Origin: an uncultured Candidatus Saccharibacteria bacterium
GTDB lineage: Bacteria; Patescibacteriota; Doudnabacteria; UBA920
Assembly: GCA_964600695.1 (NCBI GenBank)
Contig: CAZRKK010000003.1
Coordinates: forward strand, 22,914-86,913
Length of the DNA stretch: 64,000 nt
Direction of reading: 5' to 3'
The notes under the pieces are model-generated. The model made no database searches. It was not told the DNA's origin and was given only the letters and a program-made list of their open reading frames with translations. The translations under genes and the position numbers were made by a program. This document shows, in pieces, positions 1 to 64,000 of the stretch (positions are counted from its first letter, which is position 1; each line of letters begins with the position of its first letter).

Positions 1-685
1 CGACAGTACCATTAAAGATTTCTGGAACTTCCAATTCGAAGAGTTTGCGAACCATATCTGGATGACTTCGAGACAAAGTAATTTTAGGTCCTTTGCTGGT
101 TGGTTCTACGTGTAAGATTAAAACTTTAATACGAACACCGACTTCATACTTTTCGTTACGAATTTGTTCGGATGGGAATAAAATACCAACAGCTTTTCCA
201 AGGTCAACCAATACAGTATCACCTTCTACACGTTGGATGATTCCATTGATAAGAGTGCGTTCTTTAGACTTAAAGTCGGAGAACTGCATGTTGCGTTCAG
301 CTTCACGCAATTTTTGAATAATAACTTGCTTCGCAGTTTGTGCAGCGATACGTCCAAATTCCATTCCATCAGTTGGAGTGATTTCCATACGGACAACATC
401 ACCAGGCTTAGCACCCTTTTGCCAGTTCTGAGCTTCTTCGATACTGATTTCTTTTTGCTGATCTTCGATTTCATCTTGATTGATCGGCACAACTGTTTTT
501 TCATCATAAATTTTTGCGGATAGATCTTCTGTACTAAATTCAACAACTGGATTCTGATCTTTCTCTCCGTAGTCTTTACGAAAAGCCGCAGCCAAAGAGG
601 CTTCGATCATTTCGATAATTTCTTCTCGGGAGATTCCTTTTTCTTCGGCGATTTGTGCCAAAGCTTGTTCTAATTGTTCATTCAT
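1..685 (-). CDS. nusA: Transcription termination/antitermination factor NusA, N-terminal part (gene runs off the window edge; start codon at 683-685)
   Basis: The minus-strand translation from the ATG at 685 reads MNEQLEQALAQIAEEKGISREEIIEMIEASLAAAFRKDYGE... and continues to GDVVRMEITPTDGMEFGRIAAQTAKQVIIQKLREAERN, which matches the NusA N-terminal and S1 domains. It has no stop codon before position 1, so it is absent from the ORF track. Confidence 0.85.
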   Translation of the reverse strand, partial: MNEQLEQALAQIAEEKGISREEIIEMIEASLAAAFRKDYGEKDQNPVVEFSTEDLSAKIYDEKTVVPINQDEIEDQQKEISIEEAQNWQKGAKPGDVVRMEITPTDGMEFGRIAAQTAKQVIIQKLREAERNMQFSDFKSKERTLINGIIQRVEGDTVLVDLGKAVGILFPSEQIRNEKYEVGVRIKVLILHVEPTSKGPKITLSRSHPDMVRKLFELEVPEIFNGTV

Positions 686-747
686 ATTTTCACTATTTAA
701 TTGTCTTGTGCAGAACAGAGTAAATAAAAAGACGAGCGTTGGCTCAT

Positions 748-1161
748 CTAGTTCAGTTCTACTGCATTCGTTATTATTTTAGCATATTTTACGAATTTGT
801 CAAGATCTGAGTTGTTGGGTATTTTTGCCGCAGAGCTCAGTAAAATTGCGCAGACATCTATTCTCGGTTGCAGGTTTTGATACTGTTTGTGTTTAACCAA
901 AAACCAATTTACAATTTTTATCAGTCGCTGCCTTTTATGATTACTGATAGATTCTTCGGGTAATCCAAATCTGCTGGACACTCTGGTTTTTACTTCTACA
1001 AAGATAATTTGATTCTTACCTAAGACTATTAAATCTATCTCACCGATCTGTTTACCGGTGTGATTAAAACTATTCTTCATCAGTATTTTGTAACCCTGAC
1101 GAGAGTATAAACGCGCCGCGTAATATTCGCCCCAAGCTCCCAAAGTTGTTTGGTTTATCAT
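748..1161 (-). CDS. yraN: YraN family (UPF0102) endonuclease
   Basis: 137 aa. The sequence GEYYAARLYSRQGYKIL...GEIDLIVLGKNQIIFVEVKTR is the typical YraN/UPF0102 signature. Confidence 0.75.
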   Translation of the reverse strand: MINQTTLGAWGEYYAARLYSRQGYKILMKNSFNHTGKQIGEIDLIVLGKNQIIFVEVKTRVSSRFGLPEESISNHKRQRLIKIVNWFLVKHKQYQNLQPRIDVCAILLSSAAKIPNNSDLDKFVKYAKIITNAVELN

Positions 1162-1220
1162 TCTTTAAGACTAACATGCGGTCAATCAAGACTGCTTCAA
1201 AGTTATCCTAAAGTTGGATA

Positions 1221-1250
1221 AAGAAAAAACAGGCCGAAGCCTGTTTTTTA
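1221..1250 (-). terminator. Rho-independent terminator downstream of the 1259-1669 gene
   Basis: Hairpin aacaggc-cgaa-gcctgtt flanked by an A-run and a T-run; it could act on either strand. Confidence 0.5.
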
Positions 1251-1258
1251 TTTAGAAA

Positions 1259-1669
1259 TTATCGATTCATGTTTAAGTATTTCTCTTTCAACTGTTCCTT
1301 ACTCTGGATCACTACATCTTTTCTGTAGCTGAATAAGAAGTACTTGATTGGTTTCCATAAAAACATTAAACCAATAATACCGATCAAGGCTGCCATAAAA
1401 CGAGAGCCTAGGGCATTAACATATTGCCAACGCAATACATACCATAACATTTCTAGTAGCCCAACAGTTATAAATACAGAGCTAACCCTACTAATCTGAG
1501 GCTTTTTGAGAGTATCCTTACTAATCAATTTAACTATTAATAGAATAACACCCAACAACACCAACGCGGCTCCGGTGTATAAAATTATTTGATCGGTTAA
1601 ATGCACTACTCCGCGGTCTAAGCCAAACCAATACTGTTTTGTGATAAGTTCTTTCCAATTGATATTCAT
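1259..1669 (-). CDS. Hypothetical integral membrane protein (3-4 predicted TM helices)
   Basis: 136-aa ORF with several hydrophobic stretches (ILYTGAALVLLGVILLIV, GIIGLMFLW). No recognisable family. Confidence 0.5.
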   Translation of the reverse strand: MNINWKELITKQYWFGLDRGVVHLTDQIILYTGAALVLLGVILLIVKLISKDTLKKPQISRVSSVFITVGLLEMLWYVLRWQYVNALGSRFMAALIGIIGLMFLWKPIKYFLFSYRKDVVIQSKEQLKEKYLNMNR

Positions 1670-1712
1670 AGAGATATTTTACCTATATTTTTAAGGAGTC
1701 GCAAGTTATAAA

Positions 1713-1740
1713 AAAACTGGGCCTGAACCCAGCTTAATTA
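1713..1740 (-). terminator. Rho-independent terminator after the methyltransferase gene
   Basis: Minus strand reads ctgggttcaggcccag followed by ttttttt. Confidence 0.5.
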
Positions 1741-1748
1741 GATATAAA

Positions 1749-2276
1749 TTAAAGCTTTTCAAAGACCATCGCGTAATGATAGACATCGCCGTTTAAATCC
1801 TTAGTGTGTTTAAAACCTAGGGTTTCTAGCTCGGCACGTAGGTCGTGTTCGGAGATACGCTTATCCATAGCCGGGCCAAATGGACTATGTTCATCTTTCC
1901 AATCGACTGTAAGTAGTAACCCACCGGATTGAAGTAAAGCATAGGCGTTCTTTAGCAGCGCATGACGATCTTTAACCTCATGAAGAATACTCGCCAAGAT
2001 TACAACATCTTCTCCACCGGCTGGGATTTTTTCCATTGGTTTTTCTAGATCGGCTTTGTAAATTTCTACGTTGTGAAAACCATTTTGAATGGTAATAGAT
2101 TTGGTTGCAGCTAATTTTGAATCTTGAACATCCACTGCTGCCACACGGCCAGTATTACCAACCATCCGTGCTGCTGCTAGGGTATAAAAACCACTACCAC
2201 AACCAAGGTCGGTGACTTTATTTCCTGGGCGCAATCCCAAATGCGCAACTACGTTTTCTGGTTTTATGAATTTCAT
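1749..2276 (-). CDS. Class I SAM-dependent methyltransferase
   Basis: VTDLGCGSGFYTLAAARMV (motif I GxGxG) and VAAVDVQDSKL (motif II acidic residue), then DVVILASILHEV. Confidence 0.75.
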   Translation of the reverse strand: MKFIKPENVVAHLGLRPGNKVTDLGCGSGFYTLAAARMVGNTGRVAAVDVQDSKLAATKSITIQNGFHNVEIYKADLEKPMEKIPAGGEDVVILASILHEVKDRHALLKNAYALLQSGGLLLTVDWKDEHSPFGPAMDKRISEHDLRAELETLGFKHTKDLNGDVYHYAMVFEKL

Positions 2277-2302
2277 TTTATTTTTGAACTTTTATACAAA
2301 TA

Positions 2303-3172
2303 TTATTTGGTTTCAGTTTGCAATCTCTGAAAGTTAACAATTTTATTAACTCCATTTTCCTGGCCAACCTCTATTAATAGAGCGTTGACGATTCCTGCAC
2401 CTTCTTCTGGAGTTTCTAGTTTGAACTTGCCGCGCTCCAAGAATGGATTAAGTGAGTTCTCTACTATTACTCCTAGAACAGAATCGCGTGCCCCGCTCAT
2501 TCCTAAATCGGTTTGAAACACAGTGCCTTTAGGAAGAATTTTAGTGTCGGCGGTCGGGATATGAGTATGGGTGCCATAGACAATTGTGGCGCGGCCATCA
2601 ACATGCCAAGCAAAGGCATTTTTTTCGCTGGTGGCCTCGGCATGTAAATCTACTATGATTATATCATCTTTTTGAGCTTCTTTTGAATAGATGTCATCAA
2701 AGGCAAAAAAAGGATTAGCTATATCACCTCGGAATTGTTTTTCAAAAAACAATTGCCCACCTAAATTAATAACCAAATATTGTTGACCATTCTTAGCAAA
2801 GCGGTAAAAACCATGCCCTGGGACCGAACCAGAATTCAATCCAGAAGCAGACATACCCATCTCTTCCGCACGACCATCTTGCCCTAGAGAAGTATAGTTT
2901 GCCGGCCGCGTAATGTTATCGAATTTATCAAAACATTCCTCCGCGCGAGGCCCACTATCAAACACATGATTCCCAGAAGTAAAAGCATTAAACCCAAGTG
3001 CAGTAAGTTCTTCGATATGACGCAAAATAATTCCCTTGCCGTGAGTGAGGTTTTCGACATTCCCAATAATTACATCTGGTTTATGTTCTTCCTGCCACAA
3101 TGGCAAAACGGCAGAGATTGCTTCTCTGCCGGGTCTTCCCATAATATCACCAAATAATAATATTTTTGCCAT
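2303..3172 (-). CDS. ymdB: YmdB-like metallophosphoesterase (TIGR00282; 2',3'-cyclic-nucleotide phosphodiesterase family)
   Basis: MAKILLFGDIMGRPGREAI...DVIIGNVENLTHGKGI...GNHVFD...VDLHAEATSEKNAFAWHVDGRATIVYGTHTHIPTAD. It sits directly downstream of rny, as in Bacillus. Confidence 0.85.
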   Translation of the reverse strand: MAKILLFGDIMGRPGREAISAVLPLWQEEHKPDVIIGNVENLTHGKGIILRHIEELTALGFNAFTSGNHVFDSGPRAEECFDKFDNITRPANYTSLGQDGRAEEMGMSASGLNSGSVPGHGFYRFAKNGQQYLVINLGGQLFFEKQFRGDIANPFFAFDDIYSKEAQKDDIIIVDLHAEATSEKNAFAWHVDGRATIVYGTHTHIPTADTKILPKGTVFQTDLGMSGARDSVLGVIVENSLNPFLERGKFKLETPEEGAGIVNALLIEVGQENGVNKIVNFQRLQTETK

Positions 3173-3183
3173 TTAGAATCTTT

Positions 3184-4728
3184 CTAACGCGCGTACTCAA
3201 TTACTCTAAAGTCACGGATAACCTGCACACGGATTTCTCCAGGGAACTTAAGTTCACTTTCTAAGCGATTAGCAATTTCGCGAGCAAGTTTTTGACAACC
3301 ATAATCATCCAAAGCTGTTGGGGTTACAAACACGCGAAGTTCACGTCCACCTTGAATCGCATAAGTCTTTTCTACACCTTCGAAGGAGTTAGCGATTGCT
3401 TCTAAGTCACCTAAACGCTTAACATAGTTTTCAAAACTATCTTTACGAGCACCTGGGCGAGAACCACTAATACCATCAGCTGCATCTACTACCATTGCTT
3501 CGATAGATAGAGGTGCGCGGTGAGTAGCATGTTCGGCTACGTCTGTGTCATGGTGATGAGATTCAATTGCTTCGATAACTTTTTCGTCCAAGCCAAACTT
3601 CTCGGCAATACGACGACCGATTTCGATATGAGTTCCTTCCATATCTTGGTCTAAGGCTTTTCCAATATCGTGTAATAGTGCACCTTGCTTACAGATCATT
3701 TCGTCTGCACCAAGTTCGCGAGCGATTAAGGCAGCGATCTTCGCCATTTCTACAGAGTGAAGAAGCACGTTTTGTCCATAAGAAGTACGGAACATTAAAC
3801 GTCCAACTAAATGAACAAGCTTTGGTGGGAAGTTAGTAATCCCAAGTTCATAAACCGCATCTTCTCCGGCTTGCTTAATTTTGTCGTTAACTTCACCTTT
3901 ACTTTTCTCATAAGCTTCCTCGATACGGGCTGGGTGAATACGACCATCTTGCAATAGTTTTTCTAGGGTAAGTTTACCAATATATCGGCGGATAGAATTA
4001 AACCCAGATACAACTACAGTGTCGGGGCTATCATCAATTAGAATTTCTACACCCATCAACTGTTCGAAGGTACGAATATTGCGACCCTCTTTACCAATGA
4101 TACGGCCTTTCATTTCTTCATTTGGAATAACTACAGTTGTAGTAGTACTTTCGGCAGTAACTTCGGTAGCAATTCGTTCGATAGCTTGAGCAACAATCTT
4201 ACGAGCTTCTTTTTCGGCAGTTTCGTGAGCAGTATTTAGAAGTTTGCGGTGCAAACCAAGCATTTCTTCGCTGATTTGCTTTTCAGCATTATCAAGTAAA
4301 ACCTTGCCGGCTTCTTCGCGAGTCATACCAGCGATTTTTTCGAGGTTAGCAAGCTGTTTAGCACGAAGTTCTTTAACTTCTTCTTCACTCTTTTTAAGAG
4401 CCTCAACTTTATCTTCTAAATCTTGAGTCTTTTTTTCTAAGTTGTTAGATTTTTGTTCTAACTCTTTTTCGCGACGATCGATACGATCTTCAAAACGAAC
4501 AATTTGAGCCCGAAAATCTGCTTCTGCTTTCTTGGCAGAATCAGTAATTTCTAGAGCCTTAGCTTTCGCTTCAATTAATAATTCTTTTTCTTTATTTTTG
4601 GCATCTTCTAGAATGCGTTCGGAACGAGCTTCGGCATTGCCCACTCGTTTTGACACTAGTTGCTGACGGAGGAAGTATCCTATCCCCGAACCGACAACTA
4701 AGCCGACAATTAAATATACGTATAACAT
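3184..4728 (-). CDS. rny: Ribonuclease Y
   Basis: N-terminal TM segment, a long coiled coil, a KH domain (GRIIGKEGRNIRTFEQLMGVEILIDD) and an HD domain (HSVEMAKIAALIARELGADEMICKQGALLHDIGKA). Confidence 0.9.
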   Translation of the reverse strand: MLYVYLIVGLVVGSGIGYFLRQQLVSKRVGNAEARSERILEDAKNKEKELLIEAKAKALEITDSAKKAEADFRAQIVRFEDRIDRREKELEQKSNNLEKKTQDLEDKVEALKKSEEEVKELRAKQLANLEKIAGMTREEAGKVLLDNAEKQISEEMLGLHRKLLNTAHETAEKEARKIVAQAIERIATEVTAESTTTTVVIPNEEMKGRIIGKEGRNIRTFEQLMGVEILIDDSPDTVVVSGFNSIRRYIGKLTLEKLLQDGRIHPARIEEAYEKSKGEVNDKIKQAGEDAVYELGITNFPPKLVHLVGRLMFRTSYGQNVLLHSVEMAKIAALIARELGADEMICKQGALLHDIGKALDQDMEGTHIEIGRRIAEKFGLDEKVIEAIESHHHDTDVAEHATHRAPLSIEAMVVDAADGISGSRPGARKDSFENYVKRLGDLEAIANSFEGVEKTYAIQGGRELRVFVTPTALDDYGCQKLAREIANRLESELKFPGEIRVQVIRDFRVIEYAR

Positions 4729-5066
4729 AAATAAAAACCCTTAACCGATTAGAGAGGGCTTTTTTGAGAAGGTATTTAGTTTTTAACCACGCTTACGTAG
4801 AAATAGCCTTTAATCTAGATTAGATAAGGTATAAGAAATCTGAGCTAATTATTAGACTTCTGGATGTCTCTAGGACAGAAACGGTATTAATTTCTAAGGT
4901 TATAGTGGTTAAATTCATAAGTATTGCTTCCAAAAACTCTCAAATCAGAATTTATAATCTAATTTTATGAACTTAATATACCACTTTTTTAGCAATCTGG
5001 TCAAATGTTGATTCTTTCCCCTATAATCGCTAATATAATTACATAGACTATTAATTTATATTTTTT

Positions 5067-5645
5067 ATGCACGATTTAGAACACGATATCTACGAAGATG
5101 AAATGTTTGATGTGGCTCCAAAAGTTGGAGTAGCAGCTCCAGAATTCGAAGGCCTACAAACTTACCATAAGGGTGAGTTCCATAAAGCCTCTCTAAGCGA
5201 TTACAAAGGTAAGTGGTTAGTGTTATTCTTTTATCCACGCGATTTTACCTTTATCTGTCCTACCGAAATTGAAGAATTTGGCCGTCTTTACCCAGAATTC
5301 CAGAAGTTAAACTGTGAAATATTGGGTGCAAGCACCGACAGTGAACATGTTCACAAAGCTTGGTACGAAACTGACCATCGATTAAAGAATGTTGAATACC
5401 CTATTGTCGCTGACACAACTCAAGAATTAGCAGACATGTATGGTGTCTTAGACCACGACGGCTCTGCTCAACGCGGAACATTTATTATCGACCCAGAAGG
5501 TACTCTAAAATTTATGTTGGTGTCTGCAGATTCCGTAGGACGTAATATTGCAGAAATGCTTCGTGTTGTGGAAGCTCTTCAAACTGGAGAACGTTGCCCA
5601 GCAAACTGGGAACATGGCAAAGAAACATTAGGTAAAGCTGAATAA
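5067..5645 (+). CDS. Peroxiredoxin (typical 2-Cys, AhpC/Prx1 family)
   Basis: KGKWLVLFFYPRDFTFICPTEIEEF contains the peroxidatic Cys, and a resolving Cys lies in GERCPANWEHG near the C-terminus. There is a ~25-aa N-terminal extension, so the true start may be internal. Confidence 0.85.
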   Translation: MHDLEHDIYEDEMFDVAPKVGVAAPEFEGLQTYHKGEFHKASLSDYKGKWLVLFFYPRDFTFICPTEIEEFGRLYPEFQKLNCEILGASTDSEHVHKAWYETDHRLKNVEYPIVADTTQELADMYGVLDHDGSAQRGTFIIDPEGTLKFMLVSADSVGRNIAEMLRVVEALQTGERCPANWEHGKETLGKAE

Positions 5646-5646
5646 T

Positions 5647-6264
5647 ATGTACGAAGCAAAACAATTTGAAAGCATCAATGGCGTCGAAGGTTTATCTGAG
5701 CGCTTAATGAAAGAGCATTACAAGCTTTATGAAGGTTATATCAAAAAAGCTAATGAGATCACTGAAAAACTAAAGACCGTAGACCTGACAACTGCTAATG
5801 CCACATATTCTGACTTACGTGCTTTAAAACTTGGTTATAGTTTTGCTGTTGATGCCATCAAGAGCCACGAACTATACTTTACTAATTTATCAGGTACAGG
5901 GGCGAACAAAGGTGGACAACCGAGTGGATGGTTAGGTAGTGCTATCGAAAAGCAGTTTGGTAGTTTCGAAAACTGGCGGGCCGACATGAAAGCTACTGGC
6001 ATCGCGGCTCGAGGGTGGGTTTGGTTAGCTTTTGATTGGCAAAATGGTAGCTTGTTTAACTACCTTGGTGACCAACATGATGGTTTTCCAATCTGGCATG
6101 CCACACCAATAGTTGCTTTGGATGTTTACGAACACGCCTACATGATGGATTACGGAGTAGCCCGCGCCGATTATATAGAAGCCTTCTTCAAAAACCTCAA
6201 TTGGGAACAAGCCGAACAGGCCGTTACCAAACTATCAATAGATAAGTGGGAAAGTAATTCCTAA
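5647..6264 (+). CDS. Fe/Mn superoxide dismutase family protein (divergent N-terminus)
   Basis: DVYEHAYMMDY matches the D-x-W-E-H-A-Y-Y metal-ligand motif, and KSHELYFTNL matches the NHSxFW region. A His is retained in LMKEHYKLY. The start is 2 nt after the peroxiredoxin stop. Confidence 0.7.
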   Translation: MYEAKQFESINGVEGLSERLMKEHYKLYEGYIKKANEITEKLKTVDLTTANATYSDLRALKLGYSFAVDAIKSHELYFTNLSGTGANKGGQPSGWLGSAIEKQFGSFENWRADMKATGIAARGWVWLAFDWQNGSLFNYLGDQHDGFPIWHATPIVALDVYEHAYMMDYGVARADYIEAFFKNLNWEQAEQAVTKLSIDKWESNS

Positions 6265-6277
6265 TAATAGATAAAAA

Positions 6278-6302
6278 GAAACCCCGATTAATTCGGGGTT
6301 TT
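6278..6302 (+). terminator. Rho-independent terminator after the SOD gene
   Basis: aaaccccgattaattcggggtttt followed by a T-rich tract. Confidence 0.5.
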
Positions 6303-6318
6303 AATATTACTAACTACT

Positions 6319-6927
6319 TTAGCCATTCACTGTGGTTGAGAGTGCTTGAAACTTTACAAAGTCTACTAGCTTTCTGGACCTGGACGGATGGCGCAATATC
6401 CGCAAAGCCTTGCCCTCTACTTGTCGGATACGCTCGCGGGTTACACTAAGGACTTGTCCAACTTCTTCCAAAGTATAGCCTCCAAAAAAACGAAGGATGA
6501 TCACTGTTCTCTGTTGGTTATTTAGAGTTTTGAGAAGCTCTTGCACAGCAACCTTTAGCTCAAAATCAAAACTGAGTTCAATGACTTGAATTGGGGAGAC
6601 TAATTCTTTAATCCCACCAGATTTGAGATGGCAAACACAATCGAGGTTATAAGCCTCATCACGCACCTTGCGATCGTTTAAACTTAATTCCTCAACCAGT
6701 TTTGGTTTCGGGAAAAGTTCATCTGGAAATTTACCAGTGAGTTCAAACAACCGCTCCGAAAGTTGTTGTGAAAGCCCTTTTTTAGGTATGTATTTAAAGG
6801 TAATTAATCTAACATAATAAGTTACACTAATCCCTAAAAACTTTGCAGTGTCCTTGTCAGACCAACCACGCTTATTTGCAGCAGCTTCAATATCCTGATG
6901 CCTCTCGAGCTTACTCTTTTTATTCAT
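6319..6927 (-). CDS. Sigma-70 region 4 domain protein with an additional N-terminal HTH
   Basis: The C-terminus QQRTVIILRFFGGYTLEEVGQVLSVTRERIRQVEGKALRILRH is a typical sigma-70 region 4.2. The N-terminus has an HTH-like GWSDKDTAKFLGISVTYYVRL. No recognisable region 2. Confidence 0.6.
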   Translation of the reverse strand: MNKKSKLERHQDIEAAANKRGWSDKDTAKFLGISVTYYVRLITFKYIPKKGLSQQLSERLFELTGKFPDELFPKPKLVEELSLNDRKVRDEAYNLDCVCHLKSGGIKELVSPIQVIELSFDFELKVAVQELLKTLNNQQRTVIILRFFGGYTLEEVGQVLSVTRERIRQVEGKALRILRHPSRSRKLVDFVKFQALSTTVNG

Positions 6928-7034
6928 TTTTGTCCTCCTACGAAAATTTCTAACACTTCACAATACCATAATATATAAATTCCGTCAATATTTGAACTGT
7001 TTTACTGTTGGTTATCAACCCTATCCTAAACAAA

Positions 7035-7065
7035 AACCCCCGAATGGTCGAGGGTTTTGAATAAG
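7035..7065 (-). terminator. Terminator after rplS
   Basis: Minus strand reads aaaccctcgaccattcgggggttttt. Confidence 0.45.
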
Positions 7066-7080
7066 TAGTTTTAGTTTAGA

Positions 7081-7494
7081 CTATTCAGCTTTTTCTGCTG
7101 GTTTATCTTTCTTTACAGACTTCTTGTTCTTACTCATAGCTGTTTTAGACTTTGTTGTATTCTTACGAACACGAGGAGTGTTGTCGCGAAGTTCGCGAAC
7201 ATAGTATAACTTGCTTTGACGAACTAAATCATCTTTTACAACTTCGATCTTAGCAATATTAGGAGAGTGTAATGGGTAGATACGTTCTACACCAACGCCG
7301 TTAGAGATTTTACGAACCATGAAAGTTGCGTTAGCACCAGTTCCACCCTTACGAGCGATAACTAGACCTTCGAAAATCTGAATACGTTCTTTACCACCTT
7401 CTTTAATACGATTATGAACCTTAACAGTGTAACCGGTTTTAAAAGGTGTGTGGTCTTTAAGTTGTTCTGCTTTTAAATTCTTTACGAGTTTCAT
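7081..7494 (-). CDS. rplS: 50S ribosomal protein L19 with a Lys-rich C-terminal tail
   Basis: [68 protein letters not shown]. Confidence 0.9.
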
Positions 7495-7495
7495 A

Positions 7496-8473
7496 TTATA
7501 ATAAATTAACTTTCTTGCTATTAAGCTTTGTGAGTATTTCTTTGAGGTCTTTTGGAAATTCGCTTTCCGCTTCTATCCAAGACTCATCAGGTAATTGAAC
7601 TTCAATCTTTTTTGCATGAAGGAACTGCCTGTTAAGGCCAAGCTTCATGACATTCTTGCCACCATAGAGTTCGTCCCCCACAAGAGGGAAACCGGCGGAA
7701 GAAAAATGAACGCGTATCTGATGCGTTCTACCTGTGTGTAATTTTACAACAACTAGGGTGTATTCGTCAAGGCCGCCCGGTAACTGAAAACTTAGGTGTT
7801 CTAGCACTTCGTACTCCGTTAAAGCCGGCTTTGGTATGCCCATATCGCTCTTTTTTATAGTATGTTTACGGAAATCGTTCTTGCTTTTACCCATTGGTTG
7901 GTCAAAAGTGCCATGTGAATTGGGCATATTACCACGAACTAAGGCAATATACTCCTTTTTTACCTTCCGCTCAAAAAAAGCATCTTTAAGGTGTTCATAC
8001 ATAGGTTGTGTGAGAGCCACCAAAATCACCCCAGAAGTATCTTTATCTAAACGATGAACAATCCCATGGCGTTCTTCCTCTCCCACCAAATGAATATCTT
8101 TAAAGTGATATAACAGAGCTTGAGCTAAAGAATCACCTTTAAAGCCTGCTCCAGGATGAACCACCAAACCAGCTGGTTTATCTATAATTAACAGACCATG
8201 GTTGTTGTATAAAGTCTTGATCGGAATGTTCAACGGTTGAGGCTTCTCGGCTGCAGGACTCGGATTATAAACAATAACACTATCCTTCTTAACAGCGCGG
8301 TGTGGTAAAGTATCTACTTCTCCGTTAACTGTTACTAAACCAATTTCGATATCACGTTGAATTTTACTACGAGACATTTTTGGTAATTTTTGCGCCAAAA
8401 ATTTATCTAAACGAATTTTTAGATCTTCTACTACAAACTTTTCGGTTGTACTACTGTTTTCTGCTTTTGTCAT
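7496..8473 (-). CDS. rluD: RluA-family 23S rRNA pseudouridine synthase (RluD-like) with an N-terminal S4 domain
   Basis: S4 domain: [30 protein letters not shown]. Catalytic motif: [14 protein letters not shown]. Confidence 0.85.
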
Positions 8474-8493
8474 ATCGGTCTTTCTTAACTGAA

Positions 8494-9270
8494 TTATTGA
8501 ATTAAATCTGGACGACGCTTTTTAGTTCGCTTGATAGCTTCTTCGGTACGCCACTTCTGAACATTTAGATGATGACCACTAAGCAAAACCTTGGGGACTC
8601 GCAGTTTTTTACCCGCAACCTCTAATACTTCTGGTTTGGTATATTGAGGATATTCCAACAACACTCCATTTTTTTTAACTGCATCAGAAACAGCAAAACT
8701 TTCGTTATCTGCAGACTCATCTTTCCCAAGCACGCCAGGTATTAACCGTAAGACAGCTTCGCTAATTACTAACGATGGTAGTTCACCACCCATTAGTACA
8801 TAGTCACCAACAGAGAGTTCTTCGTCTACAAATTTACGGACGCGTTCATCAAAGCCTTCATAACGACCAGATACAAATACTAAATTATCATACTTGGCTA
8901 ATCGACGAGCATGAGCTTGATTAAACTGTTTACCTTGAGGAGTTAGTAGAATTACACGTGTCTGCTTAGTGTGCGATGTTTTGTCAGCACTTTTTTCTAA
9001 AGAACTAGCCCGACCACGCGCTTTCGCTATCGCTTTTATAACTACATCCGGACGAAGGACCATCCCCAAACCACCTCCATAAGGACGGTCATCTACAGTC
9101 TTGCGTTTATCTAAACCAAACTTTCTTAAATCTATAGCGGTAAATTTAACCAAGCGAGATTTGATAGCTCGAGCAATGATCCCAAAACTAGTGTATTGGT
9201 TAACAAACTCTGGGAAGAGTGTGATTACGGAAATAGAAATTCGCCTGTTCATATAGTAATAGTAACACAA
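8494..9270 (-). CDS. trmD: tRNA (guanine37-N1)-methyltransferase TrmD (the true start is probably the internal Met at about 9252)
   Basis: ISVITLFPEFV...DDRPYGGGLGMVLRPDVV...VFVSGRYEGFDERV...LSVGDYVLMGGELPSLVISEAVLRLIPGVLG. Confidence 0.9.
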   Translation of the reverse strand: MCYYYYMNRRISISVITLFPEFVNQYTSFGIIARAIKSRLVKFTAIDLRKFGLDKRKTVDDRPYGGGLGMVLRPDVVIKAIAKARGRASSLEKSADKTSHTKQTRVILLTPQGKQFNQAHARRLAKYDNLVFVSGRYEGFDERVRKFVDEELSVGDYVLMGGELPSLVISEAVLRLIPGVLGKDESADNESFAVSDAVKKNGVLLEYPQYTKPEVLEVAGKKLRVPKVLLSGHHLNVQKWRTEEAIKRTKKRRPDLIQ

Positions 9271-9346
9271 AACCCGCTACTTTCACCTTGCGGCAGCTGC
9301 GGGTTTTGATTTGTTTTTTGTCCCGCACTAGCGGGCTAAATTTAAA

Positions 9347-9700
9347 TTAAAGCTTGAAATCGTCCATGTCTGCTTGTACGTCTTCGTTACGAGACTCTGC
9401 TTGAGAGTCGGAGTGAGAATCACTGCCATGTTCGCGACGAGGACCACGGTGAGAACCTTCTGGTTCGTAAATCTTCAAGTTTACACGAGCTTTGTGCTTA
9501 GCACCAACCACACGTAATAGTGTGCGAAGAGCTTTTGCAGTTTGGCCCATGCGACCGATAACCTGACCCATATCATTTGGGTTGATGTGCAAAGTGATCA
9601 GTACGCCCATTTCGTCTACACTGCGTTCTGTTTTTACATCATCTGGGTTGTCGACCAAAGCTTTGACTACGAATTCAACAAATGCTTGATCATTTTCCAT
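9347..9700 (-). CDS. khpA: KH-domain RNA-binding protein (KhpA/YlqC, UPF0109 family) with a charged C-terminal extension
   Basis: MENDQAFVEFVVKALVDNPDDVKTE...GVLITLHINPNDMGQVIGRMGQTAKALRTLLRVVG. The longer ORF starting at 9793 would begin 6 nt after a terminator T-run, so the Met at 9700 is preferred. Confidence 0.7.
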   Translation of the reverse strand: MENDQAFVEFVVKALVDNPDDVKTERSVDEMGVLITLHINPNDMGQVIGRMGQTAKALRTLLRVVGAKHKARVNLKIYEPEGSHRGPRREHGSDSHSDSQAESRNEDVQADMDDFKL

Positions 9701-9808
9701 GGTATCTATATAGTATTCTGCGATAGGAAAGTTGGCTTCGACCGTGCCATCTATTGCACTGATAGAATAACAAAAATTAGTACCATGTGTCAATATTTTT
9801 CAATTAAA

Positions 9809-9838
9809 AAACCGCTAAGTAAATTTACAAAGCGGTTT
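9809..9838 (-). terminator. Rho-independent terminator after the 772-aa surface protein gene
   Basis: aaccgct-aagtaaatttaca-agcggtt, followed by tttttt on the minus strand. Confidence 0.55.
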
Positions 9839-9859
9839 ATATATTGCTAATAAAAGTTT

Positions 9860-12178
9860 TTATTGAGCAGTTTCGTTACGAACTGGCTTACCAGTGTCAG
9901 AGAATAAGTATGGAGGAGTAGTAACTCTTTTTGGTCCTGGTGGAGTCATGATACTATCTTCGTTAGTTTTAATTTCTGCAGTGTTCCAGAATCTATACAA
10001 GAAGCTTGTTGCACCAACAGGTGCTTTGAGCTTAGCAGAAATCTTTAAGGTACAAGGCGCGTTAGGAGCTACGTCACTTACATTGTATGGACCAGATGTT
10101 CCAGCACCTGAAGAGTTACAACCAACTGTGCCGTCTAATTTAACTTGATCTAAATTATGAGCATCAATTTCTGTGACTGTTACCCCTGTGATTGGACCAA
10201 AACCTGTATTACAAATATTAATATTGAAGTAAACTTTACTACCGGTTTTAAATATTCCACTACTAGGAAGCCCAAACGGATCAGATATGCTATTACATCT
10301 TAGAGCAGTCGAACTATTAGTATTATTGTCTACTTTGTATAAGTCCTTATCGGAACTACCAAGGTCGGGAATACACGGTTCAAGGACTCCTAAGACTACA
10401 TTTGAAATCGAAGAAGGAGAACTTCCATTAAATGCTCTTACCATATACCAATAACCGGCTCCAGTTCTTGGGCTAGGGTCTTGAAAACTTGTAACTGAAG
10501 GACCCAACAAAGGAGAGATTGCTGTATACTCTGGCCATGATCCTGATGGATCAGGACCACCACTTGAAGTCCATCGATAGACTTTGAAGTTTGTTGCAGT
10601 AGGTAAACCTCCGCCAGGGCTCCAATTTACGTTAACCTCACCACAAGGATTGGTAATCCAAACTATTGGAGCAGAAGGTCCAACAGGTGCAGAAACCCTT
10701 ACCCAAATTTCATCTGTGCCAGATAAAGTTGTTGGATCTGTATCATCACAAACTGCAGAAAATAAAGTATCAGATGTTAATGGTCCAGACGTGCGACTAG
10801 CAGTTAAGCGATTGTCCCACACCACACCATCTTTAAAAACAGTGCAGACTGTAGAATTTCTAGGATCCCATCTAATTATTGATTCGCCACCATACGGTAT
10901 AGTACAATCTACTGGGCTATTAGTGTTACAATAAATATCAACAGATGGCGATAAACCTGCTCCACCATCAACTCTAAAATTTATAGGCGGGCAAAACTTT
11001 GGTGTTCCAACTGCAGGTGTAGCCTTAATAATAATTTGGTGATTCCCTGCGGTGGTATTAATATCTGTCGAAATATCTACTTTGGCAAACTTATCGTAAG
11101 GACTAAGAAGAGGGTTTGGGTTCATTGCTGTATTAGCAATTGCTACCGAAGGAGGATTACCACCTGGTGGAGTAATTGATTCCAAACTAAAAGTAACAGG
11201 TTGTACAAATCCATTAACAGGATTTATTCGAAAAGTAGAGGAACCTCCAAAACCTCTAGTAACATTATGAGTTCCACCACTCATCAGTTCACAGCTAAAG
11301 GTGGCTCCAGGCGGGACAGCCACATTAATTATTACCGAACGAGTCGGACTATTAGATTGATACCCCTGACAAGTAATTGTATAAGTAAATCTACCAGGGT
11401 TCAAAAATGGACCAACACTTTGATTGCCTCCACCGGGACCGTTTTTAGGACCAACCCAAGTAGAATCAGAATTATTATTCGCAGCAACACAAGAATTACC
11501 AGGATTAACAAACTCTGTGTTCCAGTTAATATTAGCATTATCATTTACCTCAAGATTGATTTCGTTTTGACCATTAATTAGCAATGAGACATCTGGGTTA
11601 CCGTAAATTGCTAAGTTAGTATTAGTTGTTCTGGTGATGTAAGTTGGTCCGCTAGGCTCATCTACAATTAAATTTACATAAATTGCCGCACTTCCTCCAC
11701 CTATAGTATTTGGTCCAGGGGTGCAAGAATTTTGATGTGTAGAAACCATAATGAACCCATCTGCTTGAATAGGTGGGGCTGTAAATATATTAGACATTCC
11801 TGGTGTAGGATTTGGGGCGTATGAATGCTGGTGATGAGAATATCCATCATCTGTTTGATAAGTTCTACCAGATGTAAAAGACGCCACACTAGAATCGTGT
11901 GTATACCTATAAACATGACCAGCAGTCAACTCAAGGTCAAAAAAGTTTTCTCCTGGGAACTGCTCTCCATTGTCTGCGGCATAAGAAGCAACTACGACAT
12001 CAGGTTCAGGGGTTGTATCAACTATATCTAAATAAGTCGATAATGAATGACAGATTTCGTTAGCTTGAGCCTTCTTTGCATCAAAAACAACACTAGGAAT
12101 TATAGTGGCAGCGATTAATGCAAAAAATAATAGTAAATTTACAATCGATTGAATATTTGATTTGAATTTTTGTTTCAT
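9860..12178 (-). CDS. Large secreted cell-surface protein (772 aa), Gly/Pro/Ser/Thr/Asn-rich, with an Fn3-like segment and a C-terminal domain shared with the 1069-aa paralog
   Basis: N-terminal signal/anchor MKQKFKSNIQSIVNLLLFFALIAATIIP. The C-terminal ~170 aa (DKDLYKVDNNTNSSTALRCN...GSKVYFNINICNTG...FLYRFWNTA...TPPYLFS) is paralogous to the C-terminus of the 16223-19432 product. Confidence 0.7.
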   Translation of the reverse strand: MKQKFKSNIQSIVNLLLFFALIAATIIPSVVFDAKKAQANEICHSLSTYLDIVDTTPEPDVVVASYAADNGEQFPGENFFDLELTAGHVYRYTHDSSVASFTSGRTYQTDDGYSHHQHSYAPNPTPGMSNIFTAPPIQADGFIMVSTHQNSCTPGPNTIGGGSAAIYVNLIVDEPSGPTYITRTTNTNLAIYGNPDVSLLINGQNEINLEVNDNANINWNTEFVNPGNSCVAANNNSDSTWVGPKNGPGGGNQSVGPFLNPGRFTYTITCQGYQSNSPTRSVIINVAVPPGATFSCELMSGGTHNVTRGFGGSSTFRINPVNGFVQPVTFSLESITPPGGNPPSVAIANTAMNPNPLLSPYDKFAKVDISTDINTTAGNHQIIIKATPAVGTPKFCPPINFRVDGGAGLSPSVDIYCNTNSPVDCTIPYGGESIIRWDPRNSTVCTVFKDGVVWDNRLTASRTSGPLTSDTLFSAVCDDTDPTTLSGTDEIWVRVSAPVGPSAPIVWITNPCGEVNVNWSPGGGLPTATNFKVYRWTSSGGPDPSGSWPEYTAISPLLGPSVTSFQDPSPRTGAGYWYMVRAFNGSSPSSISNVVLGVLEPCIPDLGSSDKDLYKVDNNTNSSTALRCNSISDPFGLPSSGIFKTGSKVYFNINICNTGFGPITGVTVTEIDAHNLDQVKLDGTVGCNSSGAGTSGPYNVSDVAPNAPCTLKISAKLKAPVGATSFLYRFWNTAEIKTNEDSIMTPPGPKRVTTPPYLFSDTGKPVRNETAQ

Positions 12179-12227
12179 AATATGATTAACTTTTCTTTAG
12201 TATAGCACGAATTGATAAAAAAATCAA

Positions 12228-12261
12228 CTAAAAAAGACAGCGAAAGTTAACTTTGCTGTCT
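12228..12261 (-). terminator. Terminator after the metalloprotease gene
   Basis: agacagc-gaaagttaactt-gctgtct, then ttttttag on the minus strand. Confidence 0.5.
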
Positions 12262-12272
12262 TAAAATACAGA

Positions 12273-13685
12273 TTAGGGTAGAGTTATGACTATCCCGCTT
12301 CCGCCAGTAATATTTGTTATAGAAACATGACTCACCACCACACCAGCAACAGAATAACTTTGCAACACTAATGGTGCATTGTTGGTAGTTGTATCAAATG
12401 GAGTTGTATCTACAATGTATGGAATTGCATCGAAATCAGCCAATTGATCTGTACCAACAATTATCTTTACCCCATCTCGGTATGCTCGAAGTTGTTGATC
12501 ATAAATGTCAAACAATGGGTAATCCCTTCGAACTTCGATATACTCACTACTACCTAGTAGTGAACCACTAAGTGGAATAAAACAAAACTGACAAGACATC
12601 AATCTTTTAGTAGCCGGACTAGAAAATACCGACGGACTATAGACATTGTAACGACCAGAAAATTGCGGTTGTTTAAATGGTTGGTTGTGCCAACCCAACC
12701 TACGTCGCTGGTATACATTAGGAAGCATTTGCCCGGTGCCCATAAAACAAGATTTATCACCATATTCAAAGATGGCGCAACTGCTTGGAATGTTATTTTG
12801 GTCAGTGCATTGGTAAACTTTTGAATGTTGCAATCCGAGTGTATGCCCCAACTCATGAGTTGCCATCTCGTTTGCCCACGTGGCAGTCATGTCATTCTTG
12901 TTAGTAATAACCCACTCACGCGAGTTCATCATGCCGATATTACCAAATGTTGCAATGCTCTGAGTACTACAACCTGCCAGATTATTAAACGTTAGAATCG
13001 TGGCATTGTAGTTGTTAGGTTCTATGCTCTGGGCACGCAAACCATCATCAATCAAAGTTAGCCATTCACTAGTTTGCTGTTGTTGGCAATTAGTAATCTG
13101 CGAGTTAATGGTCACAAATGCAACATCACCTTCAATTCGGTTTGTATAACCAACAATTTTTAGGCGACCTGAAGATGCAACATCCATAAATACTCTTGCA
13201 GATTTAGGGTTATGGAATACTGGGGCAAGGGCTTGCGCCGCGGTAATATAGTTAGAATCTACCGGGGGACTACCAGGTTGTTGAACAGAAACTACCACTG
13301 AAATAACTTTATAATCACCTTGTGAAGTGGGTGGCAACGTCATATCAACATAAAGAGGAGAATCTAAAGTTGCTATACTTTTAGGTTCAACTTTTAAAAC
13401 TCTTAGCCCATCTTTTTGGAGTTTGAATCTTCCATCTAGAGAAACTAAGCGATTAACATATTTTCCCCAATCAACGGAACTATCCAGTTCTAAAAATGAA
13501 CCATTGACCAACAACTTAAAGGAGTAATCAGCACTGACCCCAATATCTTCAGAGACAAATGCCTTAACCACTCCTTGATAGTTTTTGCTCAAATTCTTGG
13601 TGAAATCCTTAGTTTGTCCAAAAACAAACAGAGGAAAACTCCACAAAATCAACATTACCAAAACTACATAACATTTCTTATACAT
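12273..13685 (-). CDS. Secreted zinc metalloprotease, metzincin-type (HEXXHXXGXXH)
   Basis: Signal peptide MYKKCYVVLVMLILWSFPLFVFG. Extended zinc-binding motif HELGHTLGLQH (HExxHxxGxxH), with a downstream SCFMG as a possible Met-turn. Confidence 0.75.
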   Translation of the reverse strand: MYKKCYVVLVMLILWSFPLFVFGQTKDFTKNLSKNYQGVVKAFVSEDIGVSADYSFKLLVNGSFLELDSSVDWGKYVNRLVSLDGRFKLQKDGLRVLKVEPKSIATLDSPLYVDMTLPPTSQGDYKVISVVVSVQQPGSPPVDSNYITAAQALAPVFHNPKSARVFMDVASSGRLKIVGYTNRIEGDVAFVTINSQITNCQQQQTSEWLTLIDDGLRAQSIEPNNYNATILTFNNLAGCSTQSIATFGNIGMMNSREWVITNKNDMTATWANEMATHELGHTLGLQHSKVYQCTDQNNIPSSCAIFEYGDKSCFMGTGQMLPNVYQRRRLGWHNQPFKQPQFSGRYNVYSPSVFSSPATKRLMSCQFCFIPLSGSLLGSSEYIEVRRDYPLFDIYDQQLRAYRDGVKIIVGTDQLADFDAIPYIVDTTPFDTTTNNAPLVLQSYSVAGVVVSHVSITNITGGSGIVITLP

Positions 13686-13785
13686 ATTACTTTCCTCCTA
13701 GGATTTCTTTTACACTCTGATTATATAATAAAAAAGCCAATAATAGAACCTATTATTGGCTTTTTGTCAAGCAGTTATAAAATCT

Positions 13786-14982
13786 CTAATTTACCTGACC
13801 TCTACCTCTGACAACTATACCTTTTAATATAACCCCAGGTGGGCTTGAAGGACCAGAAAGTTCTTGTTCGGTGACAGAACTACTATTGTTCGCGGTTAAA
13901 CTAATTGATGAGCCACAATTCACTGTTGGCCCATTAGGAGGAGAGCCTGGTGGTGAGAAACTCATCGTCACTCCAGTAAATTCACTGACAGCTTCTAATT
14001 GAGTTATTGGACCAGTAAAACCACCAGTACAAACAGCTACAACTGTAAAGGTTTTTGTTTGGCCAAGTAAAATCCTGTTTGGTGTTGTCTGTGAAGGAGG
14101 CACGCCTACCCCTTCTGGCCCTGGAGTAACCTGTAATTCAAAGTTTGGAGTGGAAGGATTTACGATTAATTGTGCTGTCGTACATTGTCTAGTCACGCCA
14201 CCACCTGTTCCTGTGAAAGTTAAAGTATATGTTCCGGGAGTAGTACCACTAGGACCACTCGAGGTAGTTACGTTTGCCTGAGTAATAGCAGGAGGACTTT
14301 GACCGATACTTGGCAAAGATATTACTGGTGGATTGGCTACAGGTGGAGAAATACTAGCTGTGTAGGTTACTGGACTATTAAAACCATTGGTTGGAAAAGA
14401 TTCAATATCATATATAAAACTACTTCCCTGATTTAGGGTGTGAGTTGGTGGTAAAACACTACAAGTAAAACTAGTGCCGGGATTAAAGTAAACCTCCATA
14501 CCAGCACCAGCACTTTCATCCATATTACGACAAGATGAATCTGCCATAATAACTACTTCGGAAGCACCTCTTGTAAAATAAAACGGAGGCGGTCCCATCT
14601 GACCTTGAGGATCGCCAGGATTCCATGAAAGTTGAGTTTGACCAGCGTCATTAATAGTAGCACCGGAAATAGTCATATTTCCTGCTTGCTCATAAGGCCC
14701 TGTATCACCTTGTGCACCTGACATGAAACTAACATCAATAATGTCACCAGGATTAGTTGGTACATCCCCGCCGCCACCCCAATGGTTACCATCTGTATCT
14801 CCATAGGCCCAAAATTCAGTTGTCACATTAGTGGCTCTATTTGTAAACCACCCAGTAATTTCAACCGCACACCACCCAGCTGCCGCAGCTTTGGGTGTAT
14901 AAACTATACTTGTGCCAAAAAACGTTGAAAGTAATAGCAACGTACTAACGCTAAGTCTTAAGATTGAGTTATAAAATTTCAT
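13786..14982 (-). CDS. Secreted surface protein (398 aa), a paralog of the large surface proteins
   Basis: Signal peptide MKFYNSILRLSVSTLLLLSTFFGTS...AAAAGW. Its segment YTLTFTGTGGGVTRQCTTAQLIVNP matches YTLTFTATGGGVTRTCQATLTVSP in the 1069-aa protein. Confidence 0.65.
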   Translation of the reverse strand: MKFYNSILRLSVSTLLLLSTFFGTSIVYTPKAAAAGWCAVEITGWFTNRATNVTTEFWAYGDTDGNHWGGGGDVPTNPGDIIDVSFMSGAQGDTGPYEQAGNMTISGATINDAGQTQLSWNPGDPQGQMGPPPFYFTRGASEVVIMADSSCRNMDESAGAGMEVYFNPGTSFTCSVLPPTHTLNQGSSFIYDIESFPTNGFNSPVTYTASISPPVANPPVISLPSIGQSPPAITQANVTTSSGPSGTTPGTYTLTFTGTGGGVTRQCTTAQLIVNPSTPNFELQVTPGPEGVGVPPSQTTPNRILLGQTKTFTVVAVCTGGFTGPITQLEAVSEFTGVTMSFSPPGSPPNGPTVNCGSSISLTANNSSSVTEQELSGPSSPPGVILKGIVVRGRGQVN

Positions 14983-15002
14983 ACCAATTATAAATTAATA
15001 AG

Positions 15003-15521
15003 CTACAGCTCTATATAGGTAATAGTAACTGTTTTCTTTTTACTGGTTTTATTTTCATCTACAGCAATAATCAATTTTTGATCCTCTTTGCTACCGGTTA
15101 CTTTCATAAATGTTGGATCATTGTTAGAAACAACAGTTTTCCAACCATCTTTTTTTAGAAAGTTAGTGTACAAATCAATATTTTCTACTAAGGATTTTTT
15201 GGTTATAAAACTTCGGGTAGCCTGCAGGCGACCATCAGGAGTAGCAGCATTGTAATTTTCAGTAATTTCCACACCTTCTTCTAACGGAATATTATTAGGA
15301 AATTTTTCTGGGAACTTACTAAAATCAATATTAGTTTTTTTGACCTGACTAGTCCTTTTAATTTGATCCGGTGATAACTGGTTTGATGATTTATTTTTTT
15401 GCCAGGAATATACTTGAGTTGCTCCATAAATAAGCAATAATGATAGTGCTATCACTACAAGAATTTTAACTGGCCGTGAATTGATTAAACCACCCTTTAA
15501 TTGAGGGTCTAGATTTTTCAT
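15003..15521 (-). CDS. Small N-terminally membrane-anchored protein, paralog family member 1 of 4 (unknown function)
   Basis: One TM anchor (ILVVIALSLLLIYGA) plus a ~110-aa domain with the family consensus FPxNIPLEEG...DGRxQATRxF.TKKSL.EN..LYT.FLKK.GW. Confidence 0.65.
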   Translation of the reverse strand: MKNLDPQLKGGLINSRPVKILVVIALSLLLIYGATQVYSWQKNKSSNQLSPDQIKRTSQVKKTNIDFSKFPEKFPNNIPLEEGVEITENYNAATPDGRLQATRSFITKKSLVENIDLYTNFLKKDGWKTVVSNNDPTFMKVTGSKEDQKLIIAVDENKTSKKKTVTITYIEL

Positions 15522-15577
15522 TTTAGTTTCTTAATGTGCTCATTTTTTATACTATACCAGATTTAGCTCAAAGCCCC
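15522..15577 (-). promoter_or_regulatory. Conserved upstream element (probable promoter/leader) shared with 16106-16160
   Basis: About 80% nucleotide identity over ~55 nt immediately 5' of the two paralog start codons. The minus strand contains TATAGTATAAAA, a -10-like sequence. Confidence 0.45.
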
Positions 15578-15607
15578 AAGCTAGAGTCGCGAGTAACCTG
15601 CTTTTAT

Positions 15608-16105
15608 TTACTTATTCTCTGTATAACTAATTGTTACAATCTTAACCTGATTAATTTTATTTTCTTCGATGGTTACTTGGATAGCTTTCTTTAATAAATT
15701 TCCCATTACCATCTTATAAGTAGGATCGTCTGTTGTGGCCTTAATTTCCCAACCGTTTTTTTTCATGAAATCTGTGTACAAAGCATAGTTTTCTGCTAGT
15801 GATTTTTTGGTCTCAAATTGACGTGTTGCCTGAAACTGGCCCTCAGGTGTTTCTGAGTTATAATTTTGAATAACTTCAGCACCTTCTTCTAATGGGATGT
15901 TACTTGGAAATTTTTCTGGTAACTTACTGATCTCTACATCGGTCTTTTCTACATTAACCAACTGAGGGACCTCTGCTACTTTTTTTGTATTCATTAATTT
16001 ATATGCTACAAACAACAAACACAAGATTACAACAACCATCAGTAAGAGTTTAAACAACTGATTAAAATTAACCGATGAGTCAGGTTGGCTATTTTTATTT
16101 TCCAT
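15608..16105 (-). CDS. Small N-terminally membrane-anchored protein, paralog family member 2 of 4
   Basis: LPEKFPSNIPLEEGAEVIQNYNSETPEGQFQATRQFETKKSLAENYALYTDFMKKNGW, closely similar to the 15003-15521 product. Confidence 0.65.
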   Translation of the reverse strand: MENKNSQPDSSVNFNQLFKLLLMVVVILCLLFVAYKLMNTKKVAEVPQLVNVEKTDVEISKLPEKFPSNIPLEEGAEVIQNYNSETPEGQFQATRQFETKKSLAENYALYTDFMKKNGWEIKATTDDPTYKMVMGNLLKKAIQVTIEENKINQVKIVTISYTENK

Positions 16106-16160
16106 TTTAGTTTCTTAATACACTTATTTTCTATACTATAGCAGATTTAAGCCCAAATTG
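16106..16160 (-). promoter_or_regulatory. Second copy of the conserved upstream element
   Basis: tttagtttcttaatacacttattttctatactatagcagatttaagccc here, versus tttagtttcttaatgtgctcattttttatactataccagatttagctc at 15522. Confidence 0.45.
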
Positions 16161-16222
16161 CAAAGTTTAAATAAAATAACTGCACGAAAGTGCAGTTATT
16201 TTGGTCACATCTTGATTAAACC

Positions 16223-19200
16223 CTACGGAGCGCTTTCTCCTCTGGATGGAACACCTGTCGCACTAGTAGAATACAAATAAGGTGGTGTTGCGACTGTCTT
16301 TGGATTCAACTCGTTAGAATAAATTATAGCTTGATTCCAAAATCTATGTAAGTAACCAGTAGATGCAGAAGGGGTAGCTATTGTGGCTTCCAAATTTACA
16401 TAACAAACCGGTATAGGTTCTTTCTGGTTTGTCCAACCTTCTATGTCGCCAACAGTAATAAAGCCTTTACCACTATCTTCAATCTTACATAAGTTTTTTT
16501 CTGGTATCACCGGAGTGATATCAATCAAATTATTACTACCGGACAACTCGACTCTAATACCAGTTAAAACCTTACTACCTGAGTTACAAACATTGATAGA
16601 GAAATAAACTTTACTTCCGGCTCTAAACACTCCCTGGTTAGGAAGTACGAAAACATCTGATTTATCATTACAAGCCGTAGATGAACCGTTGATATTATCA
16701 ACCTTCGTCAAATCTTGATCGGACAAATCTATGTTTGGTGCACAGCTTGTAGGGATGACTGGATTAGCAGCTGCATAATCAGAATATAATCCATCTAAAT
16801 AAGACCTCACAGAATAATAATTTTCGAACTCACTATAGAAAGGTTCTGTATGAATAAATGAGAACTTTCCATCACCAAGACCCGTATCTATTATTGGCCC
16901 ACTAACTAGTTCCTGAGTAGCTGACTTCAATGATCCTCCTGTAGGATATGATAGACTATAAACTTCGTAGTGAGCTGGTGTTGGTCCAGATTTAGGTCTG
17001 TCCCAAGTTACTTCGACAGTTCCACAGGTCTGGCCTGCCTTAGCCTGTACATTTGTTGGATCTTGAGGAGCAACACCACTAATAATTAAAGTAACATAAC
17101 ATGTTAAAGTTTGAGGAGTACCCTGAAAACCACCTGGATCTGAAGCCCAATCGATTGGATACTTAATCTCCGGTACAGCACTCAAGGTTAAGATATGAGT
17201 GCCTGCTGTGGTATTACCTGAAGTTGAGACAATTACACTGGACTGTCCGGGAGTACCCTCTTGAGGATTATTAGAATAACTAAAAGTAGGTGGATTTGCT
17301 GGCTGGCCATTATCAAAGCTTGGAACAATATTAATATTGTAATAGTTTATTAAAGGAAGAGTCATCGAAACATCAACTGTAATCACCCCTGGAGCACCAC
17401 CCTTTGTTAACATCAAAGGCGAAGGAGCACAAGCCATTGTATCTACATTAATAAAAACTGAATCTTTTAATGAGGTTGGTTTACCCATGACATTTGCATC
17501 ACATCTAATGCTAAACTCAGTAGTCTCGGTAACTTCCACATCCATCTCTGGAACTTTAGCATAAGTTACATCACCAATGTTTGGTTGGATACTTATTGCA
17601 TCACATAAATTTGAAGTCCAAGAAATTTTTGTGGTTTCACCACTTAACACCCGGCAAGGACCATCATTAGGGGTATCTTTAGAATTAGAAATACATTTAA
17701 TATCAATACTTGGACTACCAACCACTTCGATATTTACAGTAACAGTGTCTACTATAGTTGGTGCTTCGCCAAAAGCTGGATCACAACTGATTATGAAAGT
17801 TGTATCTCCCGAGATAGTAACATCTAAACCTGGGTTAGTATTATTACTAGCCACTAATCCAATACCATTATCTATGGAAACTGGTCCACAATATTCTGAG
17901 GTCCAAGTTAAGTTTGTTTTTGCTCCGCTTACCACAGTACATGGACCATCACTGGCAATTCCATCTGTACCTGTACATTTAATATCAACGGTACGTGTGC
18001 CGGAAGGAACATTTATAGTCACAGTATCACTTACACTGCCGCCAGGGCCCGTACATAATAATGTATAGATAGTTGTTGTGAATAACGCACCAGTAGAAAC
18101 GCCGACTACTTCACTTGTACCTGGACTATAACCAGAAATTGTTGGAGACAAAGTACAACTTTGAAGGTTAGTGGTAGAGAAATATAACAATGCGTATCCA
18201 CCAAAGGCCACGTCACAAGGTCCATCAACACCAGAGACATCACCATCACCTTGACATTGTAAATCAGCAGTAGGTGTTGCTGGAGCCCCTACATTAACAA
18301 TTACTTCATCATACGCGGTACTGCCATATTGAGCAGTACAGGTGAGTCTAAATTGATAAGTTGTGTTTGTTTGTAGTCCTGTAAGTGCTTGAGTTTCCTG
18401 ACCGGAGTTTGCAGTATTTTTAGCTCCAGACCAAGAACCATACGACCCCTGAGTCATACTCGCCGAACAAGAAGTGGCATCTTGTGTGACCCATTCTAAT
18501 TCCCCAGTTGAACCATTAGAAGGTGTTGGAGTAGTTGGTCCATCTGAGTTATTAAATTTTAAGTTAACTACTGGTATAAGCGGTGAAACCGTTAATGTTG
18601 CTTGGCAAGTTCTAGTTACCCCACCACCGGTTGCTGTAAAAGTTAAGGTATATGGATCAGTAGAATCTAAATTAGCGGTAGGGACTATGACATTGTTCAA
18701 ATAACTATTACCTGAATTCAGTTGAACATCTGCAATATCTGTTAATCCATTGTCTGGCGCGATCGTGGTTCCAACAGTAATGTCGGAACTAAAATTTGTG
18801 AGGTTAGATGCTAGCACAGGGAAATTAGCATTTTGCCCACGAGTAACACTTTGGTTTACACCACAAGAAAAGTCAAAACTTGGTGTACCAGTTCCGCTAT
18901 AAGTTACATAGGCATACCATAAAATTTCTGTGGTATTACCGCAAGCTTGAGCTGTGACTGTTATCCATAATGCGTAGCCTGTAGCAGTAATAGTCGGAAC
19001 ATCATAACTAGAACTATAATCAGCTGGTCCAACCTTATTACCACCTGTAACAGTTTCATCAAAAACAGTTATACCATCTACTTGTATCTGACTATGAACT
19101 GTTCCCTCAGCATCACCAGGTCCAGCATTTCCAGTCATATCAATGTGGAAATTTGAAAGCTCGTTAGCATATTGAGTTGTGGCACCACCGTTATTATTGA

Positions 19201-19432
19201 CTCCATTAACACCATCTGCAGATTGATTTATAGGACCACTCGGAGAATCATAGGAAACACTAATATGAGCACGGGTGTCTGCTAACTCAGGATAAACAGA
19301 ACAAAATTCCGCACCTTGAGCTTTAACCTCAGGAGTTATTAGAGGAGCTGTAGTAAAAAACATCCCCAAAACCATAACCAATCCAAGAGTGGCCGATAAA
19401 TAAATGTTAGTTTTTGCTATTAATCTCTTCAT
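16223..19432 (-). CDS. Very large secreted cell-surface protein (1069 aa) with internal tandem Ig-like repeats, an Fn3-like segment and the shared C-terminal domain
   Basis: Signal/anchor MKRLIAKTNIYLSATLGLVMVLGMFFTTAPL. Two adjacent ~95-aa repeats (DIKCTGTDGIASDGPCTVVSGAKTNLTWTSEYC... and DIKCISNSKDTPNDGPCRVLSGETTKISWTSNLC...). The C-terminus ...GSKVYFSINVCNSG...YLHRFWNQA...TPPYLYS is paralogous to the 772-aa protein. Confidence 0.7.
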   Translation of the reverse strand: MKRLIAKTNIYLSATLGLVMVLGMFFTTAPLITPEVKAQGAEFCSVYPELADTRAHISVSYDSPSGPINQSADGVNGVNNNGGATTQYANELSNFHIDMTGNAGPGDAEGTVHSQIQVDGITVFDETVTGGNKVGPADYSSSYDVPTITATGYALWITVTAQACGNTTEILWYAYVTYSGTGTPSFDFSCGVNQSVTRGQNANFPVLASNLTNFSSDITVGTTIAPDNGLTDIADVQLNSGNSYLNNVIVPTANLDSTDPYTLTFTATGGGVTRTCQATLTVSPLIPVVNLKFNNSDGPTTPTPSNGSTGELEWVTQDATSCSASMTQGSYGSWSGAKNTANSGQETQALTGLQTNTTYQFRLTCTAQYGSTAYDEVIVNVGAPATPTADLQCQGDGDVSGVDGPCDVAFGGYALLYFSTTNLQSCTLSPTISGYSPGTSEVVGVSTGALFTTTIYTLLCTGPGGSVSDTVTINVPSGTRTVDIKCTGTDGIASDGPCTVVSGAKTNLTWTSEYCGPVSIDNGIGLVASNNTNPGLDVTISGDTTFIISCDPAFGEAPTIVDTVTVNIEVVGSPSIDIKCISNSKDTPNDGPCRVLSGETTKISWTSNLCDAISIQPNIGDVTYAKVPEMDVEVTETTEFSIRCDANVMGKPTSLKDSVFINVDTMACAPSPLMLTKGGAPGVITVDVSMTLPLINYYNINIVPSFDNGQPANPPTFSYSNNPQEGTPGQSSVIVSTSGNTTAGTHILTLSAVPEIKYPIDWASDPGGFQGTPQTLTCYVTLIISGVAPQDPTNVQAKAGQTCGTVEVTWDRPKSGPTPAHYEVYSLSYPTGGSLKSATQELVSGPIIDTGLGDGKFSFIHTEPFYSEFENYYSVRSYLDGLYSDYAAANPVIPTSCAPNIDLSDQDLTKVDNINGSSTACNDKSDVFVLPNQGVFRAGSKVYFSINVCNSGSKVLTGIRVELSGSNNLIDITPVIPEKNLCKIEDSGKGFITVGDIEGWTNQKEPIPVCYVNLEATIATPSASTGYLHRFWNQAIIYSNELNPKTVATPPYLYSTSATGVPSRGESAP

Positions 19433-19448
19433 GTAATTCGTTAATGAA

Positions 19449-19949
19449 TTATTTTGTGGACTTTAGGTTTTGAATAACACTAACCTCTAGAATTGATCCT
19501 TTACCTGCAGGATCCTCAGTAGCGACAATCATTAAAATATTGTTGTCTTTAGAAAATAGTGCTGGAGACTTTATTGCCTCTGTATTATTGCGAACCCAAC
19601 CTAAATTTTCAAAAAAGCTAGCATATTTTACTAATGCTTTTTGAGCTGAAAGAGCAGAAGTAAATTTTCGAGTAGACTGAGTACGCCCATCATTCGTGGT
19701 GGATTCGGAGTTTTGCAAAATTTTCCCACCAGATTCACTAGGAAGATTGTCTGGGAATCCTTTTAGAGTCTGAGTTTTATTAACATCTTTAGTTTGAACC
19801 TCAAATTTTGGAGTAGTTTGATCTACTTTAGTAGTGAAGTAGTTTTTTGACCATAAAAACCAAAAAAATCCTGTTAGTATAAGTAACACGATTAAGGCAC
19901 CCACTAATAATTGCTTGTGATTAGTTTTTGGGGATACTGGATTATCCAT
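19449..19949 (-). CDS. Small N-terminally membrane-anchored protein, paralog family member 3 of 4
   Basis: TM anchor LLVGALIVLLILTGFFWFLW, then KGFPDNLPSESGGKILQNSESTTNDGRTQSTRKF...FFENLGW. Confidence 0.6.
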   Translation of the reverse strand: MDNPVSPKTNHKQLLVGALIVLLILTGFFWFLWSKNYFTTKVDQTTPKFEVQTKDVNKTQTLKGFPDNLPSESGGKILQNSESTTNDGRTQSTRKFTSALSAQKALVKYASFFENLGWVRNNTEAIKSPALFSKDNNILMIVATEDPAGKGSILEVSVIQNLKSTK

Positions 19950-20034
19950 TTGAATTTATTTTTGTTTCGATTCCGAAAATTTACTTTTTAATTATAGCAT
20001 AAAAAGATTTTTTTTGCAATAGAACTTTTAAGTT

Positions 20035-20520
20035 TTACTTTGTGAACTCTGTTAAGGTCATTGTAATAACATTAACTTTGTTATTTGGATCTAGAGCTGC
20101 AGAGATTTGTAACAGTTGGTTATCTTTTTTACCAGCAACCATTTTCACATTAGACTGATCTAAGCTATTATTTATTGTCCAACCATTGTCTTTTAAATAC
20201 TTGGTGTAGAGGGTAATATTCTGAGCTAAAGTTTTCTTACTTTCAAATTCGCGAGTAGCATTAAATCTACCGTCTCCTTCAATGGCATTAAAATTACTAG
20301 TCACTACAGCACCTACCTCTGTTGGTAAGTTGACTGGAAACTTGTCGGGCAAGGTACCTTTATCGACTTGGGTAATTTGTACAGGCTTCACCTTTTCGAC
20401 TTTGTTAATTTTTGAATTTGGCTGGAGAGGATAATTTGATAACTGAATTGCTACAAACAGTAAAGCTAGCAATGCAGCCACCATAACTACCATTTTAAAC
20501 ACAGGGTTATTTAGTTCCAT
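20035..20520 (-). CDS. Small N-terminally membrane-anchored protein, paralog family member 4 of 4
   Basis: DKFPVNLPTEVGAVVTSNFNAIEGDGRFNATREFESKKTLAQNITLYTKYLKDNGW. Confidence 0.65.
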   Translation of the reverse strand: MELNNPVFKMVVMVAALLALLFVAIQLSNYPLQPNSKINKVEKVKPVQITQVDKGTLPDKFPVNLPTEVGAVVTSNFNAIEGDGRFNATREFESKKTLAQNITLYTKYLKDNGWTINNSLDQSNVKMVAGKKDNQLLQISAALDPNNKVNVITMTLTEFTK

Positions 20521-20568
20521 TTTAGTTTTGTTAATTTTATTATTTTTTTTTAAACTTCAAATTTAAAT

Positions 20569-21300
20569 TTAGTATTGAGCTCTAGTCTTTGTACGCTTTA
20601 CTTGTAAATAGACTTTTGCGGGACTTAAAGTAGGTTCAGTTTTATTTCTACTATTACTCGAAGGTTTATTAACCAACTGTGAATACTCTGACCACCCTCC
20701 ACCATTTCTTGCCGAAGGTGTGTACTCAACCTTACCTTTACCTACGGAAATTCCAACTCTTGCATCCGAGATTAAGACACCTGCAGGCATTGGTCTAGTT
20801 TGATAATGTAACCATAAGCAATCTGGTATTTTAGTTCTACTACGGGGTGTGGAGTTCTTGCTAGCCCCGCCGCCTAAGCTAGCCCATGATGTCCATTGAA
20901 CAACTGTCTGTTCACCTGTACAATCAGACTTTTTTTCTGCCATGCTGATTCCAATTCTAAAATCTTGTTGATAGATAGCACCATTCAAGGGAGCAGAACC
21001 AACATTACCAGGATCAAAATAGATACTCGCACAGTCTGGATCCTTTGCGTTTTCATCTGTACCATAACTTGAACCACCAGGAACCGCTAAAGCGGATTCT
21101 ACTTCTTGATCTGTGCAATAATGGTCCATTAACGCAACCTTAAAACCTGTTGGAGCTAAAGCAGATGGAGTTGATGTATTCCCAGAGGAAGCATCACTAT
21201 ATTTTGGAGCTAATCTTTTTCCCTGGAACGCGTATGCAGCAGTTCCGACTAATGCAACACCAGCTAATACAAGCACTGGTAATATTAATTTTGGTTTCAT
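20569..21300 (-). CDS. Secreted hypothetical protein (243 aa) containing Cys
   Basis: Signal peptide MKPKLILPVLVLAGVALVGTAAYA. Six Cys. No recognisable domain. Confidence 0.55.
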   Translation of the reverse strand: MKPKLILPVLVLAGVALVGTAAYAFQGKRLAPKYSDASSGNTSTPSALAPTGFKVALMDHYCTDQEVESALAVPGGSSYGTDENAKDPDCASIYFDPGNVGSAPLNGAIYQQDFRIGISMAEKKSDCTGEQTVVQWTSWASLGGGASKNSTPRSRTKIPDCLWLHYQTRPMPAGVLISDARVGISVGKGKVEYTPSARNGGGWSEYSQLVNKPSSNSRNKTEPTLSPAKVYLQVKRTKTRAQY

Positions 21301-21371
21301 TTTTGGATCTTATTTTGCCAAACTTGTAAATTTATTATACCACAATATGTAAATTTCTTATTAATATTAGT

Positions 21372-21400
21372 ATTAAAGAAAAACCCTACTCACAGGAAGA
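21372..21400 (-). terminator. Rho-independent terminator immediately downstream of rpsP
   Basis: aaccctactc-acaggaa-gagtagggtt; the minus strand is followed by tttttc. Confidence 0.5.
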
Positions 21401-21415
21401 GTAGGGTTTAAAAAT

Positions 21416-21922
21416 TTATTCAGCTTTTTCTTCTGCCGATGTTTCGGGAGTTGCTTCTGGAGCGGCTTCTTCTGGCTTGGCTTCTTCAGCAGGAACTTCT
21501 TCTACTGCAACAACCATTTCTGGTTCTTCTGCAGGAGTTGCTTCTGCTGGTGTAGCTTCATCAGCTGGAGTTTCGGTAACAGCTTCATCGGCAGTAGCAG
21601 ATTCAGCTGCAGGTGCTTCTGGTTTAGCTTCTTCAGCTACAACTTCTTTTTTAGGAATAGTGAAAGATTTAGTTTTATCTGCTTTAAGGATTTCCTTAGT
21701 GACAAATAAGTTATGGACTGTAGCAGAGAGTTCAACATGCTGGTCGTTCATCCAGTAATTCAAACGGTCGTTGCTACGAATTCCTAATTCTTTAGTATGA
21801 GGATTGTAAGATCCTAAGATCTCTACAAACTTCTTTTGGTTAGCAGCGGTTTTTTGAGCTAACACTACTTTGTATTGAGCAGTGTTGCGTTTACCACCAC
21901 GTTGTAAACGAATAGTTAACAT
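21416..21922 (-). CDS. rpsP: 30S ribosomal protein S16 with an Ala/Glu/Pro-rich low-complexity C-terminal extension
   Basis: MLTIRLQRGGKRNTAQYKVVLAQKTAANQKKFVEILGSYNPH...NDRLNYWMNDQHVELSATV, followed by ~80 aa of EAKPEAPAAE-type repeats. Confidence 0.9.
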   Translation of the reverse strand: MLTIRLQRGGKRNTAQYKVVLAQKTAANQKKFVEILGSYNPHTKELGIRSNDRLNYWMNDQHVELSATVHNLFVTKEILKADKTKSFTIPKKEVVAEEAKPEAPAAESATADEAVTETPADEATPAEATPAEEPEMVVAVEEVPAEEAKPEEAAPEATPETSAEEKAE

Positions 21923-22039
21923 GGAATATAAAATTATAATAAATTAGAGTTGCTTTACTATTATTTAATCTTGAATTTCGGAGTTCAACGTTTTGACTGG
22001 TAGCTGGTTTGACGGTCCAACATGAGTCCGGATGACTTA

Positions 22040-22080
22040 GAAAATCACTTAATAAAAGTAAAAAGACTTCAATAGTCTAC
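22040..22080 (-). terminator. Bidirectional terminator between smc and rpsP
   Basis: aagacttcaa-tagtctacca-cttgaagtctt, flanked by an A-run and a T-run. Confidence 0.5.
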
Positions 22081-22116
22081 CACTTGAAGTCTTTTTGGTC
22101 AAGGCTGATTTTTTAT

Positions 22117-24750
22117 CTATTTAGCGTAAACCTTGGCTTGATCCATTTTAATAGAAAGTAATTGAGATACACCATCATCACCCATAGTCACTCCATAAAG
22201 AATATTTGCTTGTGACATTGTTTCGCGATTATGGGTAATTGTTATGAACTGAGTAGTCGAAGATAACTTTCCTAGAATTTGCCCGAATCTAATTGTATTG
22301 GCTTCGTCTAAGGCCGCATCAACTTCATCTAAAACTACGAAAGGTGAAGGGAAACAAGTTAATAAACTACATAATAAGGCTATAGATGTTAGAGATCGTT
22401 CTCCACCAGACAACGACTGAATAGAAGATAACTTCTTTCCTGGAGGTGTGGCTTTAATATCTACACCTGCAACAGCTAATGACCCCTTTTCGTATTTAGC
22501 AATAATTTTTTCTTCTGGACGAATATGTTCTTCGGCTTCCTCGGCAGCGATTTCGGCAGCTTCTTCCTTAGCTAACTCTGCATCAGCTTCTGTTAAGTTA
22601 TCTTGAGATTTTACTAAGGACAAATGTGCACGACCTCCATTGAACAACACTCTAAAATACTGTTCGAACTGTTCATTAACTTTATGGAAGGCGGTATTGA
22701 ATTTAGTTTTGATATGTTCATCGAGTTCATCCATAACTGCTCGTAAATCATCCATGCTTTTGTTCAAATCTTTTGTCTGTGATTCAAGATTAGTAAAACG
22801 ACTTTCGGTTTCGTGATACTCCTGAATAGTTAACTCGTCCACTCCACCAATGGATTCAATTTGCTTTCGTAATCTTTGAATCTTATCCGGCAAACTTGTG
22901 TCTGTATTAGTAATTTTAGCCTGCTTAATTATTTCTAAGCGTTCATGCCCAAGGTGGCTAACAATTTCTGCGACTATTCCTTCGGCTTGGGTTTCGTAAC
23001 GAGCTTTTTCTACCTGAAGTTTACTTTCTGAATCACGGATAATACTTAACTCATCTTGTTGCTTTCGAAAATTTTTATCCTCTTCAGCAATAGCTGCTTT
23101 CCAACTATTTTCTGCAGCATAAATTTGATTAAGCTTTTTTTCTAATTGATCTTGCTCTAAAGTTTTACTATCAACTTGATCTTGTAACTTTTTTTCGTCT
23201 TCCATTAATCCTGCAGAAAAACTTTCGTCGGATGTAGCAGAGACTTTTTTTAATTCTAGATCAATTTGCAACTTCTGGTTTTGCAAAGCCACTAACTGAC
23301 TTGTTAAAAATTCTCTACTTAATTTTGATTTAGAATTAACTAGAGCTAAATTACTTAACTCTTGTTGTAGAACATCTTTCTTTTTTGAAAGGTCTTGTAA
23401 TTCTTGCTGTAATTTAATAAGTTTTTGACCAGGACTAACCACTGCTTCATGAGTTGTAGATCGAAACTTATCCCATGAATTAGACAGATCGGTCGCTGCA
23501 TTTAGTACTGGAGAGACTTCTGTGGCTTGATCTAAAATCCCTAGAAAAGTTTTAAAGCTTTGGTCAAAAGAACTAACTTCTTTTTCTACAATCACCCAAT
23601 CTGCCCCTGCAGGATTATGTAAAGTATCTTGTAAATTAGAAATCTGCTGATTAATTTGTTCTATTGAAGAAGTTTGGGAAGCAATCTGTTGCTGGGATTC
23701 GGTAAAATCAGTTTCGGTTTTCGCAATCTGGTTTTCTAGTTCTTTTATTCGCTGATTAATTTTATGCAGTTCGATATTCAAACTTTCGCTATCACCACTG
23801 CTAGTTTGCATACTAGTCATCTTACCTCGCACTAAACTAATTTGTTCTAGTAAGGCATTTTTTTCGTTTTGTAAAATTTGAATTTGTTCTTGAAGTTTTT
23901 TGTAATCCCCTAAAGCTTGTTCGTTATCTTTTTCGTGTTGCTCTATTTTAGTTAAGTGACCAGACATTTTTTGTTCGATCGCTTTTCGTTGTTGCCCAAA
24001 CTCTGCTAGCTTTGTTTCGAGTCCACTAATTTGATCGTTCAAAGACCACCACTGACTTCCGAGGTGTTCTTGAAGATGAACTTTTAATTCTGTTTCAATC
24101 TCGGCACGAGCCTCCATACGTTTTGCTTGACGACGAAGTGATTTCACTCTAGGTTCTAGTTCGGTAAGTAAATCTTCGGCACGCATTAAGTTCTGTGCAG
24201 TTTGTTCGAGACGACGCAGTGTTCGTTCACGTTTTAAGTAATAGGTTTTTACACCACTAGCTTCATCAATTAAATTTTTAATTTCAGTTGGACCAGTCAA
24301 AATCATTTGGTCGATTGTTCCCTGACCAATAACTGTGTAACGAGAAGTTCCAATGTTGCTTTTGAGAACAAGGTCGATGATGTCTAGTAAACGTACTCTG
24401 GTACCATTCAAAAGATATTCACTTTCTCCACTTCGAGTAATACGACGACCGATAGCGACCTCTGCAGCATCTAAGGGAATCTTGTGATCGCGGTTATCAA
24501 ATGTGGCAATAACTTCAGCAAAGCCTGCACGCCCTTTTTTATCACTACCTGCAAAGATAACATCTTCACTTTTTTTACCACGCATAAGTTTTGCACTCTG
24601 TTCTCCAAGTACCCAACGCAAACAATCAGCGGTATTTGATTTACCGCTGCCATTTGGGCCAACAATCGCTGTAATGCCTTGGCCAAATTCTAATGTTGTT
24701 TTTTTTGCAAAGGATTTAAACCCTTGAATTTCTAGTCGTTTGAGATACAT
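22117..24750 (-). CDS. smc: Chromosome segregation protein SMC (compact, 877 aa; no canonical hinge recognisable)
   Basis: N-terminal head: MYLKRLEIQGFKSFAKKTTLEFGQGITAIVGPNGSGKSNTADCLRWVLGEQSAKLMRGKKSEDVIFAGS. C-terminal signature and Walker B: LSGGERSLTSIALLCSLL...VVLDEVDAALDE. Long coiled coils. It lies upstream of rnc, as in the Firmicutes rnc-smc arrangement. Confidence 0.8.
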   Translation of the reverse strand: MYLKRLEIQGFKSFAKKTTLEFGQGITAIVGPNGSGKSNTADCLRWVLGEQSAKLMRGKKSEDVIFAGSDKKGRAGFAEVIATFDNRDHKIPLDAAEVAIGRRITRSGESEYLLNGTRVRLLDIIDLVLKSNIGTSRYTVIGQGTIDQMILTGPTEIKNLIDEASGVKTYYLKRERTLRRLEQTAQNLMRAEDLLTELEPRVKSLRRQAKRMEARAEIETELKVHLQEHLGSQWWSLNDQISGLETKLAEFGQQRKAIEQKMSGHLTKIEQHEKDNEQALGDYKKLQEQIQILQNEKNALLEQISLVRGKMTSMQTSSGDSESLNIELHKINQRIKELENQIAKTETDFTESQQQIASQTSSIEQINQQISNLQDTLHNPAGADWVIVEKEVSSFDQSFKTFLGILDQATEVSPVLNAATDLSNSWDKFRSTTHEAVVSPGQKLIKLQQELQDLSKKKDVLQQELSNLALVNSKSKLSREFLTSQLVALQNQKLQIDLELKKVSATSDESFSAGLMEDEKKLQDQVDSKTLEQDQLEKKLNQIYAAENSWKAAIAEEDKNFRKQQDELSIIRDSESKLQVEKARYETQAEGIVAEIVSHLGHERLEIIKQAKITNTDTSLPDKIQRLRKQIESIGGVDELTIQEYHETESRFTNLESQTKDLNKSMDDLRAVMDELDEHIKTKFNTAFHKVNEQFEQYFRVLFNGGRAHLSLVKSQDNLTEADAELAKEEAAEIAAEEAEEHIRPEEKIIAKYEKGSLAVAGVDIKATPPGKKLSSIQSLSGGERSLTSIALLCSLLTCFPSPFVVLDEVDAALDEANTIRFGQILGKLSSTTQFITITHNRETMSQANILYGVTMGDDGVSQLLSIKMDQAKVYAK

Positions 24751-24979
24751 AACTCTATTTATTATATCATGCCACTAAATATACTATTTCATTGGCAAAA
24801 CTCTTAAACAATAAATACAAAAACGACTTCCTTCCACAGATAGCGGATTTTGAAAGTCGTTTTTGTAAACTTTGTGTTTGTTTGGTTACTCGGAAATCTT
24901 TCCTAAGTTCAGATTATCAAGTGAGCCAAGGTCGGTCAATCTGACTTATCCCCTTTTTGGTAAAATAGCAGCTAAAATT

Positions 24980-25663
24980 TTATTGTAATTTTTTCAAAGC
25001 ATCCTCTGCTGCAGAAACTTCTGCTTCCTGCTTGCTTGGACCTTCACCGCGACCAATTTCTTTATTGCCCTGGAAGCCAGCTACCACAAAAACCTTATCG
25101 TGATCTGGTCCACTTTCGGACATGACTTTATATGTAGGGGTAACACCATATTTATCTTGAACCATTTCTTGTAATTGACTCTTTGGATCTAAATATTTTT
25201 CTCCAGAGATGATTGATGGTAGTTCTACCAAGACTTCTTTCTCAATAAATGTTTGTGATGGGCCATAACCAAGATCTAAGTACAATGCGCCAATTAGCGC
25301 TTCGATAGTATTAGCCAAAATCACTTGTCGGGCACGACCGGTATCCTTAGCTTCCCCACGAGACATTAACAAATATTCTTCTAAGCCCATGCGCTTAGCG
25401 ATTTCGGACAACATTTTATAATTTACCAACGCGCTACGGAAGTTGGTAAGTTCACCTTCTGGATGTTCATATGTTTTGTAAAGATGTTCGGTAGCAACTA
25501 ACTCTAAAACCGCGTCACCTAAAAACTCTAAGCGTTCATTGTGAGGAAGTTCAAAGCCACGATGTTCGTTTAAGTACGAACGGTGAGTGAAAGCTGAAAT
25601 ATACAGCTCTAAATTCTTTGGTGCGAAGCCAGTTATGCCTTCGACTTGTTTTGCAGTCAACAT
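24980..25663 (-). CDS. rnc: Ribonuclease III
   Basis: ERLEFLGDAVLELVATEHLY is the RNase III signature, and a C-terminal dsRBD follows (KSQLQEMVQDKYGVTPTYKV...GRGEGPSKQEAEVSAAEDAL). Confidence 0.9.
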   Translation of the reverse strand: MLTAKQVEGITGFAPKNLELYISAFTHRSYLNEHRGFELPHNERLEFLGDAVLELVATEHLYKTYEHPEGELTNFRSALVNYKMLSEIAKRMGLEEYLLMSRGEAKDTGRARQVILANTIEALIGALYLDLGYGPSQTFIEKEVLVELPSIISGEKYLDPKSQLQEMVQDKYGVTPTYKVMSESGPDHDKVFVVAGFQGNKEIGRGEGPSKQEAEVSAAEDALKKLQ

Positions 25664-25771
25664 GAGAAACCTTTCTCAAGAATCACGAATCTTGTATCAA
25701 GCCCTACCTTTATAGTCTTGATTCCAAATTCCCAACTCTTGAATATTATTATTTAACACCTGTTTAACGAA

Positions 25772-25847
25772 TGGTGGGCGGTACAGGAGTCGAACCTGTG
25801 ACATTCACAACGTCAATGTGACGCTCTACCACCTGAGCTAACCGCCC
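25772..25847 (-). tRNA. tRNA-Val (anticodon GAC), CCA encoded
   Basis: Reverse complement GGGCGGTTAGCTCAGGTGGTAGAGCGTCACATTGACGTTGTGAATGTCACAGGTTCGACTCCTGTACCGCCCACCA folds as a cloverleaf; anticodon loop TTGACGT. Confidence 0.85.
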
Positions 25848-25922
25848 TTATCTATCTCTTAAAAACTATACTTAAAAACAGGAATCTTTGATATTTTATT
25901 ACAAAACCTCAGGTTTGTCTAC

Positions 25923-26879
25923 TTAATGGTGAAGCATTACAGGTTTAGCGGGTATAGACTCGAGAAGTTCATGACTCTCCTTAGAAACCAAAGCACCTAT
26001 CAATTGGTCAAACATAACCAACATTGCCACATTAAAAAATACATTATTAATAACCAACCACCCTAAAAACATCAGCCCAGCCACCCAAGATATGATTGTC
26101 TGACTAGCTATAACAATATTATTATTAGCAATTATATTAGGTAAAGTACTAAATAGCTCTGGTAGTTGCCAGATAATCAAACTCCCAAGAGATATCGCCA
26201 TCAAAAATATTGCTGTTAGGATAATCGTAAACCCTAAAATTTTTGGAGCTCTACCGAATAGAATATCTAATGCCAATATTGATGCTTTAGTAAAAGCCTG
26301 TTCGTACCAAAATACAAACAACACCACGAGCATATTCCAGAGAGATATCCCTATTAAGATAATTACCAAACAAAAAGTTAAAATAGTAGCTTTCCCTACA
26401 GAAAAACTTGCCATGTTTATTAAAACACGATAAAGACTTAAAACTAAAACCGTCGAACCAATTGTTATTAAACTGGCCAAACAAGTTCTTCTAATAATAG
26501 TCGTCCGAATAATTAACGAAGCAAGTTTATGCTTATCCACAAACAATCTCTTGCATAAAAAACACTTAGGTTTATTCTCTGAATGCAAGGATACATGAAT
26601 TTTTCCAAAGAACCAAAGCTTAACTAAATTAAAAACAATTAAGCCAAGTACAAAAGCAATTACCAAACCAATCATGATAATTGGTTTCTCAAAAATAACG
26701 AGGTCATAAATTGTCGAATAGTCGATAAACTTGTTGACAATGCCAACCTGTTTTAACCAAGACAATAAATACCACCAATGCAAATTAAATCCAGATGATA
26801 AAAAAATCCCTAACGCCCACAACCCAGCATGGCTTGTGGTGATCGAAAAGGATTTTTTTAATATTTGTTGAGTAGTCAT
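25923..26879 (-). CDS. Hypothetical polytopic membrane protein
   Basis: 318 aa with several hydrophobic helices. No recognisable family. Confidence 0.5.
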   Translation of the reverse strand: MTTQQILKKSFSITTSHAGLWALGIFLSSGFNLHWWYLLSWLKQVGIVNKFIDYSTIYDLVIFEKPIIMIGLVIAFVLGLIVFNLVKLWFFGKIHVSLHSENKPKCFLCKRLFVDKHKLASLIIRTTIIRRTCLASLITIGSTVLVLSLYRVLINMASFSVGKATILTFCLVIILIGISLWNMLVVLFVFWYEQAFTKASILALDILFGRAPKILGFTIILTAIFLMAISLGSLIIWQLPELFSTLPNIIANNNIVIASQTIISWVAGLMFLGWLVINNVFFNVAMLVMFDQLIGALVSKESHELLESIPAKPVMLHH

Positions 26880-26933
26880 TTTGACGGCAACTAATTGCCT
26901 AATTAGCGACTATTTTTACTTAACACTATTTTC

Positions 26934-28814
26934 TTAAGCACCTGTGACTTCTTCGGGTAAAACTTCTGTGAATTCTGGAACCTTCTTTTTAGAAGCAGGA
27001 ATGATATCATTTACAATTTCTTCAAACTGATCTTTTTCTAAAGTTTCATCTGCTACTAATCGTTCTGCAATCTTATCTAAGTAACTACGATGTTCAATCA
27101 TTAATTCTGTGGCTCGCTTTTCAGCGTCGCGCATAATACGTCGAACCTCGTCATCAATTTTTTGAGCCACTGATTCACTATAATTCTTTTGTTCACTAAT
27201 ATCGCGACCCAAGAATACGTTAGTATGATTTTCACCAAGAGTAACCGGACCAAGTTCATCACTCATTCCATACTGAGTAATTAAACTGCGAGCCATGCCT
27301 GTAGCTACTTTTAAGTCATTGCTCGCGCCAGTGGTTAACTCTCCGTAAACCAACTTTTCGGCAGCATAACCACCAAGCAAGGCAGCAATCTCATCTAAGA
27401 AACTGCCCTTTGTATGTAAGTGCTTATCTTCAATCGGAAGCTTCATAGTGTAACCAGCAGCACGGCCACGGGATAATACAGTCACCTTATGAATAGGATC
27501 AGATTCAGGTAAAACAGCTCCTACCAAGGCATGACCACCTTCATGGTAAGCAGTACGCTTCTTTTCCTCTGGAGAAAGAATATGACTCTTACGAGATGGG
27601 CCAAGCATAACTTTTTCGATGGCTTCTTTTAGCTCTTCGGTATTGATCTCTTTCTTATTAACTCGAGCTGCTAAAATAGCTGCTTCGTTAATAATGTTAG
27701 CTAGATCAGCACCAGAAAAACCTGGAGTGCGTTCGGCCACAGAGCGGAGGTCAACATCTTTTGCCATTGGCTTATTTTTGGAATGAACTTTTAGAATAGC
27801 TTCACGATCGTTGATGTCTGGTAGATCCAACACAACTTGTCTATCAAAACGTCCTGGACGAAGAAGAGCAGGGTCTAGAACATCAGGACGGTTAGTTGCT
27901 GCTACTACAATTACATTAGTATCTGTTTCGAAACCGTCCATCTCCACCAAGATTTGGTTTAGGGTTTGTTCACGTTCATCATGACCACCACCAAGACCAG
28001 CACCACGTTGACGGCCAACAGCATCGATTTCGTCGATGAACACAATACACGGAGCGTTACGTTTAGCTTTCTTAAAAAGATCACGAACACGACTTGCACC
28101 AACCCCAACAAACATTTCTACGAATTCAGATCCAGAGATATGAAAGAATGGTACATTAGCTTCTCCAGCGACTGCGCGAGCTAATAAGGTTTTACCTACA
28201 CCAGGACTTCCTAACAACAAAACACCTTTCGGAATTTTTGCACCAAGCGCTAAAAACTTTTGTGGAAATTTTAAAAATTCTACAATTTCTGATAATTCTT
28301 CTTTGGCTTCTTTGCTTCCAGCTACATCATTAAAACGAACTTTGTTCTTCATCTCGTCAGACAACTGAACTGAGGACTGACCAAAGGTTAATGCCCGATT
28401 ATTAGAACCTTGTACTTGGCGCATCAAGAAATAAATAAACAAAGCAATCAAAATAAATGGAATCAAAAACGGTAAGATTGTTCCAGCCAAAACTGTTGCA
28501 AACGATGAATTTTTAAATTCAATTTTTACTTTGCTAATTTTATCTGTACTAACTCCACTATCTATAAAGTACTGCGGAATTTCTGTATTACCACCAACTG
28601 TCGAAGATAGTTTGGTATCACTGTCTTTTACTTTGACAGTTAACGCCTCTGGACCTACTGTGATCTGTTCTACTTTTTCGTCTTTAATTAAATTAGTTAT
28701 TTCTGAAAGTGGGACATCTCGCACTTTATCATCACTGATGAAAGCGGCAATACCTACCGAGACAATCAGAAAGACAATTAATACTAATATAATGTTCTTA
28801 ATAATTTTTCCCAT
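26934..28814 (-). CDS. ftsH: ATP-dependent zinc metalloprotease FtsH
   Basis: Walker [21 protein letters not shown] second region of homology, [40 protein letters not shown], and the zinc motif [12 protein letters not shown]. Confidence 0.92.
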
Positions 28815-28830
28815 AATATACTTTAATAAT

Positions 28831-28917
28831 TGGTGCCGGGGAGAGGACTTGAACCTCCACGGGATTGCTCCCGCCAGCTCCTAAGGCTGGTGCGTCTGCC
28901 AATTTCGCCACCCCGGC
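28831..28917 (-). tRNA. tRNA-Leu (anticodon UAG), long variable arm, CCA encoded
   Basis: Reverse complement GCCGGGGTGGCGAAATTGGCAGACGCACCAGCCTTAGGAGCTGG...GGTTCAAGTCCTCTCCCCGGCACCA; anticodon loop CTTAGGA. Confidence 0.85.
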
Positions 28918-28982
28918 ATAAAATAAATAACCAGCATGCACTGGCTATATATTATACTAAATTCTTAGGTTTTATCAAATAG

Positions 28983-29867
28983 CTACCTATTTGTTAAATA
29001 ATTGGTAATTGCCTGCACAACAGCATAAGAAACAATAATGATAGCTAGCCCAATTAGTGCATTTACAAGGGTTTTGCGTCCATTTGTAGATTGAGTTTCG
29101 TTTCCACGAGCTGTCATAAACTGATAACCACCAATTATAATCATGATAACAGCCACAATTCCTGATAATCCAAGTAATATAGAGATAATCGCAGCTGCTA
29201 ATTCTCCTACTGTACCCTTCCCTGCGATACCATCACCGTCACCAAAAGGGTTATCTGGGATACATAAAGGTCCTTTAGAGGTAAAGCCATCCGGACATTC
29301 ACCAGAATCATTTACATTAGAAGTAGAACTGGTATTAGTCTTTTTTGTAGGGGCTACATTTTTTGTGGTTGTAGTACCGGTTTTTGTTGTTCCTGTTGTG
29401 CCAGTACCAGTTGTAGTAGTGCCAGGGTTTATACCTGGAGTAGGTTCGACAGTATCGGTGTTATAAGGGTCTGTTCCAGAAACCTGACTACGATTAATCA
29501 AAGCGACATTATCATAATTTTTTGTGTCATTTTCGTACTTTGCACAAGAAATTTTACCGTTGGTATCTACCCCGTTATAAATTCCGTCTTCACCACCAGG
29601 AATAACATAAGCCAAACAAATTGCTTTAAAATTTGTTGGTACAGAATCTGGTTTTATAGATACAAAACCACCTGGACAAGTTCCTGTTGAACTTGGCCAA
29701 GATACTTCTCCATCATTAGCATTCAAACATAACTTGGAAACCATACCAACCAAAGCATGAGCCGGTTGCGCAGGGGTTAATACCAACAACAAACTAGCCA
29801 ACAAGCTAACAGAGATAAATCCAAAAACAGAAATTTTAATACTGGTTAACAAAGTCTTAGAAGACAT
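28983..29867 (-). CDS. TrbC/VirB2-like pilin-domain protein, paralog 1 of 7 (signal peptide, Thr-rich linker, C-terminal two-helix pilin module)
   Basis: Signal: MSSKTLLTSIKISVFGFISVSLLASLLLVLTPAQPAHA. Linker: GTTTTGTGTTGTTKTGTTTTKN. C-terminus: AAAIISILLGLSGIVAVIMIIIGGYQFMTARGNETQSTNGRKTLVNALIGLAIIIVSYAVVQAI. Confidence 0.6.
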   Translation of the reverse strand: MSSKTLLTSIKISVFGFISVSLLASLLLVLTPAQPAHALVGMVSKLCLNANDGEVSWPSSTGTCPGGFVSIKPDSVPTNFKAICLAYVIPGGEDGIYNGVDTNGKISCAKYENDTKNYDNVALINRSQVSGTDPYNTDTVEPTPGINPGTTTTGTGTTGTTKTGTTTTKNVAPTKKTNTSSTSNVNDSGECPDGFTSKGPLCIPDNPFGDGDGIAGKGTVGELAAAIISILLGLSGIVAVIMIIIGGYQFMTARGNETQSTNGRKTLVNALIGLAIIIVSYAVVQAITNYLTNR

Positions 29868-30313
29868 TAAGATTGATTTGTTAAGAAACGGTAAACTACT
29901 TGAACTATGATATAAGACAAAACGATTATAGCTAAACCAATAAGTGCGTTGACTAAAGTTTTACGTCCAGCCTTAGCGGTTTCGTCATTACCGCCAGCGT
30001 AAATATATTGGTAACCACCGTAGATGACAAAGATAACGGCGACAATTGCAGAAACATACAAAGCAATATCTATTACTCGCTTAGCTAAACCTTCTGGGGT
30101 CGCATCCTTATCGACAATTGTTTCTGGGAAAGCTTCGCTAATGGAGTCTAACCCATCTTGAACTCGGTCACCACTTGAAGAGGTGGAAGTTGATGTTGCG
30201 GGGTTAGTAGAAGTCTGAGCATCAACACTAGATAATGGTAACCAAGCAAAAATAGTTACAAACACCACCGTCATTATTATATTTAGACCAATTTGTTTTA
30301 TCGACTGCTTCAT
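29867..30313 (-). CDS. TrbC/VirB2-like pilin-domain protein, paralog 2 of 7
   Basis: C-terminus: DIALYVSAIVAVIFVIYGGYQYIYAGGNDETAKAGRKTLVNALIGLAIIVLSYIIVQVVYRFL. The stop overlaps the start of paralog 1. Confidence 0.6.
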   Translation of the reverse strand: MKQSIKQIGLNIIMTVVFVTIFAWLPLSSVDAQTSTNPATSTSTSSSGDRVQDGLDSISEAFPETIVDKDATPEGLAKRVIDIALYVSAIVAVIFVIYGGYQYIYAGGNDETAKAGRKTLVNALIGLAIIVLSYIIVQVVYRFLTNQS

Positions 30314-30411
30314 AATTAAATATTAATTAAATAATTCTGGAGGGAAAATTAATAAATTTTGCCCCCAGAATTACCCCGCATACTAACTACTGCTAAATGC
30401 GGGATAAAGAA

Positions 30412-30867
30412 TTAGGTACCGAATACACCGCCACCAGTGCTACCACCGGATACAAAACGGTAAACGATTTGAACAATTACGTATGATAGTACGATAATTA
30501 CCACACCGATCAAAGCATTAAAGATTGCCTGACGGCCTGCTTTAGCACTTTCTTCATTACCACCGGCGAGAATGTAACGAAAACCACCGTAGATCAAGAA
30601 GATAACTGCCAAAATAAATCCTAATGCTAATGCCCAGTTAATAACTGTGACGAAGATTTCGCCAAGTCCACCTTCGTTACAACGAACACCGGTTTCTTCT
30701 GGACAGTCGTCAACAAACTGGTCAATCAATTGAGCGTGACCAACTTGAGGAGCCAACATCAAAACAGGAGCTAAAGCGATACCTAAAGTAAGGCTTACTG
30801 TAGCAATCCCTTGTACCACTGTTTTAAAATTTAGATTTTTTAATATTTGTTTCAAATTTCTCACCAC
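30412..30867 (-). CDS. TrbC/VirB2-like pilin-domain protein, paralog 3 of 7
   Basis: C-terminus: NWALALGFILAVIFLIYGGFRYILAGGNEESAKAGRQAIFNALIGVVIIVLSYVIVQIVYRFV. Confidence 0.6.
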   Translation of the reverse strand: MVRNLKQILKNLNFKTVVQGIATVSLTLGIALAPVLMLAPQVGHAQLIDQFVDDCPEETGVRCNEGGLGEIFVTVINWALALGFILAVIFLIYGGFRYILAGGNEESAKAGRQAIFNALIGVVIIVLSYVIVQIVYRFVSGGSTGGGVFGT

Positions 30868-31015
30868 CCTTCTGCTTTGAGCTTTTATACTCTTATCGCT
30901 TGTGCGAGTTACTGAGATTTATGCTATAAATTAGCAGAAAATCATTAACTATATTGTACTATAAATTTTGGTTTATTCAAAATAAAAACAAGGTTAGCCT
31001 TGTTTTTAAAATGTT

Positions 31016-31531
31016 TTAGAAAATTTGATTATCGACCACTAGATTAACGACTATTGTCACAATGGTTGTGGCTATAATAGCTATGGCAATCCCTGCAATT
31101 GTGTACATAATTATGTTCTTGCCTTTTTTTGTCTGTGTCTCATTCTCTCGAGCCGTCATATACATGTAGCCACCATAGATCAACGAAATTACTGCGCCTA
31201 AACCTAGAATATAGTACAACCAGTAAACAATTTTTTTATAAACTTCTCCTTCGGAACAATATTTTGGTAACTCACCAGCTCTTCCCCCACCATTGGCTTC
31301 AATCTGAGCTTGAAGACCATCACAGCCCCATGTATCAACTTCTGTATCAGAAGTGTTGGTAGGTTTATCTACCTTTACTGGATCCGCGGGTTTAGTTTTT
31401 GGGTTTGAGGTAGTTGCAGGAACGGGAGGTTTTGTGTTTTGTGCATTGACCACAAATGGTAAAAACATAGTCAATCCAATTGCCAGACTTACAAAAATTT
31501 TTAGAGATAATTTTTTTATAGAAAAAGACAT
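31016..31531 (-). CDS. TrbC/VirB2-like pilin-domain protein, paralog 4 of 7
   Basis: C-terminus: YYILGLGAVISLIYGGYMYMTARENETQTKKGKNIIMYTIAGIAIAIIATTIVTIVVNLV. Confidence 0.55.
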   Translation of the reverse strand: MSFSIKKLSLKIFVSLAIGLTMFLPFVVNAQNTKPPVPATTSNPKTKPADPVKVDKPTNTSDTEVDTWGCDGLQAQIEANGGGRAGELPKYCSEGEVYKKIVYWLYYILGLGAVISLIYGGYMYMTARENETQTKKGKNIIMYTIAGIAIAIIATTIVTIVVNLVVDNQIF

Positions 31532-31541
31532 TATTTATTTT

Positions 31542-32417
31542 TTAACTGATAATACTTTGAACAATTGCCACTATACTAAATGACATTAAACTAATTACTA
31601 GTCCACCAATTGCCCACATTATAGAACGCTTGCCTTTTGTAATCTTAGTTTCGTTACCATTAGCTGTAACCAAATTGAAGCCCCCAGCAATAATCACTAG
31701 AACAGAAACCATTGCAGCTAGCATTAAAAGAATATTAATTAGTCTGATGATTAATTCTGGTAGAGTTTCGAATTCCAAAGGATTAGAAAAAGTTCCTAAA
31801 ACCGTATCAAAGCTGGCACCTGGAATCACATCAGCTACGGAATTAATTTGATCGTTCGATAGCCCTGCACCTCCCGAAGCTCCACCATCAGTGCTACCAC
31901 CACCTCCGGTGTCTGTGCCTCCACCAGTTCCCGTGCCTGTTCCAGAGCCAGTGCCTGTTCCGGTTCCTGTCCCAGAACTACCAGATTTATTACGAGCAGT
32001 TGCTGCTGCAGAAGAATTCCTTAAACTGTTAGAAATTTGCAAGCTAGTTATCGCTGCTTGTTCGTATTGATTACTAGTAAGTTGATATTTTGCGGAAGCA
32101 ATAATTCCAATCTGAGTTTGTAATTCTACAAGCAGCTTATTATCAGTAGCCTTTCCTATAGCTGCTGTAACAAAGCCATTACAAATATCTAATTGTGATC
32201 CTCCGCTTGAATAGTCTTTCCGCGATATGTCTCCTCCTGCTTTTTGGCAAGCATTGACTGCTTGGGAAATTAATTGCTTCTCTGTTTCTGTAAACTTAGC
32301 GTTTACAAAATTTGCTGATAACCCAAATACTAACAAAACAACAGACACAGACATAAACAAAACAACGATTTGTTTAACAAAAGATTTGGCTATGCTATCA
32401 AAGTAATTAACTCTCAT
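31542..32417 (-). CDS. TrbC/VirB2-like pilin-domain protein, paralog 5 of 7 (Gly/Thr/Ser-rich low-complexity linker)
   Basis: Linker: GTGTGTGTGSGTGTGTGGGTDTGGGGSTDGG. C-terminus: INILLMLAAMVSVLVIIAGGFNLVTANGNETKITKGKRSIMWAIGGLVISLMSFSIVAIVQSI. Confidence 0.55.
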   Translation of the reverse strand: MRVNYFDSIAKSFVKQIVVLFMSVSVVLLVFGLSANFVNAKFTETEKQLISQAVNACQKAGGDISRKDYSSGGSQLDICNGFVTAAIGKATDNKLLVELQTQIGIIASAKYQLTSNQYEQAAITSLQISNSLRNSSAAATARNKSGSSGTGTGTGTGSGTGTGTGGGTDTGGGGSTDGGASGGAGLSNDQINSVADVIPGASFDTVLGTFSNPLEFETLPELIIRLINILLMLAAMVSVLVIIAGGFNLVTANGNETKITKGKRSIMWAIGGLVISLMSFSIVAIVQSIIS

Positions 32418-32443
32418 TATTTTATTTAAGTTTTATATTTTAT

Positions 32444-33388
32444 CTAAAGTAAACTTTGAACTATATTAACCATAGCGAACGCTCCAACAGAAACAATTAA
32501 ACCAACGACGGCCCACAAAATAGTAGTTTTTGATTTTTTGACAGTGGTTTCGTTGCCGCCATTAAAGACTAACATGATTCCACTAATTATGATTACAATT
32601 GTTGCTACCATTGCAATTATCATCAAGGTCCAATTAATCAATTTTGTTACTAGTTCGGATACATCATTTAAACCGCTAGGGTTTTTGATGCTCAAAGCAC
32701 CTTCCCAGTCAACTCCATCATAACTTCTAGCAACATATTCTGCCTGTTCTTTTTGTGCTGTTGCTACGGCTGTAGCTGCCGCTGCTTTAGCTGTTAACTC
32801 TGCACGTTTTTGGTCTGCGGCCGCTTGGGCTATTTGTTTAGCTTTGGCGTCTGGAGTTCCCTTTTTTAATTCAGCAGCATAAACCTTGTTATACTCTGTC
32901 TTCACCTGTGCTTCTATCTCGGCCAAAGCTTTTTTCTTAGCAGCCTCATCTGTAACAGAAGTTGAAGAATTAGTAGAAGTAGTCCCTGTAGTACTAGCGA
33001 CTTTTGTGTTAGAAGTAGTAGACGAAGTTTTATTAGTAGACGAAGTTTTATTAGTAGACGAAGTTTTGGTTGTGGATGTCTTTTTCGTTGTAGATGAAGT
33101 TTTAACACCTCCATAAGCTTGGCCTTTTATTCCACCACCAGCTGCTTGAGAAACACCACCACCAGCTGCTTGTCCACGGATACTTCCCACAGCTCCGACA
33201 CCACTACCACCCATACCAGCCGTCCCACCAACCTGAGCATTGCTAAATAATGGTTTCTTGGCGTAAGCATCTATGAAACCTAAGGCTGCACCACCTAAAA
33301 TTAATCCTGCTAAAAAAGCATAAACCACTTGGCGGGTTAGAAGTGCTACTTTAATAGAAAGTGTCGACTTAGTTTGAATAGATTTCAT
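32444..33388 (-). CDS. TrbC/VirB2-like pilin-domain protein, paralog 6 of 7
   Basis: The N-terminal ~130 aa are near-identical to paralog 7 and include KTSSTN repeats. C-terminus: INWTLMIIAMVATIVIIISGIMLVFNGGNETTVKKSKTTILWAVVGLIVSVGAFAMVNIVQSLL. Confidence 0.6.
   Translation of the reverse strand: MKSIQTKSTLSIKVALLTRQVVYAFLAGLILGGAALGFIDAYAKKPLFSNAQVGGTAGMGGSGVGAVGSIRGQAAGGGVSQAAGGGIKGQAYGGVKTSSTTKKTSTTKTSSTNKTSSTNKTSSTTSNTKVASTTGTTSTNSSTSVTDEAAKKKALAEIEAQVKTEYNKVYAAELKKGTPDAKAKQIAQAAADQKRAELTAKAAAATAVATAQKEQAEYVARSYDGVDWEGALSIKNPSGLNDVSELVTKLINWTLMIIAMVATIVIIISGIMLVFNGGNETTVKKSKTTILWAVVGLIVSVGAFAMVNIVQSLL
32984..33340. repeat. Direct repeat copy A (~357 bp), near-identical to 34013-34350; contains three copies of an 18-bp unit attagtagacgaagtttt, versus two in copy B
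   Basis: Read directly from the sequence as a long exact match; the boundaries are uncertain by about 2 nt. Both copies encode the shared N-terminal ectodomain of pilin paralogs 6 and 7. Confidence 0.8.
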
Positions 33389-33411
33389 GGTAAATATTTT
33401 GTGGATTGGTC

Positions 33412-34392
33412 TTATTTTCCTGGCTCTGTTGTTGGCTTTTCTGGGGTACCTTGAGTTTGAGTAACAGGTTTTGGAGCAGGATTAATTTCTGATTGTGGAG
33501 TATTGCCTTCGTTAATGTATTCTTTTGGATTACTTAAGATCAACGCACCATTGCGAATGCCAATATTTAATGAGCCAGCCAACAATGAGTTAACCAAAAC
33601 GAAAGCTACTGCAACTAAGACTAATCCAATCACTGCACCGGTTAATCCCTTTTTCGCTTTGGTTAATTCGCTTTGGTCAGATTCTTTAGCCGGTAGAGTT
33701 CCTTGGGATGCAACCATACGAACACCATTAATAATGATAAACAACACCGCTATTAAACCAGCCATAGAAATTAGATAATTGATGATTATGATCAACGTTC
33801 TAAATAGATGGGTAATGTTGCAAGGTGTGTCTACTGTGTTACCGCAAATTACAAAACCAGAAGCCCCACTCTCATCAACTGCCTCTCCTGTAGAGGTATT
33901 TAAATTACCTGGTTTTTTTGCCTGAGCTGCTGCTTCTTGAGCCTTCGGTGTTGTGGCTTTACCACCTCCTTCTTGAGGTTTTGTAGTGGAAGAAGATGTA
34001 GTACTTGTTGTTCCTGTAGTACTAGCGACTTTTGTGTTAGAAGTAGTAGACGAAGTTTTATTAGTAGACGAAGTTTTGGTTGTGGATGTCTTTTTCGTTG
34101 TAGATGAAGTTTTAACACCTCCATAAGCTTGGCCTTTTATTCCACCACCAGCTGCTTGAGAAACACCACCACCAGCTGCTTGTCCACGGATACTTCCCAC
34201 AGCTCCGACACCACTACCACCCATACCAGCCGTCCCACCAACCTGAGCATTGCTAAATAATGGTTTCTTGGCGTAAGCATCTATGAAACCTAAGGCTGCA
34301 CCACCTAAAATTAATCCTGCTAAAAAAGCATAAACCACTTGGCGGGTTAGGTAAGTAATCTTTGTATTTAAGATGGTGTTACTTTTTTTCAT
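33412..34392 (-). CDS. TrbC/VirB2-like pilin-domain protein, paralog 7 of 7
   Basis: C-terminus: LISMAGLIAVLFIIINGVRMVASQGTLPAKESDQSELTKAKKGLTGAVIGLVLVAVAFVLVNSLL. The N-terminus is duplicated from paralog 6. Confidence 0.55.
   Translation of the reverse strand: MKKSNTILNTKITYLTRQVVYAFLAGLILGGAALGFIDAYAKKPLFSNAQVGGTAGMGGSGVGAVGSIRGQAAGGGVSQAAGGGIKGQAYGGVKTSSTTKKTSTTKTSSTNKTSSTTSNTKVASTTGTTSTTSSSTTKPQEGGGKATTPKAQEAAAQAKKPGNLNTSTGEAVDESGASGFVICGNTVDTPCNITHLFRTLIIIINYLISMAGLIAVLFIIINGVRMVASQGTLPAKESDQSELTKAKKGLTGAVIGLVLVAVAFVLVNSLLAGSLNIGIRNGALILSNPKEYINEGNTPQSEINPAPKPVTQTQGTPEKPTTEPGK
34013..34350. repeat. Direct repeat copy B (~338 bp), matching 32984-33340
   Basis: See copy A. Confidence 0.8.
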
Positions 34393-35711
34393 TAAAATAA
34401 TTTTTGTTGTACTAAACTACCTGCCTGGCTTTGTGCTTTAGATAATGCACTGCTAGTTTTTTGCCCGCGAAATAAAATATTTTCTATTACATCACCAATC
34501 AAGGCATCAAACTTTTGCTCATCAACTTTATAAAAAGATTTAGCGGTTAAGTTAGCATGAGCAAACACACCGATTTCTAAATCTTGAGTCTGCAATTCTA
34601 TAAGATCACGGCGAGATGACGGCTGTTTGTCTTTTGCATAGTAGCTATCCAAAACTTTGGAACTAGTAGCGAACTTCAAAAAATCCCAAGCAGCGTCACG
34701 AGTCTTTCTGTCGACACTGGCCTTGCTTACCACTTCTCCAAAGTAACTCGCAAAATTAACATTTGGTTGAGACAAATCATATTGAGGAACAGGAGCCACA
34801 TCATAATTTAAATTTGGAGCCTTTGCATCAATCTGAGCTCGTGTATAACTATAGCCATATAAAAAGGCTGCCCTACCATTAGCAAATGCGTCGGTGGAAT
34901 AATCACTATCAGAATTCCATGTGTAGTTTTCACTGTTTGGATTAGCAAACGATGTATAAAAATCTACTGCTGTAATGCCAGGGTTAAAGCTTTTTCCGTC
35001 CTTCTGAATATTAGATGCAAATCGTGGACTACGTCCATCGTTAGACCATGGAACTGCTCCAGCTTGTAGCATCATTAAGTAAACAACATCAACGGCTCTA
35101 TTTACATTTTGGTAAGTTCCAATCGCAACACCACTGCGATCAAAGTAACCATCTTCACTTTGACTAGCAATTTTTCTAGAATCAATAGCAAGTTGATCCC
35201 ATGTAGTCGGAGGAGTCGCAATACCAGCGGTACCCATAATATCTTTATTATAGTAGAGAGCAAGTGAATCTACCCACAAGGCAGTACCGTAAACTTTATT
35301 ATCACGAACGAAGTCGGCATAGACCACATCAACAAAGGCATCTTTATATTCTTTGAGTGTGTAAAGTTTATCTGGTGCAGGGGTCACTTTGTCCAAATAT
35401 TCTGGTAACCAAGTATTGTTTATAGAAAATATATCCGGACCATTACCTGCAGCCAATGCATTGATTAAATCAGTTTCGTAGTTCTCTATATTTTTCTTGG
35501 TGTATTCAATTGTTACATTAGGATGAGCTTTTTTGTAAGCTTGAATAAGAACTCCCATTTTATCGCTATCAACAAATGGCTTCCAAATTTTTATAGTGAC
35601 CTTTCCTGCCTTAGTATTGCCACCACCGCAACCAGCAGAAAGTAAAATCAAACTACCTATCACCAACGCGAAAGTGAATTTTTGTAAAATAGATTTTTTA
35701 TTATTTTTCAT
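34392..35711 (-). CDS. ABC transporter substrate-binding lipoprotein (extracellular solute-binding protein family 1, sugar-type)
   Basis: Lipobox LLSAGCGGG. Start of the mature domain: KVTIKIWKPFVDSDKMGVLIQAYKKAHPNVTIEYT...GPDIFSINNTWLPEY. No permease or ATPase gene is adjacent. Confidence 0.75.
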   Translation of the reverse strand: MKNNKKSILQKFTFALVIGSLILLSAGCGGGNTKAGKVTIKIWKPFVDSDKMGVLIQAYKKAHPNVTIEYTKKNIENYETDLINALAAGNGPDIFSINNTWLPEYLDKVTPAPDKLYTLKEYKDAFVDVVYADFVRDNKVYGTALWVDSLALYYNKDIMGTAGIATPPTTWDQLAIDSRKIASQSEDGYFDRSGVAIGTYQNVNRAVDVVYLMMLQAGAVPWSNDGRSPRFASNIQKDGKSFNPGITAVDFYTSFANPNSENYTWNSDSDYSTDAFANGRAAFLYGYSYTRAQIDAKAPNLNYDVAPVPQYDLSQPNVNFASYFGEVVSKASVDRKTRDAAWDFLKFATSSKVLDSYYAKDKQPSSRRDLIELQTQDLEIGVFAHANLTAKSFYKVDEQKFDALIGDVIENILFRGQKTSSALSKAQSQAGSLVQQKLF

Positions 35712-35774
35712 TTTTGTTTCGATTAAAACTTTTGACTACTCTCTTTTAATTTCACTTTTTAGAAAATATGTATT

Positions 35775-36680
35775 CTAAACTTTTAGCTTTTTTAAAAATT
35801 CCGCAAAATCGTCATGTAAGTCTTCGTGCTTCAATCCAAATTCAACTACTGCTTTTATATATTCAAGTTTATTACCACAATCGTAATATTTTCCATTTTG
35901 AATTTCAATAGCGTAACAGTCTTTATTTTGTTCTAATAAAATATTTACTCCATCAACATATACCAATTCGTCTGGAGTATTTTTTTCTTCATGGCGACGC
36001 ATTGACTCCTCTAAAGCAGGGAAATAATCGGAGCTAAATAACATACCAGACACCACTGCACAATGCTCGTTTTCTAACGGTCTCCCAGGTTTCTCTACTA
36101 TTTGATCGATTTTTAATGCCCCTTCTCCTACTTTAGCCCCAGCCGCATACCCATATCTCTTATAATCTTGAGGGTTTTTAGCATTCAGACCGGCCAAAAT
36201 AGCACTGCCACCATACTTTTCGTAAGCATCTATTAATTGTTGGCTTCGTGATGGAGAAGCCTCAAAGACATCATCACCCCAAAGCACTAAAAATGGCTCA
36301 TCCCCAATGATTTGGCGGGCATTCCAAATCGGAGTCGCGTTTCCTAAAGGACCTTTTTGACGAACATAGTAAAAATTAGCCATTTCGGCAATTCTGCGGA
36401 TTTCTTCTAATTGTTCAATCTTTCCAGACTCTTCTAAACGCTTTTCAAGTTCAAAAGGATAATCAAAATGGTCTTCGATGTTACGTTTGTGCCAGCCAGT
36501 TACCAAAATAATGTCTTCTATCCCAGCAGAAACAGCATCTTCTACTACATATTGAATAATTGGCTTATCAACCAAGGGTAACATCTCTTTTGGTTGAGCT
36601 TTGGTTGCAGGTAAGAATCTTGTTCCAAAACCTGCTACAGGAATAATGGCTTTTCGTACTTTCTTTTGCATATAAAACAA
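35775..36680 (-). CDS. galU: UTP--glucose-1-phosphate uridylyltransferase
   Basis: KAIIPVAGFGTRFLPATKAQPKEMLPLVDKPIIQYVVEDAVSAGIEDIILVTG. Confidence 0.85.
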   Translation of the reverse strand: MFYMQKKVRKAIIPVAGFGTRFLPATKAQPKEMLPLVDKPIIQYVVEDAVSAGIEDIILVTGWHKRNIEDHFDYPFELEKRLEESGKIEQLEEIRRIAEMANFYYVRQKGPLGNATPIWNARQIIGDEPFLVLWGDDVFEASPSRSQQLIDAYEKYGGSAILAGLNAKNPQDYKRYGYAAGAKVGEGALKIDQIVEKPGRPLENEHCAVVSGMLFSSDYFPALEESMRRHEEKNTPDELVYVDGVNILLEQNKDCYAIEIQNGKYYDCGNKLEYIKAVVEFGLKHEDLHDDFAEFLKKLKV

Positions 36681-36692
36681 TTATATCATATC

Positions 36693-38303
36693 TTAAGTTG
36701 TATTAATTATACGATATTGTAAACTTTCTGCCAAATGAGATGTTTGTATATTCTCTTGGTTCTCAATGTCGGCAATTGTTCTAGCAACTTTCAAAATTTT
36801 TGCAATTGAACGTGCGGAAAGTTGGTAATTATCCGCGGCTTGTTGTAGCAACTTATCTGCATCTTCCGGTAAGCTACAATATTTTTTTAAATCTGCACTG
36901 GTCATCTCACTATTTGTTTTTGTTTCAAGTTTCTTATCTGATTCGTGATGGGAGAATCTTTGTTTTTGAATTTGTCTGGCAGAATTTACAACTGTCCTTA
37001 ACTCCATAGATGTTTGCATCGGTGGTGGTAAGGATAATGACGATGGACTCGTAATCTTGAGTTCATCATATTTTAATCTAGGAACATTAATATGTAAATC
37101 GATTCTATCCAATAATGGACCAGAAATCTTTTTGTTATAGCGCAAGACTTCTGAAGGATGACAAATACAATCCAATAATGGATCTCCGTAATTACCACAA
37201 TGACATGGATTTTGAGCCGTTACTAAAATAAACTTTGCGGGGAATGTAATATTTCTTTGAGCTCTATTGATTATGACTTTATGTTCTTCCAATGGTTGTC
37301 TTAAAACTTCTAATACTTTTCTGGGAAACTCTGTCAGTTCATCTAAAAATAACACCCCGTTGTGTGCCAAACTTATTTCTCCTGGACGGGGTTTTCCACC
37401 TCCACCTATTAACGCCAAACTAGATGCAGTGTGATGCGGAGACCGAAATGGTCTGGCTGTTACAACAGAAGATGTGTAGTTACTACTATCTTGATTAACA
37501 GACAACCTCCCAGCCAGACTATACAAATTAGTTGTCTCTAAAATTTCTTGTTCGGTAAGATCTGGTAAGATGCCAGCCAAAGCTTTAGCTAACAATGTTT
37601 TACCACTACCAGGTGGTCCTACCATTCTAATGTTATGAGATCCACTGGCTGCAATAACCAAAGCCCGCTTAGCTATAAACTGACCAGAAATTTCCGCAAA
37701 GTCTACTTCAACCATATTATTAGTATCAGTGTTGATTGATGATGTAGAGGAATAAGTATGCGGCAAAGTTTTTACCTTTTTCTCCTGCAAAAAACCCTTG
37801 CCTGTTAAATGACTTACTATAGATTCCAAACTAGTTACCTCAAAAATTTTTAACCCTTTAACTAGACTAGCTTCTTGGTCATTGTTTTGCGGGACAAAAA
37901 CTTCCTTTATTCCAGCTTGTTTTGCAGCTAAAACCATTGATAACACACCACTAGCTGGCCTCACACTGCCATCCAAAGCTAGTTCGCCAATAAACATTTT
38001 ATGGCTGGGATTAAATGCAATCAAACCATCGGCTAGTAGAATAGATAAAGCCAGCGCCAAATCAAAGTGACTACCAATTTTTGGCAAATCTCCAGGAGCA
38101 AGATTTATAGAAATTCTCGAAGCAGGATAAGAGTAACCACTATATTTAATTGCGGCTCTAACTCTCTCACGACTTTCTTGAACTATGGTGTCAGGTAAAC
38201 CAACCACAATAGTAACTGGCAAACCATTACTAACGATAGTCTCGATCTCTACGAGGCTTGCTTGGTAACCATTTGGGGTAGCGGTAATTATTTTAGGTAT
38301 CAT
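36693..38303 (-). CDS. comM: YifB/ComM family Mg-chelatase-like AAA+ ATPase
   Basis: N-terminal Lon-like domain, Walker A GPPGSGKTLLAKALAGILP, Walker B VLFLDELTEFPRKVLEVLRQPLEE, and a C-terminal ChlI-type domain. Confidence 0.85.
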   Translation of the reverse strand: MIPKIITATPNGYQASLVEIETIVSNGLPVTIVVGLPDTIVQESRERVRAAIKYSGYSYPASRISINLAPGDLPKIGSHFDLALALSILLADGLIAFNPSHKMFIGELALDGSVRPASGVLSMVLAAKQAGIKEVFVPQNNDQEASLVKGLKIFEVTSLESIVSHLTGKGFLQEKKVKTLPHTYSSTSSINTDTNNMVEVDFAEISGQFIAKRALVIAASGSHNIRMVGPPGSGKTLLAKALAGILPDLTEQEILETTNLYSLAGRLSVNQDSSNYTSSVVTARPFRSPHHTASSLALIGGGGKPRPGEISLAHNGVLFLDELTEFPRKVLEVLRQPLEEHKVIINRAQRNITFPAKFILVTAQNPCHCGNYGDPLLDCICHPSEVLRYNKKISGPLLDRIDLHINVPRLKYDELKITSPSSLSLPPPMQTSMELRTVVNSARQIQKQRFSHHESDKKLETKTNSEMTSADLKKYCSLPEDADKLLQQAADNYQLSARSIAKILKVARTIADIENQENIQTSHLAESLQYRIINTT

Positions 38304-38359
38304 AAAACCAGCTTAACAGCTGGTCGATAAATTCTACTTCAAGAAAAAGCAAAACTAAT

Positions 38360-38857
38360 TTAAATTTTTTCTGAATTATTTCTGGAGGTTAGTACTAAGA
38401 CCACTCCAAGAAAAATATAAAAGTCCGCTATATTCAAAACTCCATTAAGAATAAATATATAATCTACGACATGACCAAAATAAATTCGCTCACCTAAGTT
38501 TGCTAAACCACCTGATAGGATAAAAATAAAACCAAGTCTAGATCTTGTCGCAAGATAATTCCAATGACGAACTAAATAATAACCCATGGTTGCAAAAACC
38601 AACACATACAAAATATATATTATCGTAATAGGAAAATTTAAACTGAACGCAAACTTATCATTTAAAAAAACTTGTTGGTCGTAGTGCAAAACCAAAAAAC
38701 GAATTATCTGCGTAGTTGTTAAGAGAACCAATGCGCTAAAAAAAACTTGCAAAGAAAAACCGAACGACCATTTAGATCTTTCGGTTAAATTCAAATTTGA
38801 TTGTGTGATTTCTTCGTTCACTAAATTAAATTGCTTTATCAGCCCAAGGGATTGCAC
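38360..38857 (-). CDS. lspA: Lipoprotein signal peptidase II
   Basis: SGGLANLGERIYFGHVVDYIFI...NIADFYIFLG matches the conserved C-terminal LspA motifs; four TM helices. Confidence 0.8.
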   Translation of the reverse strand: MQSLGLIKQFNLVNEEITQSNLNLTERSKWSFGFSLQVFFSALVLLTTTQIIRFLVLHYDQQVFLNDKFAFSLNFPITIIYILYVLVFATMGYYLVRHWNYLATRSRLGFIFILSGGLANLGERIYFGHVVDYIFILNGVLNIADFYIFLGVVLVLTSRNNSEKI

Positions 38858-39131
38858 GCAAACGCTCTTCAGAAATTTCTACACCATTATTATCAACTCC
38901 GTAAGTACCGGCTTCAATTTTTTCTAGAGCAGTTTCTACTTTAGCTAGATCAGCTGTCATTCTTTCGATCTGATTCTGATTAACTTCATCCATTTGTAAC
39001 TCTGTTGCGTTCTCGTCTAAATCATCACCAACTTCTGAATGCTGGGAAAGACCTGCTAAATCATTTTTTAAAGTTTCCTGTTCTGCTAACAGTTTAGCTT
39101 TCATCTCTTGAATGAATTCTTGTGATAACAT
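38826..39131 (-). CDS. DksA/TraR-like protein without the Cys4 zinc finger
   Basis: Coiled-coil N-terminus. The C-terminal YGVDNNGVEISEERLRAIPWA resembles the DksA C-terminus but all Cys are absent. It overlaps the lspA start by 32 nt. Confidence 0.5.
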   Translation of the reverse strand: MLSQEFIQEMKAKLLAEQETLKNDLAGLSQHSEVGDDLDENATELQMDEVNQNQIERMTADLAKVETALEKIEAGTYGVDNNGVEISEERLRAIPWADKAI

Positions 39132-39189
39132 ATGCGTGTCATTAATTACTCTTTTTATATATTGGTATTATACAAGCTTAGTAGAACTT

Positions 39190-39770
39190 CGCCAAGACCT
39201 GACTAATAAAATTTTACAAACAAAAAAGCGCCCCATCATGGGCCCCAAATTATAATAATGAACAGGCCTGATAGAGGCGCTATCTGAAAGCTTCCAGATA
39301 GTCGCCGCACATGCTGTAGGACCCCAACTTTTGAGATCCTAAAGCATGCGCGGTCGCTACCAACTTAATAGCTTCCAGTGTTCCGACGAGCAAGCTCGTA
39401 AGAAAGCGTCTACATTCCAATCGATGTCAAACTGCACTCCAAACTTCTCTTGTGGTCGTTAGACCTAAAACTTTTTGTTCTCTTTTTTGTTTTTGTTTTT
39501 GAAAAATTTTTGTTGCTGTTAAGGACAGCAAAGAACCTACATTGATTTTGGTTTTCATACAGCCTAGATTGGAACAGGCTATGACGAGAAGTTCAAAGGA
39601 AAGCTACCTTCAAGCACTCTAGATACTTAAAAGTGCAGATTTCCTTCGTTCAGTTTGTTTTATTTTGTTTTCAAAGGTCAGAGCTTTCTTTTACTTTTAT
39701 ATATTAGCAGATTTTTTTGCTCTTGTCAATAATTCAACTTCACCCAATTACTAATTGGCGAATAATATTT
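39190..39770 (-). ncRNA. Candidate structured non-coding RNA of unknown class (boundaries and strand uncertain)
   Basis: A ~670-bp interval with no ORF of 60 aa or longer and locally elevated GC. It contains long-range complementary segments (agtcgccgcacatgct ... agcatgcgcggtcgct) enclosing a hairpin (tagga...tccta), plus further hairpins (ttgctgt-taagga-cagcaa; cagcct-agattggaac-aggct). The minus strand ends with a GC-rich stem followed by ttttttgtttgt. Confidence 0.3.
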
Positions 39771-39804
39771 TTCTATAAATAAAAAATTGTAGTTGTCCAC
39801 ACGT

Positions 39805-41997
39805 TTAAGCTTCTAAGTCTGTGACTGAGTTGGCGACTGTGTTAGAAACAAAAATTTTTGGTAACTTTGAACCAGACAATTGTTTAAGGTTGCTTATAAA
39901 CTCGTTAAAATTTAGTATCTTAAGTAAATTTGGATACTTAGCTAGGTAGTTTGCTAATAAAGATTTTACATATGGGTGGCTCTGGTCTGTATTTGGCCAG
40001 GCTAAATATATTACCGCCCCACTTGGTGCAGAATACTTCTGTTTATTTATAAATTGGCTGGTCGCAAGCAATAATGCATTAGGGAAAATACGAAAATTCC
40101 TAAAAATTTTGTTTCCACTACCAGAATATTCCTGTGCAAAGAGCTTGTAGTTATTAGACAGTTCAATGTAGTGATCTTTGTAAAAAGTTTTTGCACCAGT
40201 TGGTCCACTAAAGACTACAACAGCAGGAAAGTTATCTGAACCTATGTCTTGTAGCGCTGAGTGTGGGAATGCCAAATCGAAATTAATGGTCTTTGGTGAA
40301 ACAGAAATGTAATTGTTAATATTCTCGGCAATCTCGGTATTAATTCCTAAGCGTTCGGCTAAATAAAAAAGTAAATTCTTTTCTGTGAGAGTATCTGTGA
40401 ACTTAACTGATTTATAGTTGCTATACAATTTTAGAGCAATGTCTCTAATTTCTATTGGCTGACCATGCAAAGTAACGTTCTCATCGGCCAACTCGATCCA
40501 TTTAACCATATTCTCTTGTTGCTCGAAAAATCTATTAAGGTTATTAGCCAACCTTAAAATAGAGTCGAAACCCTTTGCCTCAGACAAAGTCTGAAGCCTT
40601 GCGGTAAGATTGGCTGCAGCCTGGTTTAGTCTATTATAGAACACTCCATACTTCTCTTCTAATTCATCCATTGCAATATAATCTAAATCCTTAAGGTTGC
40701 GACGTAAAGTAAGTTGAACCAAACCAAAGAATAAATCTACACTTCCTAATAATTCGATTACTTGTTTTTTAAACTTCTGTTGTCCTAAATCTGTTTCTGG
40801 ATTGTAAATTGATTTCAAAATGTAATTGAATGTGTGCCAGCTAATTCGCTCTGTACTATTATGAGTTAAGAAGTATTCAAACTTTTGCAAATCACAAACT
40901 AACAAAGATCGATCTGGTTCCAAAGAACCTTCAGTCAAATTTATAAGTGTTCGAAAATCACAAGCTATAATTCTGCTTGCACTAGATTCATAATCACCAC
41001 CAGTAATATAATTTTTAAACTGACCGCCAAAGAATGATAAGTTTAAATCTAGAATTGTTTTGGTTTGCCAGTTGGTATGTAACCACACTAAAATTTTCAA
41101 AATAAAACGATACTCTTCGGAAGATTGTGCAGAAAATTTAAACTGTTCAAAGTTTTCTTTATCAAATAAATCTTTTGTTTCAAACACACCTTCCACTAAA
41201 CCTGCTTGCCATAATTTAATAACTTCTTGTTTACTTTGCATGACTAACAACCAACGACCATCTTGATCTTGCAAAGAGTTTGCTACGCGTGATTCATGTA
41301 AAAAATGTTTGTCGTCAATTATAACTTCTTGATCTAAAGAAATAAGTTTATCTTCTGCTAGCTGATTATGCGAAAGAGAATCATTGGCTTCGATTGTGTG
41401 ATTAGAAATTTTTAAGTTTAATAAGCTAGCCCATTCAAATTGACCCTTGTCTAAAAACTCACGCAATTCTGTTTTTAATTCATCAGAAAAATTATTATGA
41501 ATTGCAATCATTTTTTCTAACAAAGAAATTGTGGAAAGACAATCGGCTAATGCACGATGACTATCTTTATGCTCTATGCCAAAATAGTGCATTAAATTTT
41601 CGAGGTTATAACTATGATGAGTTGGTAATAAAAATTGTACTAACTCTAAAGTATCAATATACTTTCCAGAAAGTTTAACACCTGCAAGTTCCAAAAATTT
41701 AATATCCAAAGTCGGGTTGTGTGCAACGATGATTGCATCCTGTAGCTTGTCTGATAGAAAATCCTTAAACTCACCTATTGAGGGTGCCACATCAATTTCC
41801 TCTTGAGTAATTCCTGTTAGGCCTAAAATCTTTTGGTGCACTTCGATGGTGGGTTTAAAAACTTGTGACCAAGATTCTGTAGTAACCAGCCCGTCGTCAG
41901 ATACATCAAAAAAGGCAAATCCAATTTCTAAGATTTGTTCCTTTTCTGGGTCAAACCCAGTAAATTCAAGATCTATACTGCAATATTTTTGGTTCAT
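39805..41997 (-). CDS. DEDDh 3'-5' exonuclease (DnaQ/epsilon-like) domain fused to a ~530-aa uncharacterised C-terminal region
   Basis: Exo I: CSIDLEFTGFDPEKEQILEIGFAFFDV. Exo II: IVAHNPTLDIKFL. Exo III: HRALADCLSTISLL. No helicase or polymerase motifs were found in the C-terminal region. Confidence 0.65.
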   Translation of the reverse strand: MNQKYCSIDLEFTGFDPEKEQILEIGFAFFDVSDDGLVTTESWSQVFKPTIEVHQKILGLTGITQEEIDVAPSIGEFKDFLSDKLQDAIIVAHNPTLDIKFLELAGVKLSGKYIDTLELVQFLLPTHHSYNLENLMHYFGIEHKDSHRALADCLSTISLLEKMIAIHNNFSDELKTELREFLDKGQFEWASLLNLKISNHTIEANDSLSHNQLAEDKLISLDQEVIIDDKHFLHESRVANSLQDQDGRWLLVMQSKQEVIKLWQAGLVEGVFETKDLFDKENFEQFKFSAQSSEEYRFILKILVWLHTNWQTKTILDLNLSFFGGQFKNYITGGDYESSASRIIACDFRTLINLTEGSLEPDRSLLVCDLQKFEYFLTHNSTERISWHTFNYILKSIYNPETDLGQQKFKKQVIELLGSVDLFFGLVQLTLRRNLKDLDYIAMDELEEKYGVFYNRLNQAAANLTARLQTLSEAKGFDSILRLANNLNRFFEQQENMVKWIELADENVTLHGQPIEIRDIALKLYSNYKSVKFTDTLTEKNLLFYLAERLGINTEIAENINNYISVSPKTINFDLAFPHSALQDIGSDNFPAVVVFSGPTGAKTFYKDHYIELSNNYKLFAQEYSGSGNKIFRNFRIFPNALLLATSQFINKQKYSAPSGAVIYLAWPNTDQSHPYVKSLLANYLAKYPNLLKILNFNEFISNLKQLSGSKLPKIFVSNTVANSVTDLEA

Positions 41998-42068
41998 GTA
42001 TCTATATTATAGAGTAAATAGTAATTAAGGGCTAAAAGAAAAACCGAGAGTTACTCGGTTTGTAATCA

Positions 42069-42698
42069 TTAGAGAAAATTCTCTAACAAAGCTCTGGCTT
42101 TACGAAATGCGATCCCGCGGTGGGATATCTTATTTTCTTCGCTTGGTGTCATTTGGGCGAAGACCTTATTTGACCCATCTGGGACAAATATAGGACTATA
42201 AGGCATCATTGGTTGAGGTTTAACTCTTGGATGACGCAAGATCTTGCCTGTGACCTCTCCGGTGACAATCACTTCTTCACCTTTTGGGGAGATTATCACC
42301 ACTGCAGCCACAAACTTGGCGTCTCGATTATGACTTTCCCTAAGTTGGTCGAGAGTATAATGAGTAATCTCCTCAGTGGTTTTACCTTCTCCAGCCCAGC
42401 GAGTAGCTTTGATACCTGGCTGGCCGTCTAAGGCATTTATATATAAACCGGTGTCGTCCGAAATTATCCAATAGCGTTTCTGCGACTTCAACTTATTAAA
42501 AGCATGAAGTGCTTTTAACATCGCGTTCTCTTCCAAAGTCTCTCCACTTTCTTCGACTTCGCCTTCTATACCAACATCATCTAAAGAATAAACTTTGAAC
42601 GATGCGGAACGGAAGAAAGCCTTAAACTGATCGAGCTTGGAAGGATTTCTTGAAGCAAATACAATCTCCATTTTCTTCTCCTTAAAATTGATTTTCAC
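42069..42698 (-). CDS. rdgB: Non-canonical purine NTP pyrophosphatase (RdgB/Ham1 family); the likely start is the MEIV Met at about 42671
   Basis: IVFASRNPSKLDQFKAFF...TGLYINALDGQPGIKATRWAG...FVAAVVIISPKGEE...ISHRGIAFRKA. Confidence 0.85.
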   Translation of the reverse strand: MKINFKEKKMEIVFASRNPSKLDQFKAFFRSASFKVYSLDDVGIEGEVEESGETLEENAMLKALHAFNKLKSQKRYWIISDDTGLYINALDGQPGIKATRWAGEGKTTEEITHYTLDQLRESHNRDAKFVAAVVIISPKGEEVIVTGEVTGKILRHPRVKPQPMMPYSPIFVPDGSNKVFAQMTPSEENKISHRGIAFRKARALLENFL

Positions 42699-42761
42699 TG
42701 ACTACAAATACTACCAAAAAATAAACCCCGAGTCAACCCGGGGTTTATTTAGCAACTAGTA

Positions 42762-43838
42762 CTATTCTTCAGAATCTTCTTCGTCATCACTAGCAGAAAG
42801 TTTTGTAGGAACTACATCGCCTGCCAATAACTTATCTCGCAATTCTTGATCGGCCTGTTTAAATACTTCTGGATTTTCTTTTAGGAAAGTTTTTGCTGTT
42901 TCGCGGCCAACTCCAAGTTTAATATCACCTAGAGAATAAGAGTTACCGCTCTTGGAAATTACTCCCATCAAAATTCCTGTGTCGAGAACATCACCTGCGG
43001 CAGAAATACCTTCGTTATACATAATATCAAACTCAGCAACTTTGAATGGAGGAGCGACTTTATTTTTTACAACCTTAGCTTTTGTTCTGTTACCAATAAT
43101 CTTATCGCCATTTTTAATCTGAGCACTTCTACGAATTTCGATACGCACAGATGCATAAAACTTTAATGCGTTTCCACCAGTGGTGGTTTCTGGATTACCA
43201 AACATTACACCAATCTTCATACGAATCTGGTTAATGAAGATTACTGTAGTATGAGTTTTAGAAATGATTCCTGTTAACTTTCGCAATGCCTGACTCATCA
43301 ATCTAGCTTGCAAACCCATATGAGAAGCACCCATTTCACCTTCAATTTCTGCACGAGGGGTTAGCGCCGCTACGGAGTCGATTACAATTAAATCGAGAGC
43401 GTTACTACGTACTAAAGTTTCTGCGATATCTAAAGCTTGTTCACCACTATCCGGTTGCGCTACTAATAGTTCCTCTAACTGCACGCCAATCCTTTTTGCA
43501 TATTCTGGATCTAATGCATGCTCTGCATCAATGAAAGCTGCTTGGCCACCCTTTTTCTGAACTTCAGCAATCATATGCAAAGTTAAAGTTGTTTTACCAG
43601 AACTTTCTGGTCCATAGATTTCTACAATTCTACCTTTTGGAATACCCCCTACTCCCAAAGCCATGTCTAAACTAATGCTACCAGTTGGGATAGATTCAAC
43701 ATTTAATTTTTGATTGTCGGCAATTTTCATAATACTACCTTCACCAAACTTCTCACGAATTTGATCGATTGCACTATCAATGGCTCCGGCTCGACCAGAG
43801 ACATCTACAGTTTTTTTTGCTTTTTCTTTCTTAGCCAT
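42762..43838 (-). CDS. recA: Recombinase RecA
   Basis: [64 protein letters not shown]. Confidence 0.95.
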
Positions 43839-43862
43839 ATATATAGTTAGTTAATTACAATT

Positions 43863-44837
43863 CTACTTATTATTTAAAAGTTCATTAGCATCTTTTCCAA
43901 AAGGAACTGTCATGGATTGTCCAACTTTTCCAAGTATCCCCATTTTCTTTCCATTGAAAGTAACCTCGGTATTTCCAGCATCACTTGTTGTGAGCTCGAT
44001 TCCTTCTTGGGCAATAATTTTTTTAGTGACACCACTGGGAACAATTTCTTCTGATAAATTTTGACCATCTCTTTTAACAAAGATAGTAGTGAGCTTATTA
44101 AATTTTAATTCCAATATTAATTCAGAGGGTTGAGTAGTTACTTCACCTGCTACTTTCGGTGTGTCATCTATTCGCAAAGAAACTAATTCTGCCTTTTCTT
44201 TTCCAAAACGATTTGTGGCCACAAATCGAAAATCTTTTTGCCCTGGTGCGACACCAAGTGTAGTTTCGAAACTACCATCACTTTGAACCAAAACGATTTG
44301 TTCGTTTACAGTAACCGTAATGCCTGGTTCAGTCTTGCCCCTTACCAACACCGAACTGCCTTGCAAGACTGTGTCTGCTTTCGGCTCTATTATAGTCAAA
44401 GCCGGTGTATGGTTTACAGAAAGAACTTGAAACAAAACGTAGACAAAAGCTCCTAGACCTAAGACAGCACCAGAGGCAATTGTGAGGAAAGCGGGGGTAA
44501 TCGATATTTGAGAGACTAGCGATCTCCAGCCTTTTGGAGGAGTAATTCGTTCACGAAAAGTTTGCAAATTAACATTTTTCTCCTTTTTAAACTGTTCTGT
44601 AATATCTTCACAAGAAATTCTATAAAGTTCAGCTAATTTCTTTAAAAACCCTAAAACGTATACATCCGGTGGTAAAACCTGATATTTACCTTCTTCTAAA
44701 GAAACAATGAATTTTTCGAAAATCCCTGTTTTTTGAGCCACTTCTTCTATTCCTAAACCTAAATGTTGACGAATAGAGTAAAGGTATTCACCTAAAGTTT
44801 CCTGGGCTACTTTTTTTGTTTCAAATCCTTCTGACAT
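43863..44837 (-). CDS. rodZ: RodZ-like membrane protein with an N-terminal HTH (XRE-type)
   Basis: LGEYLYSIRQHLGLGIEEVAQKTGIFEKFIVSLEEGKYQVLP is an HTH. A single TM segment (AFLTIASGAVLGLGAFVYVLF) and an extracytoplasmic C-terminal domain follow. Confidence 0.6.
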   Translation of the reverse strand: MSEGFETKKVAQETLGEYLYSIRQHLGLGIEEVAQKTGIFEKFIVSLEEGKYQVLPPDVYVLGFLKKLAELYRISCEDITEQFKKEKNVNLQTFRERITPPKGWRSLVSQISITPAFLTIASGAVLGLGAFVYVLFQVLSVNHTPALTIIEPKADTVLQGSSVLVRGKTEPGITVTVNEQIVLVQSDGSFETTLGVAPGQKDFRFVATNRFGKEKAELVSLRIDDTPKVAGEVTTQPSELILELKFNKLTTIFVKRDGQNLSEEIVPSGVTKKIIAQEGIELTTSDAGNTEVTFNGKKMGILGKVGQSMTVPFGKDANELLNNK

Positions 44838-44972
44838 ATCTATTATATTACCACAGACTTAAAATCCCGTTCAATTTTACCCAAGTTTTTCTTCAATTTT
44901 TACTGAATTTTTCCTCGAGGGATAAAATAAAAAAGCAGAGACGAATCTCTGCTTAACCTAACTGGTTACAAT

Positions 44973-46073
44973 CTACAAGCTTTCTGGGTACATCTGAAGC
45001 CATTTTTCTTTAAAGAACCATTGCGGAACAAAGCTACCTTCCAACTTTCCTTCCTTTTCTAATGTCCGATATTCCCAAACCACATTCTGCTCACTCCCCC
45101 GAGCTCCGTGTTCTAAATTTTGATTCCGGACGTTGAGGGCGTATTCATAAGGTGAATTAAACCCACCAGAAACTTCCATAAACCAACCATTTAAGTTTAA
45201 GGCGGAAGCTAGAGCATTATATATTTCTTCAACACCTTTTGCCGAAAGAATATGGAAGCAATTGACGTCCATAGAAAGAGTTTTACCTTCGGCATAGAAT
45301 GGATGCTTCATTGGTCCCCATGTAGAGCTCGACATACGACCACTCACTGCTTCTGTCCGTGCCTCCTCTGGACTATACAAGTAATCAATGGTCTTGGATT
45401 GGATATAACTATCAGTGGAACCATTAATGAGACCATGGCGCTTAGCTCCAGAATAGCAAGGATGGTAAACCGGAGTTGTATGCAGATTACTATCTCTTAG
45501 CCTGCCATCGTAGGGCTGATCCACACATTTCCAAATCTTAAAGATATGATCACTCTCTAAAGAAAACTTCACCAGAAAAGAATCCAATGGGAGAAGTCGA
45601 GCACCGCGTTCCATAATCTCAGCTTTTACGACTACGTCGTACTTTGTAAGGATTTTGGAAGTCGCATGAGCAAGTGCTGCCTGTCGGCTATCAAACTGAA
45701 CGTCGATGAATTCGACTTTGTTTCCGTCTGTAACAATCTCCGTGATTGCTTTTTGTGATAGCTTTTTAACTTCTGCTGGGATCTGATCGAAGTTCATAGC
45801 TCTGTTAGACTCGTTAATATTGGCAGGGTGAACAGTTCTTGCGAACCTCCGAAGCGATTCGCTCAGGTAAAAGCATCGATCATTTTGATAAGTCAGTGCA
45901 TGCCACAGGCAAAGTTGTGATATTTCCAGTCGTTTAGTTTTGTCTTGAGTCCAAAACAAAACCTTCTCAACTTCGTATCTATAGTTCATGACAAAGCAAC
46001 CTATTATTAGTCCGTCAGAATCTCTAATTTCCCAAATTCGCATACTCAAATGATGGGTTGATAATGTAGACAT
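44973..46073 (-). CDS. Hypothetical cytoplasmic protein (366 aa), no recognisable domain
   Basis: Long ORF with a strong RBS (minus-strand TTAGGAGGAAATAAATG) and its own flanking terminators. Amino-acid composition differs from neighbours (rich in Arg/His/Trp). Confidence 0.5.
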   Translation of the reverse strand: MSTLSTHHLSMRIWEIRDSDGLIIGCFVMNYRYEVEKVLFWTQDKTKRLEISQLCLWHALTYQNDRCFYLSESLRRFARTVHPANINESNRAMNFDQIPAEVKKLSQKAITEIVTDGNKVEFIDVQFDSRQAALAHATSKILTKYDVVVKAEIMERGARLLPLDSFLVKFSLESDHIFKIWKCVDQPYDGRLRDSNLHTTPVYHPCYSGAKRHGLINGSTDSYIQSKTIDYLYSPEEARTEAVSGRMSSSTWGPMKHPFYAEGKTLSMDVNCFHILSAKGVEEIYNALASALNLNGWFMEVSGGFNSPYEYALNVRNQNLEHGARGSEQNVVWEYRTLEKEGKLEGSFVPQWFFKEKWLQMYPESL

Positions 46074-46137
46074 TTATTTCCTCCTAAAAAATATTTCCCA
46101 AAGTATATCACAAAAACCTATATTAGTCAATAATAAA

Positions 46138-46165
46138 ACCCCTTTAAACAAGGGGTTTTAAATGA
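46138..46165 (-). terminator. Terminator after ftsK
   Basis: aaaaccccttgtttaaaggggtttt followed by attatt on the minus strand. Confidence 0.5.
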
Positions 46166-46177
46166 ATTAACTTAGTT

Positions 46178-48430
46178 TTATAAATCCTGATCTTCGGCTC
46201 CGTACTCCGCGCGCTCTCCGTCTGATACACCATAAACTTCACGAGGCTTTGCACCATCGGCAGGACCAACTACTCCTTGGTCTTCTAAAATATCTAGCAA
46301 GCGAGCAGCGCGAGCATAACCAATTCGCAATCGACGTTGTAGTAATGATGCCGAAGCTTTGCCTGCGCGAGTGACTTCTTCTTTGGCTTCGTTGTAAAGT
46401 TCATCATCTCCAGCACCTTCACCATTACCCATACCTGGTAAACCTAAACTTCGTTGTGGCTTTTCTGTAATATCTTCACTATATATTACAGCACCAGCTT
46501 GTTGTTTGAAGAAATCAACTACTTTATGAATTTCTTTTTCCACTATATATGTACCTTGAATACGTCGAGGCTTGGCAGATTCAGCAGTAACGAATAGCAT
46601 ATCACCATTACCTAATAACTTTTCTGCACCAGCTGCATCTAAAATAGTTCTACTATCAATTTGACTTGGTAGCTTGAATGCGATTCTAGTCGAGACATTA
46701 GCTTTGATCAAACCAGTAATAATTTCTGTGCTTGGACGCTGAGTAGCTAACACTAAATGGATACCTACGGCACGAGATAAAGATGCTAACTTTACAATCG
46801 CTGCTTCTACATCCTGTTTATTAGCCGCCATTAAGTTTGCTAATTCATCTACCACTACTACTATATATGGTAACTTCAATTCTGATTTTTCGTTGTACTC
46901 ATCAATATTTCTTTTTCCAACAGCCGCCACTAATTTATAACGTCGTTCCATTTCTGCTACAACCCACTTTAGAGCATTGATGGCTTTGTCTACATCAGTG
47001 ATAGCAGGAGTTAACAAATGAGGAATTCCATTATATGGAGTAAGTTCTACATGTTTTGGATCTACAAAAATAAATTTTACATCTTGAGGAGTATTTCTGT
47101 ATAACAACGAAACAATTAAACTGTTAATCGCAACGCTTTTACCAGAACCAGTTGTACCAGCTATTAATAGATGAGGCATTTTACCCAAATCAACAATATT
47201 TGGACGACCAGCTACATCACGTCCTAACGCAATCGCTAATTTACTCTTATGATTAACGAAGTCAGAAGTTTGCATAACTTCACGTAAAGTAACGTTGGCT
47301 TTAACTTTGTTTGGAACTTCTATCCCCACCAAGGCTTTTCCAGGAATTGGCAATTCCATACGTAACGACTGCGCAGCCAAAGCCAAGGCTAAGTTACTCT
47401 GTAAAGAAGAGATCTGAGCCAGTTTTACACCAGGCGCTGGAGCGAAAGTGTATTGAGTAACTGTTGGTCCTACATTGACTTCACCCATCTCTACTTTGAT
47501 ACCAAAGTCACTTAGAGTTTTTTGGATTAAGGCAACATTAGCTTCGATATCTCCAGAATCAACTTTACTCTTATTTTCTTCTAATAAATCAAATAAAGGT
47601 AACTTCCAATCTTTACGGTCCTCCAAAATAATTGATTCCATTGTTGAAGCTTCTAGATCTGCTTTACTTGGCTTACCTGTGGTTAAATTTACTACTGGAT
47701 CCGACTCTTCTAAACTACCCTCTTCATCTAAGTCACTGTGATCGGAATCACCTGCAACAACTTGTTCGTTAAGTGCGTTAATTTTTAACTCTGCGACTTT
47801 CGTCTCTAAATCTAATTCTTTTTTCTTCTGCCAAAACTTTAACTGAGTAAAGTTAAAGGCAATTAAAATTCCAATTATTAAGATACCTAAAATGATGAGT
47901 CCGCCTGCCCAAAAACCCAAAGAGCCAATTAAAGGAGCTGCGAACAAAGCACCTAGATAACCACCTGCTTTACCTTCACTAGCTAAAGCAAAAGCGGTTT
48001 GTGTTTCACTCATCGAAACAGCATGAATCAATCCAGCTGCTCCACCTGTGAGTAAAAACACACCAACATAAGTTTTGGCGTAAGGATGTGTTTCTACTTC
48101 CTCTTCTTCTTCATTATCACGAGAGTCTTTTCCATCCACGGCAACCATCTTAGGTTTAGACTGAAAAAGAATCCAAGCGATTAACAAAAATAGTAATGGT
48201 GTTAAATAAACCATTACTCCAAAAAGCATTCCTAAAATTTTGAATATAAACTGTCCTAAAACCCCAGCTGTGCCAATTAAACTTAACGCAACCACGCCTG
48301 CCAAAACTATAAATACAATTATGGAGATACTACGTTTTGTTTCTTGAGCTAAATTTAATTTTGGAGCCTTTAGCTTACTAACTGTTTCTTCTTCTTGTCT
48401 CTTAGTATATTTTCTTTTGGTTCTAGCCAT
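46178..48430 (-). CDS. ftsK: DNA translocase FtsK/SpoIIIE
   Basis: N-terminal TM helices. Motor domain: GTTGSGKSVAINSLIVSLLYRN, HLVLATQRPSTEIITGLIKANVSTRIAFKLPSQIDSRTIL. C-terminal gamma domain: LLQRRLRIGYARAARLLDILEDQGVVGP. Confidence 0.9.
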   Translation of the reverse strand: MARTKRKYTKRQEEETVSKLKAPKLNLAQETKRSISIIVFIVLAGVVALSLIGTAGVLGQFIFKILGMLFGVMVYLTPLLFLLIAWILFQSKPKMVAVDGKDSRDNEEEEEVETHPYAKTYVGVFLLTGGAAGLIHAVSMSETQTAFALASEGKAGGYLGALFAAPLIGSLGFWAGGLIILGILIIGILIAFNFTQLKFWQKKKELDLETKVAELKINALNEQVVAGDSDHSDLDEEGSLEESDPVVNLTTGKPSKADLEASTMESIILEDRKDWKLPLFDLLEENKSKVDSGDIEANVALIQKTLSDFGIKVEMGEVNVGPTVTQYTFAPAPGVKLAQISSLQSNLALALAAQSLRMELPIPGKALVGIEVPNKVKANVTLREVMQTSDFVNHKSKLAIALGRDVAGRPNIVDLGKMPHLLIAGTTGSGKSVAINSLIVSLLYRNTPQDVKFIFVDPKHVELTPYNGIPHLLTPAITDVDKAINALKWVVAEMERRYKLVAAVGKRNIDEYNEKSELKLPYIVVVVDELANLMAANKQDVEAAIVKLASLSRAVGIHLVLATQRPSTEIITGLIKANVSTRIAFKLPSQIDSRTILDAAGAEKLLGNGDMLFVTAESAKPRRIQGTYIVEKEIHKVVDFFKQQAGAVIYSEDITEKPQRSLGLPGMGNGEGAGDDELYNEAKEEVTRAGKASASLLQRRLRIGYARAARLLDILEDQGVVGPADGAKPREVYGVSDGERAEYGAEDQDL

Positions 48431-48523
48431 AATTTCTGTTTCACTATATATTGAATGTTAAAATCACTTTAAATTATAGCATATTTAGAGTGTTTTGTCA
48501 CGTTGAGTTTTTATTATTTTGCA

Positions 48524-48553
48524 TTCAAAAAAAGCACACTGATTAGTGTGCGT
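48524..48553 (-). terminator. Terminator after the hsp20 gene
   Basis: gcacact-gatta-gtgtgc with T-run/A-run flanks. Confidence 0.5.
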
Positions 48554-48568
48554 TTTTGCATTATAGTA

Positions 48569-49240
48569 TTACAACCCCTTAACTTTAACTTTCTTAGTTT
48601 TAGCTTTTGCTGCTTTTGGAACAATGACTGTTAGGATTCCATCTTTTAGATCTGCTTCGATATGTTCGCTATCAATATCTACGGGAACAATCACACTTCG
48701 AGAGAAACCACCCCAATAACATTCTTGATAGAAGTAATCGTCATCAGAAATCTTTTCTTCACGGCTTCGTGATCCTTGAATGGTTACCATATCATTAGCG
48801 ACTGTAATATCGATATCATCTGGTCGAACTCCTGCGATAGTAGATTTGATAATTACATTATCCTTGGTTTGATACATATCGATGTTTAGAGCACCTTCAT
48901 AATCGGTCATCCAATCTTCATCTTGTTTAGAAATTGGAGTAGAAACCGCAGCTGGCTTTACAGGAGCAACGACTGGCTCATCGTCTGGAACATCTTCATA
49001 TTCACCTTCGCCCTCTTCTTCTTCGTCTGAGTAGTCTTCACCTTCGTCCAATTCTTCATCTGCAGTCACAGTATCTACTTCCTCTTCATCATCAGATTCA
49101 AGGGAATTATCAACAGCTACTGCCACTGGAGAACCTTCGTCATAATAGTCTTGGTCTACATACACCTTTTCGACAGCTTCTGGCTCGGCTACGTTGCCAC
49201 CCATGATTTTGCCAAAAAATGATTGTTTTTGTCTTGCCAT
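48569..49240 (-). CDS. Hsp20/alpha-crystallin family small heat-shock protein with an acidic low-complexity N-terminal extension
   Basis: C-terminal ACD: DMYQTKDNVIIKSTIAGVRPDDIDITVANDMVTIQGSR...FSRSVIVPVDIDSEHIEADLKDGILTVIVPK. N-terminus rich in D/E (SDDEEEVDTVTADEELDEGEDYSDEEEEGEGE). Confidence 0.85.
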   Translation of the reverse strand: MARQKQSFFGKIMGGNVAEPEAVEKVYVDQDYYDEGSPVAVAVDNSLESDDEEEVDTVTADEELDEGEDYSDEEEEGEGEYEDVPDDEPVVAPVKPAAVSTPISKQDEDWMTDYEGALNIDMYQTKDNVIIKSTIAGVRPDDIDITVANDMVTIQGSRSREEKISDDDYFYQECYWGGFSRSVIVPVDIDSEHIEADLKDGILTVIVPKAAKAKTKKVKVKGL

Positions 49241-49381
49241 ATAGTTTTCTTTCGGAAACCGACCTATTTCTTAATCGGTAAATTTTACCTATTGGTAGGT
49301 TTTAATAAGTTATGTATATTTTTATGATATAGCACTTTATTTTGAGAGTCAAACTATTTTTTCACAGGATTTTACCTATGT

Positions 49382-50500
49382 TTACCCCTCATGAAACATC
49401 TTATTTATTGATTCTTTCAAGATTTTACCTTCTTGTCCAGCGTTCGTAATTTTCTGAGTGTTACTTGTTTCACTGAGAGGTTCGGCACGATTTAGAAGTT
49501 GTAGAGTAGCCTCGACTAAACTTTGTGAGTTCAATTGTGTAGGCATAGGAAATACAAGATTATTTTTTAACAAGTATTCATAGTTTGGTTCTTCTTGCCC
49601 AGGAAGTGTATGAGTAATTTGAATCTTAATTCCTACCTGAAGAGCTTCAGCGATTGTTAGTCCCCCAGGTTTAGTAAGTAGCACATCTGCAATTTGATAA
49701 AGATCTTTTGGTTTCTGATAAAAACCTAAAGCAACAACTCTATTTATATTAAGTTCATCAATTTCTTTTTTAAGAAGTTCGTTCTTACCACACATCACAA
49801 CAACACTAACGTCATCTCTAGAGTCAACTAACTTTTGTAAATAATCTTTTAACAACTGGAGATCAAAACCAATTCCCAATGAACCACTTCCAAAGACAAC
49901 AACTTTATTTTCACCAACACCCAATTCCTGCTCCACTGTTTTTTTTGCGATTGGCTCTAGGGGTTTTAACGTAATCCCACAGACAACAATTTTATTTGCA
50001 TCCACACCAAGATTAATCATCTCTTGTTTTTGCTCATCGATATTTACTAAGTATAAATCTGCTTGAGGGTACAACCAAAATTCATGAAGATGATAATCAC
50101 TAAATCCAATCACAAATTTTCCTGAAAATATTTTTCTGTCGATAAGAGAAGCAACTGCAGCAGAGGCAGTGGTCTGAGTTGATAAAATACAATCGGGTTG
50201 GAATTGTTTTACAATCTCTAATAAGTTTTCTGAATTACCTTTTGCAAGTGGTACTCGTAAGGGAATAGAAATTAATTTAACAAATTTACTAAAATATAAC
50301 CATCGCCAAATAAATGGAAAGCGACGATTGATCACACTATGTAACCAAGTTCCAAAATCTACCATCACACCACTTTGAACTTGCAATATATCATGCAATA
50401 AAATCTGATGCCCTGCTTGCTCTAAATGATAGGCAATATTTTCTGCAATGAATTTATGCCCTAACCCCACAGATGTATACAGAATTAAGATCTTTTTCAT
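49382..50500 (-). CDS. Glycosyltransferase, MGDG-synthase/UgtP-like (GT28 family)
   Basis: MKKILILYTSVGLGHKFIAENIAYHLEQAGH matches the N-terminal MGDG-synthase domain. The C-terminal half is GT-B fold-like (GSGSLGIGF...LTKPGGLTIAEAL). Confidence 0.65.
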   Translation of the reverse strand: MKKILILYTSVGLGHKFIAENIAYHLEQAGHQILLHDILQVQSGVMVDFGTWLHSVINRRFPFIWRWLYFSKFVKLISIPLRVPLAKGNSENLLEIVKQFQPDCILSTQTTASAAVASLIDRKIFSGKFVIGFSDYHLHEFWLYPQADLYLVNIDEQKQEMINLGVDANKIVVCGITLKPLEPIAKKTVEQELGVGENKVVVFGSGSLGIGFDLQLLKDYLQKLVDSRDDVSVVVMCGKNELLKKEIDELNINRVVALGFYQKPKDLYQIADVLLTKPGGLTIAEALQVGIKIQITHTLPGQEEPNYEYLLKNNLVFPMPTQLNSQSLVEATLQLLNRAEPLSETSNTQKITNAGQEGKILKESINKMFHEG

Positions 50501-50563
50501 AAGTTATTTTTAATTAAATTACAAGTATCACAATATCTCTATTATAGTATAATTAAATTAAAT

Positions 50564-51568
50564 ATGCAGGATCAATCTCACAATCTATCAGAAGCTGAAA
50601 TTGAAGAAATCTTTAGGCACTGGGACACCAGCAAACCTGTTTCAATTAAAAAAGTTGAAACCGGCTTGCTTAACCAAACCTACATAATCCGAACCGCAGA
50701 AGAATTATTTATTTTGCAAAAACTCCATCCAGCTGTAGCAATAGACGCATGCACTCTTAACTACTTCCACGTGACACAATATCTGTTTAGTTTAAGCCAA
50801 ATATCACAACTGGTATATGAACAGAAATCTGGTGCCTTGTGGTTAGACATTGACGGAGCAAGATGGCGCTTGTTAAAAGGGGTGGAAGGTGATGTATATA
50901 CTGTGACACCAAATGCCACAACTGCTTTTGAAGCCGGAAAGCTCCTGGCAAGTTTTCATTCTTCACTATTTGAATTTTCCGAGCCAATCTTGCCTAGCCT
51001 GCCAATGTTTCAATACAAACAAGTGTTAGCAAAACTTTTAAGCTATGAAGCAGACTTTGTGAAAACAAATAACCAACAAGTTATCGAAGCATTTAATCTT
51101 TTAAAGGATAATTTTCCTAAACAGATGCTTCCTGATAATTTACCTAAACAAATTATTCATACCGATCCAAAAATATCTAATTTCTTGTTTGATAAGAATG
51201 GTAAAGGTATTTGCATGATAGACTTTGATACCATTCAAGAACTTTCTCCTTTGTACGATATTGGCGACTGTGTTCGCTCTCTATGTGGTAAGCAAGAAGA
51301 TGATCCAAATAATTATTTTGATTTCGAAAAATACCAAGCAATTATAAAGGGTTATAATTCTGTGTCACACCGTTTAACTCAAGTCGAACAGGATTTAATT
51401 CCCCAAGCTTGCCAACTGATTATGTTAGGCTTAGCATCTCGGTTCCTGAATGATTATATAAATGATAATTACTTCGGTTGGGATGAAGGTAAATACCCAG
51501 ATCGCAAAGCTCACAATCTAGCTAGAGCTATTGGGCAAATATCGTTATGGAAAAGTTTCACAAAATAA
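50564..51568 (+). CDS. Phosphotransferase-family kinase (APH/choline-kinase-like fold)
   Basis: Brenner/catalytic motif IIHTDPKISNFLFDKNGKGICMIDFDTIQ (HxDxxxxN....D). Confidence 0.65.
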   Translation: MQDQSHNLSEAEIEEIFRHWDTSKPVSIKKVETGLLNQTYIIRTAEELFILQKLHPAVAIDACTLNYFHVTQYLFSLSQISQLVYEQKSGALWLDIDGARWRLLKGVEGDVYTVTPNATTAFEAGKLLASFHSSLFEFSEPILPSLPMFQYKQVLAKLLSYEADFVKTNNQQVIEAFNLLKDNFPKQMLPDNLPKQIIHTDPKISNFLFDKNGKGICMIDFDTIQELSPLYDIGDCVRSLCGKQEDDPNNYFDFEKYQAIIKGYNSVSHRLTQVEQDLIPQACQLIMLGLASRFLNDYINDNYFGWDEGKYPDRKAHNLARAIGQISLWKSFTK

Positions 51569-51605
51569 AACGCATCAAATGATGATGCGTTTTTAAATAT
51601 TGATT

Positions 51606-51695
<90 letters not shown>

Positions 51696-51728
51696 TTGGA
51701 ATACATAGTATCACGACTACAATATATA

Positions 51729-52349
51729 CTAAATAAAGTTTGTACAAAAAGATGGGCGATGAATTATAGATAAACCATGTTTGCGAATTGCTTCAATGTG
51801 AAATTTAGTTCCATAGCCTTTGTGTTTCTCTAATCCATAATTAGGGAATTGCTCTGCTAATTGTTGCATCAAGTTATCTCGATAAACTTTAGCAATAACG
51901 GAAGCTGCAGCAATTGAATGAACCACGCTATCCCCTCTTACAATTGATTCTTGTTTGACTGGTAAGTTCGGAATAATATTTCTTCCATCAATCAAAACAA
52001 AAGTGTTACTATGATTCGATTGCTTTAAGAGATCGTCAACTGCTCGATGCATTGCTAACAAGCTCGCTTGTAAAATATTTAATTGTTCAATCTCTTCTAC
52101 AGAAGCTACCCCAAAAGAGTATAAAGAGTTTTTTAAAATTTGCTCGTAAAGATAATCTCGTTTTTTTAGAGATAGTTTTTTACTATCAGTGATTTGCTCC
52201 CACCAGTCTTCATCTAAATTATTTTTAAAACTAACTGCTGCTGCAACTACTGGCCCTGCTAATGGACCACGACCAACTTCGTCAACACCAATTACTAATT
52301 GAGCACCACTCTTATATAGTGAGATCTCTTTTTTAAATCGATCAATCAT
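51729..52349 (-). CDS. rnhB: Ribonuclease HII
   Basis: GVDEVGRGPLAGPVVAAAV...DSKKLS...FVLIDGRN. Confidence 0.9.
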   Translation of the reverse strand: MIDRFKKEISLYKSGAQLVIGVDEVGRGPLAGPVVAAAVSFKNNLDEDWWEQITDSKKLSLKKRDYLYEQILKNSLYSFGVASVEEIEQLNILQASLLAMHRAVDDLLKQSNHSNTFVLIDGRNIIPNLPVKQESIVRGDSVVHSIAAASVIAKVYRDNLMQQLAEQFPNYGLEKHKGYGTKFHIEAIRKHGLSIIHRPSFCTNFI

Positions 52350-52771
52350 ACAGAACGCATTCGTGGATAAAATTTAAACTGTACAAACTCGTAACCCTCC
52401 TCTACTTTCATTAAAGATAGATCGATACTCCCAGCAGAACTTAAAATATCTTCGATATATTCTTCGTACACACCGTGAATATGAAATAGAGATTTACTAA
52501 AGGATAATTTTAAATTAGAAAGGCTAATGTAACTACTGCGACGTCCAAAAAATCTTTTCTTAAACATGTCTAATATTTCTGACTTTTGCATTGTAAACTC
52601 CGAGAAGCCATCTGCAGTAGCGCCTCCAGATATAAATTTGGTTAAAGTTTCTTGAGATTGATTATTAATAGTATCCACAAAGTCTTCCAAAAAATGTCGG
52701 ACATTAAAACGGTCTTCTGTACTACTAATGGTATGATCAAAATCTAGTGTAATCTCCACGGTCTTATTCAT
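52346..52771 (-). CDS. Hypothetical protein (141 aa); overlaps the rnhB start by 4 nt
   Basis: ORF only, no recognisable motif. The operonic overlap with rnhB supports that it is coding. Confidence 0.45.
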   Translation of the reverse strand: MNKTVEITLDFDHTISSTEDRFNVRHFLEDFVDTINNQSQETLTKFISGGATADGFSEFTMQKSEILDMFKKRFFGRRSSYISLSNLKLSFSKSLFHIHGVYEEYIEDILSSAGSIDLSLMKVEEGYEFVQFKFYPRMRSV

Positions 52772-53154
52772 AACTTAATTATAGCAATATAAAAAGGCAA
52801 GATGTACTTGCCTTGTATTCAGACTCTAAGACCGAGTCTGATGGGTTTTGGGGTTTTGATTTGGTTCCCTAGAATTATGGATGGTTTGTTCTATCGTTTT
52901 GACTAGATCAATCTGTCCATGATTATCACGAACCAAAATAAATTTAGATTCTTTTTTCTTTCTAGAAAAAATTCGCAGGTTTGGGAACGAAAAAAGCTTT
53001 CTCACAGTCCTCCTAAAAATCTAAAAACTGAACACAATAAGTTGCTGTTCTGTACAATAAAAACTCCATACACAGAACCATACAATCATACTCCTATTTA
53101 GGAAACTGGTCAATACAAAAACACCCTTTCGGGTGTTTAATAATATTATTTTCA

Positions 53155-53230
53155 TGGTGGACCCTACCGGGATCGAACCGGTTACCTCTTCCATGCCATG
53201 GAAGCGCTCTACCAAGTGAGCTAAGGGCCC
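53155..53230 (-). tRNA. tRNA-Ala (anticodon GGC), G3:U70, CCA encoded
   Basis: Reverse complement GGGCCCTTAGCTCACTTGGTAGAGCGCTTCCATGGCATGGAAGAGGTAACCGGTTCGATCCCGGTAGGGTCCACCA. Confidence 0.85.
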
Positions 53231-53252
53231 AGAATATTAAGCCAATGCTTAA

Positions 53253-53534
53253 TTATTCAGCTACTGATTGGGTAGTTGCTTCTGGTGAAATAAATGATTG
53301 AGGGTTAGAAGTTTGGATAAAAACCTCTCGCCATTGCTCAGCTTGCTTTTGGAAGGCAGGAATTACACCAATTACATTTAAAAACCAACCTATTAATAAA
53401 ATAGCTAAGCCAGCACCAAGCACAGAACCAAATCCAGTGAACAATCCCCTAACTAAACCAACCCAAAAGCTTCCCATGGACTTATTTAATTTTTGGATAT
53501 TTTGATTTAACTCGCGCATGTCATTGTCTAGCAT
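53253..53534 (-). CDS. Small hypothetical membrane protein (93 aa, two TM helices)
   Basis: FWVGLVRGLFTGFGSVLGAGLAILLIGWFLNVIGVIP. Lies between two tRNA genes. Confidence 0.45.
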   Translation of the reverse strand: MLDNDMRELNQNIQKLNKSMGSFWVGLVRGLFTGFGSVLGAGLAILLIGWFLNVIGVIPAFQKQAEQWREVFIQTSNPQSFISPEATTQSVAE

Positions 53535-53559
53535 GGTATTTATTATAATAATTTTTAAA

Positions 53560-53635
53560 ATGGTCCCCTTGGAGGGAATCGAACCCCCATCGTCTCCTTA
53601 GGACGGAGCTGCTCTATCCATTGAGCTACAAAGGG
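53560..53635 (-). tRNA. tRNA-Arg (anticodon CCU), CCA encoded
   Basis: Reverse complement TCCCTTTGTAGCTCAATGGATAGAGCAGCTCCGTCCTAAGGAGACGATGGGGGTTCGATTCCCTCCAAGGGGACCA. The anticodon loop is read as GTCCTAA. The acceptor/D junction is slightly atypical, so isotype confidence is reduced. Confidence 0.65.
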
Positions 53636-53720
53636 ATGCGAACAAAGAAGTATAAACACTTATATTCAATTGATGTTAAAATTATATCATACTGAAATAT
53701 TTTAGCAATTAAGCCACACT

Positions 53721-55100
53721 ATGAATCAAATGTCAACTGCTTTACAAAAGTTGAAACAAATTTTTGTTGCACGGGAAACATCTTGGATCGAAAAAATTGA
53801 ACTGATTTGTACAATTGGAGTTATATTTTCTATTTTTTTTCCAATTAGGTACGTTCTAAAAAATCACTTCTCTACCCTATTAGGTTATTATTCAGATTTC
53901 ACAGCCATCTCTATATATCTAAGTTTTTTTCTTGTTCTAATATTGCTTGGAGTGCAACTTTACAAAGATGTAAAAGTTGGAAAGCAAAAGTTTTTTTATC
54001 TAAAAATTTTTATAGGAATATTACTGACTGTAGTTCTTTACCAACTAAATCTTAATCCGAATCTAAAAGTAGTTTCACTTTACCATTTACTGAGGATAAG
54101 CTGTGTATTACTGCTGGGATATTATGTTTATAAGTCTAATATATGGCTTAAATATAAAGGGTTACTGTTGTGGATATTTATTTTTGTTGGGTCAATTCAA
54201 TCGATAATAGCTTTGGCTCAATTTACTCTTCAGCACTCTATAGGAATTAATCTGCTTGGTGAGTCCCCTCTTGCCATCTCCTCTTATGGGGTAGCTAAGA
54301 TTGTTTCCCATGGAACAACTTTCATAAGAGGATATGGTACATTACCACATCCGAACATACTTTCTGCACTTTTAGTTATCTGTTCTTTACTAAACCTACA
54401 TTTACTTAACAATGCTTTACATAAGTACCAAAGGATTATATTATCCATAAGCTTTTTCCTTATAACTATGGGAGTTTTTGTCTCCTTCTCACGTGCTGGG
54501 TTACTTGCCTTCGCCATTGGTCTCACCACGTGGGGAGTAATCACACTATTTAGAAAGAAATCTGCCTTAATTATGGGAAAAGTATTGATAGTCCCAATAT
54601 CAATAATAATTTCCTCGTTAATATTTATGCCTTGGTTACTAACCAGAGCAAACATGCAAGACCAGGCAAGTACAGAGAGATCTGTATATAATCGAGCCGG
54701 AGTGCAAATTCTTAAGAATAACTGGGTTATTGGTACAGGACCTGGAACAAACTTGTTCCACATGAAACAAAAGTTGGAAAACCAGCTAGAAGAGTGGAAT
54801 ATCCAACCGATTCATAATTACTGGCTGATTACAGTTGCTGAGTGGGGGATTATTGGCTTATTTATAGTATTTTTCCTTGTATACACCTTGTTTAGATTTA
54901 TAAGGAGAATATTCGGAAATGGTGACTCAAAATCAAATGAAAAGATTACCTGCTGGCAAGCTACTTTACTTTCAATATTCCTGATTGTGCTGACTTTATT
55001 CTGGTTTGACCACTATTTCTACACAATCTGGTCAACTCAAATGATGCTTTGGATATTTATTGGTCTAATCTGGCAAAGCATTGTTCCACGGGAAACATAA
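53721..55100 (+). CDS. O-antigen ligase/polymerase-like (Wzy_C family) polytopic membrane protein
   Basis: At least ten hydrophobic helices. FSRAGLLAFAIGLTTWGV is a Wzy_C-like loop motif. Confidence 0.6.
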   Translation: MNQMSTALQKLKQIFVARETSWIEKIELICTIGVIFSIFFPIRYVLKNHFSTLLGYYSDFTAISIYLSFFLVLILLGVQLYKDVKVGKQKFFYLKIFIGILLTVVLYQLNLNPNLKVVSLYHLLRISCVLLLGYYVYKSNIWLKYKGLLLWIFIFVGSIQSIIALAQFTLQHSIGINLLGESPLAISSYGVAKIVSHGTTFIRGYGTLPHPNILSALLVICSLLNLHLLNNALHKYQRIILSISFFLITMGVFVSFSRAGLLAFAIGLTTWGVITLFRKKSALIMGKVLIVPISIIISSLIFMPWLLTRANMQDQASTERSVYNRAGVQILKNNWVIGTGPGTNLFHMKQKLENQLEEWNIQPIHNYWLITVAEWGIIGLFIVFFLVYTLFRFIRRIFGNGDSKSNEKITCWQATLLSIFLIVLTLFWFDHYFYTIWSTQMMLWIFIGLIWQSIVPRET

Positions 55101-55126
55101 AACACCCTTTTGGGTGTTTTATTTAT
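55101..55126 (+). terminator. Terminator after the Wzy-like gene
   Basis: aaacaccctttt-gggtgtttt followed by atttat. A near-identical hairpin occurs at 53118-53140. Confidence 0.5.
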
Positions 55127-55619
55127 GATATTCTTTGCCAGATATAATCGTACAGGCTCTGTATAATTGTTCTAGAAGCAGAATTCTAGCTAGATTATGC
55201 GGAAAAGTTAGAGGGCTCAACGAAATGGAATAATTTGCCAACTCTTTTAATGATTCGTGTAAACCTACTCCACTTCCTAGTACAAATACCAACTCTTGGC
55301 CAAGAGAGGATAGGCGATCATAATTAGCGGCAAACTCTATAGAGTTCCTTACTGTACCTTTTTCTTCGAGCAAAATAACTATAACCCCCTTATTTAAGGG
55401 GTTCTTTTGATTTTGAGTTAGGAATTGTCGAATCTGATCTGCTTCTTTCTCTTTAATTCTTTCTATATCAGCATTCTTTCTGTATGGCTCTTCGATCAAT
55501 TCAACTACTTTAATCTTTGCAAAAGGGGATAGTCTTTTCAGGTATTCTTTTTCCAGCTCAAAATAAGCTTTTTCTTTAAACTTGCCCAAACAAAGAATAG
55601 TGATCTTAGCTATTGACAT
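55119..55619 (-). CDS. rlmH: 23S rRNA (pseudouridine1915-N3)-methyltransferase RlmH (SPOUT)
   Basis: ITILCLGKFKEKAYFELEKEYLKRLSPFAKIKVVEL...LVFVLGSGVGLHESLKELANYSISLSPLTFPHNLARILLLEQLYRA. Confidence 0.85.
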   Translation of the reverse strand: MSIAKITILCLGKFKEKAYFELEKEYLKRLSPFAKIKVVELIEEPYRKNADIERIKEKEADQIRQFLTQNQKNPLNKGVIVILLEEKGTVRNSIEFAANYDRLSSLGQELVFVLGSGVGLHESLKELANYSISLSPLTFPHNLARILLLEQLYRACTIISGKEYHK

Positions 55620-55743
55620 TTATCTAAAAATATGGTTTAATTATAGGTTCTCCAAGTGCCGCTGAGGAGTTCATTTAGTTGCAACGCATATTGCCTAGCA
55701 ACTGCATTATAGCGGTTATTTTCAAAACTTTCCTGGAGGAAAT

Positions 55744-56592
55744 ATGTTACCTAACACACGCGAAACCCAGACTAAGTGTCCTATTGAGGCACATATCTTT
55801 TTAAGGCACGAAGAAACCGACCGGATCTCAACCGTCAGAGTCGAACAGAACGGCTTTATCCGTAACCCCGAAGGTCGCCGGTGGGATTCTACCGACTCGT
55901 TTCGGTTGAAGTTCATCGTTCACAATACTGACTTGTGCCGGATATCGGCGCCGTTCACCGTCGCGAAGAATGATGGCGTTCAAACGATCAACGTGATCCC
56001 GGTTTGCTTCGACAACGGTTCTGTGAAAACCTTTTACAAGGAAGTAAAAGTGCGAGAGCGAAAGAACTACAGGTCTGCGGCCGACCGTTACTACAGCAAC
56101 AACTGCGACAATGAAGTCTTTTTTGCGGCTGTCAAAAACAACCGTCTCATCGTGATCGCGGCGGGCATCGTCTCGCAAAAAGGACACTTCTTCTACACCA
56201 AATTACGGAAGTACGATGTGGGGCTCTACAAGTTCCGCAATAAGATCGTCATTCCAGAGCTGCCGCAATGGACGGCTCTTCCAAAGTTCTTGGAGCCGAT
56301 GGTTGATGTCTCTGCTTTGCCGAAGCGTGCGGAGTTCAAACCCGCGACGGAAGATACTCTTCCGGTTCCGGAAGATGGTAAAGCCGTCGTTAAGTGGAGC
56401 GATCCGTTTTCCGGAAAGATTGCCTTGATCGCAAAACAAGGCGAGATCTTGTGCCCGTACGAGGAAGTTCGAAACCATGGGAAAAACCTCACCAACCCCA
56501 AAAAGGGAACTGAGGTCAAACTCGGCTATACCGTGCCGCCGATCCCTGGATCAACGGCATTCGTGGCCGTCGCTAAAGCTGTGTATGTTTAA
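55744..56592 (+). CDS. Hypothetical protein (282 aa) in a GC-rich (~55%) islet, probably horizontally acquired
   Basis: Strong RBS (ggaggaaatATG). GC of 55861-55920 counted at 33/60, versus about 35-40% in the flanks. The multiple overlapping ORFs on both strands are high-GC artefacts. No recognisable domain. Confidence 0.6.
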   Translation: MLPNTRETQTKCPIEAHIFLRHEETDRISTVRVEQNGFIRNPEGRRWDSTDSFRLKFIVHNTDLCRISAPFTVAKNDGVQTINVIPVCFDNGSVKTFYKEVKVRERKNYRSAADRYYSNNCDNEVFFAAVKNNRLIVIAAGIVSQKGHFFYTKLRKYDVGLYKFRNKIVIPELPQWTALPKFLEPMVDVSALPKRAEFKPATEDTLPVPEDGKAVVKWSDPFSGKIALIAKQGEILCPYEEVRNHGKNLTNPKKGTEVKLGYTVPPIPGSTAFVAVAKAVYV

Positions 56593-56659
56593 TCATCTAA
56601 ACTGATGATGATTCCGCCAATGTATGAAAATATGTTGGCGGATTTTTTTATACAAAAAA

Positions 56660-56692
56660 ACACCTCGCGGTGTCTTCCGACATGCGAGGTGT
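56660..56692. terminator. Bidirectional terminator between the convergent 55744-56592 and 56708-56980 genes
   Basis: acacctcgc-ggtgtcttccgacat-gcgaggtgt with a preceding A-run and a following T-run. Confidence 0.55.
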
Positions 56693-56707
56693 TTAAATTT
56701 GAACGTA

Positions 56708-56980
56708 TTAGAAACGTCGGTCTTCTCGAGGTTGCATTGGACGAGCTTCGCTAACGCTGATATTGCGTCCACCGAAGTCTTGACCATTGAACGCGTCGAT
56801 TGCAGCTTTTGCTTCGTCTTCTGTAGACATTTCTACGAATCCGAAACCTTTGCTACGACCAGACATTTTGTCCATGATTACTGTTGCGGAAACAACATTA
56901 CCAGCTTTAGAAAAAGCTGCTTCTAACTCTTCATTAGTAGTAGAGTAGGGAAGTCCGCCAACATACAATTTTGATGCCAT
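56708..56980 (-). CDS. RRM-domain (RNP-1/RNP-2) RNA-binding protein
   Basis: RNP-2: KLYVGGLPY. RNP-1: KGFGFVEM. 90 aa with an Arg/Asp-rich tail. Confidence 0.8.
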   Translation of the reverse strand: MASKLYVGGLPYSTTNEELEAAFSKAGNVVSATVIMDKMSGRSKGFGFVEMSTEDEAKAAIDAFNGQDFGGRNISVSEARPMQPREDRRF

Positions 56981-57137
56981 AGTATTCCTTATGATTAATT
57001 CATAAAACTTCCATATGAAGTTTTATTAAGAGTAAGACGACCTCTTTTACTTCGCGCCTTACTAAAACATAAGGATAGAAATACAAGAAACTTACACGCT
57101 TATTCTAGCTTAATTTAAGCTAAAAGTCAAGATGGGT

Positions 57138-57449
57138 CTAAAACAGCTTTTGATACCAAGCTTCCAAGAAAGGATTGCTTTTGTTTGAATAATACAGAGC
57201 CAATACTGCCGCTAAAAACAAGCCATTTACCACAGCTACACGAATCAAATCATGGCGAACAATTTTGTATTCTTCTGCATGAGCATTATATACAGGGGTG
57301 AGTTTATCAACCATAGCTGGTTTTGAAGCTGTCATAGTAGCTGTTGAACTTGTTTGGGCGGTTGCCACTGTACCTACAGATGTATTGCTTACACCAGAAA
57401 CATTACTTGCTGGCTGTTGATAGTATTTCTTTTTCTTCTTTTTACTCAT
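57138..57449 (-). CDS. Small hypothetical protein with a Lys-rich N-terminus and a C-terminal TM helix
   Basis: MSKKKKKKYY...LIRVAVVNGLFLAAVLALYY. Confidence 0.4.
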   Translation of the reverse strand: MSKKKKKKYYQQPASNVSGVSNTSVGTVATAQTSSTATMTASKPAMVDKLTPVYNAHAEEYKIVRHDLIRVAVVNGLFLAAVLALYYSNKSNPFLEAWYQKLF

Positions 57450-57552
57450 AATAGTTGGTTAATAAATTTAGTAATTGTAAATTTACTATAGTAAAATAGC
57501 TTATTAATTGCAAGTTGAAGGTATCGAACGAGGGTGCTAAAATAGTCATACT

Positions 57553-58074
57553 ATGCAACCACAAAATTTTGCAATTATCGCCTTAATAATCTCTGGAATT
57601 ACCTTAGCTTTAAGCATCACAGCTCTAGTCATGAGTTTAAAACTCCGAAAATGGAGAGCAATTTTTCAACCGGAGGCTCAGCCAGATAATCTCGAAGAGG
57701 TTATTACATCCATCACAGAAAAGCTAAAAAAGCTTCACACAGATCACTCTAGCCTCGAAAATATCGTCACCCTAAACGGGGAAATTCTACAAACAGCTTT
57801 TCGATATTCAAGTGTGGTAAGATTTAATTCTGGAAGCAATGATGGTGGTAATTTAAGTTTTGTTTTGGCATTATTAGATGGTCAACAAACAGGGTTAATC
57901 ATGACTAGCATGCATGGTAGAGACCATAATAGAATTTACTGTAAAGCTGTTACCGAAGGACAACCTCAACAACCATTAAATGATGAAGAGCAACAAGCAT
58001 TAATAGAGGCCTTAACAGGAAAAACTAAAAGTACGACTCAAACAAAAAAACCGAGTAACCGACCTGTGAAGTAG
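57553..58074 (+). CDS. Hypothetical membrane-anchored protein (DUF4446-like)
   Basis: N-terminal TM (FAIIALIISGITLALSITALVMSL), then VVRFNSGSNDGGNLSFVLALLDGQQTGLIMTSMHGRDHNRIY. Family assignment is from memory of the DUF4446 pattern. Confidence 0.45.
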   Translation: MQPQNFAIIALIISGITLALSITALVMSLKLRKWRAIFQPEAQPDNLEEVITSITEKLKKLHTDHSSLENIVTLNGEILQTAFRYSSVVRFNSGSNDGGNLSFVLALLDGQQTGLIMTSMHGRDHNRIYCKAVTEGQPQQPLNDEEQQALIEALTGKTKSTTQTKKPSNRPVK

Positions 58075-58098
58075 TTTATAATAATTAATCATAAAAAT

Positions 58099-58503
58099 AT
58101 GGCACAAGAAAATACAGCAGCCGAAACAATTGTCGGCCCATCAGTAAAAATCCAAGGTGATTTAGTTTCCGAAGGTAACATTCGAATCGAAGGCAGTGTT
58201 ACTGGTAAAGTTCACACATCTCAAAGTGTACACGTTGGTGAAGGAGCAGTAATCTCTGCCGACATGCAAGCTGGTAATGCAATCATCGCAGGACAAGTTG
58301 CAGGCAATATTAAAGTCACTGGAAATTTAATCCTTCAAGCTACTGCCCGAATTAGTGGAGATATCGCTTGTGGAGTGTTACGAGTAGAAGACGGGGCGTT
58401 ATTCTCTGGAAAATGCAACATGAAGGGTGCAGCAATCGATAAATCAAAATTAGCTGGAGCAACTACAAGCAGCTCTGCCAATGAACCAGAAACTGAGAAG
58501 TAA
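58099..58503 (+). CDS. Bactofilin (CcmA/DUF583) cytoskeletal protein
   Basis: Repetitive beta-helical pattern: VKIQGDLVSEGNIRIEGSVTGKVHTSQSVHVGEGAVISADMQAGNAIIAGQVAGNIKVTGNLILQATARISGDIAC. Confidence 0.85.
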   Translation: MAQENTAAETIVGPSVKIQGDLVSEGNIRIEGSVTGKVHTSQSVHVGEGAVISADMQAGNAIIAGQVAGNIKVTGNLILQATARISGDIACGVLRVEDGALFSGKCNMKGAAIDKSKLAGATTSSSANEPETEK

Positions 58504-58514
58504 AATCTTCTCAA

Positions 58515-59357
58515 ATGTATTTCTATATATTAGATAGCACCAATATTTCCCCAGCGGAATTTGAAAAAGCCCAAGTCACACTTCAGGGGCTTTTAACGCA
58601 GTTCCGAATTTCTGGTGAAATGGTCCGTGTGACTTCTATTCGAGGGATTCCCGAGCTAGTAGAATTAGCCGCAGAACGGGGAGTCAAAACTCTTATTGCT
58701 TGTGGCACCGACGATACTTTTAATATCATGTTAGCGTATCTAGCTGGTCGTGATTTTGCCTTAGGTTTCATTCCTCTGGTTCCAGAAACTTCGTTAGGAC
58801 AAATTTTAGGGATCGATAACTTAGAAACTGCTGTTAAAACTGTGGCAGCACGCAGATTAGAAAAACTAGACCTTGCTGTTCTAGGAGATAATTATTTTAT
58901 TAGTCAGGTTGAATTTGGCATTGCTTCTACAAAAGTTAAAAATATGAGCTGGTGGTCTAGTATGAGAACTTTGGGTAAAGATGAAATCAAAATTAAACTT
59001 CGCATCGACAATTCGTACACCATGGACATCACTTGTCTAGGTGGAACAGTTACTAATAGCCGAACAACTTCTAGCTCCAATAGTAGTATTGCTAACCCGA
59101 CCGATGGATTTTTGGATTTAATGATTTTAGAACGACTATCCCGAGTTGATGTTTTAAAATACAAACCCGACATAGCTTCTGGGGTACTAGAAAATATCCC
59201 AGGCACATCTGTAATCAAATGTAGACAAGTAGAATTTTTAGAACCCAGAGGATTCCCTTTAAATATTGCAGGCCGCACCTTTGCCAAAATACCTGCTGTG
59301 GTTTCTATAATCCCAAGAGAGTTAAGAATGATTGTAGGGAAAAATAGAACTTTTTAA
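58515..59357 (+). CDS. Diacylglycerol-kinase catalytic-domain (DAGK_cat/YegS-like) lipid kinase family protein, divergent
   Basis: LIACGTDDTFNIM resembles the GGDGT nucleotide-binding loop, and the overall length and architecture fit. The match is weak. Confidence 0.45.
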   Translation: MYFYILDSTNISPAEFEKAQVTLQGLLTQFRISGEMVRVTSIRGIPELVELAAERGVKTLIACGTDDTFNIMLAYLAGRDFALGFIPLVPETSLGQILGIDNLETAVKTVAARRLEKLDLAVLGDNYFISQVEFGIASTKVKNMSWWSSMRTLGKDEIKIKLRIDNSYTMDITCLGGTVTNSRTTSSSNSSIANPTDGFLDLMILERLSRVDVLKYKPDIASGVLENIPGTSVIKCRQVEFLEPRGFPLNIAGRTFAKIPAVVSIIPRELRMIVGKNRTF

Positions 59358-59450
59358 ATAAAATCGCCTAAACAAAACCTATGCCTTAATAATTACGGGA
59401 TAGGTTTTTTGCTTGCATTTTCTGCGATTTTGCAGTATAGTTAATCAGTT

Positions 59451-61391
59451 ATGAACTTATCATCTCTATCTCACGAGTTAAATATGTCGATACAAGAACT
59501 GCGGACTAAAGCTAATGCCGCAGGTTTTCGAATTTCCCCTCGTGCAAATAAGATCGATAACTACCTTGCCAAACAACTTAAGGATGCCTTCAGTGTCAAA
59601 CCTGTCGAAGCTACACCCAAAGACACCACACCAAAAAAAGTATCTCTTCCCTCATTTATTAAAGTTCGCGATTTCGCCGAACTTCTAAAACTTCCTGTCA
59701 CTGATGTCATCAAAACACTTATTCAAAATGGAGTAATGGCAACCATCAACGAAGAAGTTGATTTTGAAACTGCTAGTATTATTGCTCAAGACTTAGGTTT
59801 TGAAGTAGCCAGCGAGCAAACCACAGAGGTAAAAGAATTTGGAACTGGTTTTTTGCAAGAGCAATTAGCTGCAGAAACTGATGATGTCCGAACACCACGT
59901 GCACCAATCGTAGCTGTCATGGGTCACGTTGACCATGGAAAGACTACTTTACTTGATGCAATCCGAGAGACTGATGTTGTCGCAGGTGAAAGCGGTGGGA
60001 TCACCCAACATATTGGTGCGTACAAAGTTAAAAAAGACGGTAAGCTTTTAACCTTTTTGGATACTCCTGGTCACGAAGCCTTCGTAGAAATGCGTGCTCG
60101 TGGTGCTAATGTTACTGACATAATTATTTTAGTAGTGGCTGCTGATGATAGTGTTCGCCCACAAACTATAGAAGTAATCAATCGTGCTAAATTTACCAAC
60201 ACACCGATCATTGTTGCCATTAACAAAATTGATAAAGAAGGTGCAAACATTCCTAAAGTAAAACAAGAACTAGCCGAACATGGCATCCTCACCGAAGACT
60301 GGGGTGGTAAAACTATTGCTGTAGAAATTTCTGCTAAACAAAAGATTGGTATAGATAAATTATTAGAAATGGTTTTGCTTCAAGCCGAAGTAGAGAACTA
60401 CACCGCTAATCCAAAAGGTCAGTTACTAGGAACTGTAATTGAATCTCACATCTCACAAGGACAAGGACCAGTCGCTACTATAATTATCCAAAATGGAACT
60501 CTTCATATTGGTGACATCATGGTGGCTGGTATTGGTTATGGCAAAGTGAAGTCTATGGAAGACGAGAATGGTAAAAAACTAAAATCAGCTGGGCCATCTA
60601 CACCAGTAGTAGTATCAGGTTTTTCTGACCTTCCTGAAGCAGGAGATATTCTTCAAACTACTGAGACTTTAGATCAAGCTCGAGATATTGGCGTTACCGC
60701 GCAAAAGCTTAAGCACAGCCGTCGCTTAACTGTTCGTTCTAAATTACAACTTGATTCAGATAGCAAAGCTCTTAATTTAATTTTGAAAGCTGATGTGGCT
60801 GGTAGTCTTGAAGCTATCAAACAATCATTCAGCAAACTTAAAAATGATGAAGTTCAAATTAATGTTCTAAGTGAAGGTATTGGTGAAGTAAATGAAAATG
60901 ATGTCTTGTTAGCAGAAAGTTCTAAAGCAAACGTTATTGCGTTCCGAACCAAAACTAATCCAAAGGCAATCAATTTGGCGAAGCAGAAGAAAGTCAACAT
61001 CGACAGCTATGATGTTATTTACGAACTATTAGAAAATGTTACTAGTGCTGTAGTAGAAATGTTTACCCCAGAAATGGAAAAGAAAGTATTTGGTCGTGCT
61101 AAGGTTTTAGCTATCTTCCGTACCGAAAAAGCTTTGATGATCATTGGTGGTGAAGTTCTAGATGGAGAAATCCGCAAGAACAAAATGCTGGCCATTGTGA
61201 AGAAAAATGAAGAAGGGGAATACCAAGAATTAGCTCGCGGCGAAATTGTAGAACTTCAACAGAACAAGATTGATACTAAGGAAATTCCTCGTGGTCGCGA
61301 ATTTGGAATGAAGATTAAAACCAATTACAAACTTCAAGTTGGAGATATTATTGAAAGCTTCGAAGAAAGCCTGAAACAAAAGAGTCTTTAA
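59451..61391 (+). CDS. infB: Translation initiation factor IF-2 (short N-terminus)
   Basis: G domain: VAVMGHVDHGKTTLLDAIR, LTFLDTPGHEAF, VAINKIDK. Domains II to IV follow. Confidence 0.95.
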   Translation: MNLSSLSHELNMSIQELRTKANAAGFRISPRANKIDNYLAKQLKDAFSVKPVEATPKDTTPKKVSLPSFIKVRDFAELLKLPVTDVIKTLIQNGVMATINEEVDFETASIIAQDLGFEVASEQTTEVKEFGTGFLQEQLAAETDDVRTPRAPIVAVMGHVDHGKTTLLDAIRETDVVAGESGGITQHIGAYKVKKDGKLLTFLDTPGHEAFVEMRARGANVTDIIILVVAADDSVRPQTIEVINRAKFTNTPIIVAINKIDKEGANIPKVKQELAEHGILTEDWGGKTIAVEISAKQKIGIDKLLEMVLLQAEVENYTANPKGQLLGTVIESHISQGQGPVATIIIQNGTLHIGDIMVAGIGYGKVKSMEDENGKKLKSAGPSTPVVVSGFSDLPEAGDILQTTETLDQARDIGVTAQKLKHSRRLTVRSKLQLDSDSKALNLILKADVAGSLEAIKQSFSKLKNDEVQINVLSEGIGEVNENDVLLAESSKANVIAFRTKTNPKAINLAKQKKVNIDSYDVIYELLENVTSAVVEMFTPEMEKKVFGRAKVLAIFRTEKALMIIGGEVLDGEIRKNKMLAIVKKNEEGEYQELARGEIVELQQNKIDTKEIPRGREFGMKIKTNYKLQVGDIIESFEESLKQKSL

Positions 61392-61413
61392 ATTTAGTTG
61401 TTAGAGAAAGAAA

Positions 61414-61523
61414 GGGGTAGGTTTATTGTTCGCTCAACCTGCATCACTACGCCACTACGCTCGCTTACGCGAGCTGTGGCTGTGTGAAGATGGTTTCGCT
61501 ACGCAATAAACCTACCCCTTTTT
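61414..61523 (+). terminator. Long nested-hairpin element with a T-run between infB and rbfA (terminator/attenuator or small structured RNA)
   Basis: A 15-bp outer stem (ggggtaggtttattg ... caataaacctacccc) encloses ~75 nt that include an inner hairpin (gctcgc-ttac-gcgagc); it is followed by ttttt. GC-rich relative to the flanks. Confidence 0.45.
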
Positions 61524-61628
61524 ACACAGCTTAATTAAAAACTGACTCTGTTTACAGAAAACATTATTTTCAAGACTACTTGATATAATGTAGATAACTT
61601 GATATAGTGAGACTTAAATTCTAAATTT

Positions 61629-62012
61629 ATGAAATCTAAAAAATCACATAGCAGTGCTAAGCGGGAACCAAAAAACCCTAATAGACTTCCAAAACTTAAC
61701 TCCTTACTTCAACAACTCATTGGTGAAGCCATTTTACCGTATGTAAAAATTCAAAATGGGTTAACAACTGTTAGCCAAGTAGAAGTTAGTGGTGATTCTC
61801 GTTGGGCTAAAGTTTGGGTTTCTATAGTAGGTGGAGATGATGATGAAATTTTTAAAGTCTTGAATGATAATATTTACGATATCCAAGGCGTAATCAATAA
61901 TAAACTTGGCATGAAGATGACTCCAAGAATTCAATTCTTTCTAGACACCTCGCCACGATACGCTCAACACATCAACGAACTACTAAAAAAAGTTAACGAA
62001 GACGAAGTTTAA
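61629..62012 (+). CDS. rbfA: Ribosome-binding factor A
   Basis: Position directly after infB. KH-like fold pattern: VEVSGDSRWAKVWVSIVG...TPRIQFFLD. Confidence 0.75.
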   Translation: MKSKKSHSSAKREPKNPNRLPKLNSLLQQLIGEAILPYVKIQNGLTTVSQVEVSGDSRWAKVWVSIVGGDDDEIFKVLNDNIYDIQGVINNKLGMKMTPRIQFFLDTSPRYAQHINELLKKVNEDEV

Positions 62013-62033
62013 TATTAGACCTTACCACAGATT

Positions 62034-62984
62034 ATGATTGCAGATTTTACCAAAGCAAAAGAATTAATTGAATCTTCTAACAAGATTTTATTTACAACCC
62101 ACGAGAGAACCGATGGTGACGACCTTGGTTCTGTGTTAGCTTTGGCAGAAGCAGCTCGCAACCTAGGGAAGCAAGTAAGTATAGTCACCACAGGTGGTGT
62201 ACCGAGTCGTCTATTATACCTACCAATGGCAGACGATGTAAACGAAGACCTTGTTAGCGAAGATTTTGATTTATTAGTTGTGTCTGGCTGTTCTTCTTTG
62301 TCCAGAATCAACAATGCTAAAATTGAAAGCCTACAAGTTCCAATCATCAACTTCGATCATCACCCAGATAATAAAAATTATGCTGATGTAAATGTCGTTG
62401 ATCCTACCAAATCTTCTGTAGCAGAGTTAGTTTATGATTTTTTTAGATTTTGTGAATGGGAAATCAATCACCAAATTGCCACCTGCTTATTAACAGGAAT
62501 TATTACTGACACAGGATTACTCATGCATGCCAATACTCAGGCTAGTACTTTGTCTGCCGCTGGAGAGTTAATGAAGCATGGTGCACGAATCAGCCAAGTA
62601 TCTAAACACACCTTTACTAATGCTACCCCAACACATTTAAGAGCGTGGGGTGAGGCTTTAAAGAATTCTTATTTTAATGCAGAGAATCAAGTTATTTATT
62701 CAGTTATAACCGAAGACCAACTTGCTAGTTTGGGTAATCCAGAATTAGCTAATTTCGAAGGATTGGTAGAAACTCTAAATAAAGTTCCGGAAGCCAAGTA
62801 CGCTATGTTTTTAAAAGAAGATCATGGCCGTATAAAAGGTAGTTTACGCAGTGAAGAATACAAAGGAGTTGATGTTCAAAAGATCGCTCAGCAATTAGGT
62901 GGAGGTGGCCATAAACTAGCTGCTGGCTTCTCTATGGTAGGTAAGTTAGCTAAAACCGCTACTGGAAGATGGGAAATAGTTTAG
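62034..62984 (+). CDS. nrnA: DHH/DHHA1 phosphoesterase NrnA (bifunctional oligoribonuclease/pAp phosphatase)
   Basis: DHH motifs: TTHERTDGDDLGSVLAL, INFDHHPDN. DHHA1 motif: GGGGHKLAAGF. Confidence 0.85.
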   Translation: MIADFTKAKELIESSNKILFTTHERTDGDDLGSVLALAEAARNLGKQVSIVTTGGVPSRLLYLPMADDVNEDLVSEDFDLLVVSGCSSLSRINNAKIESLQVPIINFDHHPDNKNYADVNVVDPTKSSVAELVYDFFRFCEWEINHQIATCLLTGIITDTGLLMHANTQASTLSAAGELMKHGARISQVSKHTFTNATPTHLRAWGEALKNSYFNAENQVIYSVITEDQLASLGNPELANFEGLVETLNKVPEAKYAMFLKEDHGRIKGSLRSEEYKGVDVQKIAQQLGGGGHKLAAGFSMVGKLAKTATGRWEIV

Positions 62985-63016
62985 GAAATAAAAAAAACTT
63001 CTTTCGAAGTATGTTT

Positions 63017-63103
63017 TGGTGCGCGGAAGAGGACTCGAACCTCCACGTCCGTGAGGACACTGCCACCTCAAGGCAGCCTGGCTACCAGTTACAGCACCCG
63101 CGC
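63017..63103 (-). tRNA. tRNA-Leu (anticodon GAG), long variable arm, CCA encoded
   Basis: Reverse complement GCGCGGGTGCTGTAACTGGTAGCCAGGCTGCCTTGAGGTGGCAG...GGTTCGAGTCCTCTTCCGCGCACCA; anticodon loop TTGAGGT. Confidence 0.8.
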
Positions 63104-63110
63104 AAAATTG

Positions 63111-63800
63111 TTATAAAGACTCACCAATTATATCTAAAGCTAGCCTTATTTTCAATAGCTTACGTTTTAGAAAATTTTCCTTTGCATCTAAATAAATAGC
63201 TCTTAGCAAAATTAAACCTTCTCTTTTACCATACCTTAACTGATACACCGAAGAGTTTTTATTCTTAGCAATATGACCAGTGACTGAATACAGTTTGTTA
63301 TTCATTTCTCTTAACCATAAAATATGTTGTTTACTTGCTGACATAAATACAACATAGAAAAGAAAACTGGACTTCCACCTCTTATCAAAGTAGGAATAGA
63401 AAGATCCGTCTCCGTCAAAATGACCCCTAAGAAAATAGCTGTAGTATTTTTTCGGAATATTTATATCCTTAATAATTTTAGATTTGTTTGGCATCAACCC
63501 AATTTTTAATAAAAATTGGTATAACTTTACGCTTCCAAATTGGACAAAATGATATTTTTTATCTTTTTCACCACCCCTAGCCTTTAATGAAATTTTATTA
63601 TCTAAATTTAATACACTTTTAAAAGTCAAAGCTAAATCTAAATCTTTCGAAGTGAAATTTATGTGCCGACCATCTTTAGAGAGGTTTCCATCTGCCACAA
63701 TTAAACCAATCGCATATGCTAAATCTGGAGACCATCTTATAATTGTAAACTTAGTAGGCTTCATATTCTGATAATACCTCAAAGTGTAAGTGTATACCAA
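63111..63800 (-). CDS. Free-standing double-motif LAGLIDADG homing endonuclease
   Basis: Motif 1: LAYAIGLIVADGNLSKDGR. Motif 2: SYFLRGHFDGDGSFYSY. Low local GC. The ORF starts 8 nt past the tRNA-Leu 5' end and ends ~75 nt before tRNA-Val. Confidence 0.8.
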   Translation of the reverse strand: MVYTYTLRYYQNMKPTKFTIIRWSPDLAYAIGLIVADGNLSKDGRHINFTSKDLDLALTFKSVLNLDNKISLKARGGEKDKKYHFVQFGSVKLYQFLLKIGLMPNKSKIIKDINIPKKYYSYFLRGHFDGDGSFYSYFDKRWKSSFLFYVVFMSASKQHILWLREMNNKLYSVTGHIAKNKNSSVYQLRYGKREGLILLRAIYLDAKENFLKRKLLKIRLALDIIGESL

Positions 63801-63874
63801 ATATAAAATACAACCCTTGCTAAATTCAAAATAATTCTATATAATCGTATAGTTAGATAAAAAGAGTATTCCAT

Positions 63875-63951
63875 GGGCGGTTAGCTCAGCTGGTCAGAGC
63901 GCTTCGTTTACACCGAAGATGCCACAGGTTCGAATCCTGTACCGCCCACCA
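63875..63951 (+). tRNA. tRNA-Val (anticodon UAC), CCA encoded
   Basis: GGGCGGTTAGCTCAGCTGGTCAGAGCGCTTCGTTTACACCGAAGATGCCACAGGTTCGAATCCTGTACCGCCCACCA. Its acceptor and T arms are identical to those of tRNA-Val(GAC) at 25772. Confidence 0.85.
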
Positions 63952-63976
63952 TCAATTCTCGCAAGTAAATACAATT

Positions 63977-64000
63977 GCGCCCTGGTAGCTCAGTGGTAGA
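63977..64000 (+). tRNA. 5' part of a further tRNA gene, truncated by the window end
   Basis: GCGCCCTGGTAGCTCAGTGGTAGA has the form of an acceptor stem plus D-arm; the isotype cannot be determined. Confidence 0.4.

Follow-up and report, generated by a model that had tools for sequence, protein, structure and literature searches.

What is a nine-gene array of secreted and membrane-anchored proteins doing between rpsP and khpA, within a ribosomal gene cluster of a Candidatus Saccharibacteria genome, and how long has it been there? To our knowledge, little is known beyond type IV pili about how ultrasmall Patescibacteria recognise and attach to their hosts, and nearly all such knowledge that we are aware of comes from a few oral strains. 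Those few strains lack the island described here. We analysed the 64,000-nucleotide stretch of DNA that carries the island (the window), its relatives and the predicted structures of its products.

Position and transcription signals of the island

The island and its flanks comprise the following features, all on the minus strand:

7081-9700, minus: khpA-trmD-rluD-rplS transcription unit (Pfam)
7081-7494, minus: rplS (L19; Pfam)
7496-8473, minus: rluD, RluD-type pseudouridine synthase (Pfam)
8494-9270, minus: trmD (Pfam TrmD)
9347-9700, minus: khpA (Pfam KhpA); the ORF spans 9347-9793, and the ATG at 9700 is the most likely start
9701-9793, minus: khpA promoter TTGACA-18-TATTCT with TG, and leader ATAG…GGTCGAAGCC…CTATC; downstream boundary of the island
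9805-9838, minus: intrinsic terminator of g772 with U-run, end of the island (-15.6 kcal/mol, z = -4.4)
9860-12178, minus: g772, large protein with head, Ig-like, fn3 and CLIPPER-like domains; intact ORF
12225-12262, minus: intrinsic terminator of the protease gene g470 with U-run (-12.9 kcal/mol, z = -2.9)
12273-13685, minus: g470, secreted metzincin-type zinc protease; intact ORF
13731-13765, minus: intrinsic terminator of g398, 16-bp perfect stem and U-run (-17.9 kcal/mol)
13786-14982, minus: g398, secreted head and Ig-like protein; intact ORF
15003-15521, minus: g172, single-pass small membrane protein; intact ORF
15608-16105, minus: g165, single-pass small membrane protein; intact ORF
16223-19432, minus: g1069, large protein with head and Ig/PKD/fn3-like repeats; intact ORF
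19449-19949, minus: g166, single-pass small membrane protein, the most divergent of four paralogs; intact ORF
20035-20520, minus: g161, single-pass small membrane protein; intact ORF
20569-21300, minus: g243, secreted protein of 243 aa with four Cys, a free-standing 'DPDC' head domain; intact ORF
21325-21360, minus: promoter-like site upstream of g243 with extended -10 (tgtggTATAAT), a consensus match only
21381-21409, minus: intrinsic terminator of rpsP, 11-bp stem and U-run (-16.8 kcal/mol, z = -6.1)
21416-21922, minus: rpsP, ribosomal protein S16 extended at its C-terminus by an A/E/P/T-rich stretch (Pfam Ribosomal_S16, E = 5e-10); upstream boundary of the island

As the first-pass annotation had reported, nine co-oriented genes lie between rpsP and khpA, where ~11.7 kb separate the stop codon of the former from the start of the latter. 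The spacer measures 142-227 nt in nine insert-less Saccharibacteria genomes and 129 bp in the cultivated Southlakia epibionticum ML1 (SEML1_0591/0590), which has no island, so that the supposed normal contiguity of rpsP and khpA is borne out within the phylum. The flanking genes rpsP, khpA, trmD and rplS were recognised correctly, and the RluD-type gene between trmD and rplS had been missed. Terminators had been placed after rpsP, the protease gene and the gene for the 772-aa protein; all three are present, and a fourth good one follows g398. With terminators and promoter-like sites of its own, the insert appears to be at least partly autonomously transcribed, as had been proposed.

The nine insert-less relatives all have an equivalent terminator behind rpsP, and the khpA promoter and conserved leader are common to relatives with and without the island. 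Judged by this conservation, both are ancestral features and the island is placed between them. With a strong terminator behind rpsP and a separate promoter and leader for khpA in this phylum, there is no operon for the island to break. Its position, considered unusual at first, is thus a real insertion relative to the ancestral adjacency but less odd than it seemed, because rpsP and khpA already were separate units. A 'conserved ribosomal cluster' can thus include a boundary between transcription units at which a large accessory island is tolerated over long evolutionary time.

Age, distribution and strain variation

Homologous genes occupy the rpsP|khpA slot in L001-L005, L007, L087, L089, L090, L092, L093, the P0097 contig, L096 and L097. 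These at least 14 loci, with TrmD identities from 56% upward, form a monophyletic group in a KhpA+TrmD+RluD+RplS tree (67/100 bootstraps), which lends moderate support (67%) to a single origin of the island at this site. In relatives with the same interruption, the slot is filled by homologous surface genes rather than housekeeping genes, and sister lineages and cultivated Saccharibacteria have none of the island genes. Among close relatives the number of large genes ranges from one to four, and heads may be exchanged or stand alone; the apparent gene breaks in L087 are only runs of N.

A mobile genomic island, recently acquired by horizontal transfer and inserted by chance, would explain why a conserved cluster is interrupted. 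Homologous arrays also lie upstream of gatCAB in more distant genomes, hence the module moved at least once in deep time. A recent arrival in the window is nevertheless effectively refuted. A check of composition found native GC (0.389 in the island vs 0.383 in the comparison) and GC3 (0.254 vs 0.298) and no foreign signature; no flanking repeats, integrase, tRNA or transposase were found at the island; the carriers are monophyletic and share one site; and all sampled family members come from Saccharibacteria-type contexts. The sequences indicate that the island is old, vertically inherited and specific to one Saccharibacteria subclade, being neither recent nor confined to the genome of the window. 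The description of the locus as inserted holds relative to the ancestral adjacency, for an event that is old and clade-wide rather than particular to one genome.

Variation between strains is concentrated in the heads. The flanks and g772/g470 show 99.6-100% identity to strain L081, whereas identity to that strain falls to 75-88% in the heads of g1069 and g398, whose segments have dS values of 0.33-1.4; within g1069, the head has 75-82% nucleotide identity between strains and aa 721-960 are identical. Against two other strains, whole-gene dN/dS is at most 0.57 in every gene (the maximum being g166). In segments of 60 codons it lies between 0.01 and 0.44, and at this resolution positive selection gave no signal. 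The large ORFs are therefore intact genes under purifying selection and not pseudogenes, and the strain differences are, by their pattern, recombination mosaics centred on the heads.

The encoded proteins

All nine products contain a single hydrophobic segment at the N-terminus, and their C-termini are free of such segments. The three large proteins g772, g1069 and g398 consist of 35-41% G+P+T+N, in agreement with their description as Gly/Pro/Thr/Asn-rich secreted proteins. The parts of g772 are a signal peptide (aa 1-39), a head (40-175), three Ig-like domains (192-495), an fn3 domain (496-600), a CLIPPER-like domain (601-760) and an exposed tail (761-772). Its AF2 model (pLDDT 84.3) has a signal helix, head, linker and five β-domains in a long, flexible beads-on-a-string arrangement (pTM 0.38), with low pLDDT in the last 12 residues. 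In g1069, a head at approximately aa 38-185 is followed by Ig/PKD/fn3-like repeats, with weak Pfam matches to fn3 and PKD, and by a C-terminal fn3, CLIPPER and tail region (aa 773-1069). The shorter g398 has no CLIPPER module and its own conserved C-terminus, …V-x-G-R-G-Q-V-N.

CLIPPER domains are stalk domains of fibrillar adhesins and contain an intramolecular isopeptide bond (PMC12617251). The CLIPPER/DUF11 profile (PF01345) matches g772 at aa 644-738 with 28.3 bits (gathering score 24.6), and a family member, P0067, carries a precomputed CLIPPER match. There is no direct profile match in g1069, where the domain was assigned by similarity to g772 (33% identity between aa 773-1068 of g1069 and aa 482-771 of g772). 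The triad residues occur in the expected order (g772 numbering) and are conserved: K611 in 33/34, D/E670 in 33/34 and N732 in 32/34 sequences. An isopeptide bond between Lys and Asn within the molecule probably locks this domain. The tail that follows has the pattern …Y-L-F-S-x3-G-x-P-x-R-x-E-T-A-P-COOH, with R767 and E769 conserved in all 34 sequences. Among the sequences retrieved, 110 (~100 distinct 50%-identity cluster representatives) end at the C-terminus with the complete 300-aa module.

An LPXTG-like motif with hydrophobic segment and basic tail is absent from all nine products, and no NCBIfam sorting-signal model matched. As the large proteins contain no known wall- or membrane-anchoring signal, their attachment to the cell is an assumption. 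The repetitive Ig-like stalk resembles that of fibrillar adhesins. No recognised adhesive domain was found, and neither the g772-type (A6) nor the g243-type (A7) head matched any sequence in Pfam or the PDB. More exactly than a Cys-containing secreted protein, g243 is a lone copy of a head domain with which 13 large family members elsewhere begin (BLASTP identity 35-48%, E down to 1e-47); in L001, L092, L096 and L097 this head is part of the large protein itself.

The four small proteins g161, g165, g166 and g172 are indeed anchored paralogs, with 28-40% mutual identity. In the model of g165 (pLDDT 87.9), a TM helix (aa 14-39) precedes a ββαββββ ectodomain, and the small proteins match both the PF27226 (AF_1845) profile and a DcrB-PsbP-Mog1-like fold; the PF27226-type ectodomain of g161 was assigned by paralogy and a precomputed Pfam match. 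The gene for g172 opens the ancestral four-gene cassette, whose order recurs in L089 and L090. At least one small gene adjoins at least one tail-bearing large gene in 13/13 sufficiently complete loci at two genomic sites. L093 is a minimal pair of one small and one large gene, and at the second site, upstream of gatCAB, the genes form interleaved arrays (4+4 in L094, 2+4 in L095). This gene neighbourhood suggests an interaction between anchor and tail. In L088, two small genes lie on either side of a subtilisin gene, with no tail-bearing gene within the 10 kb read, and in L004/L005 small genes lie on either side of the metzincin gene; a protease-related role therefore fits these loci just as well.

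The protease g470 has the metzincin motif H277-E-L-G-H281-T-L-G-L-Q-H287-S, as annotated, and Pfam M10, M11 and Reprolysin_5 matched with scores just over the cut-offs. Four residues of the motif (H277, E278, H281 and H287) do not vary among ten homologs, and G284 hardly varies. Met315 (C-x-M-G), 28 residues past the third His and present in at least 90% of homologs, is a candidate Met-turn from sequence, and Cys residues are conserved as well. No metzincin family matched over the full length: the matches span only 40-110 residues around the motif, the best metzincin matches in the PDB had E >= 0.18 and NCBIfam scores were far under the cut-offs. Hence, g470 is best regarded as a putative metzincin family restricted to this locus and assigned to none of M10 matrixin, M11 gametolysin and M12. 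A search of 5.8 billion proteins found only 11 relatives, and the four whose contigs were read are all in the rpsP/khpA locus: P0017 (the allele of the window; L081-L083), P0018 (L087), P0021 (L089) and P0026 (L090). The protease class is exchangeable across loci: some encode a metzincin, others a subtilisin, such as the S8 enzyme of the P0097 contig, and L093, L094 and L095 keep small and large genes with no protease.

Possible function and comparison with known systems

The head, stalk and CLIPPER layout and the HExxHxxGxxH motif uphold the earlier view of an adhesin-like set of secreted or anchored surface proteins with a metzincin. The data show the gene content with its synteny and phylogenetic distribution, the folds and their conservation, purifying selection and the recombination mosaics, whereas surface display, the anchor-tail interaction, the binding target and the role of the protease are inferred. 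The reading we favour, with somewhat better than even confidence, is an old lineage-specific attachment module in which small anchors hold fibrils whose heads face a partner surface. All products would be exported via Sec by a single N-terminal signal peptide or signal-anchor. The fibrils would be g772 and g1069, each with a variable disulfide-containing head, an Ig-like/fn3 stalk, a CLIPPER-type domain and a short, exposed, invariant tail, alongside the shorter g398 and head-only g243. The four small proteins, with one N-terminal helix in the membrane, would display a DcrB/PsbP/Mog1-like protein-binding domain and most likely capture the conserved C-terminal fibril module or assemble it, retaining the fibrils at the envelope without a sortase. 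Heads would project and bind a partner surface, most plausibly that of a host bacterium, and the secreted metzincin might mature or release fibrils or cut the target surface. The island probably grew in this lineage by duplication from a cassette of small anchor, g398-like, metzincin and g772-like genes, and it diversifies between strains through homologous recombination.

The same genes could encode an S-layer or sheath, with small proteins as membrane attachment points and the protease processing precursors. S-layer proteins, too, are built from Ig-like domains in series (SbsB is among the Foldseek matches, E = 1.6e-9), the genes lie beside highly expressed ribosomal genes and have a GC3 (0.23-0.24) close to that of rpsP (0.22), strain-level mosaic variation is typical of S-layer genes too, and the conserved C-terminal module would be the cell-proximal anchor under both models. 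We nonetheless find this reading unlikely, as copy number and head types vary more among close relatives than is usual for a lattice protein, the conserved Cys residues and flexible model suit a fibril better than a sheet, neither Pfam nor NCBIfam matched SLH or a related S-layer anchoring domain, and the genes are wholly absent from sister lineages and cultivated Saccharibacteria. Less probable still is a digestion or feeding locus centred on the protease, with small proteins as inhibitors, chaperones or tethers and Ig-string proteins as substrates, scaffolds or decoys. Saccharibacteria depend on scavenged amino acids. Small genes flank both the metzincin and the unrelated S8 subtilisin, a subtilisin takes the place of the metzincin in the P0097 contig, and potempins provide a precedent (PMC9890683). 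Set against this are the three protease-free loci, the ratio of four small genes to one protease in the window, and a DcrB/PsbP/Mog1-like fold unlike known protease inhibitors in a comparison that did not include potempin structures.

The attachment module is a good candidate for a part in host binding or episymbiosis. Episymbiosis in general does not depend on it, since cultivated epibiotic Saccharibacteria do without it. More tentatively, and with a rather modest chance of being right, the fn3-CLIPPER module with its P-x-[RK]-x-E tail and the adjacent DcrB/PsbP-like membrane proteins might constitute a new sortase-independent fibril-docking system of Patescibacteria, whose interchangeable heads set the host range of environmental Saccharibacteria. 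The island offers an easily found marker (rpsP|khpA, one clade) for ~100 sequence clusters of modular surface fibrils; tail and small partner protein make a testable anchoring hypothesis, and natural head alleles could be correlated with host range in metagenomes.

Among known systems, the large proteins resemble the sortase-anchored, MSCRAMM-type fibrillar adhesins of Gram-positive bacteria with CnaA/CLIPPER (DUF11) domains (PMC12617251, PMC9210967), sharing a Sec signal peptide, a distal N-terminal head, an Ig-like/fn3 stalk, CLIPPER with its Lys, Asp/Glu and Asn triad, and fast diversification with domain shuffling. They differ in lacking LPXTG, a hydrophobic stretch or another known sorting signal, in having one CLIPPER at the very C-terminal end, not several in tandem in the middle of the stalk, in ending with a family-specific exposed P-x-R-x-E tail, in their orphan head domains and in the small membrane-protein gene that always adjoins them. 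The small proteins have only 8-10% identity to DcrB, PA1624 and Eag (DUF1795) and to PsbP/Mog1-fold envelope proteins (PMC7716261, PMC7773334) and are anchored by a TM helix rather than a lipid. In the case of Eag, the comparison is with chaperones of the cytoplasm whose clients are the TM helices of T6SS effectors, and such effectors are absent here. In the KLIKK/potempin pairs of Tannerella forsythia, genes for potempins, anchored lipoproteins of 98-132 residues, lie beside those for peptidases of different catalytic classes (PMC9890683). Both systems combine secreted metallo and serine peptidases with a neighbouring gene for a small envelope-anchored protein, but phylum and envelope differ, there is neither a sequence nor a demonstrated fold relationship, and the small island genes persist in protease-free loci. 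S. epibionticum has essential envelope 'adhesins' with fn3 (SEML1_0890), VCBS (SEML1_0891) and dockerin (SEML1_0315) domains (PMC10633639). These lie at other loci, in a genome where rpsP and the KH gene are adjacent, and no conserved tail or partner gene is reported for them. By description they too are Saccharibacteria surface proteins with fn3- or lectin-type domains that are thought to touch the host, and they set a precedent for such proteins being important in epibiotic growth (PMC10633639).

Position and age of the island

The source is a Saccharibacteria (TM7) genome, with a TrmD at most 73% identical to that of uncultured Saccharibacteria MAGs. The nine co-oriented ORFs that the first-pass annotation had described at 9860-21300 are all present there and intact, in the order g243, g161, g166, g1069, g165, g172, g398, g470 and g772 from rpsP to khpA (numbers give product length in residues). 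Pfam matches confirmed rpsP, khpA, trmD and rplS as the flanking genes, but the gene list had overlooked an RluD-type gene. All three terminators claimed earlier fold well, but their number was too low, as folding identified hairpins with U-runs downstream of four genes, rpsP, g398, g470 and g772.

Features of the window
6319-6927, minus strand: gene for a 202-aa protein with an N-terminal HTH_3 (XRE-type) domain and sigma-70 region 4 only
7496-8473, minus strand: RluD-type pseudouridine synthase gene, between trmD and rplS
Other flank of the island, minus strand: genes for KhpA, TrmD and L19 (Pfam)
9701-9793, minus strand: khpA leader, between promoter and start codon
9860-21300, minus strand: island
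15513-15565, 16097-16149 and 20513-20565: 53-nt regions 5' of g172, g165 and g161, respectively
21416-21922, minus strand: rpsP (S16; Pfam), with SMC and RNase III genes beyond
21416-21640, minus strand: C-terminal part of rpsP, encoding a ~75-aa A/E/P/T-rich S16 extension in imperfect 15-18-nt repeats
28983-34392, minus strand: seven tandem genes (148-326 aa), each ending in T4SS_pilin (VirB2/TrbC-like, PF18895), directly before ftsH
55744-56592, plus strand: 282-aa orphan ORF with a terminator-like hairpin 3' of it

Synteny bore out that rpsP and khpA are normally contiguous. They are adjacent in nine Saccharibacteria genomes without insert (L006, L008-L013, L016 and L022; gap of 142-227 nt) and in the cultivated Southlakia epibionticum (gap of 129 bp), whose oral strain ML1 lacks the island at this site. 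The closest relatives (L001-L005 and L007) carry homologs of island genes, not housekeeping genes, in the same slot, and context look-ups found it occupied likewise in L087, L089, L090, L092, L093, the P0097 contig and L096/L097. In a neighbour-joining tree of KhpA, TrmD, RluD and RplS the carriers formed one group (67 of 100 bootstraps) nested among non-carriers. The composition of the island resembles that of the genome (GC 0.389 vs 0.383; GC3 0.254 vs 0.298), and we found no flanking repeats, integrase or tRNA at the island; the rest of the 64-kb window contains no paralogs of its genes. Native GC and GC3, the monophyly of the carriers and the lack of repeats, integrase and tRNA thus exclude a mobile element or recent horizontal acquisition. 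Every non-carrier already has in its short spacer a strong terminator of rpsP, a TTGACA/TATAAT promoter and the conserved khpA leader, and the island of the window sits exactly between the rpsP terminator and the khpA promoter and leader. Hence, the distribution of carriers, the native composition and the spacer signals in non-carriers identify the island as an ancient, vertically inherited insertion at a pre-existing transcription-unit boundary, which broke no operon. The interruption of a conserved cluster, called unusual in the first-pass annotation, is real, but this boundary explains the site and makes it less odd.

Several observations concern the flanks. The khpA-trmD-rluD-rplS cluster lacks rimM, an arrangement common to all Saccharibacteria loci examined. 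The alignment of homologs, which begins only at residue 30-35, makes the ATG at 9700 the most likely translation start of khpA. The leader, (G)ATAG(C)…AAGGTCGAAGC(C)…(G)CTATC, has a plausible outer stem and is conserved among carriers and non-carriers of the island alike; it precedes khpA in L001, L002, L004-L013, L087, L089 and L090. It matched no Rfam family, and RNAalifold yielded no robust consensus fold; possibly, it is a regulatory leader of the khpA-trmD-rluD-rplS unit that has not been described before. The S16 extension varies in length and sequence among relatives, with homologs aligning only over residues 1-94 to 1-137. The 202-aa protein, judged by its domains, is predicted to be an atypical, truncated sigma-like regulator, and its gene also adjoins rplS in L087. 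The T4SS_pilin paralog array, ~7 kb from the island, is unusually large; the corresponding place in L093 has three such genes. The 282-aa ORF (GC 0.51 and GC3 0.62, vs 0.38 and ~0.29 for the genome) matched nothing in Pfam and nothing credible in Rfam; by its composition it looks foreign, and it was possibly acquired recently.

Fibrillar proteins, small paralogs and protease

Each of the nine products has a single hydrophobic segment, located at the N-terminus, in agreement with the proposal that they are secreted or anchored. The three large proteins, g772, g1069 and g398, are Gly/Pro/Thr/Asn-rich as stated (35-41% of residues). About 300 C-terminal residues are shared by g772 and g1069 (33% identity), and g772 matches DUF11 (now CLIPPER) above the Pfam cut-off. 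An exhaustive search with a profile of this C-terminal module (fn3, CLIPPER and a tail; residues 496-772 of g772 and 773-1069 of g1069) retrieved 340 cluster representatives at E ≤ 1e-3. The whole module stands at the C-terminal end of 110 fetched sequences of 600-1,800 aa (~100 distinct representatives at 50% identity), and the family ends in T-P-P-Y-L-F-[SGT]-x2-3-G-x-[VT]-P-x-R-x-E-T-[AGS]-P with 0-2 further residues after it. The tail is not succeeded by a hydrophobic segment, and sorting-signal models (NCBIfam) did not match. In an alignment of 34 sequences R767 and E769 (g772 numbering) are invariant, and the CLIPPER-type triad is kept (K611 and D/E670 each in 33, N732 in 32). Modelled with AlphaFold2 on this alignment (mean pLDDT 84.3), g772 comprises a signal helix, a β-sandwich head (residues 40-175) and a disordered linker, then three Ig-like domains, one fn3 domain and a CLIPPER-like domain; the signal is most likely cleaved after A-Q-A at residue 39. 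Structure searches matched tandem Ig/fn3 ectodomains and bacterial adhesin stalks. In the model Y-L-F-S of the tail forms a strand and the terminal 12 residues are flexible; such flexibility in the model, combined with invariance in the alignment, suggests that the tail is a short recognition motif. Searching with a degenerate DNA pattern of the tail yielded only two loci, both with the same context, and a metagenome scan with a protein pattern from alignment A2 gave no match.

The heads, the variable N-terminal domains, are orphans, as profile searches with both types against Pfam and PDB returned nothing significant. The product of g243, previously noted as a Cys-containing secreted protein, is more exactly a free-standing copy of a head; elsewhere, 13 large family members carry this head as a fusion (identity 35-48%, E down to 1e-47). 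The product of g398 has an Ig-like domain in common with g772 and its own conserved C-terminal motif.

The four small proteins are mutual paralogs, as recognized earlier (28-40% identity). Their family is very narrow, with 12 homologs among 5.8 billion proteins in a word-indexed search; there are precomputed matches to PF27226 (AF_1845), and the family profile found nothing significant in PDB and Pfam. Residues E73 and R95 of the small protein are invariant. The upstream regions of g172 and g165 are 87% identical (g161, 60%), and these regions contain a TG-extended -10-like TATAGT/TATACT; given this likeness, the duplications of the small paralogs carried their own promoter-like region.

The annotation of g470 as a metzincin was upheld by the signature HELGHTLGLQHS; the zinc ligands are invariant, and a Met and several Cys are conserved. 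It has 11 detectable relatives, including the window's own allele; all four with contigs read (L081-L083, L087, L089 and L090) are in this locus. No specific metzincin family could be assigned, as g470 resembles known families around the motif only.

Gene content of loci in relatives
L089, L090; rpsP–khpA: small, g398-like, metzincin, g772-like
L004, L005, L001; rpsP–khpA: small, metzincin, small, large
L092; rpsP–khpA: metzincin, small, large
L093; rpsP–khpA: small, large only
P0097 contig; rpsP–khpA: two small, S8 subtilisin, large
L094; upstream of gatCAB: four small and four large, no protease
L095; upstream of gatCAB: two small and four large, no protease

In each of the 13 sufficiently complete loci, one or more small genes adjoin one or more tail-bearing genes. 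Loci may lack the protease, and its class can be exchanged. The gene order in L089 and L090 equals that of the four khpA-proximal genes of the window, which therefore gained five genes by duplication.

Allele exchange between strains

We compared the window with another strain, found in three samples (L081-L083), and with the more distant relative L087. dN/dS ranged from 0.01 to 0.44 in 60-codon segments, with a whole-gene maximum of 0.57 (g166), and the breaks in the L087 homolog of g1069 are scaffold N-runs. The large ORFs are thus not frameshifted pseudogenes, a possibility raised with the original annotation. Positive (diversifying) selection on the heads was not supported at 60-codon resolution.

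The window and L081 are 99.6-100% identical in khpA, trmD, g772, g470 and rpsP, and within the island, identical blocks alternate in a fine mosaic with blocks of 75-90% identity. The g1069 head has a dS of 0.7-1.4, residues 721-960 of this protein do not differ, and the overall identity of g398 is 88.6%. The mosaic reflects allele exchange by homologous recombination, and the divergence of the heads (dS up to 1.4) is that of old alleles moved by recombination, which is concentrated on presumably exposed parts. Such exchange fits the natural competence known in Saccharibacteria (PMC10633639). Between rnc and smc, L081 has an extra ~0.8 kb (429-1247) that contains, on the opposite strand, a 272-aa ORF lacking a Pfam match; this segment is missing from the window (24772-24908) and represents a strain-specific indel in a region otherwise 97-100% identical.

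Possible function of the locus

There is strong support for an ancient clade-specific island whose genes specify fibrillar surface proteins exported via Sec, small partners anchored in the membrane and a secreted protease. The adhesin-like reading thus holds as far as a surface-protein island is concerned, and the host-interaction role is conjecture. For the mechanism as a whole, the best-supported inference combines docking, partner-cell binding and proteolysis: the fibrils would be docked to the small proteins via the conserved C-terminal module, the heads would bind a partner cell, and the protease might mature, release or attack.

Two rival readings start from the same genes. The large proteins could have an S-layer-like structural role. 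Alternatively, the locus could be centred on the protease and serve feeding, with small proteins that are inhibitor-like, cf. potempins (PMC9890683). A protease-related role for the small proteins is kept alive by the distant locus L088, where a subtilisin gene lies between two small genes and no tail-bearing gene occurs within the 10 kb read. The reading with fibrils docked to small proteins draws on the pairing of small and tail-bearing genes, which extends to the loci without protease. Full-text literature searches found no description of the module in Saccharibacteria. Compared with known systems, the island is a locus of the fibrillar-adhesin type, with a previously undescribed tail and partner protein.

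Follow-up and report, generated by a model that had tools for sequence, protein, structure and literature searches.

A conserved gene module linking small membrane-anchored Mog1p/PsbP-like proteins with large Ig-like surface proteins in Candidatus Saccharibacteria

We analyzed a gene cluster of a Candidatus Saccharibacteria MAG within a 64,000-nt window (the whole stretch of DNA under study), where it forms an insertion with rpsP on one side and the KH/trmD/rplS genes on the other. The ORF listing recovered all seven open reading frames of the initial annotation between 13786 and 21300, at the coordinates and sizes given there, and all of them are encoded on the minus strand. As transcribed, the order is p243, s161, s166, L1069, s165, s172, L398. 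Because all seven genes share the minus strand, the small genes precede each large gene; the large-small-small order proposed initially had been read in the wrong direction and becomes small-small-large. The spacing is short, with 16 nt between the s166 and L1069 genes and 20 nt between the s172 and L398 genes. The conserved cluster runs beyond position 13786, as a secreted metzincin and a third large paralog also belong to it. The features are, in the direction of transcription:

21416–21922, minus strand: rpsP (S16), conserved upstream boundary, followed by a terminator-like hairpin at 21381–21409
20569–21300, minus strand: p243, 243 aa, secreted, 4 Cys, first gene after rpsP (ORF)
20035–20520, minus strand: s161, small protein of type A, 161 aa, TM helix and Mog1p/PsbP-like domain (alignment; type A clade in NJ tree)
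19449–19949, minus strand: s166, small protein of type B, 166 aa, ending 16 nt before the 1069-aa gene (alignment)
16223–19432, minus strand: L1069, 1069 aa, secreted, 26 Cys, multi-Ig-like with a CLIPPER-like C-terminal domain, tail ...TPPYLYSTSATGVPSRGESAP
15608–16105, minus strand: s165, small protein of type A', 165 aa (alignment, NJ tree)
15003–15521, minus strand: s172, small protein of type A', 172 aa, ending 20 nt before the 398-aa gene (AlphaFold2-modelled)
13786–14982, minus strand: L398, 398 aa, secreted, 6 Cys, tail ...VVRGRGQVN
13731–13765, minus strand: terminator-like hairpin after the L398 gene, 16-bp stem and T run
12273–13685, minus strand: M470, secreted metzincin-type zinc protease with the motif HELGHTLGLQH (Pfam)
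9860–12178, minus strand: L772, third large surface protein, secreted, 16 Cys, C-terminal CLIPPER/DUF11 domain, tail ...TPPYLFSDTGKPVRNETAQ
9347–9793, minus strand: KH-domain (KhpA-like) gene, conserved downstream boundary, followed by trmD, an rluD-like gene and rplS

The boundary at the KH side was also found in the related loci L004, L011 and L014. Terminator-like matches in the region were not enriched over shuffled sequences (11 found vs 9.3 expected), so the hairpin at 13731–13765 is at most a plausible operon end. The promoter scan likewise gave no enrichment over shuffles, and the Rfam scan returned tRNAs only. The first gene product, p243, carries an N-terminal hydrophobic signal-like segment and had no match in Pfam, NCBIfam or PADLOC; its orthologs hold the first position in L009, L011 and L021 as well. 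M470 exceeded the Pfam cutoffs for Peptidase_M11 (26.0 bits, cutoff 21), Peptidase_M10 (24.7, cutoff 24) and Reprolysin_5 (27.5, cutoff 27), and its translation contains the HExxHxxGxxH zinc-binding motif. Metzincin homologs are part of the module in L004, L021 and L022, while L014, L015 and L023 have a subtilisin (S8) in its stead and the protease is missing from the module in L008 and L011.

The four small proteins form one family, as had been proposed. They align over their full length with 18 invariant columns and a mean column identity of 54%, and pairwise BLASTP comparisons gave E values from 3.2e-14 to 1.8e-43, far past chance. When the six reading frames were searched with a profile, exactly four copies were present in the window. 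From a short N-terminus, the architecture runs through a single TM helix and a polar linker to a domain of ~110 aa, which bears out the anchor and domain originally described, and the consensus FPxNIPLEEG...DGRxQATRxF..KKSL..N..LYT.FLKK.GW agrees with the alignment. Searches against Pfam, NCBIfam, PADLOC and PDB sequences yielded noise only, with no Pfam match at E ≤ 1 for any of the four in a set apparently searched without the PF27226 model. To this extent the family is unrecognised, as first stated, but its homologs are tagged PF27226 ('AF_1845') and its fold is known. The precomputed tag is found on 12/22 homolog clusters, many of them marked weak or faint, and on neighbours in L005, L007, L008, L014, L015 and L023; a protein of L001 that is identical to s161 bears it with the grade 'weak'. 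We found no mention of PF27226/AF_1845 in the literature. Grouped at 50% identity, the family comprises about 2,170 clusters altogether.

The AlphaFold2 model of s172 consists of the TM helix, a linker helix and an alpha/beta domain. This domain shows the Mog1p/PsbP-like fold, an antiparallel beta-sheet packed on a helix, with significant structural similarity, and its closest folds are DcrB, LpqN and MTC28. Conserved P71, P75, P79, E81, N89, Q100, R103, Y118 and W127 make up a surface of the small proteins. Functions are diverse within the Mog1p/PsbP-like fold, whose members range over lipid binders, chaperones and sensors. DcrB, an inner-membrane lipoprotein of Salmonella and E. coli (DUF1795), and the N-terminal domain of PA1624 have this fold in common with the small proteins, but sequence identity is 9%, there is no Pfam match to DUF1795 or DUF4892 and none to DcrB/DUF1795 in NCBIfam, and the tether of DcrB is a lipid instead of a TM helix. 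Moreover, each locus has 2–4 small-protein paralogs in linkage with large secreted proteins, whereas no such linkage has been described for DcrB or PA1624. The mycobacterial envelope lipoproteins LpqN and MTC28 and the PknH sensor domain lack sequence similarity to the small proteins and differ from them in anchor, gene context and partners (MmpL transporters or lipids). The Eag/SciW effector chaperones (DUF1795) are cytoplasmic, without a TM helix, and bind the TM helices of effectors; unlike the small proteins, they serve a T6SS, which the module does not have. RimM, which usually occupies this place in the operon, was rejected as an identity for the small proteins since it is cytoplasmic and without a TM helix.

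A lipobox was absent from 173/173 family members examined. One member, P0125, has a cleavable-type Sec signal, and the more distant relative in L019 has a lipoprotein-type signal. Applied to the TM-anchored members, the positive-inside rule left the topology undecided; we infer that the domain faces outward. In P0106, two family domains are naturally fused into a single protein, which fits a joint action of two small proteins.

The large proteins have signal-like N-termini followed by a Cys-bracketed domain and Ig-like domains, and the long forms add a CLIPPER-type domain and, behind it, a C-terminal tail that is short, conserved and not hydrophobic. Their Cys counts are almost all even (6–30), with a single exception of 19. 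None of 17 large proteins showed LPxT[GAS] in the last 80 aa or a hydrophobic segment past residue 60 (maximum 19-residue hydropathy ≤1.6). There was no match to an NCBIfam sorting domain (-CTERM), no Pfam match at E ≤ 1 to SLH, CWB2 or a similar cell-wall-binding domain, and no sortase gene within the window. Lipoproteins were ruled out by the absence of a lipobox. No recognised type of membrane or cell-wall anchor was detected. Signal-peptide cleavage was judged by eye; uncleaved signals would make the large proteins self-anchoring. PDB contained no sequence relatives.

Within this group, L1069 gave weak fn3/PKD/Ig Pfam matches and no direct match to PF01345, and its residues 773–1068 are 33% identical over 305 aa to the C-terminus of L772, in which residues 644–738 match PF01345 (28.3 bits, cutoff 24.6, E 2.3e-6). 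AlphaFold2 predicted an Ig-like beta-sandwich for the C-terminal 206 aa of L772 (core pLDDT 70–85, mean 57.6), with the tail as low-confidence coil. Foldseek matched this model to generic Ig-like domains, among them the pilins BcpA and SpaD; 9IFR was absent from the best 50 matches to this moderate-quality model. By eye, candidate isopeptide positions in the C-terminal domain are K (DLYK), E/D (VTEID) and N (FWNTA). L398 shares the Cys-bracketed domain and one Ig-like domain with its larger paralogs and differs in its tail; orthologs with a like tail type are present in L005 (407 aa), L011 (398 aa) and L022 (407 aa). For the L1069 counterpart in L009, decay to a pseudogene was considered and discarded, its breaks being N-runs in the assembly. 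CLIPPER proteins have been described as signal-peptide-bearing surface proteins with multiple Ig-like domains (bioRxiv 10.1101/2025.04.25.650565). The large proteins resemble such CLIPPER (DUF11, PF01345)/CnaA-like adhesins in signal peptides and multi-Ig-like make-up, but carry one C-terminal CLIPPER-type domain instead of a tandem stalk, and they differ from known CLIPPER adhesins and pilins by a distinctive conserved C-terminal tail and the lack of LPxTG, OmpA or any other known anchor.

Comparison across lineages showed a close linkage of both gene families. A small gene is the direct upstream neighbour of a large secreted gene, or is separated from it by a single protease gene, in 12/13 informative lineages; as large secreted we counted any downstream gene whose product has at least 380 aa and a hydrophobic segment at its N-terminus, a description that applies to 5/53 genes (about 9%) in the window. 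The co-occurrence that the initial annotation proposed to look for is therefore found in other genomes, although the count overstates independence because the supporting loci are mostly of common descent (same synteny). It includes one non-rpsP context, L018: here a family member comes after pilB-pilT-pilC-pilin-pilD and three minor pilins, with a secreted protein of more than 518 aa encoded behind it. The small proteins are not a housekeeping family. The initially assumed fixed 1:2 ratio of large to small proteins did not hold: with S for small and L for large, the order is S-L in L012/L013 (4-nt overlap) and L022, S-protease-S-L in L004 and L021, S-S-S-L-L-L-L in L005 and S-S-protease-L in L014, L015 and L023. 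In L016, the small gene is followed directly by KH/trmD and the downstream large gene is absent; in the window, the L772 gene is not directly preceded by small genes. In L008, the entire S-S-L unit is duplicated again.

As a further trend, the subtype of the small protein tracks the C-terminal tail type of the neighbouring large protein. The two modules in the window, described initially as one module repeated, are not simple duplicates: types A and B (s161, s166) precede the CLIPPER-ending L1069, whereas two A'-type proteins (s165, s172) precede the shorter 398-aa type. For members of the type B clade of the NJ tree, the next gene downstream always encodes a large protein of 870 aa or more that carries a TPPYLFS-type tail (TPPYLFS-x3-7-[VIT]P-x-R-x-E-[TSV]-[AS]-P), which is also true of L021 as an independent check. 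Type A' precedes the 398-type large protein with its ...G-x-G-Q-[IV]-N tail; both are present in the window, L011, L005 and L022 and both are absent from L004 and L008. The subtype/tail rule was upheld in two loci outside those defining the types.

Between the window and L011, the flanks are 86–94% identical, while identity is 48–56% for the small and 33–40% for the large proteins. The module evolves far faster than its flanks, as expected of exposed, co-evolving surface components. In the model strain S. epibionticum, Tn-seq tables place KH directly after rpsP, and the Mog1p/PsbP-like proteins SEML1_0245 and SEML1_0542 are present (PMC10633639). As this species has no insertion at the rpsP-KH site, the small genes are not a core operon component and the existing Tn-seq data do not bear on the module.

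The explanation that we favour for these observations, and one that may well be right although we hold it tentatively, is that the small proteins serve outside the cytoplasm as dedicated tethers or escorts of Ig-like surface proteins that are rich in disulfides and have no anchor, in a lineage-specific Saccharibacteria module. A different explanation, which we consider rather unlikely, is that they are general envelope-biogenesis factors (DcrB- or LpqN-like, acting on lipids, lipoproteins or the cell wall) in a highly expressed rpsP operon, where large genes gather as variable cargo without specific partnership. The nearest folds (DcrB, LpqN, MTC28) and the large size of the family would suit such a role, as would the post-rpsP position, which is kept where the large protein and the protease are weakly or not related (S8 protease and a 1322-aa protein in L014/L015/L023), and the direct adjacency of the small gene to KH/trmD in L016. 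However, general factors fit poorly with the subtype/tail correlation, the renewed S-S-L duplication in L008, the tight coupling to the large gene, the 2–4 paralogs per locus, the linkage in the other genomic context of L018 and an evolution much faster than that of housekeeping genes; the uninterrupted rpsP-KH site of S. epibionticum also speaks against them.

Paired bitopic paralogs with TM helix, linker helix and alpha/beta domain recall, in addition, the tandem single-pass PilN/PilO or GspL/GspM proteins, and such a pair could form the platform for a fibre or pilus built from or tipped with the large CLIPPER-domain proteins. The type IV pilus cluster next to the L018 relative and the resemblance of the large-protein C-terminal domain to the Gram-positive pilin domains BcpA and SpaD point in this direction, as do the CLIPPER domains known from fibrillar adhesin stalks (bioRxiv 10.1101/2025.04.25.650565). 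Nevertheless, PilN/PilO have a ferredoxin-like fold and the small proteins do not; the combination of a ferredoxin-like periplasmic domain with pilM/pilB/pilC was not found for them, and no pilus genes adjoin the module in Saccharibacteria loci. We consider such a platform improbable. Of the partner roles proposed initially (chaperone/escort, anchor, immunity), the last is the least supported, and it appears highly improbable that the small proteins act as immunity or inhibitor proteins against the large proteins as secreted effectors, or against the co-encoded protease used on the host bacterium. Pfam and NCBIfam matches of the large proteins are confined to Ig-like and CLIPPER domains, with no recognisable toxin or enzyme domain, and PADLOC returned no defence or toxin-immunity match for any of the nine module proteins. 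The small genes also lie upstream of the large genes, not downstream, and their number is not tied to the protease, which L008 and L011 lack and which may be of either class where small genes occur.

According to the tether or escort model, the large proteins would be exported via Sec as disulfide-rich, Ig-like proteins without an anchor, and the bitopic small proteins, with their Mog1p/PsbP-like (DcrB/PA1624-like) domain outside and close to the membrane, would interact with them physically and either keep them on the cell surface or escort their folding and assembly. Type B may serve the TPPYLFS-tail class and type A' the 398-aa class, with type A as a putative common second subunit, possibly in heterodimers, while the co-encoded secreted protease (metzincin or subtilisin) might process the large proteins. 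A more specific version, speculative and on balance unlikely, takes A and B as a heterodimeric membrane receptor for TPPYLFS tails and A' as the reader of the G-x-G-Q-[IV]-N tail, providing sortase-independent anchoring or sorting of fast-diversifying host-binding adhesins and using the protease for maturation or release. If true, this would be a previously undescribed sortase-independent surface anchoring and sorting system of Saccharibacteria/Patescibacteria.

Attachment to host bacteria is the way of life of Saccharibacteria and other Patescibacteria. To our knowledge, little beyond type IV pili and a T4SS explains how they assemble proteins at their surface and keep them there, and most of the recognised anchoring systems are not known from their envelopes. 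The literature on Saccharibacteria S-layer and surface proteins contained no description of the module that we could find. The module probably helps to display proteins that these parasites use at the cell surface. If the proposed role is true, fast-evolving large surface proteins are paired with dedicated membrane partners and a protease, a function would be assigned to a family that so far has none and numbers about 2,000 clusters, and a new C-terminal recognition motif would come into view. The module would also supply candidates for the determinants of host attachment and host range.

All open reading frames of the initial annotation were recovered in the ORF listing with identical coordinates and lengths. 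However, every gene lies on the minus strand and is transcribed small-small-large, so that the repeated unit is small-small-large and the large-small-small order first proposed is backwards. Small (s), large (L) and other proteins are named by their length in amino acids.

Genes of the module and its borders in the window, in transcriptional order (ORF listing).
21922-21416, minus strand: rpsP (ribosomal protein S16)
21300-20569, minus strand: p243, secreted protein
20520-20035, minus strand: s161, small anchored protein
19949-19449, minus strand: s166, small anchored protein
19432-16223, minus strand: L1069, large surface protein
16105-15608, minus strand: s165, small anchored protein
15521-15003, minus strand: s172, small anchored protein
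14982-13786, minus strand: L398, large surface protein
13685-12273, minus strand: M470, metzincin
12178-9860, minus strand: L772, large surface protein
9793-9347, minus strand: KH-domain gene, then trmD, pseudouridine synthase and rplS

In the window, each large gene preceded by a small pair starts 16 or 20 nt past the end of the second small gene. Strong terminator-like hairpins lie 3' of rpsP and L398, with hairpin matches not enriched relative to shuffles. S16 itself (21416-21922, minus strand) has 168 aa, including a C-terminal extension of about 80 residues rich in Glu, Ala, Pro and Thr; its counterparts in related loci have 131 to 168 aa.

The module is flanked by FtsH, RNase III, SMC and S16 on one side and by KH, TrmD, RluD-like and L19 proteins on the other, a synteny kept in all relatives with enough sequence. 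Related loci (with handles such as L004) come from MAGs of uncultured Candidatus Saccharibacteria. Elsewhere, the window holds ordinary core genes of a chromosome, among them recA, ftsK, infB and RNase Y. At 28983-34392 (minus strand), seven tandem paralogs (294, 148, 151, 171, 291, 314 and 326 aa), each with a C-terminal PF18895 T4SS_pilin domain, resemble the essential predicted pilin series of the Saccharibacteria T4SS cluster (PMC10633639). In S. epibionticum ML1, a cultivated strain, the KH gene directly follows rpsP (PMC10633639 Table S1) and the order is rnc-rpsP-KH-trmD without insertion (Tables S1/S2), which identifies the module as a lineage-specific insertion. Consequently, the published Tn-seq data are silent on it. 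ML1 encodes two other Mog1p/PsbP-like proteins, the essential SEML1_0245, adjoining a histidine kinase and a response regulator, and the non-essential SEML1_0542 (PMC10633639).

As initially proposed, the four small proteins are clearly paralogous, with pairwise BLASTP E-values of 3.2e-14 to 1.8e-43 and 18 invariant alignment columns; a profile search found no fifth copy in the window. Each has the predicted N-terminal anchor and domain: after a short N-terminus comes a single strongly hydrophobic helix, then a polar linker rich in Lys, Thr, Gln and Pro, and finally a Cys-free domain of about 110 aa. An AlphaFold2 model built from a 25-sequence alignment (mean pLDDT 83.6; 10-residue block means of 90-98 across residues 61-170) gives the topology beta-beta-alpha-beta-beta-beta-beta, with the motif LPxKFPxxxPxE in a well-ordered, Pro-rich stretch before the first strand. 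As modelled, this is a Mog1p/PsbP-like fold, which in bacteria typically occurs in membrane-tethered extracytoplasmic proteins (PMC7716261).

Local Pfam, NCBIfam, PADLOC and PDB sequence searches gave no match, and a literature search found nothing on PF27226 ("AF_1845"). Homologs nevertheless carry this tag in precomputed annotation, often weakly, so the family, initially reported as unrecognized, is already catalogued and not wholly unknown. An exhaustive profile search returned 2,174 clusters (50% identity) at E<=1e-3, of which 136 reach E<=1e-30; the best 150 of the 2,174 are almost all 150-180 aa long. The positive-inside rule did not settle topology. An extracytoplasmic position of the domain is favoured by two relatives: P0125 (242 aa), with a cleavable-type Sec signal (...PAFA/SE) and a Lys/Ala-rich helical linker before the family domain, and a more distant member (L019, 1776-2270) with a lipoprotein-type signal on a GC-rich, apparently non-CPR contig. 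In P0106 (279 aa), one TM helix is naturally fused to two tandem family domains. A signal peptidase II (LspA) gene at 38360-38857 (minus strand) indicates that the organism makes lipoproteins; despite this, the small proteins have a TM anchor instead of a lipobox.

L1069, L772 and L398 share a signal-like N-terminus ending, by eye, in AxA-type motifs (VKA/QG, AQA/NE and AAA/AG). Their first Cys lies 2-5 residues further on, with a positional partner about 110-120 residues later (C44/C164, C43/C152 and C38/C151), and they carry Ig-like domains, with weak matches to fn3, PKD and Ig. Cys counts of the large proteins in the window and relatives are even (6-30), except for one with 19. The L772 C-terminus scores above the Pfam cutoff for CLIPPER/DUF11. 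Domains of this type, found in fibrillar adhesins, are CnaA-like and often contain an isopeptide bond (bioRxiv 10.1101/2025.04.25.650565). The last 300 residues of L1069 are 33% identical to L772. A moderate AF2 model of this C-terminal region, with a beta-sandwich core at pLDDT 70-85, matched Ig-like domains in Foldseek, including the pilins BcpA and SpaD.

None of the 17 large proteins (window and relatives) has an LPxTG motif or a hydrophobic segment beyond residue 60, and sorting-signal models gave no match. Instead, CLIPPER-ending proteins share a polar C-terminal tail, TPPYL[FY]S-x3-7-[VIT]P-x-R-x-E-[TSV]-[AS]-P, at 9860-9925 (L772) and 16223-16290 (L1069) and in L004, L005, L008, L011, L014, L022 and the database protein P0174. 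This non-hydrophobic tail matches no known sorting signal; in the model, YLFS forms the last strand and the rest is low-confidence coil. The 398-aa class has another conserved tail, ...h-x-V-x-G-x-G-Q-[IV]-N.

A neighbour-joining tree divides the small proteins into three groups. Type B (s166 and relatives) always sits directly upstream of a protein with the TPPYLFS tail. Type A (s161 and its relatives) usually comes first in the small run, and subclade A' (s165, s172 and relatives) precedes proteins of the 398-aa class. A' and this class of large protein are jointly present in the window, L011, L005 and L022 and jointly absent in L004 and L008. The rule holds in two loci outside the type definition: L021_8084 is type B and adjoins a large gene, and L022_2626 is A' and adjoins a protein of 407 aa whose tail is GKGQIN. 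Thus, the two window modules are two specialized pairs and not, as first described, one module repeated.

Gene orders in the window and related loci (S, small; L, large; M, metzincin; S8, subtilisin).
Window, L009: p243-S-S-L-S-S-L-M-L
L011: p252-S-S-L-S-S-L-L
L008: S-S-L-S-S-L
L007: S-S-L...
L005, L010: S-S-S-L-L-L-L
L004: S-M-S-L
L021: p234-S-M-S-L
L022: L-S-L-M-L
L012, L013: S-L, 4-nt overlap
L014, L015, L023: S-S-S8-L
L018: type IV pilus genes-S-L
L016: S-KH, no large gene downstream

The expected co-occurrence with large surface proteins was conserved: in 12 of 13 informative lineages, downstream of the small run lies a gene for a protein that has an N-terminal hydrophobic segment and at least 380 aa (L007 counted with a 331-aa gene cut off by the contig end), in some with one protease gene between. 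Such genes make up 5/53 in the window outside the module, a comparison whose nominal P value overstates independence because the lineages are related. The supposedly fixed 1:2 stoichiometry did not hold, two small per large gene being common but variable. The secreted protease within the module is a metzincin in some lineages (window 12273-13685) and a subtilisin (Peptidase_S8) in others (L014 6084-7541; L015 6644-8110; L023 1298-2674), a non-homologous replacement at the same position. In L018 (Ga0265292_1003826, 38-8897), a small-family member (E 8e-37) follows pilB-pilT-pilC-pilin-prepilin peptidase and three minor-pilin-like genes and precedes a secreted protein of >518 aa, which repeats the order of small before large gene beside type IV pilus genes.

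Identity to L011 falls in a gradient from flanking housekeeping proteins (86-94%) through p243 (62%) and small proteins (48-56%) to large proteins (33-40%). In a comparison with the close relative L009, DNA divergence is highest in the L1069 region (~80% vs 87-92% in flanks). The L009 ortholog is not a pseudogene; its apparent fragments reflect assembly gaps (100-base N-runs at 6720-6819, 9022-9121 and 17137-17236). The gene at 6319-6927 (minus strand) encodes a protein of 202 aa that contains Sigma70_r4 and HTH domains; its product shares just 34% identity with the protein at the corresponding position in L011 and 78.5% with the one in L009, against 89-98% for its neighbours.

The evidence best supports a reading of the small proteins as dedicated partners that face outward from the membrane and would tether or escort anchor-less secreted surface proteins. 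Subtype specificity may be read from the C-terminal tails of the large proteins, and maturation may be handled by the co-encoded protease. Gene content, paralogy, fold, linkage, the match between subtype and tail and the gradient in rate are established by the analysis; topology, physical binding and function are inferred. The partnership first suggested is plausible and the linkage is conserved, although not at a fixed stoichiometry. It is rather unlikely that the small proteins represent a general DcrB/LpqN-like envelope factor that only happens to share a hot spot with surface genes; that they form the assembly platform of a fibre, in the manner of PilN/PilO, appears improbable, and a role as immunity or inhibitor proteins more improbable still.

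The fold, the domain family and CLIPPER adhesins are already known. We found no description in the literature of the conserved module as such, an insertion in the rpsP-trmD region of Saccharibacteria that combines pairs of TM-anchored paralogs of Mog1p/PsbP-like fold with a secreted protease and with Ig-like surface proteins bearing the C-terminal tails. We place this module within a known kind of system, accessory-protein-assisted surface display.

Follow-up and report, generated by a model that had tools for sequence, protein, structure and literature searches.

The closest described counterparts of the locus reported here are arrays of sequence-divergent, VirB2-like pilin genes with Sec signal peptides, which have been published for Patescibacteria (PMC7427843, PMC10633639, PMC12102498, PMC12857230). 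Quinonero-Coronel et al. (2025) counted 441 VirB2 arrays, an array being at least two VirB2-like genes (PF18895/PF04956) of a Patescibacteria genome, in tandem or one non-pilin gene apart. Of the 1948 assemblies having both genes, 1135 had a pilin gene in the vicinity of virB4 and about 40% did not (PMC12102498). According to the legend of Fig. S9 in the same work, a ring marks arrays near virB4 and, as far as that legend goes, unlinked arrays may therefore not have been counted; the visible part of Table S1 contains one Doudnabacteria genome in which VirB4 is present (PMC12102498). In S. epibionticum, the T4SS cluster contains an essential pilin series (PMC10633639). A pilus made up of PF18895 proteins has not been seen in any member of the Patescibacteria, and has been termed a possibility (PMC12857230). 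In the T4SS loci of Bartonella and Anaplasma phagocytophilum, the amplified virB2 copies are considered to serve a wider host interaction or immune evasion, according to work cited in PMC12102498.

The window, by which we mean the whole 64-kb stretch of DNA that was analysed, belongs to the housekeeping chromosome of a Doudnabacteria-like member of the Patescibacteria with an ultrasmall genome. Pfam scans of its ORFs show it to be populated by housekeeping genes, and the genomes nearest to it are MAGs of Patescibacteria / Candidatus Doudnabacteria. An initial annotation had placed seven tandem pilin-like genes at 28983-34392, and seven complete minus-strand ORFs, all with separate starts and signal peptides, were found at exactly these coordinates. 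The features of the region are the following.

28831..28917, minus strand: tRNA-Leu(tag), downstream of the array (ARAGORN; Rfam tRNA, 55.5 bits)
28948-28927: terminator-like hairpin after p1 (promoter/terminator scan)
28983..29867, minus strand: p1, 294 aa, FtsH-proximal array member; from N- to C-terminus a signal peptide, 4-Cys beta-rich head, Thr/Gly-rich linker, CPxGFxxKGPLC motif and PF18895 hairpin
29867..30313, minus strand: p2, 148 aa, short PF18895 pilin-like protein
30412..30867, minus strand: p3, 151 aa, short PF18895 pilin-like protein with a small ectodomain
30980-30953: promoter-like site after the 30983..31008 hairpin (consensus scan only)
30983..31008, minus strand: terminator-like hairpin between p4 and p3 (consensus scan only)
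31016..31531, minus strand: p4, 171 aa, PF18895 pilin-like protein
31542..32417, minus strand: p5, 291 aa, PF18895-like hairpin after a long Gly/Thr-repeat ectodomain
32444..33388, minus strand: p6, 314 aa, PF18895-like hairpin after an Ala/Lys-rich, Thr-repeat ectodomain
33412..34392, minus strand: p7, 326 aa, divergent PF18895 member, SBP-proximal
34044..34343 = 33034-33333: exact 300-nt direct repeat in the 5' coding parts of p7 and p6 (repeat search, 100% identity)
34392..35711, minus strand: solute-binding lipoprotein (SBP) gene, upstream of the array, SBP_bac_1 (Pfam E 1.7e-29)
35775..36680, minus strand: nucleotidyl-transferase gene (Pfam NTP_transferase), conserved next to the SBP gene on its upstream side
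36734-36706: best promoter-like site, before the nucleotidyl-transferase gene (11/12 positions match)

That the genes overlap or abut, as had been proposed, was borne out: p1/p2 and SBP/p7 overlap by 1 nt, the latter through the SBP stop and the p7 start, and the remaining gaps measure 10, 23, 26, 98 and 148 nt. In the consensus scan the tRNA-Leu has its own promoter-like site. The terminator/promoter pair predicted by the same kind of scan alone (30983-31008/30980-30953) divides the array into p7-p4 and p3-p1, and this split point coincides with the boundary between the genes with variable (p4-p7) and conserved (p1-p3) ectodomains described below. Seven consecutive genes with Patescibacteria / Candidatus Doudnabacteria relatives constitute an array in the sense of PMC12102498.

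The initial annotation had assigned the C-terminal hairpins to TrbC/VirB2-like T4SS pilins, and the HMM searches agree with it. In Pfam hmmscan, PF18895 (T4SS_pilin) matches all seven proteins (E 5e-10 to 4e-5). The scores of p1 (34.3), p2 (39.2), p3 (39.7), p4 (39.4) and p7 (34.0 bits) are above the curated gathering score of 26.6 bits and those of p5 (24.1 bits) and p6 (25.6 bits) slightly under it, with 60-66 of the 71 model positions covered; the positional orthologs of p5 and p6 match PF18895 at E<=0.01. Among relatives' array proteins from 22 species, PF18895 was detected in 131/131 and TrbC/VirB2 PF04956 in 44/131 at E<=0.01 (best 1.6e-7), and the PF04956 matches of these relatives support a remote kinship of the window hairpins to TrbC/VirB2. 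None of the seven window proteins reaches the PF04956 gathering score of 27.9 bits, the best sub-threshold matches being p4 (21.9), p1 (20.1), p6 (17.1) and p2 (14.9 bits). Nearly the whole 80-residue model of NF045849 (NCBIfam, Mbov_0395 pilin-like conjugal transfer protein) aligns to the hairpin module in 7/7 proteins, with scores of 20.0-32.4 bits that in no case reach the cut-off of 40 bits. PF18895 is present in all those listed of the 175 p3 homologs, and some public sources call the homologs "pilin", "Type IV secretion system pilin" or "VirB2 component (pilin)".

By hydropathy, every protein has a signal-like hydrophobic stretch at its N-terminus and a pair of hydrophobic helices in its C-terminal part. 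This is the PF18895 architecture of a leader followed by two hydrophobic helices with a short loop, and AF2 models reproduce the helical hairpin with confidence in p1 (helices 220-252 and 257-293) and p3 (helices 68-100 and 105-140, pLDDT ~90). Read directly, the N-termini of p1 to p7 are Sec-type leaders ending in AHA, VDA, GHA, VNA, VNA, AYA and AYA, respectively. Type IV pilin identity, as prepilin peptidase substrates, was rejected, the seven N-termini containing no G/FTLIE-type class III motif and the Pfam scans giving no T4P matches. The C-terminal modules can be aligned (27-51% identity to p1), as expected from the claim that all seven proteins share one module, but the motif ascribed to it is not universal: p7 lacks GG[YF]...GNE and the p6 loop reads ISGIM..GGNE. 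The alignment further assigns to p7 a CGN..PC motif before helix 1, a 7-aa loop insertion and a tail of ~55 aa beyond the second helix, so that this protein, unlike what had been noted, does not terminate with the module. Four members (p1 and p5-p7) have long ectodomains of 150-210 aa. In the AF2 model of p1 the head (residues ~41-135) has pLDDT ~90 and the linker (139-188) is disordered; the p1 Cys residues are invariant in the ortholog alignment, as are C55 and C63 of the p3 ectodomain among aligned homologs. The exact p2 protein is present on NCBI GCA_044227685.1 and Logan contigs. As judged from its sequence, the locus is a seven-gene operon of paralogous VirB2-like (PF18895) T4SS-pilin-like hairpin proteins, belonging to the Doudnabacteria-like clade of Patescibacteria.

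The flanks named in the initial annotation, tRNA-Leu and an orphan solute-binding lipoprotein, are in place, but the SBP gene is not there incidentally, being conserved beside the array in relatives. A syntenic block of NTP-transferase, SBP, 5-8 pilin genes and FtsH was recovered in ~50 loci / related species, and the order SBP, array, FtsH is found in most relatives with enough flanking sequence. The 38 complete arrays have 5-8 copies each, and in 35 of them the SBP-proximal gene encodes a p7-type protein. Positional orthologs, counted for p1 as the best match at the same array position in 56 loci, were obtained for p1 in 47/56, p2 in 38/56, p3 in 40/56, p4 in 33/56 and p5 in 31/55 loci. Since positional orthologs have been kept, the paralogs are old and each retained, and they are probably non-redundant rather than a variation cassette. 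Compared across ~50 species, the array is an ancient, ordered, vertically inherited chromosomal operon.

The ectodomains of p1-p3 are conserved, whereas in p4-p7 similarity is lost beyond the closest relatives, and the p4-p7 ectodomains turn over quickly. The N-terminal regions had been claimed to be unrelated to one another, which is wrong for p6 and p7: their first ~91 aa are 89% identical, owing to the exact 300-nt repeat. The p6 ortholog in strain L001 (235 aa) is without the copied segment, and p6 carries a 300-nt copy of the 5' part of p7, in the p7-to-p6 direction. Contigs of related strains stop or start at this repeat. The p5 ectodomain is unalignable between two strains with 97-100% identical flanks, the identity of the window to L001 falling to 34-43% over 32034-32483.

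We favour, with moderate confidence, the reading that the array provides pilins, or surface subunits anchored in the manner of pilins, to a T4SS whose genes lie at another site, and that their variable ectodomains make contact with the host. In its favour, alongside family assignment, topology, synteny and ectodomain divergence, are the binding-type domains (PG_binding_1 and FN3-like) in ectodomains of relatives, the essential S. epibionticum series (PMC10633639), and, from PMC12102498, the assemblies whose pilin gene is not near virB4 and the VirB4 of the Doudnabacteria genome in Table S1. Each protein is probably exported by Sec via a cleavable leader with AxA-type sites, and forms a membrane helical hairpin whose N- and C-terminus are outside and whose GNE..K/R loop, short and basic, is inside. 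The essential Saccharibacteria pilin series offers an analogy, from which a VirB4-driven, Gram-positive-type T4SS elsewhere in the genome is expected to draw on this membrane pool; the product would be a surface structure, either like a pilus or associated with a channel. Its core subunits would be the short members p2-p4, and in the long members p1 and p5-p7 the same hairpin would display N-terminal ectodomains touching the host cell surface, those of p4-p7 diversifying quickly through recombination. Counting against the pilin reading, no T4SS gene is linked to the array. The initial annotation had noted no VirB4, VirD4 or VirB6 nearby, and Pfam scans for VirB4, VirB3, VirB6, TrsD and VirD4 returned none in the ORFs scanned across the 64-kb window, in 10 kb past its right end, or in the syntenic array flanks of relatives. 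VirB4, for which PMC12102498 takes 20 CDS as near, has no match within at least about 29 kb either side of the array. Nor was a complete T4SS or conjugative element, which had been held to indicate an ordinary ICE pilin set, found adjacent to it in the window. The PF04956 and NF045849 scores, all short of their cut-offs, count on the same side, and with ectodomains of 150-200 aa on 4/7 subunits, packing into a filament of the VirB2 type may be difficult.

The same lack of linkage, here and in every syntenic relative, is expected if the hairpin is a mere C-terminal two-helix membrane anchor, an explanation that we regard as unlikely but worth serious attention. The operon would then encode a set of surface proteins (binding modules on stalks) and an SBP lipoprotein; the epibiont would carry these proteins on its own membrane, and no T4SS-dependent extraction or polymerisation would be involved. 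The array indeed shares its operon with the lipoprotein gene, with start/stop overlap; the stalk-and-head ectodomains are long (p1 in AF2), and PG_binding_1 and FN3-like domains occur in the ectodomains of relatives' array proteins. The fold is a generic hairpin, and the PF18895 family also includes ORFs in which 5-6 hairpins are fused into one protein, an arrangement that looks closer to an assembly residing in the membrane. An anchor function alone sits poorly with the sequence-profile kinship to TrbC/VirB2, with p2-p4 being nearly without an ectodomain to display yet best conserved, and with the homologous Saccharibacteria series being essential and located inside a T4SS cluster (PMC10633639).

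The initial annotation had itself preferred diversity-generating pilin cassettes, in which exchange of copies brings about antigenic or phase variation. The exact p7-to-p6 copy, the tandem repeats (18-nt in p6, at 33014-33104; Gly/Thr-coding in p5, at 31891-31967), the p5 ectodomain allele replaced between near-identical strains and the copy number varying among species are all consistent with this proposal. It is nevertheless improbable, given that 7/7 genes are complete with their own start and signal peptide, that no silent cassettes were seen and no recombinase family is among the Pfam matches returned for neighbouring ORFs, and that gene order and positional orthologs are kept across ~50 species; the differences lie between strains and species and are not programmed within one genome. 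McLean et al. (2020) proposed, for a Saccharibacteria array of 4-6 signal-peptide proteins, that a T4SS releases Sec-exported soluble effectors or toxin subunits, with the pertussis toxin ptx/ptl analogy for TM7x (PMC7427843). For the present array this is very improbable, since PF18895 matches every member and each retains a pair of strongly hydrophobic helices, and such arrays have been reinterpreted as pilins by later work (PMC12102498, PMC10633639, PMC12857230). That the locus is what remains of a conjugative element integrated at tRNA-Leu, as the adjoining tRNA and the weak NF045849 matches might suggest, is scarcely credible, since array and flanks have the same G+C (0.38-0.39), Pfam matches of neighbouring ORFs include no integrase, relaxase or T4SS genes, the array has no match in 72,556 plasmids, and it is contradicted by deep synteny, ~50 species having the same locus with the SBP gene on one side and FtsH on the other.

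As regards known systems, the TrbC/VirB2/TraA pilins (PF04956; T-pilus, F-pilus, RP4 pilus) have in common with the array proteins a long leader, a two-helix hairpin, a short polar/basic loop and a weak but repeated profile similarity. They differ in relying on one major pilin, against seven paralogs here, whose hairpins stay under the PF04956 threshold and whose mature proteins bear N-terminal extensions of 30-210 aa; the host here is a monoderm, with no adjacent VirB genes. Classical mature conjugative pilins measure ~65-75 aa. The virB2 paralogs of Bartonella and Anaplasma phagocytophilum are likewise tandem and divergent, but they form part of virB operons in intracellular pathogens that are diderm, whereas the window paralogs are ancient, position-specific and conserved across ~50 species. 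The Mycoplasma ICE family Mbov_0395 (NF045849) resembles the array in its hairpin and differs in score (20-32 bits here vs a cut-off of 40) and in its ICE context, absent here. The claim of a new system fails because arrays of 2-11 divergent VirB2-like pilins have been published (McLean 2020, Wang 2023, Quinonero-Coronel 2025). These arrays, including the S. epibionticum ML1 SEML1_0006-0019 cluster, the TM7x "Sec-secreted array" and the 441 arrays, come from the same phylum and, like ours, are chromosomal, without a relaxase, and consist of tandem genes for a signal peptide and PF18895 hairpin in 2-11 copies of low identity. Unlike these arrays, the window array is not in or beside a T4SS cluster, and it has four members with 150-210-aa ectodomains. 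It occupies a site between the SBP lipoprotein gene and tRNA-Leu/FtsH that is kept across the Doudnabacteria-like clade. What is added here to the published arrays is the syntenic block across ~50 species, the positional orthology, the ectodomain contrast between p1-p3 and p4-p7, the p5 allele replacement and the p7/p6 copy.

All seven ORFs of the array (p1-p7, numbered from the FtsH side; p7 adjoins the gene for the solute-binding lipoprotein, SBP) are present on the minus strand at 28983-34392, as initially annotated, and they encode proteins of 294, 148, 151, 171, 291, 314 and 326 aa, respectively. In each protein the N-terminal hydrophobic segment is closed by a small-x-small motif (AHA, VDA, GHA, VNA, VNA, AYA and AYA, read from the sequences), and two hydrophobic helices lie close to the C-terminus. 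The initial annotation held that all seven end in the same motif-bearing module. The C-terminal modules can indeed be aligned (27-51% identical to p1, with the shared consensus ..GG[YF]..(T/A)..GNE...K.GK...A.IGL..), but p7 deviates from the motif, with 7 residues inserted in its loop and a further 55 or so beyond the second helix. The N-terminal regions were said to be unrelated; this is incorrect for p6 and p7, which share an exact 300-nt direct repeat (33034-33333 = 34044-34343), so that they barely differ in the leader and the first ~100 residues of the ectodomain. One-base overlaps join p1 to p2 and the SBP gene to p7, where the SBP stop overlaps the start of the first pilin gene; the remaining gaps between array genes are 10, 23, 26, 98 and 148 nt. 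For most array genes no Shine-Dalgarno sequence can be recognised ahead of the start codon, and a GC-rich hairpin that lacks a T-tract, CCCGCAT...ATGCGGG, lies in the p3-p2 spacer (30313-30412).

The recognition of these proteins as VirB2-like was correct. PF18895 (T4SS_pilin) matches all seven, five of them exceeding the gathering score, with p5 and p6 1-2.5 bits short of it; sub-threshold matches were found to TrbC/VirB2 (PF04956) for four and to the Mycoplasma ICE pilin-like family NF045849 for all seven. Among the array proteins of 22 related species, 131/131 match PF18895 and 44/131 match PF04956 at E<=0.01, and homologs are labelled "pilin", "Type IV secretion system pilin" or "VirB2 component (pilin)" in public sources. 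Of 1.84 billion cluster representatives, 47,550 matched a p3-ortholog profile at E<=0.001; the PF18895-like family is therefore very large. AlphaFold models gave confident helical hairpins, which fold comparison could not separate from thousands of other hairpins, and a p3-family profile had 0 matches among PDB sequences. The p3-profile search also yielded "poly-pilins" (P0157, P0161), single ORFs of 300-900 aa with one signal peptide and 5-6 (up to 8) tandem PF18895-like hairpins separated by ~25-30-aa linkers. They bear on the question of whether PF18895 hairpins act as membrane oligomers.

The surrounding DNA is ordinary chromosome, with even G+C and genes for FtsH, SMC, RNase III, RecA, FtsK, IF-2, RNase Y, TrmD, a ComM-like protein, LspA and others. 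The nearest genomes are MAGs of Patescibacteria; their labels read Candidatus Doudnabacteria or, where assigned automatically, "Candidatus Saccharibacteria". The Pfam scan covered the majority of window ORFs with a length of 110 aa or more, among them unannotated ones of 1069, 398, 366, 318 and 243 aa, and for the 10 kb past the right end the listed called genes and Pfam hits were read. Neither the window ORFs scanned nor those 10 kb gave a hit to a VirB4, VirB6, VirB3, VirD4 or relaxase family, and the reported lack of an adjacent secretion ATPase extends over at least about 29 kb on either side. A Walker A screen of non-window proteins (215 large ORFs from 85 related loci) found only four, all in distant lineages and none T4SS-like; nor did Pfam find anything T4SS-like in five large ORFs that four relatives carry as insertions between the array and FtsH. 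A tblastn search of 72,556 plasmids with p2 gave no match. A mobile island at tRNA-Leu was rejected by composition and synteny, and an Rfam scan of 28000-37000 for structured RNA found tRNA only. A cumulative GC-skew minimum coincides with a minus-to-plus-strand gene switch at ~55600-57600, about 22 kb from the array; a replication origin at this turn (near 56-58 kb) could not be called, with 19 DnaA boxes found against 19 expected, nor was a dnaA gene detected in the window. A second paralog cluster lies on the minus strand at 13786-21300, and a LAGLIDADG-like ORF sits between tRNA-Leu(gag), 63017-63103, and tRNA-Val(tac), 63875-63951:

13786-14982, minus: 398-aa secreted protein, no Pfam hit, low-coordinate end of the second cluster
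15003-15521, 15608-16105, 19449-19949 and 20035-20520, minus: four ~165-aa membrane-anchored proteins with a common LPxKFPxNxPxExG...GW domain, no Pfam family
16223-19432, minus: 1069-aa secreted repeat protein, weak fn3 hit, flanked by the four ~165-aa proteins
63111-63800, minus: free-standing LAGLIDADG-like ORF (PF14528, E 5e-10)

In a comparison of L001:15764-16960 with window 21922-22117, the closely related strain GCA_044227685.1 carries a 1.36-kb insertion between smc and rpsP that the window lacks; its product is a protein of 398 aa whose N-terminus is zinc-ribbon-like.

Conservation of the array was assessed in 80 species-level loci with FtsH as the anchor. An HMM built from the seven hairpins picked out 5-9 ORFs in about 50 of them; in every case these ORFs lie upstream of FtsH, and in most the SBP and nucleotidyl-transferase genes precede them. 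The SBP gene had been described as an orphan flanking the array: no ABC permease or ATPase genes adjoin it, but its presence is not incidental, as SBP_bac_1 and nucleotidyl-transferase genes lie directly upstream both in the window (34392-36680) and in most relatives (loci L007-L067). The 38 complete arrays have 5 (14 arrays), 6 (13), 7 (9) or 8 (2) copies. The best match was found at the same array position for p1 in 47/56, p2 in 38/56, p3 in 40/56, p4 in 33/56 and p5 in 31/55 loci, and the SBP-proximal gene encodes a p7-type protein in 35/38 arrays. Given these positional orthologs, their conserved order and the p7-type SBP-proximal gene, the paralogs are ancient, ordered and individually retained. 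This speaks for distinct, non-redundant structural roles, as opposed to a recently expanded or shuffling cassette.

The ectodomains fall into two groups. Those of p1, p2 and p3 can still be recognised in relatives as distant as about 78% FtsH identity, whereas those of p4-p7 are mostly unrecognisable past the closest relative (FtsH 94% identical). This split coincides with a boundary marked by two features, each a consensus match only:

31008-30983: terminator-like hairpin, exactly between the p4-p7 and p1-p3 groups
same boundary: promoter-like site, exactly between the two groups

Orthologs of p1 share a 4-Cys head (pLDDT ~90), for which no PDB match was found, a disordered linker rich in Thr/Pro and, ahead of the hairpin, a CPxGFxxKGPLC loop. 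In relatives (L050:8178-9413 and L016:6161-7384) the ectodomains of some array members contain recognisable modules: PG_binding_1 (E 3e-13) in the FtsH-proximal one, and an FN3-like domain, Pur_ac_phosph_N, in one from the middle of the array. Compared to GCA_044227685.1, the window shows 97-100% identity from FtsH through the p5 hairpin and 34-43% over 32034-32483, the p5 ectodomain; a strain about 90% identical overall retains 62-86% there. We read this pattern as a recombinational allele swap. The 300-nt p7 segment present in p6 of the window is absent from p6 of GCA_044227685.1, and 18-nt repeats coding for KTSSTN differ in copy number between p6 and p7.

It is probable that p1-p7 are VirB2-like pilins or pilin-anchored subunits. 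After Sec export they would be stored as membrane hairpins, on which a T4SS encoded elsewhere would draw for a surface structure, with p2-p4 as core subunits and the long members displaying host-contact ectodomains. Since rapid, recombination-driven change is limited to the ectodomains of p4-p7, these are natural candidates for host-specificity determinants. This reading builds on observed homology, topology, synteny, orthology and strain variation, and we infer T4SS dependence, polymerisation and host binding. Its main rival, that the hairpin is a plain membrane anchor for surface proteins working with the co-transcribed solute-binding lipoprotein and forming no filament, is unlikely. We regard as quite improbable an autonomous, T4SS-independent surface apparatus, in which the PF18895 hairpins of the SBP-plus-pilin operon of the Doudnabacteria-like clade would self-assemble in or on the membrane as a ring, tube or filament, present variable binding heads and, with the lipoprotein, form a device for contacting the host and capturing nutrients; the occurrence elsewhere of single ORFs with 5-6 fused hairpins would suit a membrane oligomer of this sort. 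The initially suggested antigenic-variation cassette is poorly supported, as the paralogs are ancient, ordered and each retained across species, and soluble toxin subunits or an ICE remnant are poorly supported too.

An array of 4-6 small Sec-signal proteins is known from the T4SS region of Saccharibacteria and from other CPR (McLean et al., 2020; PMC7427843). With PF18895 and PF04956, VirB2-like pilins were identified in 1948 VirB4-containing assemblies, virB4 being near a pilin gene in 1135 of the 1948; the 441 arrays of 2-11 genes have 25% mean identity, and adaptation to different hosts was suggested (Quinonero-Coronel et al., 2025; PMC12102498). Table S1 of that study includes at least one Doudnabacteria genome with VirB4. 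Because the ring described in its Fig. S9 legend marks arrays near virB4, unlinked arrays such as p1-p7 may be under-reported there. A 2025 review calls a T4SS pilus in Patescibacteria an intriguing possibility (PMC12857230). Few envelope features have been shown to be essential to Patescibacteria living as epibionts, and VirB2-like pilin arrays are one of them. The array proposed as a candidate new system is a genuine feature, but of a kind already described in this phylum, and it makes no new category. The most useful new points are that throughout the clade it occupies one constant housekeeping locus unlinked to any T4SS gene, that its members are positional orthologs, and that conserved ectodomains are set apart from fast-changing ones.
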